A stretch of 38,631 nt of DNA, taken from contig CAYHYP010000001.1 in NCBI GenBank assembly GCA_964360925.1, forward strand, positions 1 through 38,631, given 5' to 3'. This DNA is from an uncultured Gammaproteobacteria bacterium. Lineage in GTDB: Bacteria > Patescibacteriota > Microgenomatia > JAMCZE01. The number at the start of each line of letters is the position of its first letter. Position 1 is the stretch's first letter. This document shows positions 1-38,631 of the stretch, in pieces. Under the pieces are notes generated by a model, which searched no databases, had not been told where the DNA came from, and saw nothing but the letters and a program-made list of their open reading frames with translations. The translations under genes and the position numbers were made by a program.

Positions 1-1256
1 ACGCTTTTACTATTTTAATAGTAGGAGTTTGGCTTTCCAAAATGGTTTTGGCTAAGAAATTTATTTATAAACACACTTTTTTGGAAATCCCCTTACTTTT
101 ATATTTAGGCTCGCATATTTTATCCACGGCCTTTAGTATAGACCCGCACATTAGTATTTGGGGATATTATTCCCGCTTTCATGAAGGTTTGCTCGCGTCA
201 TTATCATATATTATTTTATATTTTGCCGCCGTTTCAAATTTAAATAAAGAGGATGTTAAAAAAATATTTTTGGCTTCTTTTGCTTCGGCCACAATTATTT
301 CCATATGGGGGGCTTTGGAACATTTTGGGCATTCCCCTTCATGTTATTTGGTCACCGGAAAATTTGGAGTGGATTGTTGGGTTCAGGACGTCAAAACCCG
401 GGTTTTTGCCACTCTTGGCCAACCAAATTGGATGGCAGCATACCTGTGCGTACAAATCCTAATTCTTATTGGATTTGTGCGCAAATTTAAAATTTTAAAT
501 TTTAAATTTAAAATAGATTCTATCACTCACTCCGTTCGTTCCAGAATGACGTTTTTATTCTTAATTATTTTATTTATTTCCGCTCTAATTTTTACCAAAT
601 CCCGTTCGGGATATGCGGGACTTGCCGCGGGGTTGGGAGTGCTTACTCTTTTGCTTTTAAAAATCAGCAACAAAATTAAATTATTTTTAGTTATTGCGGG
701 TTTAATTTTAGTTTCAGTTTTTGGTTGGAATTGGTACCAAAATCTCCCGGCCCCGGGTCCCGGAGTAACAAATTCCGAAGCCATCAGAAAACCTGTCTGG
801 GAAGGGGCCGTAAAAATTTGGCAGAGATATCCGGTTTTTGGCAGCGGGGTGGAAACTTTTGCTTATTCATTTTATCTGGACCGTCCGGCTTCTAAAAATT
901 TGGATTCCGAATGGGATTTTCTTTACAACAAAGCCCATAATGAGTATCTAAATTTACTTGCAACGACGGGAACGGTGGGAATAATTACCTATCTAATTGT
1001 CATTGGAACATTTATTTCGTGGGCACTCCGTCATTCGTCATCCTGGAGGGAGCCAGAGCGACCGATAGGATCTATTAAGAGAAAGATTCTATCGCCCTTC
1101 GGGCTCCAGAATGACGTAAGTATTTCGCTCCAGCATGACGCTTTATTTGCCGCATGGGTTTCAATTTTAGTCACCAATTTTTTTGGTTTTTCCATTGTCA
1201 TCATTGGGTTATATTTCTTTTTAATCCCTGCATTCTGTGAAATACTTTCTGATTAG
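1..1256 (+). CDS. O-antigen ligase / Wzy_C-family polytopic membrane protein (5' end probably outside window)
   Basis: Frame is open from the window edge to the ATG at 42. Many hydrophobic helices. Wzy_C-like motif NKAHNEYLNLLATTG. Carries an in-frame hairpin-repeat insert at 1030-1140. Confidence 0.7.
   Translation, partial: AFTILIVGVWLSKMVLAKKFIYKHTFLEIPLLLYLGSHILSTAFSIDPHISIWGYYSRFHEGLLASLSYIILYFAAVSNLNKEDVKKIFLASFASATIISIWGALEHFGHSPSCYLVTGKFGVDCWVQDVKTRVFATLGQPNWMAAYLCVQILILIGFVRKFKILNFKFKIDSITHSVRSRMTFLFLIILFISALIFTKSRSGYAGLAAGLGVLTLLLLKISNKIKLFLVIAGLILVSVFGWNWYQNLPAPGPGVTNSEAIRKPVWEGAVKIWQRYPVFGSGVETFAYSFYLDRPASKNLDSEWDFLYNKAHNEYLNLLATTGTVGIITYLIVIGTFISWALRHSSSWREPERPIGSIKRKILSPFGLQNDVSISLQHDALFAAWVSILVTNFFGFSIVIIGLYFFLIPAFCEILSD
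1030..1140. repeat. GTCAT-hairpin repeat cluster (fwd + rev + partial units), in frame in ORF 1-1256
   Basis: gtcatcctggag..gataggatc / gattctatcgcccttcgggctccagaatgac / ctccagcatgac. Translated SSWREPERPIGS..ILSPFGLQND..LQHD. Confidence 0.85.
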
Positions 1257-1827
1257 TTTAATATTTTTAACCGGGCTTTTTCTGGAATGGAATTTATATT
1301 TGCGTTGGCAAGCGGATATTTCCTATAACACCGGCAAAACTTTGAATGCCGATCAAAAAATGCTGGATGCATATCCATATTTAAATAGTGCCGTTGACGC
1401 TGTTCCGGACGAACCGACTTTTTTAAACGAACTTGCCTACAATCAAGCCGTTTTGGCGTCAGCCATTTTTGCTCAAACAAAAGAAGCTACTACTGTCGCC
1501 CAATTAACCCAACTCGCGATTGAAAATTCCAACAAAGCCGTCTCCATTTCTCCCAACTCTTTGCCTTTTTGGAAAGACCGTTTAAAAATATTTTTCCAAC
1601 TCTCCTCCATTGACGAAAAATATAATTCGGAAGTATTAACGGCCATAAACAAGGGTGAGACCCTTGCACCTACTGATGCTAAGGTACATTATCTTAAGGC
1701 ATGGATTTTGGAGCGGGCGGGAAAAACCGAGGAAGCCGTAAAAATATTACAGGAAACTTTAGTTTTAAAACCTGATTATTATGACGCAAAAATTCTTTTG
1801 GAAAAAATAGAAAAAACACAAAAATGA
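1237..1827 (+). CDS. TPR-like repeat protein with N-terminal transmembrane helix
   Basis: 196-aa ORF overlapping the previous stop by 20 nt. N-terminal hydrophobic helix. C-terminal TPR-like segment AKVHYLKAWILERAGKTEEAVKILQETLVLKPDYYDAKILL. Confidence 0.55.
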   Translation: MKYFLISLIFLTGLFLEWNLYLRWQADISYNTGKTLNADQKMLDAYPYLNSAVDAVPDEPTFLNELAYNQAVLASAIFAQTKEATTVAQLTQLAIENSNKAVSISPNSLPFWKDRLKIFFQLSSIDEKYNSEVLTAINKGETLAPTDAKVHYLKAWILERAGKTEEAVKILQETLVLKPDYYDAKILLEKIEKTQK

Positions 1828-2693
1828 TTAAAAAAATTTTAAAAATATTTCGCCTTCCGGAACAAACAATTGCCATTGTTCCGTTTTTATTTGGAGCTTT
1901 AGACAGCCATTTTTATAATTTACAAACTTTACTGATTTTGGGTATTGGTCTGATTTTACTTTCCGTTTCTTTTTTTGTCATCAACGAATATGTAGATTCT
2001 TTTGACACCGATAGGTCTAATATCCGCAAAGAAAATACTTTCAATTTTTTGGCAAATAGAAAATTGATTTTTGGACTTTTTACAATTTTAACAATTGCCG
2101 GAAGTGCCATTTTTATTTATTACAAACTTTATCTTCCCCTTCTTCTTATATTATTTTTTGGAAATTTTTATTCTGTTCCTCCTTTGCGTTTTAAATCACG
2201 TTTTCCCTGGGATATGATCGCCCCGATGATTGCCTGGGGAGTTCCCTATTCTTTGGCCTATTCACTGCAAGGGCTTCCATACGCTTCTATGCTAAACGTT
2301 GGCGCCATTTCTTTTGCTCTTTTTGGAATTCCAATGCAGGGCATTCATTATCTGGCCGACGGCGAGGCGGATAAAAAGGCCGGGGTTTCTAATTTTTGTA
2401 CCGTCATGGGCTACCGCAATTTTTTACGGCTTATTGACAAAATTGCCATTGGTGCACTTTTGGGCTTTGTATACCTGGTTTACCGGAATGAACAATGGTG
2501 GTATTACCCGGTTATTTTGGCCGGAATTTATGAACTTTTAATTATTGGTTACGCCAGGGCAGCCATTTATTTTCCCAATTTTTCAAAACTGCATTCCATC
2601 GCCAATCGGTCGTATGCCAAAGGAATAAAAGTTTTTCTTCTTATAGTTATCTTTCAAATATGGGTAATTCTAAAAATTTCAGGGAAAATTTAG
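1824..2693 (+). CDS. UbiA-family prenyltransferase
   Basis: ATGA start/stop overlap with the upstream ORF. Polytopic. Asp-rich motifs NEYVDSFDTD (NxxxDxxxD) and YLADGEADKKAG. Confidence 0.75.
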   Translation: MIKKILKIFRLPEQTIAIVPFLFGALDSHFYNLQTLLILGIGLILLSVSFFVINEYVDSFDTDRSNIRKENTFNFLANRKLIFGLFTILTIAGSAIFIYYKLYLPLLLILFFGNFYSVPPLRFKSRFPWDMIAPMIAWGVPYSLAYSLQGLPYASMLNVGAISFALFGIPMQGIHYLADGEADKKAGVSNFCTVMGYRNFLRLIDKIAIGALLGFVYLVYRNEQWWYYPVILAGIYELLIIGYARAAIYFPNFSKLHSIANRSYAKGIKVFLLIVIFQIWVILKISGKI

Positions 2694-3274
2694 CCTTTGT
2701 AATATCGCGTGTATTAGGCCCCTTACCTCTTATCTGCCTTCTTTGGCTCGTGGTGGCTGTTAAAAGCGGCATTGGTTTTTATAAAGCGATTTGGGTTTAT
2801 CCTGTAATTTTTATTTTTACTATTGCCTTCCCGGTTTTAGTAACTACTTATCTGATTGCCACAAAAAGGGTTTCCGGAATAGAATGGAAAAATATTAATG
2901 AAAGAAAAAAATATCTCCCGCCGATTATGGTTTTCTCACTACTCATATTGAATTTTTTAACATACCTTTTAACTGATCAGACCACTTTTCATTTAGGACT
3001 TTTTCTTTCCGGAGTGATGATAATAACCGTTCTGTTTTGGATTTTTAATAAAAAAATCAGCGCCCATATGGTCGTGTCAGTGGTAGTTTTTTCTGCAATA
3101 AATTTATATTTTCATCTACAATTTCTGTGGGTTTTTCTTTTGATTATTCCGATTTTTTGGGCCAGATTAACTTTAAATATTCATTCCAAAAAACAGCTCC
3201 TCGCCGGAATTTTTATACCTTTAATTTATATTTTTCTGGGGCTTCTTCTTTTTGGCTGGCCGAGAGTCCCATAG
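2660..3274 (+). CDS. polytopic membrane protein, possibly a degenerate PAP2-like lipid phosphatase
   Basis: 204-aa ORF with about 6 hydrophobic helices. Weak PAP2-like remnants (ISAHM; ARLTLNIHSKKQ). The call rests mainly on adjacency to the UbiA gene. Confidence 0.4.
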   Translation: MGNSKNFRENLAFVISRVLGPLPLICLLWLVVAVKSGIGFYKAIWVYPVIFIFTIAFPVLVTTYLIATKRVSGIEWKNINERKKYLPPIMVFSLLILNFLTYLLTDQTTFHLGLFLSGVMIITVLFWIFNKKISAHMVVSVVVFSAINLYFHLQFLWVFLLIIPIFWARLTLNIHSKKQLLAGIFIPLIYIFLGLLLFGWPRVP

Positions 3275-3291
3275 CGTGTTACACTATTAAT

Positions 3292-4509
3292 ATGTTAAGA
3301 AAATTTGTATTTATTATTTCTATAATGAAAAAAATATTTTTGAAATCATTTTTATTTGCCGTCTTTATCATTATCTCTGGTGTATATTTTGCATCTCAAA
3401 TATCAGCAGCCGAATACCCCCTTTCATCGCTTGATGGAAAAGTAAAAACAGTATTTGACAGTAAATTTGGAGGGGGTATCACCAAAATCTATGATTTTGA
3501 CAACTTGGGTAATCAAAATCTTGTTTTGGATTCTCAAGCAGGAGCCATGTTTCAGAATGCTTTTTGGCTTGATCCCAAACATCTTAATCCTCCGTGGCCA
3601 GCGGGGTGTGCCGGTAATAATGACCAGTTGTGGAGCAATCCTACACAAGCGGGGTATATTTTTGATGGTTTGGCGGGAAACCCAATTGGAGTTTTTGGAA
3701 TTACCAATACTGCAGATCCGAAAGAATTTATCCGTTTAGAAGAGAACGGCAACAAGATTCACTTTAAATCACGATTTATTCGCTATGATTTTTGTTCTGG
3801 GCAAGCAACCACTGATTCACAAAAAGACTGGGATACTAATTTTTATGTTGAACAATGGGCAAGTTTTAGCCCTCAATTTTCACACACCCTTGTTTTAAAA
3901 ACAAAAATTTCATATGAGGGTGACTATTCCCAATGGGAGAACAGCGATACCGATACGGTGCACAACGGCCATCCAGTAACTAAACAGTGGCCTATTATCT
4001 TTGGTTTGAACTTGACACGAATTGCTTACATAAAAAATGGGGTTAAAACATTTGAATCAACTACCGATCACCATTTCGATCCTGATGGGAATTGGGCAGC
4101 CCTCCTTTCAAGTACAAAAGATACGGGTATCGGAATGATACTTGATGGTAAAGTTGTTCCCCGGCAGGGTGGAAAATTCGGAGGCGGTATAGGTTCAGGA
4201 AATCAGCCGGGTCATGGGGTTGTAAATTGGGGGTTTCTTTATCCCGGTCCCTGGCTTGATCTTAAACAATTTGGTACGTTGGTAAATGTTACTCCTGACG
4301 GTTGGGGAGGATACGCATATAAACCCGAGGGATATTTTGAGTGGACTGCTTATTACCCAATCGGAAGCCTAAGCATGATTGAACAAGTAGCTAATACCAT
4401 AGCTGCATCTCCCCTCCCCGGCGTGACTATTTCCAATTTGCGTTCCCTTTTTCAAAACTTTACAAATATTTTTGATTATAATAATTTGGTGGGGAATTTT
4501 GGGAAATAA
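3292..4509 (+). CDS. secreted protein of unknown function with conserved 26-aa C-terminal tail
   Basis: The track ORF starts at 3127 but overlaps the previous gene. Likely starts are ATG 3292 or 3325 (MKKIFLKSFLFAVFIIISGVYFASQISAAE signal peptide). Ends in ISNLRSLFQNFTNIFDYNNLVGNFGK. Confidence 0.7.
   Translation: MLRKFVFIISIMKKIFLKSFLFAVFIIISGVYFASQISAAEYPLSSLDGKVKTVFDSKFGGGITKIYDFDNLGNQNLVLDSQAGAMFQNAFWLDPKHLNPPWPAGCAGNNDQLWSNPTQAGYIFDGLAGNPIGVFGITNTADPKEFIRLEENGNKIHFKSRFIRYDFCSGQATTDSQKDWDTNFYVEQWASFSPQFSHTLVLKTKISYEGDYSQWENSDTDTVHNGHPVTKQWPIIFGLNLTRIAYIKNGVKTFESTTDHHFDPDGNWAALLSSTKDTGIGMILDGKVVPRQGGKFGGGIGSGNQPGHGVVNWGFLYPGPWLDLKQFGTLVNVTPDGWGGYAYKPEGYFEWTAYYPIGSLSMIEQVANTIAASPLPGVTISNLRSLFQNFTNIFDYNNLVGNFGK
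4429..4509 (+). other. conserved C-terminal tail motif (half-dockerin-like), copy 1
   Basis: ISNLRSLFQNFTNIFDYNNLVGNFGK*. Paralogous tails at 6331-6411 and 10122-10202, remnant at 7705-7758. Confidence 0.7.
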
Positions 4510-4510
4510 A

Positions 4511-5023
4511 ATGAAACAAATTAAAAGAGAAATTGTTTATGCCTTTATTGACAGTCAGAATTTGAATTTGGGAATTCAGGATCTTGGATGGCGGCTTGAT
4601 TTTAAAAAATTCAGAATATATTTAAAAGATAAATTTCGGGTTTCGAAGGCAATTATTTTTATCGGATATCTTAAGAATAATGAAGAGCTTTACAAAATGC
4701 TTCGTAATTTTGGGTACGAATTGGTTTTTAAACCAACTGTTAAGGATAAGTTTGGCAAAGTGAAAGGGAACGTTGATGCGGAAGTGGTTTTACACTCGGC
4801 AAATATTGAATATAACAATTATGACAAAGGAGTTTTTGTTTCCGGCGACGGTGACTTTTTTTGTCTGTACGAATTCTTATTGAAGAAAAACAAACTCGGA
4901 AGAATTTTAATTCCAAATAGAAATTCAGAATCGTCGTTACTTATAAAATTTCAGGATTATAAAATATTCTTGTTTAGAGATCGGGAGAAATTGGAGTTTA
5001 AAAATAAAAAGCGGGAGGCGTAG
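4511..5023 (+). CDS. NYN / LabA-like (PIN-fold) domain protein
   Basis: Start moved to ATG 4511 (MKQIKREIVYAFIDSQN), just after the previous stop. Pattern FIDxxN ... VSGDGDF is typical of NYN/LabA domains. Confidence 0.7.
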   Translation: MKQIKREIVYAFIDSQNLNLGIQDLGWRLDFKKFRIYLKDKFRVSKAIIFIGYLKNNEELYKMLRNFGYELVFKPTVKDKFGKVKGNVDAEVVLHSANIEYNNYDKGVFVSGDGDFFCLYEFLLKKNKLGRILIPNRNSESSLLIKFQDYKIFLFRDREKLEFKNKKREA

Positions 5024-5133
5024 CTATATGACACGTAGTCATATGGTCGTATTCTCCCTCGTGATTAGCTCTATTATATAGTACTTGGCAAGTAAGTCAA
5101 GAGGATATGTGCCGGATGTAACTTAACAAAATA

Positions 5134-6411
5134 ATGAAAAAAATATTATTATTTATTTTATTTTTTATTCTTATATCCCCACAACCAGTTTTGGCCTCGG
5201 TTGTTACCAATCGCACCGACGGCATCGCTCTTTTTAACAGCCAGCCATTTTTCCCCGTGGGGTTGTTTTATTGGTTTCCCAATGATAATCCCGCAGTTCC
5301 CACCGACCACTCCGGACAAATGCAAACTTTAAAAGACACTGGTTTTAATACGGTTTTTTTGGGAGGCAACAGAACTGATATATCTTATTTGGACCAGGCG
5401 CAGAATTTAGGATTAAAAGTGGTTAATTATAATGGTATATATAATAGTGATGCCAACTATATAAAAGCGATTGCTAATCACCCTTCTCTTCTTGCCTGGT
5501 ATGGAATTGACGAACCAAACTCAATTAATCTTTGCAACTGGAACCCAACAACAAAAACCTGCTCTTTTAACGATGCAAATCCAACCGTGAGTAATTTAAC
5601 AAATAAATATAACAGTCTTTGGTCAAACAATATTAACAACCATCCCATTTGGACAATTTATTCCATGGGGGAAACTAACGAACAGATTAAAGCCTGGCAC
5701 GAGTTGAGTAAATCATCTATTGGAGGAATTGATATCTATCCCGCAGTTTCGCAATTTACAAATTTCTGCGTTAAGAAAAATATTTCCTGTGTTGGAGAAA
5801 TGACTGACAAAGTGGTTGCTGCTCTTGGCAGCAATAAACCTGTTTGGATGGGGCTGCAGGGATTTACGACTTCACCTGAAGGCTATGGAGGAATCCCGCC
5901 TACATTAACTCAAACCCGTTTTATGGCTTATGATTCAATAGTCCACGGAGCAACGGGAATTTTTTGGTGGGATTATGATTTAAAAACTACTGATGATCTT
6001 TGGCGCAGTTTAAAACTTATGGTCACGGAATTGACAGATTCAAATATTAATCCTGCTTTGTTAGGAATCAATCGAACAATAACACAAAGCGGTCCGGTGA
6101 AAATATTATCAACTGCTGATGTCTCAGGGAAATATAAATATAAAATTGCCGTCAACGAAACAACACAACCCGCGGGAAACTATTCTATTTCCGGTTTTGC
6201 CCCCAATGCGGATGTTTTTGTTTTGGTGGAGAACCGCTGGCTCAAAGCTGATAACACAGGAGCTATCAATGACCGATTTGAGGACTGGTCCGTTCATCTC
6301 TACCGTCAGGAAATAATAAATATTGTGGACATTTCCGCCCTGCGTTCTCTCTTGCAAAACTTTACCACTATCTTTGACTATAATATTTTAGTGGGGAATT
6401 ACGGACGGTAA
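5134..6411 (+). CDS. secreted protein, possibly a TIM-barrel glycoside-hydrolase-like enzyme, with conserved C-terminal tail
   Basis: Signal peptide MKKILLFILFFILISPQPVLA. LLAWYGIDEPN resembles GH clan-A NEP-type motifs (weak). Ends in ISALRSLLQNFTTIFDYNILVGNYGR. Confidence 0.7.
   Translation: MKKILLFILFFILISPQPVLASVVTNRTDGIALFNSQPFFPVGLFYWFPNDNPAVPTDHSGQMQTLKDTGFNTVFLGGNRTDISYLDQAQNLGLKVVNYNGIYNSDANYIKAIANHPSLLAWYGIDEPNSINLCNWNPTTKTCSFNDANPTVSNLTNKYNSLWSNNINNHPIWTIYSMGETNEQIKAWHELSKSSIGGIDIYPAVSQFTNFCVKKNISCVGEMTDKVVAALGSNKPVWMGLQGFTTSPEGYGGIPPTLTQTRFMAYDSIVHGATGIFWWDYDLKTTDDLWRSLKLMVTELTDSNINPALLGINRTITQSGPVKILSTADVSGKYKYKIAVNETTQPAGNYSISGFAPNADVFVLVENRWLKADNTGAINDRFEDWSVHLYRQEIINIVDISALRSLLQNFTTIFDYNILVGNYGR
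6331..6411 (+). other. conserved C-terminal tail motif, copy 2
   Basis: ISALRSLLQNFTTIFDYNILVGNYGR*. Confidence 0.7.
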
Positions 6412-6448
6412 ACTTGACAAAATGCGGTTTCAGTTATAACATAATATT

Positions 6449-7027
6449 ATGCAAAGACTGAATTTGTTTAAGGTTCAACAAATACTTGGGAAGACCATAT
6501 TTACCCATCAGGATTTGGTGGCCGGTTTTGGAGTAAATAAGAGGGCGGTTGAGGCCTTTTTATCTTACAATTATCGAATGGGCAAGATTCAAAGGGTTCG
6601 TCGCGGTTTGTATTTTTTTACCGGTGAAACTATAGATACGTTTTCACTTGCCAACGTGATTTATGCCCCATCATACATTTCTTTAGAAACGGCGCTATCT
6701 TTTTATGGACTGATTCCGGAAGTTGTGTATAGCGTGACTTCAATTACGACAAGAACAACAAGGGAATTTGGTTTTAATGACATAAATTACAGTTACCAAT
6801 CAATAAAAACGGAGGCTTTTACCGGATATGTACCGATAGATAGAGATGGTATAAAAATTCTTATGGCTACCCCCGAAAAAGCCCTCGCGGATTATTATTA
6901 TTTTGTATCTTTAGGAAAGAAAACGGCAAATGATAGAATTAATATTGACAAAATAGATAAAAAAATTCTTAAAAATTATTTATCTTTATATGATCGACAA
7001 AAATTACTTGCAAACTATTGCCATTAA
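6449..7027 (+). CDS. AbiEi-family antitoxin / transcriptional regulator (type IV TA)
   Basis: Paralogous to 28068-28670 and 31888-32496 (shared PSYISLETALSFYGLIPE-type motif). Overlaps the downstream AbiEii-like gene. Confidence 0.7.
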   Translation: MQRLNLFKVQQILGKTIFTHQDLVAGFGVNKRAVEAFLSYNYRMGKIQRVRRGLYFFTGETIDTFSLANVIYAPSYISLETALSFYGLIPEVVYSVTSITTRTTREFGFNDINYSYQSIKTEAFTGYVPIDRDGIKILMATPEKALADYYYFVSLGKKTANDRINIDKIDKKILKNYLSLYDRQKLLANYCH

Positions 7028-7700
7028 AAACCAAACGACTTTTGATAATATTGCCAGAGAGTATCTTCAGCAATTATTTTTATCAATCTTCTATCAATTG
7101 CCGGGGAGCGAGAAATTTTTATTTAAAGGCGGGACCGCCTTACGCCTTATTTTTCGATCCCCGCGGTTTTCCGAAGACATCGATTTTTCGGTGACAGGCG
7201 AGATTTCGACATTTGAAAATATTCTCATAGATGTTCTTGAAGAACTTAAAAAAAATGACATCGATTGCCAATTAATAACCGCAGAAAAAACTACCGGCGG
7301 GTATATTGCAAAAATCTCGGCAAAGTTATACGACCAAAAATTTACCATATTATTTAATCTTTCTGAAAGAAGGAAAAAAACAGATAAAGGGGAGAGGAAC
7401 ACCATTACCGGGGATTATTTTCCGGCGTTCCCGGTTTCAATTTTAGAAAAAAAGAGTCTGATAAACGAAAAAATTGAAGCGCTTTTAATCCGTTCCAAGC
7501 CGCGTGACTTTTTCGACCTCTATTTTATTTTAAGATCAAATCTCTTATCAACCGCCGGGAAGGGAATTTTAAAAAAAGTTATCCCGGTCTTACAAAAAAC
7601 TAAACTTGATTTTAACCGGGAACTAAAAGTCTTTTTACCGAAATCCTACTGGCCCGTCATCAAAGATCTTAAAAGATTGTTGATGAATGAGATTGAATGA
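6990..7700 (+). CDS. AbiEii/AbiGii-family nucleotidyltransferase toxin
   Basis: FKGGTALRLIFRSPRFSEDIDFS nucleotidyltransferase motif. Gene order and overlap with AbiEi. Confidence 0.75.
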   Translation: MIDKNYLQTIAIKNQTTFDNIAREYLQQLFLSIFYQLPGSEKFLFKGGTALRLIFRSPRFSEDIDFSVTGEISTFENILIDVLEELKKNDIDCQLITAEKTTGGYIAKISAKLYDQKFTILFNLSERRKKTDKGERNTITGDYFPAFPVSILEKKSLINEKIEALLIRSKPRDFFDLYFILRSNLLSTAGKGILKKVIPVLQKTKLDFNRELKVFLPKSYWPVIKDLKRLLMNEIE

Positions 7701-7704
7701 AAAA

Positions 7705-7758
7705 AATAATAATATTTTTGATTATAATATCTTAGTGGGGAATTATGGGAAACTTTAA
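7705..7758 (+). pseudogene. orphan 3'-end remnant of a tail-motif gene
   Basis: Reads NNNIFDYNILVGNYGKL* in the 60-nt gap between the AbiEii gene and the ATPase gene. Near-identical at DNA level to the 3' ends of 3292-4509 and 5134-6411. Confidence 0.5.
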
Positions 7759-7760
7759 GT

Positions 7761-9044
7761 CTATGCTAACAACCATTCAATTACCGGTTTGGCGGGGGAA
7801 TTGCCGTCGAGACCAATCTCTTTATCAAGATACAAAACAACCCCTTTGGAATCAAGATGTTTTTTGACAAGCTCTAAATTGCCAAACTCCCGTTTTGAAT
7901 TATTTTCATTTAAGGACAGGCACACTTGAAAGGCCAAATAGTGGTCATCTTTATTTATTAAAAAATCGACTTCATAACCGTTTTCTTCCTGCCCAAAATA
8001 AATATTCTCCCGACCATATCTTCTTACTAATTCATTGTAAACCAAATTTTCCAGCCTTTTTTCCTTATTTTCTTCCCGTCCCGGAATAAAAATATTGTCG
8101 ACCAAATAGTATTTAGCCGTCCGGTTAAAAACCCTGCTTAATTTGTAATCAAATTTGGTAAGTTTCTCCAAAGCATAGGCACTTGTCCAGTAACGCAGGT
8201 AATTTTCAATGGTAGTGGGGGCCACCGATAAACCCTGTTCTTCAAGCCGTCCCACAATCCGGCGCAGGGAAAGGGTCGAAGTGATATTCCCGCGCACGAA
8301 CGAAAAAGTTTCCTTGAGCAGATTTACATTATCAATGTTATATCTTTTAATAATGTCATCAAGAATGATTTTTTGGACAAGACCCTCGCTATAATTTGCC
8401 GCCAGGGAATCTTTAAGGTTAAATTGTTCACAAAGGCCGCCGCGTTGAAGGTAAATTGCAAAAGCTGAATCAATGGCACTTTTTTGGGAGTAATAATCAT
8501 TGTGATCCAATTTTAAATATTGCAGATATTCAGTGAAACTAAACGGTTTTACTTCAAGGTTGAGGCTTCGTCCGGAAAGGCTGGAACTTAATTCTCCGGA
8601 CAAAAGTTGGCTATTGGAACCGCTGATGAAAATATTGTATTTTCCCTGTTCATAGAGAGTGCGAACCAGCTTTTCCCAGTTTTTCACCATCTGGATTTCA
8701 TCCCAAAAAATATAGATTGGCTTGTTGACGTTCGCCAATTCTCTTAAATAAATTTCCCAAATATGGCGCAGATCGCTTACGGTTTTAATATTTTGCAACA
8801 AATCATTTTCGAAATTGAGATAAAAAATATTTTCCACGGCAAGCCCTTTTTCAATTAGGGATTTAGAGAGCATTTTAAGAAGAAATGACTTGCCGGAACG
8901 GCGAAATCCCACAACCGCCTTAATGAGCCGACTTTTACTGCCTTGGGAAAGCCAAGAAAAGTAATCATTTCTGGAGACCGGCACGGTTGTGCCAAGATCA
9001 CGAGATTCAGCTATGGCCTGTCTTAATTCTTGTACGGAAATCAT
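7761..9044 (-). CDS. AAA-family ATPase (AAA_14 + DUF4143-like architecture)
   Basis: Walker A GFRRSGKS, Walker B IYIFWDEIQ, 427 aa. Confidence 0.75.
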   Translation of the reverse strand: MISVQELRQAIAESRDLGTTVPVSRNDYFSWLSQGSKSRLIKAVVGFRRSGKSFLLKMLSKSLIEKGLAVENIFYLNFENDLLQNIKTVSDLRHIWEIYLRELANVNKPIYIFWDEIQMVKNWEKLVRTLYEQGKYNIFISGSNSQLLSGELSSSLSGRSLNLEVKPFSFTEYLQYLKLDHNDYYSQKSAIDSAFAIYLQRGGLCEQFNLKDSLAANYSEGLVQKIILDDIIKRYNIDNVNLLKETFSFVRGNITSTLSLRRIVGRLEEQGLSVAPTTIENYLRYWTSAYALEKLTKFDYKLSRVFNRTAKYYLVDNIFIPGREENKEKRLENLVYNELVRRYGRENIYFGQEENGYEVDFLINKDDHYLAFQVCLSLNENNSKREFGNLELVKKHLDSKGVVLYLDKEIGLDGNSPAKPVIEWLLA

Positions 9045-9104
9045 AACTTGATGTTATCATCTTTGTACGACACTGTCAAGCATTTATTTGCTATACTTAA
9101 TCAG

Positions 9105-10202
9105 ATGAAAAAAATATTTTTAATTTCGCTTGTATTGACAACTACTTTATTCCTTAGGCCGAAAACAATTTTTGCTGAAAACGTGATGCTTCTTATTTTT
9201 AATCCGGTTATTGAATCTCAAAACAACCAAAAACTTAGTCAGTTTTTAAATTGGAGCGATCCCGATCAATTGACACAACAATATATTCTTGATGTCAAAG
9301 ATTCAAGCGGAGGAATAGTTAATTATCAGATTACTAAAAAGTTGGAAGTTGACGGCTTCCCCGTAAAGGCTGACGGATTTAAATACTCTGATGAGACGTA
9401 TTTAGAATGTTGGCGTGATCACTCCAAATGTCACAGTTCAGACAGTGTGGATTACTACAAAATTCTTTCGGATTACGATGTTTGCGGAAAAAGAAACCGG
9501 GATGAAATCCATGAACTTTGGATTTTTGGCGGTCCTTGGTTTGGTTATTGGGAGGCGGTTATGGCCGGCCTGGGAGCTTTTTGGACAAACGCCCCTCCCC
9601 TATATAACTCTACGTGTCAAAAACAACTGCACATTATGGGTTTTAGCTATGAACGGGGTGTTTCTGAAATGCTTGAAAATTTGGGCCATCGTGTCGAAGG
9701 AACAATGAGCCATTTATACAATGGCTGGGCTTTTGGATATGGCCCACCATCAACCCAGTTACCCACCTCATTAACTAATTGGGATAAATTTAGCGCTAAA
9801 GAATACGATCCGGGGGTAATAGCCGGTTGCGGATTTATTCACGGTAGTTTGAATACCCCTAATTATAACCCGAGTAATTATTGGAGCTATGATTGGGGAA
9901 ACACTAACTTTGTGCAAAGTACTTGCAACGACTGGTTAAATTTCCCTAACCTCACAAGTCAAACAGAAACAATCAATTGTCAGGCTTGGAACTGCACAGG
10001 ATACGGTTTTAAAAAATGGTGGTTTAACCACATCCCTCGCTATGAAGGTAAAACGGATGGTAAATGGAATAATTGGTGGCGCTATATTTTGGATTACGAA
10101 GAGGCCACTAAAGTAGTGAACATTTTAGATCTGCGTTCCCTATTACAGAGCTTTACTAATATCTTTGACTATAATAAACTAGTGGCAGATTATGGAAAAT
10201 AA
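9105..10202 (+). CDS. secreted Cys/Trp-rich protein with conserved C-terminal tail
   Basis: Start moved to ATG 9105 (MKKIFLISLVLTTTLFLRPKTIFA signal peptide), because the track start 9030 overlaps the divergent ATPase gene. Ends in ILDLRSLLQSFTNIFDYNKLVADYGK. Confidence 0.7.
   Translation: MKKIFLISLVLTTTLFLRPKTIFAENVMLLIFNPVIESQNNQKLSQFLNWSDPDQLTQQYILDVKDSSGGIVNYQITKKLEVDGFPVKADGFKYSDETYLECWRDHSKCHSSDSVDYYKILSDYDVCGKRNRDEIHELWIFGGPWFGYWEAVMAGLGAFWTNAPPLYNSTCQKQLHIMGFSYERGVSEMLENLGHRVEGTMSHLYNGWAFGYGPPSTQLPTSLTNWDKFSAKEYDPGVIAGCGFIHGSLNTPNYNPSNYWSYDWGNTNFVQSTCNDWLNFPNLTSQTETINCQAWNCTGYGFKKWWFNHIPRYEGKTDGKWNNWWRYILDYEEATKVVNILDLRSLLQSFTNIFDYNKLVADYGK
10122..10202 (+). other. conserved C-terminal tail motif, copy 3
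   Basis: ILDLRSLLQSFTNIFDYNKLVADYGK*. Its stop overlaps the start of the first cohesin-like gene. Confidence 0.7.
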
Positions 10203-11754
10203 AAAGAAACTAATTTTTTCCGTTCTTGGGTTGCTTCTGCTTACCGGTGGGCTGATTGCCGCCATCTTTATAGTTGGAAAACAGATAATTTTCCAAAACA
10301 AAGCCTTTACCGAAACCGGAACAGCAACTTTAACGGTCTCCCCTTCTTCCGGCACAAAAAACGTCGGAGATATTTTCCCTGTAAATTTTAAATTTGCCAC
10401 TGTGGGAGCCACCGAAAATGGAGTTAGCACAGTTCAGTTTGTCTTTAGTTTCCCCTCGAATTTAGATCTGGTTAACTCTTCAGGAAACCCGGTAAATCAA
10501 TTAACGATTGATCCCGCTTTTACCACAACAGGAACAAAATGGACTTTCCCATTTAACACAGTTACCAGAAGTGCCGGAATAGTTACTGTTCAATTTAGCG
10601 GAATTTATAGCGACACCGTTGGCTATATGACAGCCATACCGCTTACCCTTGCCACTGCCCATCTAAAAGCAGTTTCTTCCGGTGTAGCGAATTTTACTTT
10701 TGACCCGGTAAACACCGTTATTTTGACCAAGGGCTATCCCACTCAAGATATCCTAAAAACACCGGATTCTGTTTCTTTTACCATTTCTTCCGGCACAACC
10801 TCGGGTGTGGGGAAATTTGTATTTCCGGCAACGGCTACTATTCCCGTCGGTGAAACGCCAACACCGGTTCAAGTAAAACTTAATACCGGCAATGTCCCCG
10901 TATCTTCGTTATCTTTTAGATTAAATTATTCTTCTTCTGCACTTGAGACAATAAATATTGTCCCGGATATTACTTTGGCGGGTTCTGCCGATTGGGCATT
11001 TCCGGTCAAAACTATTACCCGATCCGACGGAGTGGTGACAATTGATTTTGCCGCAATAAATTCAAATATTGCCGGTTTTACATCTTCTACCGATACTATT
11101 CTGGCGACCATTAACTTTAAGGCAAACAGTATTCCCATCACCAATCCCGTTATTCTTTCTTTTGATGCTACCAAAACCAGCATTTTATCTAAAGCCTCAC
11201 CCCCTGTGGAAATACTGCAAACGCCCACCAGCCTTTCTTATACTATTGTTGCTGCTGCCCCACTCCCCCCAACCCTAAGTTTTGGTTTTAAAGTTCAAGG
11301 AGTGACGACTGCCAATATTACAAAAACTTTCACTGTAACCGTTAAGGGGACAACAACCTCGGATATTAGTCAGACACTTACCAGTGGCGCCAACGGCGTT
11401 TTCAGAGCTACCAACGTGACTATGCCCAACGTTGGAACAGCCGTTAATATTTTTGTCAAAAGTTCAAATACTTTAAAGAAAAAGCTTGGCTCCGTAAATT
11501 TAATTCCCGGACCAAATATTGCTCCCGTTGCTTGGGAAAGCATTGCCCTACTGACCGGTGACTTTGACAGTAACAATATCTTTAATATCACCGATATTGC
11601 CAAAATGCTGCAAAATTATACAGCTCTTTCAACTCCTGTCACTACGGCGAATGGTTTTGGGATATACGATGCAGACAATGACGGTAATTATGCTCTAAAA
11701 GATCTTGCTATTATTTTGAGTAATTTTACAGACTTAAGTAAACCTGGTGACTAA
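10192..11754 (+). CDS. surface scaffold protein: signal anchor + 2 cohesin-like modules + beta-sandwich + dockerin
   Basis: N-terminal TM helix. Two paralogous modules (TLTVSPSSGTKNVGDIFPV..KWTFPFNTVT..FTFDPVNTVI and VPVSSLSFRLNY..DWAFPVKTIT..LSFDATKTSI). C-terminal duplicated F-hand. Confidence 0.7.
   Translation: MENKKKLIFSVLGLLLLTGGLIAAIFIVGKQIIFQNKAFTETGTATLTVSPSSGTKNVGDIFPVNFKFATVGATENGVSTVQFVFSFPSNLDLVNSSGNPVNQLTIDPAFTTTGTKWTFPFNTVTRSAGIVTVQFSGIYSDTVGYMTAIPLTLATAHLKAVSSGVANFTFDPVNTVILTKGYPTQDILKTPDSVSFTISSGTTSGVGKFVFPATATIPVGETPTPVQVKLNTGNVPVSSLSFRLNYSSSALETINIVPDITLAGSADWAFPVKTITRSDGVVTIDFAAINSNIAGFTSSTDTILATINFKANSIPITNPVILSFDATKTSILSKASPPVEILQTPTSLSYTIVAAAPLPPTLSFGFKVQGVTTANITKTFTVTVKGTTTSDISQTLTSGANGVFRATNVTMPNVGTAVNIFVKSSNTLKKKLGSVNLIPGPNIAPVAWESIALLTGDFDSNNIFNITDIAKMLQNYTALSTPVTTANGFGIYDADNDGNYALKDLAIILSNFTDLSKPGD
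11548..11751 (+). other. dockerin-like domain (two F-hand repeats)
   Basis: GDFDSNNIFNITDIAKMLQNYT ... YDADNDGNYALKDLAIILSNFT. Confidence 0.7.
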
Positions 11755-12829
11755 AAAAATATTATTATCAATATTGAGTCTGTTTCTCCTGGTGGTGGGT
11801 TTGGTTGTGTCCAGTTTACTCGTTTACCGTCAGGTTAATTTAAGATCTAAGGCTACCGTCAACGGAGTTACCTTGTCTTTGGCTTCCGGCAAAACCACGG
11901 TAAATCCGGGTGAATCTTTTGATGTTGTCATCAATTTAAACAATACGACCACCAATAAAATTACCGCCGCAAGTGTGTTTTTAACTTACCCTTCAGATAA
12001 ATTAACCTTGACTTCAATTACCCCCGGAGCATTTTTTTTGGCGAGCTACAACAGTGCAACCACGGAAATGCTTAATAAAACGGATATTACTACTGTCGGA
12101 GTAGGAAAATTACTTATTGGAGTCCCCTGCACTATTTCTTCCCCTTGGGTTTGTTACCCCCAAACAACGGCCGCCGGACAAGTAGCCACTTTTAGATTTC
12201 AAGTTAAAACCACTGCTGCTGTGGGAAATGTAACGATTGGTTTTGACGACACAAATACAGCCATATCCGCTTTAGACTCTGCCGGGAATGCTATTCCTAC
12301 CAGCATCTTGTCCGGGAAGACCCCTGTAGTCATTACCATCAAGTCCCCAGAAATTACCCCCGCAACTTTGACGTTTAGTTTCAAACTACTGCAAAATAAT
12401 AACACTGTAGCCAGGACAGCCGATGTTTTGCTAAAAAGCAGCTCTCAAACATTGTCATTTACAAACATTGCCCTAACAGGAAATAACGGGGTCTTTAGCC
12501 CATCAACACCTATTACCTTAACCGGTATAACCGCCGGGACAACATATGACGTTCTGGTAAAAGTACCCGGCTATTTACGAAAGAAGATTGGCACTACCGG
12601 TACTACTACCTGGAATAACATCCTGCCTCTGGCCGGTGATTTTGACGGCAACAATATTCTTAACATCCTTGATATAGGTAATATCTTAGGGTTGTATAAT
12701 GCAATTAGTGTCTCGGTAACCGCGGTAACCCGGGTTTATGATCTTGACGGTAACGGCGTCATTAATATCTTAGACGTAGCCAATACTATAGCCAGCTATA
12801 CAGCTATATCGGTTTTGGGAGATAATTAA
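11747..12829 (+). CDS. surface scaffold protein: signal anchor + cohesin-like module + beta-sandwich + dockerin
   Basis: 8-nt overlap with the upstream gene. TM helix. GVTLSLASGKTTVNPGESFDVVINL module. C-terminal dockerin. Confidence 0.65.
   Translation: MTKKILLSILSLFLLVVGLVVSSLLVYRQVNLRSKATVNGVTLSLASGKTTVNPGESFDVVINLNNTTTNKITAASVFLTYPSDKLTLTSITPGAFFLASYNSATTEMLNKTDITTVGVGKLLIGVPCTISSPWVCYPQTTAAGQVATFRFQVKTTAAVGNVTIGFDDTNTAISALDSAGNAIPTSILSGKTPVVITIKSPEITPATLTFSFKLLQNNNTVARTADVLLKSSSQTLSFTNIALTGNNGVFSPSTPITLTGITAGTTYDVLVKVPGYLRKKIGTTGTTTWNNILPLAGDFDGNNILNILDIGNILGLYNAISVSVTAVTRVYDLDGNGVINILDVANTIASYTAISVLGDN
12623..12826 (+). other. dockerin-like domain (two F-hand repeats)
   Basis: GDFDGNNILNILDIGNILGLYN ... 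YDLDGNGVINILDVANTIASYT. Confidence 0.7.
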
Positions 12830-12835
12830 AATATT

Positions 12836-13309
12836 ATGAATCTTATTTCTGCCCTATTTTTAGCGGTAACAACTTTTTTCCAAAGTATATTTGGGATAGA
12901 AACTCCACCTCCGCCGATTGTTAATACTATTAGAGTATATCTTGTTCCTACTGCCACCGATTTGGAAATTCACATATCAGGTAGTAATCAAAATCTAAGT
13001 GCCATTGCTGTCAGGCTGGTTTATCATTACTCAAAAACCCCAAGCGGAATAACCATTACTCCAAACGCGCTTTTATTTAAAGATAATTGGAATTTCCCGG
13101 TTAAAAAAACTATTGTCAACGCCGCCCAAAAAGCGGTAACTTTAGATTTAGCTGCGGTGAATATTAGTACGACCGGGTATCTTTTAAATTCCGATCTCTT
13201 GTTGGCCAAAATTAACTCTTCTGCCGGATTGGATCAATTCTCGTTTGATCAAAAGGAGACAAAAATTTATGGTAAAAACACAAATGAAATCCCTCTTATT
13301 TTTAACTGA
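12836..13309 (+). CDS. small secreted single cohesin-like module protein
   Basis: Signal-like N-terminus. DNWNFPVKKTIV..LDLAAVN..FSFDQKETKI matches the module landmarks of the neighbouring genes. Confidence 0.6.
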   Translation: MNLISALFLAVTTFFQSIFGIETPPPPIVNTIRVYLVPTATDLEIHISGSNQNLSAIAVRLVYHYSKTPSGITITPNALLFKDNWNFPVKKTIVNAAQKAVTLDLAAVNISTTGYLLNSDLLLAKINSSAGLDQFSFDQKETKIYGKNTNEIPLIFN

Positions 13310-14151
13310 TGGAAACAAATATGAAACGGAATATTATCATCGGCATAGTTATTTTTATCTTCCTGGTCGGGGGTTTGGGTGTGGGTTTATTTTTGGTAAA
13401 TCAAAAACAGGATGTTCGCAGTAAAGCATCAACTGATATAGGAACTGCCATCATTAACCTTTCCCCCACCACGGGAAACATCACTGCCGGTAGTTCATTA
13501 CCAATCACTATATCCCTTAACCCCGCCGGAAATGTTATTTCTGCTTTTGCTATCCGGATAAATTATTCCTATTCCGGAACAATTCCCGATCTTACCGCGG
13601 AAAATTTTCAAATTAGCCCGGCGCTTACATCCGGCGGAGATTGGACTTGCCCGGTAAAAAAATTTACTGCCGCCGGTGGAAAAGCCAATATAGACATTGC
13701 TTGCGCGAATACCAGCACAACCGGATATTCCGGCAGTGGAGTCATTAATTTAGCCACAGTTTCTTTGACCGCCACTGCCTCTGCGGCCAACAACACTTAC
13801 ACTTTGGCCTTTGACCCAAAAGAAAGTATCATCACTAAAAAATCAGACAGTTTAGATATCCTTCTTACTCCTAACAGTCGTGGGACTTACACTGTTTCCG
13901 GCACGAGTATTACTCACAAGTATTCCTGCAACACTGCCGGCACTTGTGTCCAGAATGATGCCACCGGCACTTATACAAATGCTAATTGCAATAACAGCTG
14001 TACTCCTCCTCCCCCGCCACCGGTAGTACCACCTCCGGTAACACCACCACCCACCACCCTACCCGTCACCGGCAATCCTTTCTTGACTTTTGGTTTGGCA
14101 GTAGTAGGCGTTATTGTCTCTTTTTCCTCGCTTCTTTTACTCAAGCGCTAA
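13309..14151 (+). CDS. sortase-anchored cohesin-like protein (anchoring scaffold)
   Basis: Start overlaps the previous stop (alternative ATG 13321). TM/signal, cohesin-like module (GDWTCPVKKFT..LAFDPKESII), Pro-rich linker, then LPVTG + hydrophobic helix + KR. Confidence 0.7.
   Translation: METNMKRNIIIGIVIFIFLVGGLGVGLFLVNQKQDVRSKASTDIGTAIINLSPTTGNITAGSSLPITISLNPAGNVISAFAIRINYSYSGTIPDLTAENFQISPALTSGGDWTCPVKKFTAAGGKANIDIACANTSTTGYSGSGVINLATVSLTATASAANNTYTLAFDPKESIITKKSDSLDILLTPNSRGTYTVSGTSITHKYSCNTAGTCVQNDATGTYTNANCNNSCTPPPPPPVVPPPVTPPPTTLPVTGNPFLTFGLAVVGVIVSFSSLLLLKR
14059..14148 (+). other. LPXTG cell-wall sorting signal
   Basis: LPVTGNPFLTFGLAVVGVIVSFSSLLLLKR at the extreme C-terminus, preceded by PPPPPPVVPPPVTPPPTT. 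Confidence 0.75.
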
Positions 14152-14169
14152 ATGCGTTAAAATCAAGCA

Positions 14170-14850
14170 ATGTATCCGATTGTTCAAGCACCGAATGAAA
14201 TTTTGAGAACCCCGGCTGTGCCGTCTAATTTAACGCCGGAAAAACTTAAAAAAATAATTTCTGAAATGACAAAAACTCTTTTGGCGCAGAAAGATCCTGA
14301 AGGAGTGGGATTGGCGGCAAACCAAGTGGGACTTCCCTACCAAATTTTTTTGGCCCGATTTACTACTAAGAAATCCGAACCTGTCCGTGTTTTCATCAAT
14401 CCTAAAATTATTGACCATAGTGAAGAAATTCAAGAAGAAACAAAGAATTCTCCTCTTGAAGGTTGTCTCTCCGTACCAAAATATTATGGAGTAGTGAAAA
14501 GATGGAAATGGGTGAAAATGGAATACCAAGCACCACCGTCATCCTGGAGCCACGCCGTTCGTCATCCTGGAGCGAGTGAAACGAGCGATAGGATCTATCC
14601 TGGTAAAAAGATTCTATCGCCCTTCGGGCTCCAGAATGACGCTGGGGTTTCGCTCCAGCATGACGACGAAATTTTAGAAACTAGAACCGAAACTTTTGAG
14701 GGGTTTCCGGCTGTGGTTATTCAACACGAAATGGATCATTTGAATGGGAAAATTTTTGTGGAAAGAATTTTGGAACAAAACGGCCAAATGTATAAAGTAA
14801 CCGGAAAAGATAAAAAAGGCAAAGAAAAATGGGAAGAGGTAGAGCTGTAA
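14170..14850 (+). CDS. def: peptide deformylase with ~45-aa repeat-derived insertion
   Basis: All three PDF motifs are present: GLAANQVG, EGCLSVP, HEMDHLNG. The insert lies between motifs 2 and 3. Confidence 0.9.
   Translation: MYPIVQAPNEILRTPAVPSNLTPEKLKKIISEMTKTLLAQKDPEGVGLAANQVGLPYQIFLARFTTKKSEPVRVFINPKIIDHSEEIQEETKNSPLEGCLSVPKYYGVVKRWKWVKMEYQAPPSSWSHAVRHPGASETSDRIYPGKKILSPFGLQNDAGVSLQHDDEILETRTETFEGFPAVVIQHEMDHLNGKIFVERILEQNGQMYKVTGKDKKGKEKWEEVEL
14538..14665. repeat. GTCAT-hairpin repeat cluster, in frame in def
   Basis: Same unit order as 1030-1140, with an extra 5' partial unit. Translated SSWSHAVRHPGASETSDRIYPGKKILSPFGLQNDAGVSLQHD. Confidence 0.9.
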
Positions 14851-15278
14851 TTTATCATTTAACATTTATTATTTATCATTTTTATTCATGATCGCACTGT
14901 CCAAAAGTCAGGAATTAGAAAATAGAACGACAAAATTTAGTATAAATTTAGTAAATTTATGTAAGAAATTTCCAAGGGTTTTAATAACTCAGAATATTAT
15001 TGAACAACTACTTCGTTCTGGAACAAGTATTGGGGCAAATTATCGAGAAGCAAACGGAGCATCAAGTAGAAAAGACTTTCGAAATAAAATATTAATTTGT
15101 AAAAAAGAATGTAAAGAAACTGAGTATTGGTTGCAGATGTTGGCAAATGCAGCTGATGATGATTTTGTCAGTAATAGTTGTAGGATATTGTGGAAAGAAA
15201 CACATGAATTTAATCTAATATTCTCAAGTGCTGCTGCAAATACTAAATGTTAAATAAATGAAAAATAATAAATAAAAA
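14851..15278 (+). mobile_element. four-helix-bundle gene cassette bounded by AT-rich heptamer repeats / 16-of-17 inverted repeat, inserted between def and fmt
   Basis: Left arm TTTATTATTTATCATTT (14865-14881). Right arm AAATGAAAAATAATAAA (15256-15272), whose reverse complement matches at 16/17. The left flank has 7-nt periodicity (TTTATCA TTTAACA TTTATTA TTTATCA). Confidence 0.4.
14888..15253 (+). CDS. four-helix-bundle protein (23S rRNA intervening-sequence protein family, TIGR02436-like)
   Basis: GTSIGANYREANGASSRKDFRNKILICKKECKETEYWLQML is the family signature. Confidence 0.85.
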   Translation: MIALSKSQELENRTTKFSINLVNLCKKFPRVLITQNIIEQLLRSGTSIGANYREANGASSRKDFRNKILICKKECKETEYWLQMLANAADDDFVSNSCRILWKETHEFNLIFSSAAANTKC

Positions 15279-16196
15279 ATGAAAAATCAGAGGGTTGCAT
15301 TTTTTGGAACATCAAAATATTGTTTGCCGGTTTTGGAGGCTTTGAAAAACCTGCCTGCCGGCAGGCAGGAATTGGTTCTTGTAATTACCCGCGAAGATAA
15401 ACCTGTGGGGAGAAAACAAATTTTGACACCGTCTCCCGTTAAACAATGGGCAATTAAAAATGGAATTAAAGTAGATTCTAGCGGCGTAGCCGCGAGCTTG
15501 CTCATCGCCCCGCCAACGGCGGGGCTCCAGAATGACGAAAAAGTAGATTTGGCAATCGTTGCTGATTACGGAAAAATTATAAAACACGAAGTTTATGAAA
15601 AACCAAAACTGGGAACCTTTAATATCCATTTTTCAAAATTGCCGGAACTTCGTGGCCCCTCCCCAGTGCAATCAACATTGTTACGCGGTGACAAAACCGC
15701 TTGGATAACAATTTATAAACTTAAATATTATCCCGAACTGGAAATTAAAATGGATTCCGGTCCTATTTTATGGCAAAAAGAATATCCCATCCTACCCGAC
15801 GACACCACCGAATCTTTGTATACCAGATTATTCCAAGAAATCGCCAAGGAAATACCGGAAATAATAAATTCTCTAGCCGCTTGCCGCTTGCCGCTAATTT
15901 CTCAAGACCACTCCAAAGCTACTTTTTGCAAAATGCTAACTAAGGATGATGGATTTATTGAATGGGATCTTTTGAAAAACAGTATGTATGTTGCATGTTG
16001 CGATCGCAACATGATACCTACATCTCGAGTTGAAAAATTATATAACCAATATAGAGCGATGTACCCTTGGCCGGGAATATGGACTATTAAAGATGGAAGA
16101 CGAATGAAAATTTTGAAATGCCATTTGGAAAAAGAAAAAATTGTTTTGGATGAAATCCAATTTGAAGGAAAAACCCCGGAAAAATACAAAAACTAG
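15279..16196 (+). CDS. fmt: methionyl-tRNA formyltransferase with two repeat-derived insertions
   Basis: N-terminal formyltransferase fold (VAFFGTS.., ITREDKPVGRKQILTPSPVK, NIHFSKLPELRGPSPVQ). Sits next to def. Confidence 0.9.
   Translation: MKNQRVAFFGTSKYCLPVLEALKNLPAGRQELVLVITREDKPVGRKQILTPSPVKQWAIKNGIKVDSSGVAASLLIAPPTAGLQNDEKVDLAIVADYGKIIKHEVYEKPKLGTFNIHFSKLPELRGPSPVQSTLLRGDKTAWITIYKLKYYPELEIKMDSGPILWQKEYPILPDDTTESLYTRLFQEIAKEIPEIINSLAACRLPLISQDHSKATFCKMLTKDDGFIEWDLLKNSMYVACCDRNMIPTSRVEKLYNQYRAMYPWPGIWTIKDGRRMKILKCHLEKEKIVLDEIQFEGKTPEKYKN
15350..15369. repeat. perfect 20-bp palindrome CCTGCCTGCCGGCAGGCAGG, in frame in fmt (LPAGRQ)
   Basis: Identical 20-mer at 26377-26396. Imperfect copy at 19566-19585. 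Confidence 0.85.
15474..15537. repeat. GTCAT-hairpin repeat unit (reverse orientation, long form), in frame in fmt
   Basis: gattctagcggcgtagccgcgagcttgctcatcgccccgccaacggcggggctccagaatgacg. Confidence 0.85.
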
Positions 16197-16411
16197 GCAG
16201 TCAAAATGGGGCGGTAGCGAAATTGGGTTAAGCAACTGGCACAGGCGCGGACACGTTTGACGACTCCGTTTAAAACAACCTTCCCGCTGTGAAGATTAGG
16301 CAAGAAAATCTTTTGAGTTTTCGTAGCACGTTTTTCCCACTGTCCGCTATGATTATGCCGGATATTGTGTCCATATTGAACGCCTTTTTTGCAAATATCA
16401 CATTGAGTCAT
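16193..16411 (-). CDS. rpmB: 50S ribosomal protein L28
   Basis: MTQCDICKKGVQYGHNIRHNHSGQWEKRATKTQKIFLPNL is an L28-type N-terminus. Confidence 0.85.
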   Translation of the reverse strand: MTQCDICKKGVQYGHNIRHNHSGQWEKRATKTQKIFLPNLHSGKVVLNGVVKRVRACASCLTQFRYRPILTA

Positions 16412-16420
16412 AGCTTAATT

Positions 16421-17440
16421 CTACTTGAAAATGCCTTTTTTGTATAGTCCCCTGTTTATTTCTGCCACAATTTGTGGGCCCTGATAAACCATTCCCGTTA
16501 TCATTTGAATCAAATTGGCTCCGGCTTTGAATTTTTCCAACGCATCCTGAACGGTAAAAACACCCCCGCAACCAATAATGACGCAATCTTTGCCGTATTT
16601 TCCGGAAACGTATTTTATTAATTTATTGGAACCTTCAAAACAAGGTTTTCCGGAAAAATTTCCCTTTAAATTTTTGATCATTTGAACTTCCGATTTATCA
16701 AGAAATTTATTATTACGGTCTTTTACCAAATTGGAAAAAATAAATCCTGCGGCACCATATTTTAAAGAAATTTTTATCAACGGATCCAAATTTTCCGGAA
16801 GGATTTCATTGGGCATTTTTACATAGATGGGTTTATTTACTTTTATTTTCTTAACCAATAATTCCAGGTTTTTGGGGAGGGTAAAATTTTCCGGCATGGC
16901 CGTATTTGGGCAACTGATATTTAACTCAAAATATTTGACGTAGTCTTTGTTTTTTAAATATTCAAAAGTATAAAGATAATCATCAATCGCCCGGTTAATA
17001 GAATTTATCTCCGGTAAATTAGATGCTCCGATACTTATCCCTAAAACAATATTTTTAAGATTTTTTTGGGAAAGACGCTCGTCAACTTTTATCACTCCTT
17101 CGGATTTAAAGCCCTTGTTTACCAATAAAGATTGAGAATTTGGCAAACGACCCAAACGGGGCTTGGGATTCCCCTCATAGGCTTTTGCTGTAACCGTACC
17201 AACAGTATTAAACCCAAACCCAATCTTATGCATTACTTGGGCCAAATGACCGTTATAGTCAAAACCTGCCGCCAAACCAACAGGGTTCGGAAATTTCATT
17301 TCCCCAAAAATTTTTTCTAAAGGAAAATTTTCCAGAGACTCACCTATTACGCTTATAAAGTTATGAACTAATTCCGCGTCAAACTTAAACAAAACGGGTT
17401 TAATAATTTTTTGGTAAATCATATGATATGATCTTATCAT
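16421..17440 (-). CDS. pyrD: dihydroorotate dehydrogenase (class 2-like)
   Basis: NPVGLAAGFDYNG..GFGFNTVGTVT..GNPKPRLGRL. A biologically likelier start is ATG 17422 (MIYQKIIKPVLFKFDAE). Confidence 0.9.
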   Translation of the reverse strand: MIRSYHMIYQKIIKPVLFKFDAELVHNFISVIGESLENFPLEKIFGEMKFPNPVGLAAGFDYNGHLAQVMHKIGFGFNTVGTVTAKAYEGNPKPRLGRLPNSQSLLVNKGFKSEGVIKVDERLSQKNLKNIVLGISIGASNLPEINSINRAIDDYLYTFEYLKNKDYVKYFELNISCPNTAMPENFTLPKNLELLVKKIKVNKPIYVKMPNEILPENLDPLIKISLKYGAAGFIFSNLVKDRNNKFLDKSEVQMIKNLKGNFSGKPCFEGSNKLIKYVSGKYGKDCVIIGCGGVFTVQDALEKFKAGANLIQMITGMVYQGPQIVAEINRGLYKKGIFK

Positions 17441-18031
17441 ATGCTGATTTTGGAATTTGCAATACTAATATATTCCGTTATCCTCCACGAGATTGCCCAT
17501 GGATGGGTGGCGGATAAACTTGGCGATCCTACTGCCAGACTAAAAGGACGTTTGACTTTAAATCCGATTCCACACATTGATCCGATGATGACTATCTTAT
17601 TACCGTTGGTTTTAGTTTTAACCGGAAGTCCATTAATTTTTGGCGCCGCCAAACCCGTCCCCATAGACCCTTACAATTTCCGGGATCCGAAGAAAGATAT
17701 AGCGCTAACTTCTGCTGCAGGGCCAATTACGAATATTTTAATTGCTCTTTTCTTTGCAATTTTAGCCCACGTACTGCCTTTAGATGTTTTTCTTTATGGA
17801 GCTTATATCAATGTTTTCTTGGCTATTTTTAATCTTTTACCCCTTCCCCCCCTTGACGGTTTTAAAGTAATTGGCGGTATTTTGCCCGACGAATACGCTC
17901 GTACTTGGCTTTCGTTTGAAAAACTGGGAATAACGTTTATAATAATCCTTCTACTGTTTTTCGGTCAAATTATCAATAATATCGTTTATCCAATCACAAG
18001 GACAATTTTGAAACTTATTTTGCCGACGTAG
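17441..18031 (+). CDS. site-2 protease family (peptidase M50) membrane metalloprotease
   Basis: HEIAHGW (HExxH) plus NLLPLPPLDG. Polytopic. Confidence 0.8.
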   Translation: MLILEFAILIYSVILHEIAHGWVADKLGDPTARLKGRLTLNPIPHIDPMMTILLPLVLVLTGSPLIFGAAKPVPIDPYNFRDPKKDIALTSAAGPITNILIALFFAILAHVLPLDVFLYGAYINVFLAIFNLLPLPPLDGFKVIGGILPDEYARTWLSFEKLGITFIIILLLFFGQIINNIVYPITRTILKLILPT

Positions 18032-18093
18032 CTCAATGGCAGAGCAGCTGTTTTGTAAACAGCAGGTTGTCAGTCCGATTCTGACTGTCGGCT
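18022..18093 (+). tRNA. tRNA-Thr (anticodon TGT)
   Basis: Hand-folded cloverleaf: acceptor GCCGACG/TGTCGGC, D arm GCTC-AATGGCA-GAGC, anticodon arm GCTGT-TTTGTAA-ACAGC, T arm GTCAG-TCCGATT-CTGAC. Overlaps the M50 stop codon. Confidence 0.85.
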
Positions 18094-18205
18094 CCGAAAT
18101 GCCTTCTCCTATTGCTCCCGAACTTATTTTTGAAAGTGATAATCCCCTCCGAGCCATGTCCATTTGGAATTCTTTTCCGTAAAATATGAGGTATAATTAA
18201 AAAAC

Positions 18206-18290
18206 GCCGAGGTGGTAGAGCGGTCAAATACACAGGACTGTAAATCCTGCGCTCGAAAGGGCTACCCTGGTTCGAATCCAGGCCTCGGCA
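18206..18290 (+). tRNA. tRNA-Tyr (anticodon GTA), long variable arm
   Basis: Acceptor GCCGAGG/CCTCGGC, anticodon loop CTGTAAA, long variable arm, T arm CCTGG-TTCGAAT-CCAGG. Confidence 0.92.
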
Positions 18291-18965
18291 CTACATATAT
18301 TTTTTCTTTAACCGGATCGTTTCGCCGGAAAAATATTTCTTAATTTGCCCCCAATCAACTTTTCTAAACATCTTTGGCATTTCCGTTGTTTCAGTTTCCA
18401 CAAAATAAGAAAGACCCAGCAAAAAACTGTATACTCCGGATTCAAAATTACCATATTTTTCTCGGTATATTTCCAGACAACTATCCAAAGAAATATTTTG
18501 ATAATAAGATAATTCGTACAAATCAACAAAGTCTTTTTTGGTGCCACGATTCATAACTGCCCCTATTTTCATTGCCCCAATCTCTCTTGGGTCTAAAATT
18601 GGTATTCCCAAAAAATCATGTGTAGGAAATATTACGGGGTAAGAATAACGAAAAAGACTACAATGAGTTTGTCCATACGCCCAAAGAAGAGTATCGTCTG
18701 CAACTCTGTCCTCGGTATATTTTCCAAGTTTTTTAAGTTCAAAAGAAAGAGTCGGTTGGTGAAAAGATTTTGGGATAAAAAAATCCAAATCAACAGAAAT
18801 TCTATGGCCAAAATGCAAAGCCAATGCTGTTCCCCCTGCCAAATATGTCCCCTTTGGCAAAGTGTTTGTTTTTCCTAGTATGGCCAGACACTCCTGCGCA
18901 TCTCCCGGTAAGACTTTTGTAAACATAAAACCTGATTTTGGGGGATATTTAACACCAACTGCCAA
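18291..18965 (-). CDS. AbiEii-like nucleotidyltransferase (putative toxin)
   Basis: LAGGTALALHFGHRISVDLDFF motif. The stop codon directly abuts the 3' end of tRNA-Tyr. The true start may be ATG 18926. Confidence 0.65.
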   Translation of the reverse strand: MAVGVKYPPKSGFMFTKVLPGDAQECLAILGKTNTLPKGTYLAGGTALALHFGHRISVDLDFFIPKSFHQPTLSFELKKLGKYTEDRVADDTLLWAYGQTHCSLFRYSYPVIFPTHDFLGIPILDPREIGAMKIGAVMNRGTKKDFVDLYELSYYQNISLDSCLEIYREKYGNFESGVYSFLLGLSYFVETETTEMPKMFRKVDWGQIKKYFSGETIRLKKKYM

Positions 18966-19186
18966 AAAGTACCGACCCTCGGGCTAAAATCTCTTATTTT
19001 CGTAAACGTTTCTTTTACTAGTTTTTTGCCAAATTTTTTTTCTACCCAACGAGCCGCACTGGCATCACCTTTATCTAACATTCTTTGCACTACATAATAC
19101 GGTTTTGTTGAAGGGTCAAATTTTTTTACGTCAATGTCCCAAAAAAGATGGCGAAACTCCGGAGGAATTGAATTTGGCAAATTCAT
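18875..19186 (-). CDS. small protein upstream of the nucleotidyltransferase (putative cognate antitoxin)
   Basis: 103-aa ORF with the LFWDIDVKKFD..YVVQRMLDKGD..ARWVEKKFG pattern. Overlaps the downstream NTase gene. Confidence 0.45.
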   Translation of the reverse strand: MNLPNSIPPEFRHLFWDIDVKKFDPSTKPYYVVQRMLDKGDASAARWVEKKFGKKLVKETFTKIRDFSPRVGTFWQLVLNIPQNQVLCLQKSYREMRRSVWPY

Positions 19187-19200
19187 GTCTATATTATACC

Positions 19201-20232
19201 TTATTTCTCATTGTTAAAAAAATTCAAAGTATCTTTAACTGCCTCGTTCCATTTTGGAACCATATTGTGATCTGCCCCCACGTACTCTTTATAAACTAAT
19301 TTGAAATTTAAAATTTGAAATTTGAAATTAAAGTCGCGATTCCAACGAACCGGAACCCATTCGTCAGCTTCTCCCTGTTGAATAAATATTGGCGCTTTTA
19401 TACTGTCTAAATATTTATCAAACGAATATTTATTGACGTCATAATCTTTTTCAAAATCAGCGGTGGCTTTTCTTAACCACAAACCTTCATCTTTATAACC
19501 GTCGGTATAATATAAAATGTTATATGGAAAAGATTTGGTCACCGGATTCCATAAAACCGTAGGAACCTGCCTACCGGCAGGCAAGATGGTTAATATTGTC
19601 AGAGCAATTTGCCCGCCATTGGAATGACCCCATAACATTAATTTACAACTGTCATCCTGACGAAGGTCAGGATCTCTCAACTTGTTTGAGTTAACACTCG
19701 CATTCGCGAGAGATGCTGAAACAAGTTCAGCATGACAGATTGAAGCTATTAAATCCATATTCGTGGTATACGTCAAAAATCTATTTTCAAAATCATCCCG
19801 ATGGCCATCGGGATCAGATTCCCCATATCCCAAAAAATCGGGGGCAAAAGTGACATAACCGTTTTTTGCCAGAACCTCGGCAACTTTTTGGGTTCCAAAA
19901 CCGGGAAAATATTCTCCCTCGTCTGCCGAACCATGAAGCAATAAAATTGCCGGTTTAACAGTGGCACTTTGGGTAGCTCCGTTTATTATTCCGGAAATTT
20001 TTTTGCCGTCGGAAGAATAATAAAATTTGTTGCCGGAAAAAGTAATCTCCGAAGGGATCCCTCCCCGTTTGCGTAAATTCTCTATCGTATATTTGTCCAG
20101 GGGTTTTTCAAAAAAGGGTTTGATTAAAGGAGAAGCCGGATATCTTTCTTTGAAATTTCCAAGCAAAAATATAACACTTACAATTATAATCGTAATTAAT
20201 AAAATTAAAAATCCAACCAGCCACTTTTTCAT
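19201..20232 (-). CDS. membrane-anchored alpha/beta hydrolase (S9/dienelactone-hydrolase-like) with repeat insertions
   Basis: N-terminal TM helix. Nucleophile elbow GHSNGG. Late GADH. Repeat inserts at 19566-19585 and 19651-19736. Confidence 0.7.
   Translation of the reverse strand: MKKWLVGFLILLITIIIVSVIFLLGNFKERYPASPLIKPFFEKPLDKYTIENLRKRGGIPSEITFSGNKFYYSSDGKKISGIINGATQSATVKPAILLLHGSADEGEYFPGFGTQKVAEVLAKNGYVTFAPDFLGYGESDPDGHRDDFENRFLTYTTNMDLIASICHAELVSASLANASVNSNKLRDPDLRQDDSCKLMLWGHSNGGQIALTILTILPAGRQVPTVLWNPVTKSFPYNILYYTDGYKDEGLWLRKATADFEKDYDVNKYSFDKYLDSIKAPIFIQQGEADEWVPVRWNRDFNFKFQILNFKLVYKEYVGADHNMVPKWNEAVKDTLNFFNNEK
19566..19585. repeat. imperfect copy of the CCTGCC..GGCAGG palindrome, inside the hydrolase gene
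   Basis: cctgcctaccggcaggcaag. Translated LPAGRQ on the minus strand. Confidence 0.7.
19651..19736. repeat. 86-nt composite triple-hairpin element, copy A (inside the hydrolase gene)
   Basis: gtcatcctgacgaaggtcaggatc-tctcaacttgtttgag..ctcgcattcgcgagaga-tgctgaaacaagttcagcatgac. Confidence 0.9.
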
Positions 20233-20319
20233 AAGATAATATTATCATATAATCTCCTTACGGAGATTGCGGTCCTCTCCCGATGGACATCGGGATGCGG
20301 GCCTAAATCTATTTAATGC

Positions 20320-20375
20320 GCCGGGATGGCTCAGTGGCAGAGCGTCCCGCCGATGGCGGGAAGGTCGAGGGTCAA
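20320..20375 (+). pseudogene. tRNA-like 5' fragment (acceptor 5' strand, D arm, anticodon-like arm; no T arm or 3' acceptor)
   Basis: GCCGGGA-TG-GCTC-AGTGGCA-GAGC-G-TCCCG-CCGATGG-CGGGA-AGGTC-GAGGG, then no complementary T-stem or acceptor strand. Position 33 is C. Confidence 0.35.
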
Positions 20376-20393
20376 TTGAAAAGTTATTAACAG

Positions 20394-20465
20394 GCCGCCG
20401 TGGCTCAGTGGTAGAGCATCTTCTTGGTAAGAAGAGGGTCATGAGTTCGATTCTCATCGGCGGCT
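20394..20465 (+). tRNA. tRNA-Thr (anticodon GGT)
   Basis: Acceptor GCCGCCG/CGGCGGC, D arm GCTC-AGTGGTA-GAGC, anticodon arm TCTTC-TTGGTAA-GAAGA, T arm ATGAG-TTCGATT-CTCAT. Confidence 0.92.
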
Positions 20466-20538
20466 CAATAATGGCTCGGTGCAGTCCGCCACCGCCTTTG
20501 GCGGGGTAAAATTCCCACTCTCGGCTCAAAATTGATAC

Positions 20539-20566
20539 TTGACAAAATCCTATTGTTTGGTACAAT
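20539..20566 (+). promoter_or_regulatory. sigma70-type promoter TTGACA-16-TACAAT, 7 nt before the ATG (leaderless candidate)
   Basis: TTGACA 20539-20544, TACAAT 20561-20566, ATG at 20573. Confidence 0.55.
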
Positions 20567-20572
20567 ATTGTC

Positions 20573-20845
20573 ATGAATAGTGCTGTTTTGTCATCTTTAC
20601 CACAAGTTTATACCCCTGATCAGGTCGCCAAGATTCTCCAGTTGTCCACAAATACAATTTATGAGCTAATAGACCGCGGAGAAATTATCGCCAAGCGTCT
20701 CGGAAAAACTTTGCGTATCCCCGCCTCATCTTTGTCTTTTGCTACCACAGGATTAGACGTGGATTTATTATTGGCAGAAAAAGAGGATTTAAAAAATTTG
20801 CCAAAGATTAACGCGGCTCTTTCTTCTGTTCGAGCTAAATTATGA
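20573..20845 (+). CDS. excisionase/MerR-type HTH (HTH_17) DNA-binding protein, putative antitoxin
   Basis: YTPDQVAKILQLSTNTIYELIDRGEIIAKRLGKTLRIP. ATGA overlap with the downstream PIN gene. Confidence 0.7.
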   Translation: MNSAVLSSLPQVYTPDQVAKILQLSTNTIYELIDRGEIIAKRLGKTLRIPASSLSFATTGLDVDLLLAEKEDLKNLPKINAALSSVRAKL

Positions 20846-21267
20846 AAACCTTAAATGTTTTTGTAGACACTGACGTCGTTATTTCTTCCTTGATTTCTAA
20901 AACCGGCGGAGCATATTTATTATTAAATAACACTCCGGGCGTAAACTTTTGGATTTCTGACTTTTCCGAAAAAGAAATTATTGGAACAATAAATAAGCTA
21001 AATTTATCTCAAATTGACTGGAAAAATATCAAAAATAATTTTAAATACATCAAACTAGACCAAAATATACAGCATATTCGTAACAAATATTTAAATTTTA
21101 TTCTTGACAAAAATGACGCTCAAATAGTTGCCGGTACCGTTATCTCGCAAGCCAGATATTTATTGACGTATAACCTTAAACACTATCAAATTGAGAAAAT
21201 AAAAGAATTGAATATTATTGTTTTAACCCCCGGACAATTTTTGCAGTATTTACGAAGTCAAAATTAA
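20842..21267 (+). CDS. PIN-domain protein (putative TA toxin)
   Basis: N-terminal VFVDTDVVISSLISK plus later DKNDAQIV acidic residues. Confidence 0.7.
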   Translation: MKTLNVFVDTDVVISSLISKTGGAYLLLNNTPGVNFWISDFSEKEIIGTINKLNLSQIDWKNIKNNFKYIKLDQNIQHIRNKYLNFILDKNDAQIVAGTVISQARYLLTYNLKHYQIEKIKELNIIVLTPGQFLQYLRSQN

Positions 21268-21285
21268 ATTGTATAATTCACTGTT

Positions 21286-21462
21286 ATGGCGAAAAAGGGA
21301 GAAGCAACTATTAAACTTGGAATGACATGCACAGTGTGTAAAACCCGGGGTTATTTGACGTCAAAAAACAAAATGGAAAATAAAGAGAAACTTGTTTTGT
21401 CAAAATATTGCCGGAAATGCCGAAAACACACATCACACAAAGAGGTTGAAAAATTAAAATAA
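21286..21462 (+). CDS. rpmG: 50S ribosomal protein L33
   Basis: Not in the ORF track (58 aa). MAKKGEATIKLGMTCTVCKTRGYLTSKNKMENKEKLVLSKYCRKCRKHTSHKEVEKLK, with CxxC...CxxC. Confidence 0.85.
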   Translation: MAKKGEATIKLGMTCTVCKTRGYLTSKNKMENKEKLVLSKYCRKCRKHTSHKEVEKLK

Positions 21463-21531
21463 GTCATTCCAGCGAAGTGTCATGCTGAAATTTTTTCAGC
21501 ATCTGAGATCCTGAAACAAGTTCAGGATGAC
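21463..21531. repeat. GTCAT-hairpin cluster starting 1 nt after the rpmG stop
   Basis: gtcattccagcgaagt-gtcatgctgaaattttttcagcatc-tgagatcctgaaacaagttcaggatgac. Confidence 0.85.
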
Positions 21532-21557
21532 AATATAGCAAACACGGTGACACACGC

Positions 21558-22658
21558 ATGAAAAGAATTTTGTCATTATTTGTTCTTTATTATCTTCGTT
21601 TTTTTGCAAAACTTAAAATTGCTAAAATTAATCCCACCATTATTGGTGTTACCGGAAGTGCCGGAAAAACTTCTTGTGTTGCCGCCATTCAGGCAATTTT
21701 AAAAACAAAATACACAGTTAAAACTACCGGATCTGCCAATTCCGAATCCGGCATCCCCCTAGCTATTCTGGATTTGAAAATGAATGACTACTCTGTTTTT
21801 GACTGGATAAGAGTTATATTATCAGCACCATTTTTTACAACAAAAAAATGTGATATTTTTGTGGCTGAAATGGGAATAGATTCTCTGGAAGCTCCAAAAA
21901 ATATGGAGTATCTCTTGTCTATTATCCAACCGAAAATCGGCGTTTTTCTAAATGCCCTCCCCGTTCACACCGAGCAGATGAAAAGTGTTCAAAATATTTT
22001 TGAGGAAAAAAGTAAATTAATAAAATCATTACCCGCTGGCGGAACCGCCGTAATAAATTCTGACTACGACATTGAAACCAAAGCCAAAGTTATAAAATTC
22101 AAAGATGACGGCACCCCCATCCCTCCGGCCTTGGCAGTTGGAAAAATTTTTGGAATCAACAAAAACAAAATCCCGGATTTTGTTTTACCTGCAGGACGGG
22201 GAAATGTTTTTGAAGGATTAAATAACTCTACTATTATTGATTCCAGTTATAATTCTTCTCCTGTACCAACAGCAAATGCACTAAAAAAATTAAAGGAGTT
22301 TCAAAATCGCCACATTGCCGTTTTGGGTGATATGAGAGAATTGGGTAATTTAGCAGAAGACGAGCATAAAAAACTGGCGGAAATTGCAAAAAAATCTGCT
22401 GATGTTATTATTACCGTAGGACCGTTGTTTAAACAATTTACCACTTTTGATAATCAATTTGATAATTTTTGGGAGGCCGGGAAATTTTTACAGACAATTA
22501 TCAAAAAGGGTGATGTGATTTTATTTAAAGGTTCGCAAAATACAATTTTTCTGGAAGGCGCAGTAGAGATGTGTTTAAAGAACAAATCAGACATTTCCAA
22601 ACTCTGCCGCCGGGGTACCTACTGGGATAATCAGCGCAATTTGTCATTGCAGGATTAA
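21558..22658 (+). CDS. murF: Mur-ligase family protein, MurF-like (UDP-MurNAc-tripeptide--D-Ala-D-Ala ligase)
   Basis: GVTGSAGKTS P-loop, IIDSSYNSSP (MurF-type DDSYNANP), LGDMRELG. Short (366 aa). Confidence 0.7.
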   Translation: MKRILSLFVLYYLRFFAKLKIAKINPTIIGVTGSAGKTSCVAAIQAILKTKYTVKTTGSANSESGIPLAILDLKMNDYSVFDWIRVILSAPFFTTKKCDIFVAEMGIDSLEAPKNMEYLLSIIQPKIGVFLNALPVHTEQMKSVQNIFEEKSKLIKSLPAGGTAVINSDYDIETKAKVIKFKDDGTPIPPALAVGKIFGINKNKIPDFVLPAGRGNVFEGLNNSTIIDSSYNSSPVPTANALKKLKEFQNRHIAVLGDMRELGNLAEDEHKKLAEIAKKSADVIITVGPLFKQFTTFDNQFDNFWEAGKFLQTIIKKGDVILFKGSQNTIFLEGAVEMCLKNKSDISKLCRRGTYWDNQRNLSLQD

Positions 22659-22663
22659 TTTCT

Positions 22664-22749
22664 GTCATCCTGACGAATGTCAGGATCTCTCAATTTGTTT
22701 GAGTAATTTCTCGCATTCGCGAGAGATGCTGAATCGAGTTCAGCATGAC
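22664..22749. repeat. composite triple-hairpin element, copy B (6 nt after the murF stop)
   Basis: Near-identical to 19651-19736 and 36686-36769. Confidence 0.9.
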
Positions 22750-22753
22750 ACTA

Positions 22754-22782
22754 TTGACATTTTTATTATGGAGACCTATAAT
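22754..22782 (+). promoter_or_regulatory. consensus sigma70 promoter TTGACA-17-TATAAT
   Basis: TTGACA 22754-22759, TATAAT 22777-22782. No annotated gene for ~160 nt downstream. Confidence 0.6.
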
Positions 22783-22944
22783 TAGGTCAGGTTTTGATCG
22801 ATATTGAAGGGCATTCCGGCTACGGCCGCGAAGCGACTCTACGAGAACATCAACGGATGTTTTTACGTGGGGTTTTTTGTTTTTAAAAAGGCAAAATCCG
22901 CCTTCGCATAAAGCTACGGCGGACAAAGGGGGGTGAAAAAAATT

Positions 22945-23127
22945 ATGGCAGCAAATAAATGTTCTCAAGAATTTTGTGTTGGTCCAAAAAGTCCAAATTG
23001 TCCATTGAACTCTTGGAAAAGACGTTTAAGTTTGGGCGGTCCAAAAACAAGGTGTGTTGAACCAACGATACGACCAAATGCTCAGGAGGCTACAAGGACA
23101 AGATCTATGCAAATAGCTAGAGGCTAA
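22945..23127 (+). CDS. small Cys-containing basic protein (60 aa), unknown function
   Basis: ATG 22945, preceded by AGGGGGGTGA 8 nt upstream and followed by a strong terminator. MAANKCSQEFCVGPKSPNCPLNSWKRRLSLGGPKTRCVEP... Confidence 0.35.
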   Translation: MAANKCSQEFCVGPKSPNCPLNSWKRRLSLGGPKTRCVEPTIRPNAQEATRTRSMQIARG

Positions 23128-23141
23128 TAAAATTTGTTTCC

Positions 23142-23167
23142 AAAACCCCTGTTCACCAGGGGTTTTT
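23142..23167 (+). terminator. rho-independent terminator
   Basis: AAAACCCCTG-TTCAC-CAGGGGTTTTT. Confidence 0.7.
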
Positions 23168-23410
23168 GGTGCGATAATCTGGAAATTATGGGAAAAAGAA
23201 ATAATGAAAATAATGGCCATTTTAAAATCCATCTTTTTGTTCATCCGCCAAAAAATGAAGAAAAAGACAGAGATCCCAAAAGAATGCACCGAGGAAGAAA
23301 GGGCAATCCTCTCTGGAAACACGGAGGTCCCAGACATAAACAAATAGAAGAAGAGAGAAGATTTTATCTGACGGAAAATTTTGATTTTGATAAGGTATAA
23401 TTGGGTATAT

Positions 23411-23484
23411 AGGGACGTAGTGAAATGGCATCACAAAGATCTCCAAAATCTTTATTTTGCGTTCGAATCGCAACGTCCCTGCCA
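23411..23484 (+). tRNA. tRNA-Trp (anticodon CCA), CCA end encoded
   Basis: Acceptor AGGGACG/CGTCCCT, anticodon arm AAGAT-CTCCAAA-ATCTT, T arm TTGCG-TTCGAAT-CGCAA, then G-CCA. Confidence 0.92.
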
Positions 23485-23545
23485 AATCCTAACTTTTAAC
23501 AAAAGATAAAAGTTGGGGGGTGCAAGGTTGAGAACCTTGTAAGAC

Positions 23546-24769
23546 TTATGGCTTTTTCTCCCCAATAATTATTTCTATCAGGAGCTTGCCGGAGACGCTG
23601 GAATCGGAAATTGGCTCTATGGCGGTTTCCTTATAAGTTTCCAAAAGAACGGTTTTAAGCTCTGCCACAATCTTTTCCGGCACCGATTTGGAAGGCCTGA
23701 TTCTGGTAGCCGCAAAACCGGCGCTGGTGGCATTTTTAGTTTCCGTAATTTCAAATCCCAACGCTTTTAGTTTTTCCGCTGCCCGGCCCGCTTCCCCGGT
23801 TACCAAAGTCCCGTTGAGAATTTTCAGAGCATAATCTTCCGGTTTTGGTTGTGGCACCACCACTGGTTGAGTTTGAGTTTCTTTCTGTTTTGTAACCTCC
23901 TTTTTGGCTGTTGCCGCGGGCAAATTGCGAACCACAATCACCACCAAAGCAAAACCTACCAAAGCCGCGCCAATCAAAGAAAGATGTTTTGGGTTAACAT
24001 TTATTTTTGGTAAAGTGAATTTAGATTTGTTCCCGGCCGCCAAAACCGTCAAATCATAAATATCCGTACTTTCCAAAGGAGTAACATTCCAACCTAATTT
24101 TTGTACATTAGAAAGAGCCTCGGTGCTAAAAATTCCCAAGGTAAAAGCATTTTTAACCTCTGCCAAATTATGACTGCCGATAAAATCAGGTAATTGGCTG
24201 GCAAAAACGTCCAATTTAAAGGCTCCCAATTCCAAAATTTCTCCATTTTCACAAACAACCACCACAATTTCTTTTTCCAAAGGAAAAGTCAGAAAATATT
24301 TCCCGCTTTGAGGATACTTTGAAGCTAAAACGGCGGCTCCACTTTTAACGCCGATCACCTTTTTCCCCATATCTAAAAATGGGCGCTGGAAATCCTCTAC
24401 CAACTTTTTTTCAATCGCTACATAAGTAGTTCTGCTATCCGTTTTGGTTTTTTTGATCTCGCTGGTGACTACCAATTCCTCATTAAAATACGGTAAAGTG
24501 CGGATAAATCCGTCGGGAGAATCGGCGCTTGGTAAAGTTTTGATAAAAGTTTTGTCAGGAGAAAGAAAAAGAAGAACCTCGGACATTTCCCCCAGATTGC
24601 TTTTTTGAGAGAGGGTCACTTTTACCTGGCTGGCAAATTTTTCCGGGTCGGCTATAAATCCATCCCGAAGTACCTCGTTGGAAAAGGATATTTGACCGGC
24701 AAAAGTGCGGGTTTTACCTTTATACGCCAGAAGTTTTAGATTGTCTTTTTCCAAAAATGCCACAAGCAT
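23546..24769 (-). CDS. membrane protein with C-terminal LytR_C-like domain
   Basis: Central TM (LSLIGAALVGFALVVIVV). C-terminal YALKILNGTLVTGEAGRAAEKLKALGFEITETKNA resembles the LytR/CpsA/Psr C-terminal domain. Confidence 0.55.
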   Translation of the reverse strand: MLVAFLEKDNLKLLAYKGKTRTFAGQISFSNEVLRDGFIADPEKFASQVKVTLSQKSNLGEMSEVLLFLSPDKTFIKTLPSADSPDGFIRTLPYFNEELVVTSEIKKTKTDSRTTYVAIEKKLVEDFQRPFLDMGKKVIGVKSGAAVLASKYPQSGKYFLTFPLEKEIVVVVCENGEILELGAFKLDVFASQLPDFIGSHNLAEVKNAFTLGIFSTEALSNVQKLGWNVTPLESTDIYDLTVLAAGNKSKFTLPKINVNPKHLSLIGAALVGFALVVIVVRNLPAATAKKEVTKQKETQTQPVVVPQPKPEDYALKILNGTLVTGEAGRAAEKLKALGFEITETKNATSAGFAATRIRPSKSVPEKIVAELKTVLLETYKETAIEPISDSSVSGKLLIEIIIGEKKP

Positions 24770-24790
24770 ACTAATAGTTTAGACACCCTC

Positions 24791-24819
24791 TTGATAATTT
24801 GCAAGTCCCTTGTTACAAT
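24791..24819 (+). promoter_or_regulatory. promoter TTGATA-17-TACAAT, 6 nt before the secE ATG (leaderless candidate)
   Basis: TTGATA 24791-24796, TACAAT 24814-24819, ATG 24825. Confidence 0.5.
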
Positions 24820-24824
24820 CACTT

Positions 24825-25043
24825 ATGAAAGATTTTACGGTCACGGCGCCTGATTTTGGCAAAAGCCCGCTGGCATTTTTTAAAGAAGTTAAAACGGAGC
24901 TTTCAAAAGTTTCCTGGCCAAATAGACCAACGGTGTTAAGATTAACCGGCGTCGTCATCGGAGCATCTATAATAGTAGGGATTTATTTGGGAGGATTGGA
25001 TTACATATTTACGAAGATAATAGAGATATTGTTGAGAAAATAG
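24825..25043 (+). CDS. secE: preprotein translocase subunit SecE
   Basis: FFKEVKTELSKVSWPNRPTVLRLTGVVIGASIIVGIYLGGLD, directly upstream of nusG. The track start at 24810 is TTG; the ATG at 24825 is preferred. Confidence 0.85.
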   Translation: MKDFTVTAPDFGKSPLAFFKEVKTELSKVSWPNRPTVLRLTGVVIGASIIVGIYLGGLDYIFTKIIEILLRK

Positions 25044-25045
25044 GC

Positions 25046-25169
25046 GTCATTCTGGAGCCCGAAGGGCGATAGAATCTTTTTATCAGAATAGATCCTAGTG
25101 GCGAAGCCGCGAGCTTGCTCATCACTCGCTTCGCTCGTTCCAGGATGACGAAAAAATTACAGAATGACG
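25046..25169. repeat. GTCAT-hairpin cluster filling the secE-nusG intergenic region
   Basis: gtcattctggagcccgaagggcgatagaatc + gatcctagtggcgaagccgcgagcttgctcatcactcgcttcgctcgttccaggatgacg + partial cagaatgacg. Confidence 0.9.
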
Positions 25170-25176
25170 AAATTAT

Positions 25177-25761
25177 ATGGATGAAAATATAAATCAAAAT
25201 CCTGAGCCAATTATGGAAACAGCGATTGTGGTTCCGGACAATGCCCGTTGGTACGTTTTGCATACGTACTCCGGTCACGAGCAAAAAGTTGCCGCCGCCA
25301 TAAAACAGCGCGTTGAGGCAATGAAAATCGTCGGCCGCGTTTTTGACGTGATTGTCCCCACCCGCGACACGATTGTGGTTAAAAGAGGCAAAAAAGAAGA
25401 GGTCAAAGAAAAAATTTTCCCGGGATATATTTTAATTCAAATGATTTTGGATGATGATTCCTGGTTGGTCGTGCGGACCACTCCCGGTGTTACCTCTTTT
25501 GTAGGCGTTGGTAACCGCCCAACTCCCCTTTCCGAAAAAGAAGTTGACGCCATCACCAAATTTGCCAAACTTTCCGCGCCCAAATTTAAAACTCATGTTA
25601 CCAAAGGTGAAGCCGTTAAAATCGTGGACGGGCCGTTCGCGGACTTTTTGGGAACGGTTGATGCAGTAGATGACGCCAGAGGAAAAGTAAAGGTGTTGGT
25701 TTCCATTTTTGGCCGCGAAACCCCGGTGGAGTTAGATTTCCTCCAAGTAGCAAAACTATGA
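25177..25761 (+). CDS. nusG: transcription termination/antitermination factor NusG
   Basis: RWYVLHTYSGHEQKV NGN domain, KOW GEAVKIVDGPFADFLGTV. Confidence 0.93.
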   Translation: MDENINQNPEPIMETAIVVPDNARWYVLHTYSGHEQKVAAAIKQRVEAMKIVGRVFDVIVPTRDTIVVKRGKKEEVKEKIFPGYILIQMILDDDSWLVVRTTPGVTSFVGVGNRPTPLSEKEVDAITKFAKLSAPKFKTHVTKGEAVKIVDGPFADFLGTVDAVDDARGKVKVLVSIFGRETPVELDFLQVAKL

Positions 25762-25840
25762 ACAGTTTCTAATCCCAAAAGACGAACAATAGATCATGAT
25801 TCTCCTGATTTCTATCAGACTCCCTAAATAAAATTTGTTA

Positions 25841-25869
25841 TTGTACTATCAAATTCGTTTTGTTATAAT
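25841..25869 (+). promoter_or_regulatory. promoter TTGTAC-17-TATAAT upstream of rplK
   Basis: TTGTAC 25841-25846, TATAAT 25864-25869. GGGAG RBS at 25897-25901. Confidence 0.5.
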
Positions 25870-25907
25870 TCAAAGACCAATCGGAATTTTCTGGCTGGGA
25901 GCTTAAA

Positions 25908-26330
25908 ATGGCGAAAAAAATAAAAACTCTTATAAAATTAAATTTACCTGCCGGGGAAGCAACCCCTGCCCCTCCTGTTGGTCCCGCTCTTGGACAACAC
26001 GGTCTTCCTATCATGGATTTCGTTAGGGCCTACAATGAAAAAACCAAAGACCAAAAAGGTCAGGTAATTCCTGCCGTTATTACCGTTTATGTAGACAAAA
26101 CATTCACATTTATTACAAAGCTTCCGCCAGTAGCAGAATTGATCAAAAAAGAATTAAAATTGGAACACGGCTCCAAAACCCCAAAACGGGAAACGGTGGG
26201 GACACTGACAACGGCCCAAGCCAGAAAAATTGCCGAAGTAAAAATGGCGGATTTAAACGCCAATGATCTGGATGCGGCTACAAAAATTGTTCAAGGAACA
26301 GCGAGGAGCATGGGGATAAAGAATGAGTAA
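25908..26330 (+). CDS. rplK: 50S ribosomal protein L11
   Basis: [29 protein letters not shown]. Confidence 0.95.
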
Positions 26331-26344
26331 TTTGAAAAACATGT

Positions 26345-26447
26345 GTCATTCCGGCGAAGGCCGGAATCTCTCGCGCCCTGCCTGCCGGCAGGCAGGAATG
26401 CGAGTTCCCAAACAAGTTGGGAGATGCTGAAACAAGTTCAGCATGAC
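26345..26447. repeat. GTCAT-hairpin cluster including the 20-bp palindrome, rplK-rplA intergenic region
   Basis: gtcattccggcgaaggccggaatc..cctgcctgccggcaggcagg..gagatgctgaaacaagttcagcatgac. Confidence 0.9.
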
Positions 26448-26480
26448 ACAAGGAAGATTATAAATTGTAAATTTTGGAGT

Positions 26481-27290
26481 ATGGGCAAAATAAAAACAGT
26501 CATCATGGGAGACGAGAAAGCGGAAGAACAGGCCCGCAAAAAAGTCGTGGCTAAAAGAGTGGCTAAAAAGGCAGCCCGTCATCCTGGAACGAGCGAAGCG
26601 AGTGATGAGCAAGCTCGCGGCTTCGCCACTAGGATCTATTCTGATAAAAAGATTCTATCAGCCGCCGTTGGCGGCTTCCAGAATGACGCTGGGGAGACGC
26701 TCCAGCATGACGAAAAAACAAAAGGCAAAAATTACCTCAAAGTTAAGAGTTTAGTTGATAAAACCAAGAAATATTCTATTAACGAAGCCTTGGATTTGGT
26801 CAAAAAAACCAGCTACTCCAAATTTGACGGATCGGTGGAAGTGGTTTTCAACGTTTTATCCAAAGGCCTTCGTGGCAACGTAACTTTGCCCCACGGTACC
26901 GGCAAAACTCTGCGCATCAAAATCGCCGACGACGCTCTTGTTGCCAACCCGGTGATAGATTTTGACATTTTGGTCGCCCACCCCTCTATGATGCCAAAAT
27001 TGGCAAAAATTGCCAAAATCCTGGGTCCCCGCGGTTTGATGCCCAATCCCAAAACCGGAACTATTGGAGAAAATGTGGAGGAGTTGGTCCTTCGACTTCG
27101 CTCAGGGCAGCAAAGCTGGAAAACCGAAAGCGACTTCCCTATCATCCATACAATTCTCGGCAAGGTTTCTTTTGAAGAAAAAAAACTCTCGGAAAATTTT
27201 GCCGTCTTGTTAAAATCTATCACCAAAGACAAAATAGTTTCAATTTTTGTTAAGGCTACAATGGGCCCCAACGTCAGAGTACAAATTTAA
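26481..27290 (+). CDS. rplA: 50S ribosomal protein L1 with Lys/Ala-rich N-terminal extension and ~45-aa repeat-derived insertion
   Basis: The L1 core starts at KGKNYLKVKSLVDKTKKYSINEALDLVKK..FDGSVEV. Preferred start is ATG 26481 with GGAG 2 nt upstream. The track ORF from 26343 runs through a repeat cluster. Confidence 0.88.
   Translation: MGKIKTVIMGDEKAEEQARKKVVAKRVAKKAARHPGTSEASDEQARGFATRIYSDKKILSAAVGGFQNDAGETLQHDEKTKGKNYLKVKSLVDKTKKYSINEALDLVKKTSYSKFDGSVEVVFNVLSKGLRGNVTLPHGTGKTLRIKIADDALVANPVIDFDILVAHPSMMPKLAKIAKILGPRGLMPNPKTGTIGENVEELVLRLRSGQQSWKTESDFPIIHTILGKVSFEEKKLSENFAVLLKSITKDKIVSIFVKATMGPNVRVQI
26578..26712. repeat. GTCAT-hairpin cluster, in frame in rplA
   Basis: Translated RHPGTSEASDEQARGFATRIYSDKKILSAAVGGFQNDAGETLQHD. 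Confidence 0.9.
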
Positions 27291-28071
27291 TATTTTCTTT
27301 AATTATTGTTTTAAAATTGGCTACGAAATTATCGAGTTCCCTGCTTGATTCAATAAACGGCAATAAATCTCTATAAACATCTTCTTTATTAATTTTTTCA
27401 ACTTTTTTAATTATTTCCAGGGCAATTTTTTGAGAATTTTTAATGTCCGGTTTTAGGGACCAGTTCGCTCTTTTTGATCTTTCCAAAAACCAGACAATAT
27501 CAAATAGATCCCTGCCCTTGAAAGGAACTGCTTGTTTGTTCCCTTTGAAATATACTCTTTCTATAAACGCGGTAATTTTATTAGTGAAAAGCGTTGCTAA
27601 ATCATAGGCTAAAACAAAAATAGTAAAATCCCCCGCGGAAATAGAATTGATTTCTGTCTTAAAACTTCCCGGCTTTTGGGCGCAAAAATCACAACGGACA
27701 AAAAGCACCGGCGAATTTCCAAAATTTATAGGGAATTTCAAAAAGACGGTTTTTCCGTTACCGCTTATTTTGGTAGTCATTTCTTTATACGAAATCTCTT
27801 CAATCAAATATCTTGTAATTTTGGAAGTAAATTTTTCTATTTCAAATTCGTCTGTAAAATTAAAATCTAAATCTTCTGATAGACGGGGCAGACCATAAAT
27901 TTTTCGTAAACAAGTTCCGCCGGTAAAAATTAAGGTTTTATAATCAGGATCATTGTAAACAAAATTAAGCACGTAATTTTGCAACGCCTCTTTAAGCAAG
28001 CTCCGGGTAAAAAAAGCGTTTTTGCTTACTGATTGTTGTTCAAGAATATTTTTTAAATCATCAGAAATCAT
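27274..28071 (-). CDS. AbiEii/AbiGii-family nucleotidyltransferase toxin
   Basis: FTGGTCLRKIYGLPRLSEDLDFNF. 4-nt overlap with the upstream AbiEi gene. Its 3' end overlaps the rplA 3' end convergently. Confidence 0.75.
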   Translation of the reverse strand: MISDDLKNILEQQSVSKNAFFTRSLLKEALQNYVLNFVYNDPDYKTLIFTGGTCLRKIYGLPRLSEDLDFNFTDEFEIEKFTSKITRYLIEEISYKEMTTKISGNGKTVFLKFPINFGNSPVLFVRCDFCAQKPGSFKTEINSISAGDFTIFVLAYDLATLFTNKITAFIERVYFKGNKQAVPFKGRDLFDIVWFLERSKRANWSLKPDIKNSQKIALEIIKKVEKINKEDVYRDLLPFIESSRELDNFVANFKTIIKENIKFVL

Positions 28072-28670
28072 AAAATTCCTTTACGCTTTAAGAATACAAC
28101 GATTTTTTGCATTTTTCCAGAATTTGAGGCTTTTACTAGCTCCCCAAATTCTGTTTTATCTTCTAGAGATAACGCGTCCCAATTCATTCTGTCTTCACTT
28201 TTTAAATACCCACTGTCTTTTAAGTATAAAAGATCAAAAAGCGCTTTGGCGGGACTGGCGATCTTGCGTCCATAATTTTCAAACAAAGATTTTTTAATAT
28301 GACGATAGCTAAAAGTTCCCACGGCGGATTTATAAACACGGGGGGATTTTATGGTTACGGAGGTAATTGCAAAAGACGTTTCAGGCAAAAAACCACAGTT
28401 AGATAAAACATACTCCAAAGAGACGTAGGAAGGAAACCGTAACATATTGGCTAAATATTCAAAATAATCTTCCCTCTTTTTTGATTCCTGAGAAACTAAA
28501 TCTAAATAATACGAGGAAATATAAAAACCCTTTTTCAAACTTATCAGATCCCCATCTTTAATTAGTTTTTTTATCCAATAATCTGTGTTGTCCCTCTTTT
28601 TACCCAAAGCCAACGCCAGATTTTGCTTGGTAAAATACGGCGCTTGTTTTAAAATGTCATTTAGTTTCAT
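28068..28670 (-). CDS. AbiEi-family antitoxin / transcriptional regulator
   Basis: PSYVSLEYVLSNCGFLPE motif. Paralog of 6449-7027 and 31888-32496. Confidence 0.7.
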   Translation of the reverse strand: MKLNDILKQAPYFTKQNLALALGKKRDNTDYWIKKLIKDGDLISLKKGFYISSYYLDLVSQESKKREDYFEYLANMLRFPSYVSLEYVLSNCGFLPETSFAITSVTIKSPRVYKSAVGTFSYRHIKKSLFENYGRKIASPAKALFDLLYLKDSGYLKSEDRMNWDALSLEDKTEFGELVKASNSGKMQKIVVFLKRKGIL

Positions 28671-28885
28671 AATTAGTAGTAATTACTACCAATTGTGACA
28701 GGAAATATTAAATTTGTCAAGCCCCCTGGTAATTTGGTCTATGAAAATAAAACCGAAACCGGAGGCAGCCGGGCGAACGACGGAGACTGTTTATTGAAAA
28801 GAGTTGCCATTGATAGTACCACGTATTCTGTTTCAACCTAACCCATTATTACGATTCCCCTTTGTAAATCCTTGTATTTTATATA

Positions 28886-28919
28886 CATCACACTAACAAG
28901 CGGCCGCTTTATGCTGTGA
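28886..28919. repeat. direct-repeat copy 1 with GCGGCCGC palindromic core (downstream flank of 28950-29612)
   Basis: CATCACACTAACAAGCGGCCGCTTTATGCTGTGA. Shares ACATCACA-N5-CAAGCGGCCGCTTTAT with copy 2. Confidence 0.6.
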
Positions 28920-28949
28920 CGGGAAACAGATACGGGTTTCAAATAAACG

Positions 28950-29612
28950 TTAAGTGAAAAACCAATTATGATAATAATCATCCCCTTCAAATCGTTCACT
29001 AACCAAATAAGTGACTTCTTTGCTCACATTAAATACCTGACGAATAAACTCCACCTCGTTTTCGCATGGATGAGGAAAAATTAAAACACTTTCGTTTAAA
29101 GAAATAAAACCAATTTCCTTTAATTTTCCCCGCAGCCGATCCCGCAATCTTCTTTTGGTTTCCGCCACATCAAAAATAACCAGTCTCCACTTGCTATCCC
29201 ACTTGTCCGGTTTTTTAATTTTCATCTCTTCAAATTTATATTCCAAAGCTTTTTTATGTCCGTCCTGTGTAATTTCCACTTTTGTCTCACCATTTTCATA
29301 GGTTATTTTCACCAACTTGCGTCTTTTGAGTCGCTCCAATCTTTGGTTAAATTTAGTTCTTTCCCGCCATTTGAGTTCTTTTCCCACAACGGCTGCCAAA
29401 CCGGGAGCAATAACCGCCAAACTAATGGCACCACCAACCGCCAAAATCATCAAAAGATCCTTCGTCAATGGATATTTTTCAATCCCCTTTTTGAGCTTTT
29501 TCTCCCAACTTTCTTTTTCCGGAGCAAAAATTTTTGCCGCCATTTCCCAATTTATCCCGCTTGTCCCGACCGAGTCGGGAACCAAATCGGAGTCTACCCT
29601 ATTATTTGTCAT
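28950..29612 (-). CDS. PaaX-like / Cas2-fold domain protein with a TM helix (putative regulator)
   Basis: C-terminal KWDSKWRLVIFDVAETKRRLRDRLRGKLKEIGFISLNESVLIFPHP matches the PaaX_C/Cas2-like pattern (WDgkW..v.fDiPe..r..Rd.lr..L...GF..l..SV...P). Confidence 0.5.
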   Translation of the reverse strand: MTNNRVDSDLVPDSVGTSGINWEMAAKIFAPEKESWEKKLKKGIEKYPLTKDLLMILAVGGAISLAVIAPGLAAVVGKELKWRERTKFNQRLERLKRRKLVKITYENGETKVEITQDGHKKALEYKFEEMKIKKPDKWDSKWRLVIFDVAETKRRLRDRLRGKLKEIGFISLNESVLIFPHPCENEVEFIRQVFNVSKEVTYLVSERFEGDDYYHNWFFT

Positions 29613-29630
29613 ATATATTCAGCATAAACA

Positions 29631-29676
29631 AATCACATCACAGTGTCAAGCGGCCGCTTTATATTGTTATGTGATT
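29631..29676. repeat. direct-repeat copy 2 with GCGGCCGC core and 8-bp inverted arms (upstream flank of 28950-29612)
   Basis: AATCACAT-CACAGTGTCAAGCGGCCGCTTTATATTGTT-ATGTGATT. Confidence 0.6.
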
Positions 29677-29700
29677 TACTCTTTTCCCTATTTTTACCTC

Positions 29701-29729
29701 TTGATCTATTTGGGGAAAACGTTTATAAT
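29701..29729 (+). promoter_or_regulatory. promoter TTGATC-17-TATAAT plus ~75-nt leader upstream of rplJ (possible L10 leader)
   Basis: TTGATC 29701-29706, TATAAT 29724-29729. A GC-richer leader follows, up to ATG 29807. Confidence 0.55.
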
Positions 29730-29806
29730 CAACAAGTGTCCGAAGACCGTGGGTCGAAGGTTCTGAGCGGAGTCGAAGAATCTCATAATTCCCACCCAGG
29801 AAACAT

Positions 29807-30280
29807 ATGCCAAAAGAAAAAAATATCCAGTCTGTTGCCAAAATCAAAGAAAAATTATCCCGTGCCAAGGGCGTGGTTTTGACGGATTATCAGGGGCTGA
29901 CTCACAAACAACTTGAGCAATTGCATTTGGCTTTGAAAAATGTTGGCGCGGAATATTTGGTGGTAAAAAATAGTTTACTAAAAATTGCTTCTGCAGAGAT
30001 GCTGAAACAAGTTCAGCATGACACAATTATTGGTCCAACGGCAGCTCTTTTTTCTTTTGACGATACCTTGTCCCCGCTTAAAGAACTTTTTAAATTTATA
30101 AAAGCCAATGCCTTGCCAAAAGTTAAAAGCGGAAATATTGACGGAAAAACTTACGAAGCCGCGGAGTTGGCAGTTTTGGCCGCTTTGCCTTCAAGAAACG
30201 ATCTCATTTCACAACTTATGTATACACTTAATGCGAATACACAGAAACTGGCTTATCTTTTGACACAAATTAAAAAATAA
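29807..30280 (+). CDS. rplJ: 50S ribosomal protein L10 with short repeat-derived insertion
   Basis: KEKLSRAKGVVLTDYQGLTHKQLEQLHLALKNVGAEYLVVKNSLLKIA. Upstream of rplL. Confidence 0.9.
   Translation: MPKEKNIQSVAKIKEKLSRAKGVVLTDYQGLTHKQLEQLHLALKNVGAEYLVVKNSLLKIASAEMLKQVQHDTIIGPTAALFSFDDTLSPLKELFKFIKANALPKVKSGNIDGKTYEAAELAVLAALPSRNDLISQLMYTLNANTQKLAYLLTQIKK
29998..30022. repeat. single hairpin unit, in frame in rplJ
   Basis: gatgctgaaacaagttcagcatgac. Translated (E)MLKQVQHD. Confidence 0.85.
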
Positions 30281-30286
30281 AACTAC

Positions 30287-30366
30287 GTCATTCTGGAACG
30301 AGCGAAGCGAAGTGATAGAATCTATTTTTAGAAAGATCCTATCGCCCTTCGGGCTCCAGGATGACG
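30287..30366. repeat. fwd + rev unit pair filling the rplJ-rplL intergenic region
   Basis: gtcattctggaacgagcgaagcgaagtgatagaatc .. gatcctatcgcccttcgggctccaggatgacg. Confidence 0.9.
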
Positions 30367-30388
30367 AATTTGAAAGGTGGTGAGAATT

Positions 30389-30772
30389 ATGTCTGATAAT
30401 TTAAACAAAATTGTTGAAGAAATTGAAAAATTGACAGTTCTCGAAATAGCAGAACTGGTGAAAGGTATGGAGGAAAAGTTTGGCGTCACGGCGCAGATAT
30501 TGCAAGCCGGAGTTGCCGGCCCTGTCCCTGCCGGAGTTGCCGAACCCACCGAAGAAAAAACCAACTTTAACGTAGAACTGACCAATATGGGGGCGAACAA
30601 AATAGCCGTCATTAAGGCCGTCCGGGAAGTGGTTCCCACTTTGGGACTGGCCGAAGCCAAAACTTTGGTAGAATCCGCTCCAAAAGTAGTTTTGGAAAAT
30701 GCCAACAAAGCCACTGCCGAAGAAGCAAAAAAGAAACTTGAAGCAGCAGGAGCCACGGTAGAGTTAAAATAA
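30389..30772 (+). CDS. rplL: 50S ribosomal protein L7/L12
   Basis: ATG 30389 after the [55 protein letters not shown]. Confidence 0.95.
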
Positions 30773-30774
30773 AT

Positions 30775-30799
30775 GTCATCCTGAACTTGTTTCAGGATC
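30775..30799. repeat. single hairpin unit 3 nt after the rplL stop
   Basis: gtcatcctgaacttgtttcaggatc. Confidence 0.85.
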
Positions 30800-30807
30800 T
30801 CATTAAA

Positions 30808-30830
30808 TCCCGTCGCAAGGCGGGGTTTTT
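30808..30830 (+). terminator. rho-independent terminator after rplL
   Basis: CCCGTC-GCAA-GGCGGGG followed by TTTTT. Confidence 0.7.
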
Positions 30831-31009
30831 AATAGGAAAAAACGAGGTTGGAGATGCCATACCAAAAATATTTAATATTAAGAGTGGCTGAGAGAAAACA
30901 AAGAATGAAAGATTTTGATAGGAAACATCCGGATTTTTGTTCAGGAAGAAAAAAGTAGATTATTTGCCAAATTTTGCCAAAATTTTAAGAAGTTGTATAT
31001 TGGTCTCAA

Positions 31010-31408
31010 TCAATCATCATAGCCGTTTCCTTCAAATAATCTTTCCAGAAAACCTCGCTCTTTTTTTTCCGCACGAGCAGCATTTTCTTTGTTTTGTTTC
31101 ATTAAATCAGCGGAGATAGCGGCCGTCGAAGCGCGAGCAGCCGATCCGTTGTGAGCCGATCTGCCTTCTTCCTTCATCAATTTCCCGGTTTCAGGATCTT
31201 GATAAGAAAAGTGAATTCTATTCGCTTCAACGTGCATTTCTCCACCCATTGATTGGCATGCCAAACTTGCGGCAAAAAGTTTATCATGATAACCCCCATG
31301 TTCTTGGACTTCTTTTAACATCCTGTTTTGTTCTTCTTTTGAAGCTCGCACGAAGCTATCTGCAATTGCTTGTCTCCCCTGTTCTGAAACATTACGCCAA
31401 CGTATCAT
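31010..31408 (-). CDS. hypothetical charged soluble protein
   Basis: 132-aa ORF with no motif I recognise. Occupies the position where rpoB usually follows rplL. Confidence 0.5.
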   Translation of the reverse strand: MIRWRNVSEQGRQAIADSFVRASKEEQNRMLKEVQEHGGYHDKLFAASLACQSMGGEMHVEANRIHFSYQDPETGKLMKEEGRSAHNGSAARASTAAISADLMKQNKENAARAEKKERGFLERLFEGNGYDD

Positions 31409-31887
31409 ATTATATTATAAATTTGTAAGGGTATTTGCTCCGCTGTCCGTACAAATGCGTCCTTTACATGAGTTTGGACACTCTGCGTTTTGCGAAAAAC
31501 AATCAAAAATAGCAGCTATTTTGTCAATATGATCCGGAGATGCATAAATAAACCTGTTATTTGTTCTGATTTAAGTTCTGCTTTTAAGTACTCCAAACCC
31601 GCCGGATCGTTCCGGTTGGCTAAGACTCTGACATTAACAGGATTGCCCGTCACAGGACATTTTCGTGTTTCAAAATTATCCATAGGGTATTATCCCATAA
31701 TAAACAATATTGTCAAGAGGGGGTCTGAAGATTTAATTCCTTCAAAAGTTCTTCTTTTAGGATTGGGATAATTTTACGCTGGGGCTCGGATAAAAACTTC
31801 CTTAAATCCGTTTTTAATTTTGTTTGTGGGAATATATTAATTTTTTTCAAAACATTTTTAGTAACAAATTTCCCATCTACGGCTATT

Positions 31888-32496
31888 TTAGCCTGCAATT
31901 GGAATTCGTGGAATCAAAGACCAAATCTTAGGAAATTTTCTTATATTAGCCATTTTCGCATAAAGAGCCAATTTTTTCCGATCAATTATAGAAAAATCCA
32001 TTTCATCAAAATCTTGACCCCTCAACCCTTTATTCCCAAAATAAATATAGTCAATAAGCGCTTTTTCAGGGGAAGCAATCAGAAAATTTTTGTCTTTTTC
32101 CATTCCAAAATAAAGCGCGGGGGCAATCTGTGAATAATTAAATTCTCTCCCCTGGCACTTAAAAGTCCGCGGCTTTTTGACCGTAATTGAAGTTGTCCCG
32201 TATGGAAAACCTGTAATAATTCCATAATAAGACAAAGCTGATTCAAGAGAAACATAAGATTGTGGATAGAGGAAATTGGCAATCTCATAATCAGCCGTGG
32301 TACTGTTATTTAAAATAAATAGATACTTGCCTTTGACAAGAAATTCAATAACCCCGTCTTTTTCCAATCGCTGAATCTTCTTATATAAAGTTTGGGCGTT
32401 TTTTATGGCAAACAACCTACGGAAATCTGCCAGAGAAAAAACTGATATATTTCTTTTTTGTAAAGTTTTGATAATTTCAAGCGTAGACGTTTCCAT
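31888..32496 (-). CDS. AbiEi-family antitoxin / transcriptional regulator (apparently orphan)
   Basis: QSYVSLESALSYYGIITGFP motif. Only a 61-aa ORF (31713-31898) sits where the toxin should be. Confidence 0.7.
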   Translation of the reverse strand: METSTLEIIKTLQKRNISVFSLADFRRLFAIKNAQTLYKKIQRLEKDGVIEFLVKGKYLFILNNSTTADYEIANFLYPQSYVSLESALSYYGIITGFPYGTTSITVKKPRTFKCQGREFNYSQIAPALYFGMEKDKNFLIASPEKALIDYIYFGNKGLRGQDFDEMDFSIIDRKKLALYAKMANIRKFPKIWSLIPRIPIAG

Positions 32497-32592
32497 AATT
32501 AGGACAATTTTATACTAATTTGCAGATCGTGTCAAGAGGCTTGACATGGGTGTTCTACTTTGTTATAAACAAGTCTAGTAACGAATACTCTT

Positions 32593-32799
32593 ATGCCTGA
32601 AGCTGTTCAAAAGATATCATTAGATAACTTACCCGATCTTCTTACGGTAAAAGAAGTGGCGCAACTCTTTAGAGTTTCTGTTTTAACTATAAAACGTTGG
32701 GGTAAAAGAGGCAAGCTGGCTGCAATCCGCATCAATTCCCGTGGGGACAGAAGATACAAGAAAGACGCCGTCCTTTGGGCACTAGGAATGGGAAAGTAG
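32593..32799 (+). CDS. excisionase/MerR-type HTH (HTH_17) DNA-binding protein
   Basis: LLTVKEVAQLFRVSVLTIKRWGKRGKLAAIRI. Confidence 0.65.
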   Translation: MPEAVQKISLDNLPDLLTVKEVAQLFRVSVLTIKRWGKRGKLAAIRINSRGDRRYKKDAVLWALGMGK

Positions 32800-32816
32800 A
32801 CACAACTTCAATAAAG

Positions 32817-32866
32817 CCAATCTTCCAATATCCAATTTTTCAATTTCCAATAACCAATGACCAATT
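32817..32866. repeat. CCAAT-type heptamer tandem tract (flank of four-helix-bundle gene)
   Basis: CCAATCT TCCAATA TCCAATT TTTCAAT TTCCAAT AACCAAT GACCAAT. Confidence 0.7.
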
Positions 32867-33222
32867 TATTTTGAGGATTTTATTAGGATAGAACTAACGA
32901 TTGCTTCAATTTCCTGGCCCTCTTTTATTAACGGCTCCATACGTTTTGAATAACCTGGATTCGTAGCAGAAATCATTTTTAACCAATAATTTGTCTCCTT
33001 TGTTTCTTTTTTAACAACCGTAAAACTATTCACAAACTGTTTTTTACTAGTAGACCCGTCTGCTTCTTGACCATTTGCTCCCATGGAAGTTGCTGATCTG
33101 GAGATTTGGTTAACAAAACCTAAATTTTGAACAGTCTTTGGAAGAACTTTTGTTAAATTTACTACACGTACAACAAAATCAAATATTCTATTGTGAATGT
33201 CAAAATCAGCCATATATTTCAA
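32866..33222 (-). CDS. four-helix-bundle protein (23S rRNA IVS protein family)
   Basis: SATSMGANGQEADGSTSKKQFVNSFTVVKKETKETNYWLKMI. The track start 33222 is TTG; ATG 33213 (MADFDIHNRIFDF) is likelier. Confidence 0.85.
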   Translation of the reverse strand: MKYMADFDIHNRIFDFVVRVVNLTKVLPKTVQNLGFVNQISRSATSMGANGQEADGSTSKKQFVNSFTVVKKETKETNYWLKMISATNPGYSKRMEPLIKEGQEIEAIVSSILIKSSK

Positions 33223-33368
33223 TCAATCCAATCATCCAATTCCCAATTATTCAATATCCAATCAACCAATTTCCAATATTTCAATTGGTCATTGAGAATT
33301 GGATATTGATTAGTATTGGCTATTGGTCATTGGTTTTATTGATGTTGGTCATTAGTTGATTGATTTTG
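33223..33368. repeat. CCAAT heptamer tract switching to inverted ATTGG/TTGGTCA heptamers (long imperfect palindrome)
   Basis: CCAAT-phase repeats run to ~33284, then ATTGGTCATTGAGAATTGGATATTGATTAGTATTGGCTATTGGTCATTGG.... Overlaps the last ~10 codons of galT. Confidence 0.7.
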
Positions 33369-34457
33369 TGAAATTCCCTCTTTGTACTCCTCCGCTGCTG
33401 TTTTTGGATCTACAATATTGACCAATATCCCCGTCCCCAGTTCAAAACCGGCCCGGTGAATAAACCGCGGAATAATCCGCAAATACCAATTTTGTCCGTG
33501 ATAAATATAAAAGTTGTAAGGGATGTCTGTTTCGTCATTCTGGAGCGAAGCGATGAACGAGCTCGAGGCTTCGCCACTAGCATCTGTTTTGGAAGATCCT
33601 ATCGGGCTTTGCCCTCCAGGATGACCACGTTTAAATTTATTTACAATTGCTTTTAATATTTTTTGTAAAACTACTGCCAGATCTGAAATTTGATCGTCTG
33701 TAATATGACCAAAGGTAGATTCTATCGGTCGCTTTGCTCCCTCCAGAATGACGTCATGCTGGAGCGAAGCGATAGCATCTTCTCTTGGAGTAATCCACAC
33801 CTCATATGGCCATTCCGAATAATCCGGGCAATAAGCTGTGAACTGTGAACTTTGCATTACTACGTTTGCTACCGGTTCCCGAACAATGTTTTCCACGGAA
33901 ATTTCCGGTGGCACCACTACTACTTGTGAATGCGGATGCTCCAACGACGCCCCCGCGTGAATATCGTGATTGTTAAAAATCAAAACGGTTCCAAACCTCT
34001 TATTATAGTTATATCTCTGCCTGTAAGTCTGCAAAATCAGTTCCACTTGTTTTAAGGGCAACTCGTCAATGTCCTTCTCGTGATCGGGACTATGGATAAT
34101 AACCTCATGAAACTCCGTCAAGGGGTATTTATTTGTGATAACACGAATTAACCAGTTAGAAGATCCTATCGCCCCGCCGCGGCGGGGCTCCAGGATGACG
34201 TCATTCTGGAGGGCGGAGCCCGATAGAATCTTTTTACCAGAATAGATCCTAGCGGCAAAGCCGCGAGCTTGCTCATCACTCGCTTCGCTCGTTCCAGGAT
34301 GACGTATGACAAACACTTCCTTATTTAACCTCTCGTTTCCGGGGCAAAATGGGCAACTATTTTGTGGGTGAGCCACACTATCATGCGGCCTTGTGACCCG
34401 TGCCGGGGCAATAATTACAAACTTATTTCCTTTGATATTATGTCTAAAATTTGCCAC
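33336..34457 (-). CDS. galT: galactose-1-phosphate uridylyltransferase (HIT family) with three repeat-derived insertions
   Basis: GTG start. CPFCPGNE zinc motif, EHPHSQVVVVP (HxHxQ) active site. Confidence 0.85.
   Translation of the reverse strand: MANFRHNIKGNKFVIIAPARVTRPHDSVAHPQNSCPFCPGNERLNKEVFVIRHPGTSEASDEQARGFAARIYSGKKILSGSALQNDVILEPRRGGAIGSSNWLIRVITNKYPLTEFHEVIIHSPDHEKDIDELPLKQVELILQTYRQRYNYNKRFGTVLIFNNHDIHAGASLEHPHSQVVVVPPEISVENIVREPVANVVMQSSQFTAYCPDYSEWPYEVWITPREDAIASLQHDVILEGAKRPIESTFGHITDDQISDLAVVLQKILKAIVNKFKRGHPGGQSPIGSSKTDASGEASSSFIASLQNDETDIPYNFYIYHGQNWYLRIIPRFIHRAGFELGTGILVNIVDPKTAAEEYKEGISQNQSTNDQHQ
33534..33625. repeat. GTCAT-hairpin cluster, in frame in galT (C-terminal part)
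   Basis: gtcattctggagcgaagcgatgaacgagctcgaggcttcgccactagcatc .. gatcctatcgggctttgccctccaggatgac. Confidence 0.85.
33718..33779. repeat. rev + fwd unit pair, in frame in galT
   Basis: gattctatcggtcgctttgctccctccagaatgac-gtcatgctggagcgaagcgatagcatc. Confidence 0.85.
34162..34304. repeat. three-unit cluster, in frame in galT (N-terminal part)
   Basis: gatcctatcgccccgccgcggcggggctccaggatgac-gtcattctggagggcggagcccgatagaatc..gatcctagcggcaaagccgcgagcttgctcatcactcgcttcgctcgttccaggatgacg. Confidence 0.9.
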
Positions 34458-34504
34458 TATTTATAATCTAACATAGATAGTTGCATTTTTGTTATACTGA
34501 TTCT

Positions 34505-34581
34505 GGCGTGGGCCCGGCAGGTTTGCTAGATTGGATTGATACCCCAAATCTACGGGGCTCAACTCCCCGCGGGTCCACGCC
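34505..34581 (+). ncRNA. candidate structured RNA (77 nt, tRNA-sized, 12-bp closing stem); strand uncertain
   Basis: GGCGTGGGCCCG (34505-34516) pairs with CGGGTCCACGCC (34570-34581) with 1 mismatch. Internal hairpins GCA-GGTT-TGC and CGGGG-CTCAACT-CCCCG. No family recognised. Confidence 0.3.
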
Positions 34582-34648
34582 CAAATTTTGACTCTTGACA
34601 AAATCTGGTTTTTAAGGTAAAGTTCTTTCAAGGGTATCAATCCAATCT
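34528..34648. repeat. perfect 17-bp inverted repeat separated by 87 nt
   Basis: AGATTGGATTGATACCC (34528-34544) and GGGTATCAATCCAATCT (34632-34648). Confidence 0.8.
34595..34623 (+). promoter_or_regulatory. possible promoter TTGACA-17-TAAAGT inside the intergenic region
   Basis: TTGACA 34595-34600, TAAAGT 34618-34623. Would give a ~65-nt transcript ending at the 34673-34695 terminator. Confidence 0.3.
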
Positions 34649-34672
34649 TTATGCGAATCTGTCAGATGTACC

Positions 34673-34695
34673 AAATCCGCCTCGGCGGATTTTTT
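34673..34695. terminator. hairpin terminator, usable in both directions (better T-tract on the + strand)
   Basis: AAATCCGC-CTCG-GCGGATTT, then TTT. Lies 10 nt downstream of the stop of the minus-strand gene 34705-35103. Confidence 0.55.
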
Positions 34696-34704
34696 GGTGA
34701 CGTT

Positions 34705-35103
34705 CTATTCCTGCGTTTGGCTAAATTTTTCCCACGACCTTGCCAGGTGCATCACTTTCCAGCGGCAAGTTGAAAGAGAATTTATTTGCTCCTCAAAAAA
34801 TTCCAACTCTATATCTTTATTCTCTATATCTCTATATTGATCCAGATATACTATTAATATATTAATCCCTAACATCACATCTTCCAAAATCTCAATGGCT
34901 CTTTTTTTGTCTGAAAACCTGACACTGTGCGCCCTGGCAATTTTAACGGGCAGTTCCAATGCAATTGCCCGTAAAGACGCACAATTGTGCGTCTCTACAA
35001 TACGTTTCGCCACGGCAACAGAAACTGCCAATAATTTTTGGTAAACCTCCAAATCCTGGAAACTTTTGATCGGCCGCCTGGGTGAAAATTTTTGATATGA
35101 CAT
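34705..35103 (-). CDS. divergent four-helix-bundle-like protein
   Basis: N-terminal FQDLEVYQKLLAVSVAVAKRI resembles the family's f.dL.vwqka helix 1. The rest is diverged. Confidence 0.5.
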   Translation of the reverse strand: MSYQKFSPRRPIKSFQDLEVYQKLLAVSVAVAKRIVETHNCASLRAIALELPVKIARAHSVRFSDKKRAIEILEDVMLGINILIVYLDQYRDIENKDIELEFFEEQINSLSTCRWKVMHLARSWEKFSQTQE

Positions 35104-35114
35104 ATATTAACCGT

Positions 35115-35237
35115 GTCATTCTGGAGCCCTTTTCCGTCATGCTGGAGCGCAGCGATAGCATCTTCTTTTGTTTTTAGATAGATCCTATCGGTCGTTTCAC
35201 TCCCTCCAGGATGACGGTGTCAGGCTTCCAGGATGAC
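35115..35237. repeat. cluster spanning the 35104-35173 intergenic region and the 3' end of 35174-36811
   Basis: gtcattctggagccc.. gtcatgctggagcgcagcgatagcatc .. gatcctatcggtcgtttcactccctccaggatgac .. ttccaggatgac. Confidence 0.85.
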
Positions 35238-36811
35238 ACACTGGTTGGTCTTATACTATCAATTTTATCACTATTTTTATTGACTAAATAAGTCCCTTCG
35301 TCCGTCTCTACTTTGCGGCGGCGGATGGCTTTTTTGGGTTTATGTAAAACATGGAGAGGATAAAATTCAAAATAATCTTTTTCGTCAAACCAGGCGCATT
35401 TAAATTCAAAGAGGCGTAACCCGGTCAATCTGGATAAAGCCATAGCATACAGTGTCAATTGTTCAATCGGCCGCTCTTTTTCGGCGTTAGGTTTAAAGTC
35501 CAAAAGATGAATCATCCCGTTTCTAATTTGCACAAAATCAATATGGCCGGTAATCAATTTTGGTAATTTGTCATGCTGGAGCGTCTCTGCGTCATTCTGG
35601 AGCGAAGCGATAGAATCTATTTTTTCGTTGGAAGATCCTATCGTCCCGCTTAGCGGGACTCCAGGATGACGCTGAAATATCTCAAATCCCAGTTGGCTCT
35701 TCATATGTTCCAAATCGTCCCGCGTCAAATACACCGGCACTTCCGTGGCGACAGTGACAGAATCGTTATAAAGCATAAATTTTTGCAAAATCTCATGGCG
35801 GTTTTTTCTCTCTTTTGCCCCCTGCAAAACAAACGCCGCCAATTTTGTGGCGTAATTGGTTTTTCCCCGGACGATCATGGCTGTTTTGGAAAATGCCAGC
35901 GGCGTTTCCGAAGCCCGTTCTCCCTGGTTAAAATACTGATGTGGACACTCCCCCGGCACCATTTCCAAAAACTCCACCAGCGGAGTAAAAAGCCGGTGAT
36001 GGAAATTTTCCTGCATAATAAGCCTGCATTTTGCCCGGTGAAATCTGAATCTGTAAAGTTGCCGGTGCGCCAAAGTGGCGGTGATTATCATGTCTGTTGG
36101 TTTATATTTTTGCATGGCAAAATCCCGCATTCTTAAAAACGGCAAATCGTCTTTAAATTCCGTGATCCAACTTGATAAAGTTGATGGATTTATTGATAAC
36201 GTGTCATGCTGGAGTGTCCCCCCTGCGTCATTCTGGAGGGCGGAGCCCGATAGAATCTTTTTACCAGAATAGATCCTAGCGGCAAAGCCGCGAGCTTGCT
36301 CATCGCTCGTTTCACTCGCTCCAGGATGACGAACGGCAGGGCTCCAGGATGACGCATGGGCGTTCACCCTCCTACAACTCTCCTCCAGCGAATATCCCAA
36401 ATTATAAAGTGAAATGGCGTCAAAAATGGTAGCCAGAGGATAATGTTTTCCGGAAACGGAATGCGGAGTAAAAGTTTTGTGACAATCTTTGCAAATATAA
36501 AGTTGTACATTCTCCCGTTTTTTAATCCGCAGTCCCCGTCTGACAAAATTTTTATTTAAACAATACGGGCAACAAAATGTGTCAACAATAGGTCTAATTG
36601 TCATCCCAGACAAGCTGGGAGATGCCGGATCGAGTCCGGCATGACACAGTGTCATTCCGGCCTCCGAGCCGGAATCTATACTCGTGTCATCCTGACGAAT
36701 GTCAGGATCTCTCAACTTGTTTGAGTCACTCGCATTCGCGAGAGATCCCGAAACAAGTTCGGGATGACGCTTATTCAATAATTTTTTAATCCCTTCAAAC
36801 ATATTTTTCAT
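35174..36811 (-). CDS. Zn-ribbon + PD-(D/E)XK-nuclease-like protein, heavily invaded by hairpin repeats
   Basis: CCPYCLNKNFV..YICKDCHKTF zinc ribbon. C-terminal GHIDFVQ..IHLLDFKPN resembles a D...(D/E)xK nuclease motif. Four repeat clusters. Alternative start ATG 36604. Confidence 0.55.
   Translation of the reverse strand: MKNMFEGIKKLLNKRHPELVSGSLANASDSNKLRDPDIRQDDTSIDSGSEAGMTLCHAGLDPASPSLSGMTIRPIVDTFCCPYCLNKNFVRRGLRIKKRENVQLYICKDCHKTFTPHSVSGKHYPLATIFDAISLYNLGYSLEESCRRVNAHASSWSPAVRHPGASETSDEQARGFAARIYSGKKILSGSALQNDAGGTLQHDTLSINPSTLSSWITEFKDDLPFLRMRDFAMQKYKPTDMIITATLAHRQLYRFRFHRAKCRLIMQENFHHRLFTPLVEFLEMVPGECPHQYFNQGERASETPLAFSKTAMIVRGKTNYATKLAAFVLQGAKERKNRHEILQKFMLYNDSVTVATEVPVYLTRDDLEHMKSQLGFEIFQRHPGVPLSGTIGSSNEKIDSIASLQNDAETLQHDKLPKLITGHIDFVQIRNGMIHLLDFKPNAEKERPIEQLTLYAMALSRLTGLRLFEFKCAWFDEKDYFEFYPLHVLHKPKKAIRRRKVETDEGTYLVNKNSDKIDSIRPTSVSSWKPDTVILEGVKRPIGSI
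35570..35671. repeat. cluster in frame in 35174-36811
   Basis: gtcatgctggagcgtctctgc-gtcattctggagcgaagcgatagaatc..gatcctatcgtcccgcttagcgggactccaggatgacg. Confidence 0.85.
36203..36354. repeat. cluster in frame in 35174-36811
   Basis: Same unit series as 34200-34304, plus flanking partial units. Confidence 0.9.
36600..36769. repeat. cluster including composite element copy C, at the 5' end of 35174-36811
   Basis: gtcatcccagacaagctgggagatgccggatcgagtccggcatgac..gtcattccggcctccgagccggaatc..copy C (36686-36769). Confidence 0.9.
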
Positions 36812-37059
36812 TTTCTTCCAGATTTCTACTCTTTTCTTTAAAAATTATTTAAATTTGTTTTTTATAATTCGTTTTGTTCTCTTTCTTGCTCATCCAAGAA
36901 AGCGAACCGAAAGAAAGATGCCCGGTGCTCACGGTTCTGAAAATCCTCTTTTCGTTCTTGAGGAACCTTCCCACGCCTACGGCGGGGTATACCTCTACGA
37001 ACTCAAGGTGTATTTTCTTTCACCTTACCGCAATCGGGTTCAATGGAAAATTCATATTC

Positions 37060-37106
37060 GTCATTCTGGAGCCCGGAGGGCGATAGAATCTTTTTACCAG
37101 GATGAC
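37060..37106. repeat. intergenic unit plus partial unit
   Basis: gtcattctggagcccggagggcgatagaatctttttaccaggatgacg. Confidence 0.85.
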
Positions 37107-37237
37107 GGCTCAACAATAATCTAACTTTTTCAAACATATTTGTTATGTTAAACTAAATATATTGTTGGACAAAATTGTTTATTAATGATAGTATTTCCAT
37201 ACGGTTATCAAGCGTGAGGGAATTTGAACTCACACAG

Positions 37238-37263
37238 AAAAAGCTCTCGCAAGAGAGCTTTTT
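37238..37263 (-). terminator. rho-independent terminator of the tail-fibre-like gene
   Basis: AAAAAGCTCTC-GCAA-GAGAGCTTTTT, immediately after the stop at 37263-37265. Confidence 0.7.
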
Positions 37264-38631
37264 CATTGGCAAACTCCTTTCGTTCTTATAATCTCCCCAT
37301 TATTTATTTGTACACAATAATCATCTCCCGTAGTTTTGTCTTTCAAAATAATCCCCTTCTCCACCCGCAATTGACCGGAAACGGTGGCATCGCCCAAAAT
37401 GGAAACCGTGCCCGTTAATGATGAAATTTCCGCTTTCAAATCATCAAAATGTAGCAGTCCAACTTGGAGACTGCCACCAATAGAAGTATTTGCCAACTGG
37501 GTAGTCCCCACCACTTTCAAACTTTCGGTAAAATTGGCAAATTGGGCGGAAATAGTTGCCACATCAATATTTGTCCAATTGGATAAATTGGGCAGATTTG
37601 TCAAATTTGTTAAGACCGCGGAATTTGATGCGGTGTCATGCTGAACTTGTTTCAGCATCCCCGATTGACTCGCCATCTCCACTTTCAACAATTCAATTTC
37701 AGTTTGGATTTGAGGAATTAGAGATAATTTTGTAGAAATATCTTGTGTCATTCTGGCCGAGTCCAGAATCATTCCTGAAATACTGGCAATCATGTCATTC
37801 TGGAGCGAAGCGATAGAATCTATATCACGAATTGCGATGGTCAATATCTCACGAGTTTGCAAATTCCGGGCATTTCCTTCTGAAATCGTGAGATTTAACA
37901 GGCCTGAAATTGACGCATTGTCATCCTGAACTTGTTTCAGGATCCCATCCAATTCTTTGATTCCGGCAATGGCATATGGAATTACATTTGACGCATTAAG
38001 TCTTAAGAACCCGTCTGGCCCCGTAGAAACACTGTCAGGGAAGATTTGTTGAAAATCCTGGGCAATGAAACCATAGTGCTCAATATTGGCGATTTCCGGG
38101 TGGGCGGAGAGATATTCGGCGGTATATTTAAACTGCGAGGGCTTTAACTGCGAAATCAGAGCCAAAGCGTTGGGTATAATTTCAATGTCTTGTTTGACAC
38201 GGGCGTCGGAGGTGTTGGTCCATAAAGTTCCGGTTGAAAGTCCGGCGGTTCCGACCACATCTAATTTATGACCGGGGTTAGTCGTCCCGATGCCGACGTT
38301 GCCCGTGGTTGTTATTCTGACCCTTTCCGCTGGTCCTGAAACACCATCAAACGGAGCAAAATAAATATCACCAGTATTAGCCGTGTTCTCATTATCCATC
38401 CCGATGATACTATTTCTGTTCGTTGAACCACCTGTAGTTCGAAGTACTAACTCTACACGCAAATCATTGGTTGCCCCAGCCGTGCTAACCAGCCCGCCAA
38501 TAACTCCATTTTCTAATCCAGTTGTAGCATCTGTATCTTGAACAACCAATTTCCACCCCGGTGCCGTCGTCCCGATGCCGACGTTGCCTTCGATTATCAT
38601 CCCTGACGTTGGCGCAGCTATTGAACCATAT
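37263..38631 (-). CDS. tail-fibre-like / surface fibre protein with S74-type intramolecular chaperone domain (5' end outside window)
   Basis: Frame stays open to the window edge. Repeated GNVGIGTT(A/N)PG.KL(V/D)V. SDARVKQDIEII..HYGFIAQDFQQIFPDSV matches the endosialidase-chaperone (SDxRxK) pattern. C-terminal region carries repeat inserts. Confidence 0.7.
   Translation of the reverse strand, partial: YGSIAAPTSGMIIEGNVGIGTTAPGWKLVVQDTDATTGLENGVIGGLVSTAGATNDLRVELVLRTTGGSTNRNSIIGMDNENTANTGDIYFAPFDGVSGPAERVRITTTGNVGIGTTNPGHKLDVVGTAGLSTGTLWTNTSDARVKQDIEIIPNALALISQLKPSQFKYTAEYLSAHPEIANIEHYGFIAQDFQQIFPDSVSTGPDGFLRLNASNVIPYAIAGIKELDGILKQVQDDNASISGLLNLTISEGNARNLQTREILTIAIRDIDSIASLQNDMIASISGMILDSARMTQDISTKLSLIPQIQTEIELLKVEMASQSGMLKQVQHDTASNSAVLTNLTNLPNLSNWTNIDVATISAQFANFTESLKVVGTTQLANTSIGGSLQVGLLHFDDLKAEISSLTGTVSILGDATVSGQLRVEKGIILKDKTTGDDYCVQINNGEIIRTKGVCQ
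37635..37659. repeat. single hairpin unit in frame in the tail-fibre-like gene
   Basis: gtcatgctgaacttgtttcagcatc. Confidence 0.85.
37747..37820. repeat. two units in frame in the tail-fibre-like gene
   Basis: gtcattctggccgagtccagaatc ... gtcattctggagcgaagcgatagaatc. Confidence 0.85.
37920..37944. repeat. single hairpin unit in frame in the tail-fibre-like gene
   Basis: gtcatcctgaacttgtttcaggatc (identical to 30775-30799). Confidence 0.85.

Follow-up and report, generated by a model that had tools for sequence, protein, structure and literature searches.

In-frame palindromic repeats of the CGTC-tagged REP type in a GalT-like gene of a Microgenomates bacterium

Results

Three repeat inserts in a GalT-like gene

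The window, by which we mean the whole stretch of 38,631 nt (38.6 kb) that was analysed, derives from an uncultured groundwater bacterium. It includes a gene for a GalT-like protein (hereafter galT) with the following features.

33336-34457, minus strand: GalT-like open reading frame (HIT superfamily, GalP_UDP_transf/DUF4931), 373 aa, GTG start, uninterrupted
34162-34304, minus strand: insert 1, 143 nt, encodes RHPGTSEASDEQARGFAARIYSGKKILSGSALQNDVILEPRRGGAIG(SS)
33718-33779, minus strand: insert 2, a 62-nt head-to-head REP dimer, encodes DAIASLQHDVILEGAKRPIE
33533-33626, minus strand: insert 3, a 94-nt variant tail-to-tail dimer, encodes GHPGGQSPIGSSKTDASGEASSSFIASLQND

An initial annotation of this DNA had described three sites in galT at which repeats totalling about 300 nt interrupt the gene without loss of frame, adding roughly 100 residues to a 373-aa product. 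Both the uninterrupted reading frame and an alignment of orthologues bear this description out. Specifically, the product consists of a core of ~273 aa and ~100 repeat-encoded residues that make the enzyme 37% longer, and the segments that are extra in the alignment (residues ~52-100, ~229-248 and ~278-308) are those encoded by inserts 1, 2 and 3. The same alignment places the inserts within 1-2 nt of the coordinates given earlier. None of the spans of the three modules (143, 62 and 94 nt) is divisible by three.

Each insert is assembled from smaller palindromic units. In insert 1, a long REP (34245-34304) linked by a spacer to an inverted REP (34199-34244) makes up a 106-nt tail-to-tail dimer, and a third REP (34162-34200) overlaps this dimer by CG at a GACGTC junction. 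The two arms of insert 2 lie on the plus strand (33752-33779) and the minus strand (33718-33753) and have a central GACGTC in common. Insert 3 joins a GGTC-tagged REP (33595-33626) to a degenerate long arm that ends in a head (33533-33545). Repeat-encoded peptides are predicted in the context of galT, L1, L10 and PDF, for example EVFVIRHPGTSEASDEQAR. When the peptide of insert 1 was compared with an index of 5.8 billion proteins, one 73-aa match was returned, although a word index of this type is ill-suited to such a query and the result is uninformative on distribution.

The inserts are predicted to form very stable RNA hairpins, with insert 1 folding at -69.4 kcal/mol (z -4.6). Such stability might be expected of segments that are lost or skipped once the gene has been transcribed, whether by excision and ligation, by intron-like splicing, or by translational bypassing. 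CPR rRNA genes are known for their intervening sequences, and hairpin-rich elements are bypassed in T4 gene 60 and in the byps of yeast mitochondria. Nevertheless, we judge removal or bypassing to be extremely unlikely. Either process would free the reading frame and stop codons to vary, yet in about nine genes all intragenic clusters preserve the frame, and in no case is a stop-containing frame of an element in phase with the gene. Moreover, no Rfam intron, ribozyme or repeat family matches the window, even at a permissive threshold, and no Hint/intein domain was matched in Pfam. The inserts begin with R, D or G and the residue after the insert is N, S or E, which does not correspond to a Cys/Ser/Thr intein junction. 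The galT locus was present in none of the RNA runs searched.

The GalT-like gene is conserved

Both GalP_UDP_transf and DUF4931_N are matched above their Pfam cut-offs by the GalT-like protein, with the N-terminal domain (PF01087) scoring 42.8 bits against a cut-off of 22.1. Sequence matches in the PDB are to GalT-like proteins (1z84, 6k5z and 1hxp). Similarly, Foldseek comparisons with an AlphaFold model recover 2h39, 1z84, 6k5z and 1hxq at E values of 1e-10 to 1e-14; the fold corresponds to those of ADP-glucose phosphorylase and GalT, the top structural match being an ADP-glucose phosphorylase. The model is shallow (20 sequences, mean pLDDT 67): most of the core has a pLDDT of 83-96, inserts 1 and 3 fall below 50, and the non-insert residues 1-33 and 334-355 also have low confidence. 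NCBIfam equivalog scores lie well below their cut-offs (55.6 bits versus 448 for PRK11720, and 36 versus 102 for TIGR00209). These low scores fit a distinct DUF4931 subfamily, and orthologues that lack the inserts are likewise so named. The gene is therefore best called GalT-like/DUF4931, with no substrate assignment at the equivalog level.

The initial annotation was also correct that the zinc motif and active site are intact. The CxxC metal site (CPFC, residues 35-38) lies within CPFCPGNE (residues 35-42), and the catalytic H-x-H-x-Q nucleophile motif is present as HPHSQ (residues 174-178). Both CPFC and HPHSQ are invariant or nearly so across the orthologue alignment, in which 69 invariant family columns are retained by the protein. 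Relative to the orthologue in the relative L114, where the gene occupies the same syntenic position, the core has a dN/dS of ~0.14. Among 39 counted strain differences 32 are synonymous, including all five of those at 33945-33954 (seen in three runs), one of which is a TCG to AGT serine switch adjoining HPHSQ; the remaining differences are synonymous in 27 of 34 cases. Thus, the galT core is under purifying selection, and the enzyme is probably active.

These data bear directly on whether galT is dispensable, is decaying into a pseudogene and was for that reason open to invasion by repeats, an outcome the initial annotation had named as contrary to its own reading. Three insertions in a gene of ~820 nt are a heavy load, and the poor equivalog score and the low model confidence of the N- and C-terminal parts could be taken as signs of decay. 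However, the 1.1-kb reading frame is unbroken and all three inserts are in frame and free of stops, the active-site motifs and invariant columns are kept, the substitution pattern is that of a constrained protein, and the equivalog scores fit the subfamily described above. The syntenic position is shared with an orthologue, and the essential genes def, fmt, rplA and rplJ hold like inserts. Accordingly, we regard a decaying galT as very unlikely.

A family of CGTC-type modules is dispersed through the window

The galT inserts share with many other sites a dispersed hairpin module whose consensus in the window is YGTC + ATNCYG...CRGNAT + C. There are 55 heads of the form [CTG]GTCATNCYG in the 38.6 kb, compared with a mean of 1.1 in shuffled sequence, and GTCATYCTGGAG at no more than one mismatch is matched 36 times versus 0.13 expected. 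The tag is CGTC in 33 heads, TGTC in 21 and GGTC in one; TGTC departs from CGTC by one base and marks the short subtypes. Complete units are 25-64 nt long, and the modules occupy at least 4.4% of the window. Non-coding DNA, which makes up 13% of the window, is ~2.2-fold enriched in heads, and 39 of the 55 lie inside genes. The copies outside galT are as follows.

35174-36811, minus strand: ORF545, a Zn-ribbon/PD-(D/E)xK gene, 545 aa
36202-36354, minus strand: closest paralogous copy of insert 1, in frame in ORF545, with an extra half-head on each side
35569-35671, minus strand: second in-frame REP cluster of ORF545, encodes RHPGVPLSGTIGSSNEKIDSIASLQNDAETLQHD
36621-36769, minus strand: four short REP modules (TGTCATSCYG... 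types) at the annotated 5' end of ORF545
35114-35238: REP cluster spanning the 3' end of ORF545 and the spacer to the next gene
25045-25169: intergenic copy of the 106-nt dimer upstream of nusG
26577-26712, plus strand: in-frame copy in an N-terminal extension of rplA (L1), encodes RHPGTSEASDEQARGFATRIYSDKKILSAAVGGFQNDAGETLQHD
14537-14665, plus strand: in-frame short-variant dimer with half-heads in def (peptide deformylase, 14170-14850)
15474-15537, plus strand: in-frame long REP in fmt (methionyl-tRNA formyltransferase, 15279-16196)
29998-30023, plus strand: in-frame 26-nt REP TGTCATGCTGAACTTGTTTCAGCATC in rplJ (L10), antisense reading EMLKQVQHD
1036-1140, plus strand: in-frame short-variant dimer in a Wzy_C (O-antigen ligase-like) reading frame (42-1256)
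516-551: single REP in the Wzy_C reading frame
19650-19737, minus strand: in-frame pair of short REPs in an alpha/beta-hydrolase reading frame (19201-20232)
37634-37944, minus strand: four in-frame REPs (37634-37659, 37746-37770, 37793-37820 and 37919-37944) in a tail-fibre-like Peptidase_S74-domain reading frame (445 aa, 37263-38600)
30286-30366: intergenic short-variant dimer in the rplJ-rplL spacer
21478-21532, 22663-22750, 26344-26448, 30774-30799 and 37059-37107: further intergenic copies

The four modules at 36621-36769 are probably upstream of the true start of ORF545, which would lie near the Met of MTIRPIV; the true start of rplA is at ~26481. The inserts also disturb domain recognition: ORF545 yields a Pfam match only after its inserts are removed, and the def insert divides the Pfam match of peptide deformylase into two stretches.

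Some modules stand alone as hairpins; others are paired in MITE-like inverted dimers of 60-145 nt. Dimers arranged tail to tail lie at 34199-34304, 36226-36331, 25045-25150, 26577-26688, 1036-1116, 14560-14641 and 30286-30366, and that of insert 2 is head to head. As would be expected of a MITE, the dimers have terminal inverted repeats, starting with CGTCATYCTGGAG and ending with CTCCAGRATGACG. The stems of all modules begin with AT. Short subtypes (for example, ATSCTGAA/TTCAGSAT) have a loop of 4-5 nt and a C(TC) tail, and the commonest subtype has a longer, interrupted stem composed of ATYCT, a G.T pair, GA/AG and a variable stem. The inner hairpins differ among copies by swaps of their arms, such as GGGC..GCCC for GCCC..GGGC. 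The third stem pair covaries, being Watson-Crick in 214 of 216 modules drawn from the window and 113 other genome stretches.

The module CGTC-ATYCTGGAG-[variable hairpin]-CGATAGRAT-C, with the same conserved G.T and tandem G.A interruption, was found in more than 113 genome stretches that span Fibrobacterota, Bacteroidota, Gammaproteobacteria, Firmicutes, Cloacimonadota, Chloroflexota, many CPR lineages and two archaea. Carriage by phages was considered and set aside, the module being present in a single viral contig among 2.9 million. A far-reaching reading would be that a single mobile hairpin is pan-prokaryotic and depends on a mobilising or binding factor that recognises its non-Watson-Crick core, that it is a major and ongoing source of new surface loops in conserved CPR proteins, ribosomal proteins included, and that it has perhaps been co-opted as an mRNA-level element. 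We consider this proposal doubtful.

Similarity among copies extends beyond neighbouring genes

The near-identity that the initial annotation reported between the first galT cluster and the neighbouring Zn-ribbon gene is confirmed by pairwise alignment. The galT dimer at 34199-34304 and the ORF545 dimer at 36226-36331 agree at 102 of 106 positions (94% over 113 nt in a separate comparison), which makes them the closest pair in the window, and over the left 65 nt, which take in the inner hairpin, they do not differ. From this likeness, recent copying or gene conversion between loci about 2 kb apart had been proposed.

Against a duplication or conversion of insert 1 specific to these two genes stand the other copies. 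The dimers upstream of nusG (25045-25150) and in rplA (26577-26688) are each identical to the galT copy at 98 of 106 positions, and 83 nt of the former are 100% complementary to 26577-26659. Indeed, the galT copy is mosaic, with the left arm of the 36.2-kb copy and a right arm that matches the 25.0-kb and 26.6-kb copies and not its neighbour. Shorter variants of the composite element reside in def, wzy and the rplJ-rplL spacer, heads of the family recur throughout the window, and the neighbouring gene contains nothing built like insert 2 or insert 3. An event confined to the galT/ORF545 pair is thus insufficient, and as an account of the inserts we rate it as unlikely. What survives of the original proposal is exchange itself, which the mosaic make-up of the galT copy renders plausible, and which would be a property of the whole family.

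Signs of recent activity include this mosaic, the 83-nt perfect match and high repeat depth. In the source metagenomes, repeat k-mers reach a depth of 890 versus ~8 for unique DNA, a difference of up to ~100-fold. High-copy repeats of this kind break and mis-join short-read assemblies, and Logan contigs do break within them, so a metagenome assembler might in principle have mis-joined repeats into galT. However, Logan contigs from four runs in three studies bridge the junctions between unique and repeat DNA and jointly tile 33300-34500 with zero junction differences; therefore the galT inserts are not an assembly artefact. A frame kept through three inserts is also unlike the product of random mis-joins, and we assign this explanation a negligible probability. 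No galT allele with an empty site was found: the Logan contigs gave repeat-to-repeat joints, none of which matched an insert boundary.

Lineage-specific inserts, probable permissive sites and a constrained frame

Comparison with orthologues, which the initial annotation had proposed as a check, places the inserts in an evolutionary context. GalT orthologues are 264-346 aa long, the nearest being ~70% identical; they are without these inserts, and some have inserts of unrelated sequence where those of galT align. No head is present in 12.9 kb of the syntenic relative L114, whose GalT, L1 and L10 are free of the inserts found in the window. The rplA insert is also missing from the L1 of L119. 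By these comparisons, the galT, L1 and L10 inserts appear to be lineage-specific gains. galT itself is absent from the contigs of the closer relatives L116 and L119, which were reached through ORF545.

Certain sites seem to accept different repeats repeatedly. The L10 of L114 has another palindrome (LPAGRP) in the same loop as the rplJ REP, and close relatives of ORF545 have GTAG-tagged REPs or other CGTC dimers at exactly both insert sites, with those of L116 being GTAG-tagged hairpins in frame. Alignment with L116 and L119 finds other palindromes at these sites, which leaves the element boundaries unfixed to the base.

The reading frame is respected throughout. None of the 39 heads within reading frames breaks one, and every intragenic cluster is frame-preserving. 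Heads in antisense orientation read LQ(N/H)D 20 times, SRMT three times and the TGA frame not at all. The 106-nt dimer has open frames in two of six cases, and all three of its intragenic copies use the same one.

Candidate mobilising agents

No transposase was detected in the 38.6-kb window. RAYT-like genes are present in the relatives L117 and L119, where their products score 24.9 and 31.4 bits for Pfam Y1_Tnp (cut-off 23) and 39-41 bits for NCBIfam REP_Tyr_transpos (cut-off 80). The hairpin beside these genes, GTGCAAGGGGAGGCCTTGCAC, is a different one and does not occur in the window. A RAYT gene flanked by the same REPs, as in a REPtron, was found neither in the window nor in L117 or L119. 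ORF545 was also considered as a REP-mobilising nuclease and set aside; it is highly conserved, and many of its 2136 homologues have no surrounding CGTC repeats. The sole metagenome contig that matches a composite-specific pattern adjoins an IS30-like gene, with no common ends demonstrated between the two on that contig. No cognate autonomous IS with matching ends, a further mark of a MITE, was identified.

Discussion

We think it likely that the galT inserts belong to a family of CGTC-type REPs found throughout the genome, whose copies have spread or been exchanged, have been filtered by reading frame and loop, and are presumably translated. Such repeats would spread or exchange among many sites of the Microgenomates (CPR/Patescibacteria) genome, perhaps as single-stranded hairpins on which an enzyme acts in trans or, alternatively, through recombination between repeat copies. 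Selection would then filter intragenic copies, retaining those that keep the frame, offer a stop-free frame and fall in a surface loop that tolerates extra length. Surviving copies would be transcribed and translated into disordered loop extensions, such as RHPG...LQND, VILE... and ...IGSS.

The window shows that palindromic repeats can be tolerated at very high load by an ultra-small CPR genome, in essential genes (def, fmt, L1 and L10) as well as in a GalT-like enzyme, and a pattern first seen in Rickettsia recurs in a very different lineage with reduced genomes. There are practical consequences as well. Intragenic REPs disrupt Pfam and NCBIfam matches, lengthen proteins, cause short-read assemblies to fragment and lend unrelated proteins a spurious similarity. 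Conversely, the galT sites, together with the sites that different repeat families have reused in relatives, mark loops able to take up 20-50 additional residues. The galT case can thus be viewed as a natural experiment in which selfish DNA creates variation in protein length, and a lineage whose copies are near-identical is a promising one in which to seek the agent that mobilises CGTC REPs.

How do these elements relate to known repeats? Our literature search found no paper joining CPR with REPs or MITEs, and motif strings matched unrelated primers only. The system formed by GTAG REPs, BIMEs and RAYT (the REPtron) consists of hairpins that, in the current model, are mobilised as single-stranded DNA by an IS200-like Y1 transposase. 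The window's repeats are likewise hairpins, and close relatives encode RAYT-like proteins; however, the tags are CGTC or TGTC rather than GTAG, and the window has no RAYT.

Bacterial MITEs with in-frame reading frames include Coxiella QMITE1, ERIC and BOX (PMC10969869, PMC5896051). They resemble the window's elements in being small, non-autonomous repeats with terminal inverted repeats and in permitting translational fusions or insertions. In contrast, the terminal inverted repeats here are complete REP hairpins, and neither a target-site duplication nor a parent IS was identified.

Rickettsial palindromic elements (RPEs; Ogata et al., 2000, as summarised in PMC10969869 and PMC3733652) are palindromes of ~100-150 nt that reside in frame in unrelated housekeeping genes, and the conserved peptides they encode are thought to be compatible with the fold of the host protein. 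From these summaries, the likeness comprises in-frame palindromes, conserved peptides and a host-dependent bacterium with a reduced genome; it is a likeness in working only, and we claim no membership. The host here belongs to a different phylum, the elements are short modular hairpins of several subtypes, and they are denser, with three inserts in a gene of ~820 nt and others in ribosomal proteins L1 and L10.

The architecture is that of the CGTC-tagged REPs, a class that includes RPE-4 and RPE-6 (Di Nocera, De Gregorio and Rocco, 2013, BMC Genomics 14:522; PMC3733652). In the text of that paper, these are short stem-loop units (~20-40 bp) with dispersed copies and frequent inverted dimers, having a stem of 8-9 bp with A-T pairs at positions 1 and 2, a loop of 4-5 nt and a short unpaired tail. 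The window's modules are short palindromic units that show the CGTC (often TGTC) tag directly 5' of the stem-loop, A-T/T-A first pairs and many dispersed copies, with the short subtypes also fitting the described stem, loop and unpaired tail; they occur as singles and as head-to-head or tail-to-tail dimers, include some in-frame copies and, as the paper's text describes, have no dedicated flanking transposase. The differences are in host and detail. A CPR/Microgenomates bacterium falls outside the five phyla of that paper. Relative to the stem described in its text, that of the commonest module here is longer and in two parts, being interrupted by a conserved G.T and tandem G.A/A.G (CTGGAG/CGATAG), and the distal hairpin is variable. 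Tail-to-tail dimers that contain an internal 24-nt expansion are frequent here and rare in that account, which also describes mainly intergenic elements, whereas most heads in the window are intragenic. In-frame intragenic CGTC and GTAG REPs and RPEs are nonetheless documented in PMC3733652 and PMC10969869. Judged by their sequence, the galT inserts thus have a CGTC-tagged-REP-type architecture in a Microgenomates host and are of a kind already known, for example, from Rickettsia.

Three in-frame inserts in a GalT-like protein

According to the initial annotation, galT is interrupted in frame by three repeat clusters while its GalT motifs remain intact, and a protein alignment of 20 GalT sequences bears out both statements. 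The features concerned are as follows, with residue ranges taken from this alignment.

Positions of the GalT-like ORF and its inserts
33336..34457, minus strand: GalT-like ORF, 373 aa, GTG start, uninterrupted
34162-34304: insert 1, residues ~52-100
33718-33779: insert 2, residues ~229-248
33533-33626: insert 3, residues ~278-308

The ORF matches the Pfam families GalP_UDP_transf (42.8 bits, cut-off 22.1) and DUF4931_N, and its product matches the solved GalT-like proteins 1z84/2h39, 6k5z and 1hxp. A search of 5.8 billion proteins recovers thousands of relatives, the best of which are Microgenomates/Patescibacteria proteins of 264-346 aa named DUF4931 or UDP-glucose--hexose-1-phosphate uridylyltransferase. 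NCBIfam GalT equivalog thresholds are unmet by the product, and GalT-like/DUF4931 is the safer name. CPFCPGNE (residues 35-42) and HPHSQ (residues 174-178) are both present and conserved in the alignment. Three segments are private to this protein and missing from the other GalTs, including that of the syntenic relative L114 (GCA_023485845.1); they add ~100 residues to a core of ~273.

Misassembly of high-copy repeats could in principle produce such inserts. This explanation is ruled out by Logan contigs from four runs (three groundwater studies), which join unique galT sequence to the adjacent repeat, tile 33300-34500 and show no differences at the junctions. These contigs end inside repeats, as expected of high-copy sequence.

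A single hairpin module builds all three inserts

Each insert is composed of the same kind of module: a YGTC tag, the stem start ATNCYG, an inner part, the complementary CRGNAT and finally a C as tail. Allowing at most one mismatch, the window contains 36 copies of the 12-mer GTCATYCTGGAG (0.13 expected), and the broader head [CTG]GTCATNCYG occurs 55 times (~1 expected), with the tags CGTC (33), TGTC (21) and GGTC (1). Modules make up at least 4.4% of the window. The commonest subtype reads CGTC-ATYCT-GGAG-[GC-rich hairpin, frequently with a GAA loop]-CGAT-AGRAT-C, whose folded form would be a continuous stem that includes a single G.T and a tandem G.A/A.G; its long form carries a 24-nt internal expansion. 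Several other units are perfect hairpins of 25-27 nt, such as TGTCATSCTGAACTTGTTTCAGSATC, TGTCATCCTGACGAAGGTCAGGATC and TGTCATTCCGGCGAAGGCCGGAATC.

Modules also pair. Insert 2 is a head-to-head pair with a common GACGTC centre, and tail-to-tail pairing yields a 106-nt MITE-like element with the ends CGTCATYCTGGAG...CTCCAGRATGACG. Insert 1 consists of this dimer with one extra unit attached (RNA fold -69.4 kcal/mol, z = -4.6), and insert 3 is a variant of it.

The 106-nt dimer in galT is identical at 102 of 106 positions to a copy in ORF545, the neighbouring 545-aa Zn-ribbon/PD-(D/E)xK ORF (35174..36811, minus strand). The proposal of recent copying between these two genes is thus right about the near-identity, but no dedicated event between adjacent genes has to be invoked to account for it. 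Copies upstream of nusG (25045-25150) and in rplA (26577-26688) each match at 98 of 106 positions and have 83 nt in common at 100%, and the galT dimer is a mosaic whose left 65 nt equal the ORF545 copy and whose right arm equals the nusG-upstream and rplA copies. Exchange among many repeat copies is plausible. Shorter variants of the dimer lie in def, wzy and the rplJ-rplL spacer, and in the metagenomes holding this genome the depth of repeat k-mers reaches 890, versus ~8 for unique flanks. The modules form a dispersed hairpin-repeat family that has recently been active or recombining.

Repeats persist in frame within many genes

Because 39 of the 55 heads lie within ORFs and coding sequence occupies 87% of the window, heads are ~2.2-fold enriched in the non-coding 13%; the majority are nevertheless genic. 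No window ORF is broken by these 39 heads.

In-frame repeat clusters in other genes
14537-14665: peptide deformylase
15474-15537: methionyl-tRNA formyltransferase
26577-26712: ribosomal protein L1
29998-30023: ribosomal protein L10
516-551 and 1036-1140: Wzy_C protein
19650-19737: alpha/beta hydrolase
Three clusters: ORF545 (545 aa)
Four units: Peptidase_S74-domain ORF, 445 aa

Heads antisense to their gene are read as LQ(N/H)D 20 times and as SRMT three times; the remaining frame, which has a TGA, is not used in any case. Similarly, two of the six frames of the 106-nt dimer are open, and all three intragenic copies use the same one, RHPG...LQND. That frames are kept, the TGA frame is avoided and a single dimer frame is used argues for a selection filter acting on the translated sequence. 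Splicing out or bypassing of the inserts would leave frame and stops unconstrained; both are constrained, which makes this explanation very unlikely. In conserved genes, the copies that persist are in frame, lack stops and occupy variable loops.

Another in-frame palindrome, CCTGCC(TGCC)GGCAGG(CAGG), is of a different kind and encodes LPAGRQ. It is found in the window in fmt (15279-16196, 'NLPAGRQEL'), in 19201-20232 ('ILPAGRQVP') and at about 26375-26400, and among relatives in L1 and L10 of L114 and in the ORF545 orthologue of the genome stretch L119.

The GalT-like core is maintained

The galT ORF is intact and keeps its catalytic and metal-binding motifs, which speaks against a decaying pseudogene. 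Its dN/dS against L114 is ~0.14, a rough figure only because dS is saturated. Five clustered changes separate the window from contigs of three runs (CGAC to ACTG at 33945-33948 and C to G at 33954); all are synonymous, and one serine codon, two codons ahead of HPHSQ, switches from TCG to AGT. More divergent strain contigs show another 34 single differences, of which 27 are synonymous; most fall at third positions. The core is under purifying selection.

An AlphaFold2 model built from the 20-sequence alignment (mean pLDDT 67, pTM 0.70) gives pLDDT values of 83-96 for most of the core (residues ~101-280), 61-71 around insert 2, and below 50 at residues 60-97 and 279-307, corresponding to inserts 1 and 3. 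Foldseek groups the model with ADP-glucose phosphorylase (2h39/1z84) and GalT (6k5z, 1hxq). Intragenic copies would be transcribed and then translated as flexible loops, and the insert-bearing enzyme probably still works. A second galT copy may lie elsewhere in the genome, outside the 38.6-kb window.

Lineage-specific expansion and reused loops

In L114 the gene order is galT - HTH - rplL - rplJ - rplA - rplK - nusG - secE, and its NusG and GalT are 82% and 70% identical (aligned columns) to those of the window. Its 12.9 kb contain no module heads, and its GalT, L1 and L10 are without the window's inserts; the repeat family therefore expanded in the window's lineage, and this expansion is lineage-specific.

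Other GalT orthologues have unrelated extra segments at the same alignment positions. For example, P0005 has PAFAKASAGKG at site 1; at site 2, P0007 has HAGLDPASISIDSGSEAGMT, and P0019, P0037 and P0042 have long inserts of low complexity. ORF545 has 2136 homologues in Microgenomates (383-606 aa, 60-87% identity). Intact, it has no Pfam match; once the inserts are taken out, a Zn-ribbon becomes recognisable, along with a weak PD-(D/E)XK match (PDDEXK_1). The stripped protein is highly conserved, with a CxxC...CxxC ribbon, an HTH-like segment and a PD-(D/E)XK/QxxxY nuclease, and some sources name it 'transposase-like'.

The sharpest case comes from protein and DNA alignments of ORF545 orthologues. 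That of the genome stretch L116 (1643-2902) carries GTAG-tagged hairpins, GTAGGGGTCGGGTCTCCCGACCC and GTAGGGGCGCGGTCTTCGCGCCC..., in frame exactly at the window's two CGTC-cluster sites. In the L119 orthologue, other CGTC dimers occupy these two sites, and the 21-nt palindrome CCTGCCTGCCGGCAGGCAGG (LPAGRQ) occupies a third. Different palindromic families have thus returned repeatedly to a few loops. Insertions may be tolerated nowhere else, palindromes may draw in further palindromes, or both may hold.

Candidate mobilising enzymes

Spread of the repeats could proceed through a single-stranded hairpin intermediate and a trans-acting enzyme, or through recombination between copies. No transposase lies within the 38.6-kb window. 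RAYT-like Y1 (IS200-type) genes are present in close relatives (L117 5349-6047; L119 4402-5085), and their products score above the Pfam cut-off for Y1_Tnp; their sole NCBIfam match, REP-associated tyrosine transposase, is below cut-off. The L117 gene has the hairpin GTGCAAGGGGAGGCCTTGCAC, which differs from the window's modules, on both sides, a REPtron-like arrangement in CPR bacteria, and the L119 gene has a similar hairpin beside it. The GTGCAAGGGGAGGCCTTGCAC hairpin was not found in the window, and we regard these proteins as a lead, not an answer, to what mobilises the window's repeats.

A 1722-nt contig is the only other one from metagenomes to contain the composite-specific spacer; in it the dimer lies ~230-400 nt from a frameshifted IS30-like transposase gene, and the two show no demonstrable link.

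Other features of the window

Three minus-strand genes (27274-29612), for an AbiEii toxin, an AbiEi-like 200-aa ORF and a PaaX_M/Cas2-like-domain protein, separate rplA from rplJ within the conserved rplK-rplA-rplJ-rplL block. This interval contains nothing in L114 and the RAYT-like gene in L119. Two more AbiEii genes lie at 6990-7700 and 18291-18965. CCAAT-rich repeats with a 15-nt period (32817-32852 and 33228-33293) bracket a 23S-rRNA-IVS-protein gene (32866..33222), and a further IVS-protein gene occupies 14888-15253.

A GC-rich tRNA-like fold (34510-34576, plus strand), located in the spacer past the galT 5' end, matches mascRNA-menRNA below the Rfam threshold (26 bits, E 0.3) and is not called a tRNA by ARAGORN. 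A direct repeat of ~50-93 nt (74-83% identical; 4429-4521, 6331-6423, 7700-7752 and 10122-10214), containing TTTGAYTATAAT...GTGGGGAATT, sits at starts or ends of consecutive uncharacterised genes and resembles a promoter or 5' leader common to a series of paralogous genes.

Relation to known repeat systems

When one genome per species was scanned, more than 113 stretches contained an exact match to the outer motif, CGTCATYCTGGAG...GATAGRATC. They belong to Fibrobacter, Alistipes, Sodaliphilus, gammaproteobacterial MAGs, Christensenellaceae, Cloacimonadota, Anaerolinea, Caldilineaceae, many CPR lineages and two archaea; only one viral contig carries it. In these stretches and in the window alike, the inner hairpins differ and show compensatory substitutions, and 214 of 216 modules have a Watson-Crick pair at the third stem position. 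The share of modules spanned by long ORFs, judged crudely, is 70% within the window, 42% for the remaining CPR loci and 22% elsewhere. It is possible, though unsupported by the evidence, that the conserved hairpin with its G.A interruption is a single pan-prokaryotic element that is mobile or binds protein.

Our literature search retrieved no paper linking CPR/Patescibacteria to REPs or MITEs, and motif strings matched only primers. No description of in-frame REP insertions in this lineage was found, and their density here is unusually high.

GTAG- and CGTC-tagged REPs were defined by Di Nocera et al. (PMC3733652). In that paper, CGTC units have stems starting with A-T pairs, 4-5 nt loops and short tails, and they form dimers; Rickettsia RPE-4 and RPE-6 and Neisseria dRS3 are members; no dedicated transposase is known for the class; and in-frame copies within genes are known from both classes, numbering dozens in Opitutus terrae and Rickettsia conorii. 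A MITE review presents RPEs as in-frame MITE insertion at its most extreme (PMC10969869). The window's repeats share with the CGTC class its tag, the start of the stem, dimer formation and the lack of a linked transposase, but differ in that their commonest subtype has an interrupted, two-part stem. The galT inserts are genuine and clearly exemplify something already known, the in-frame intragenic insertion of REP/RPE-like elements.
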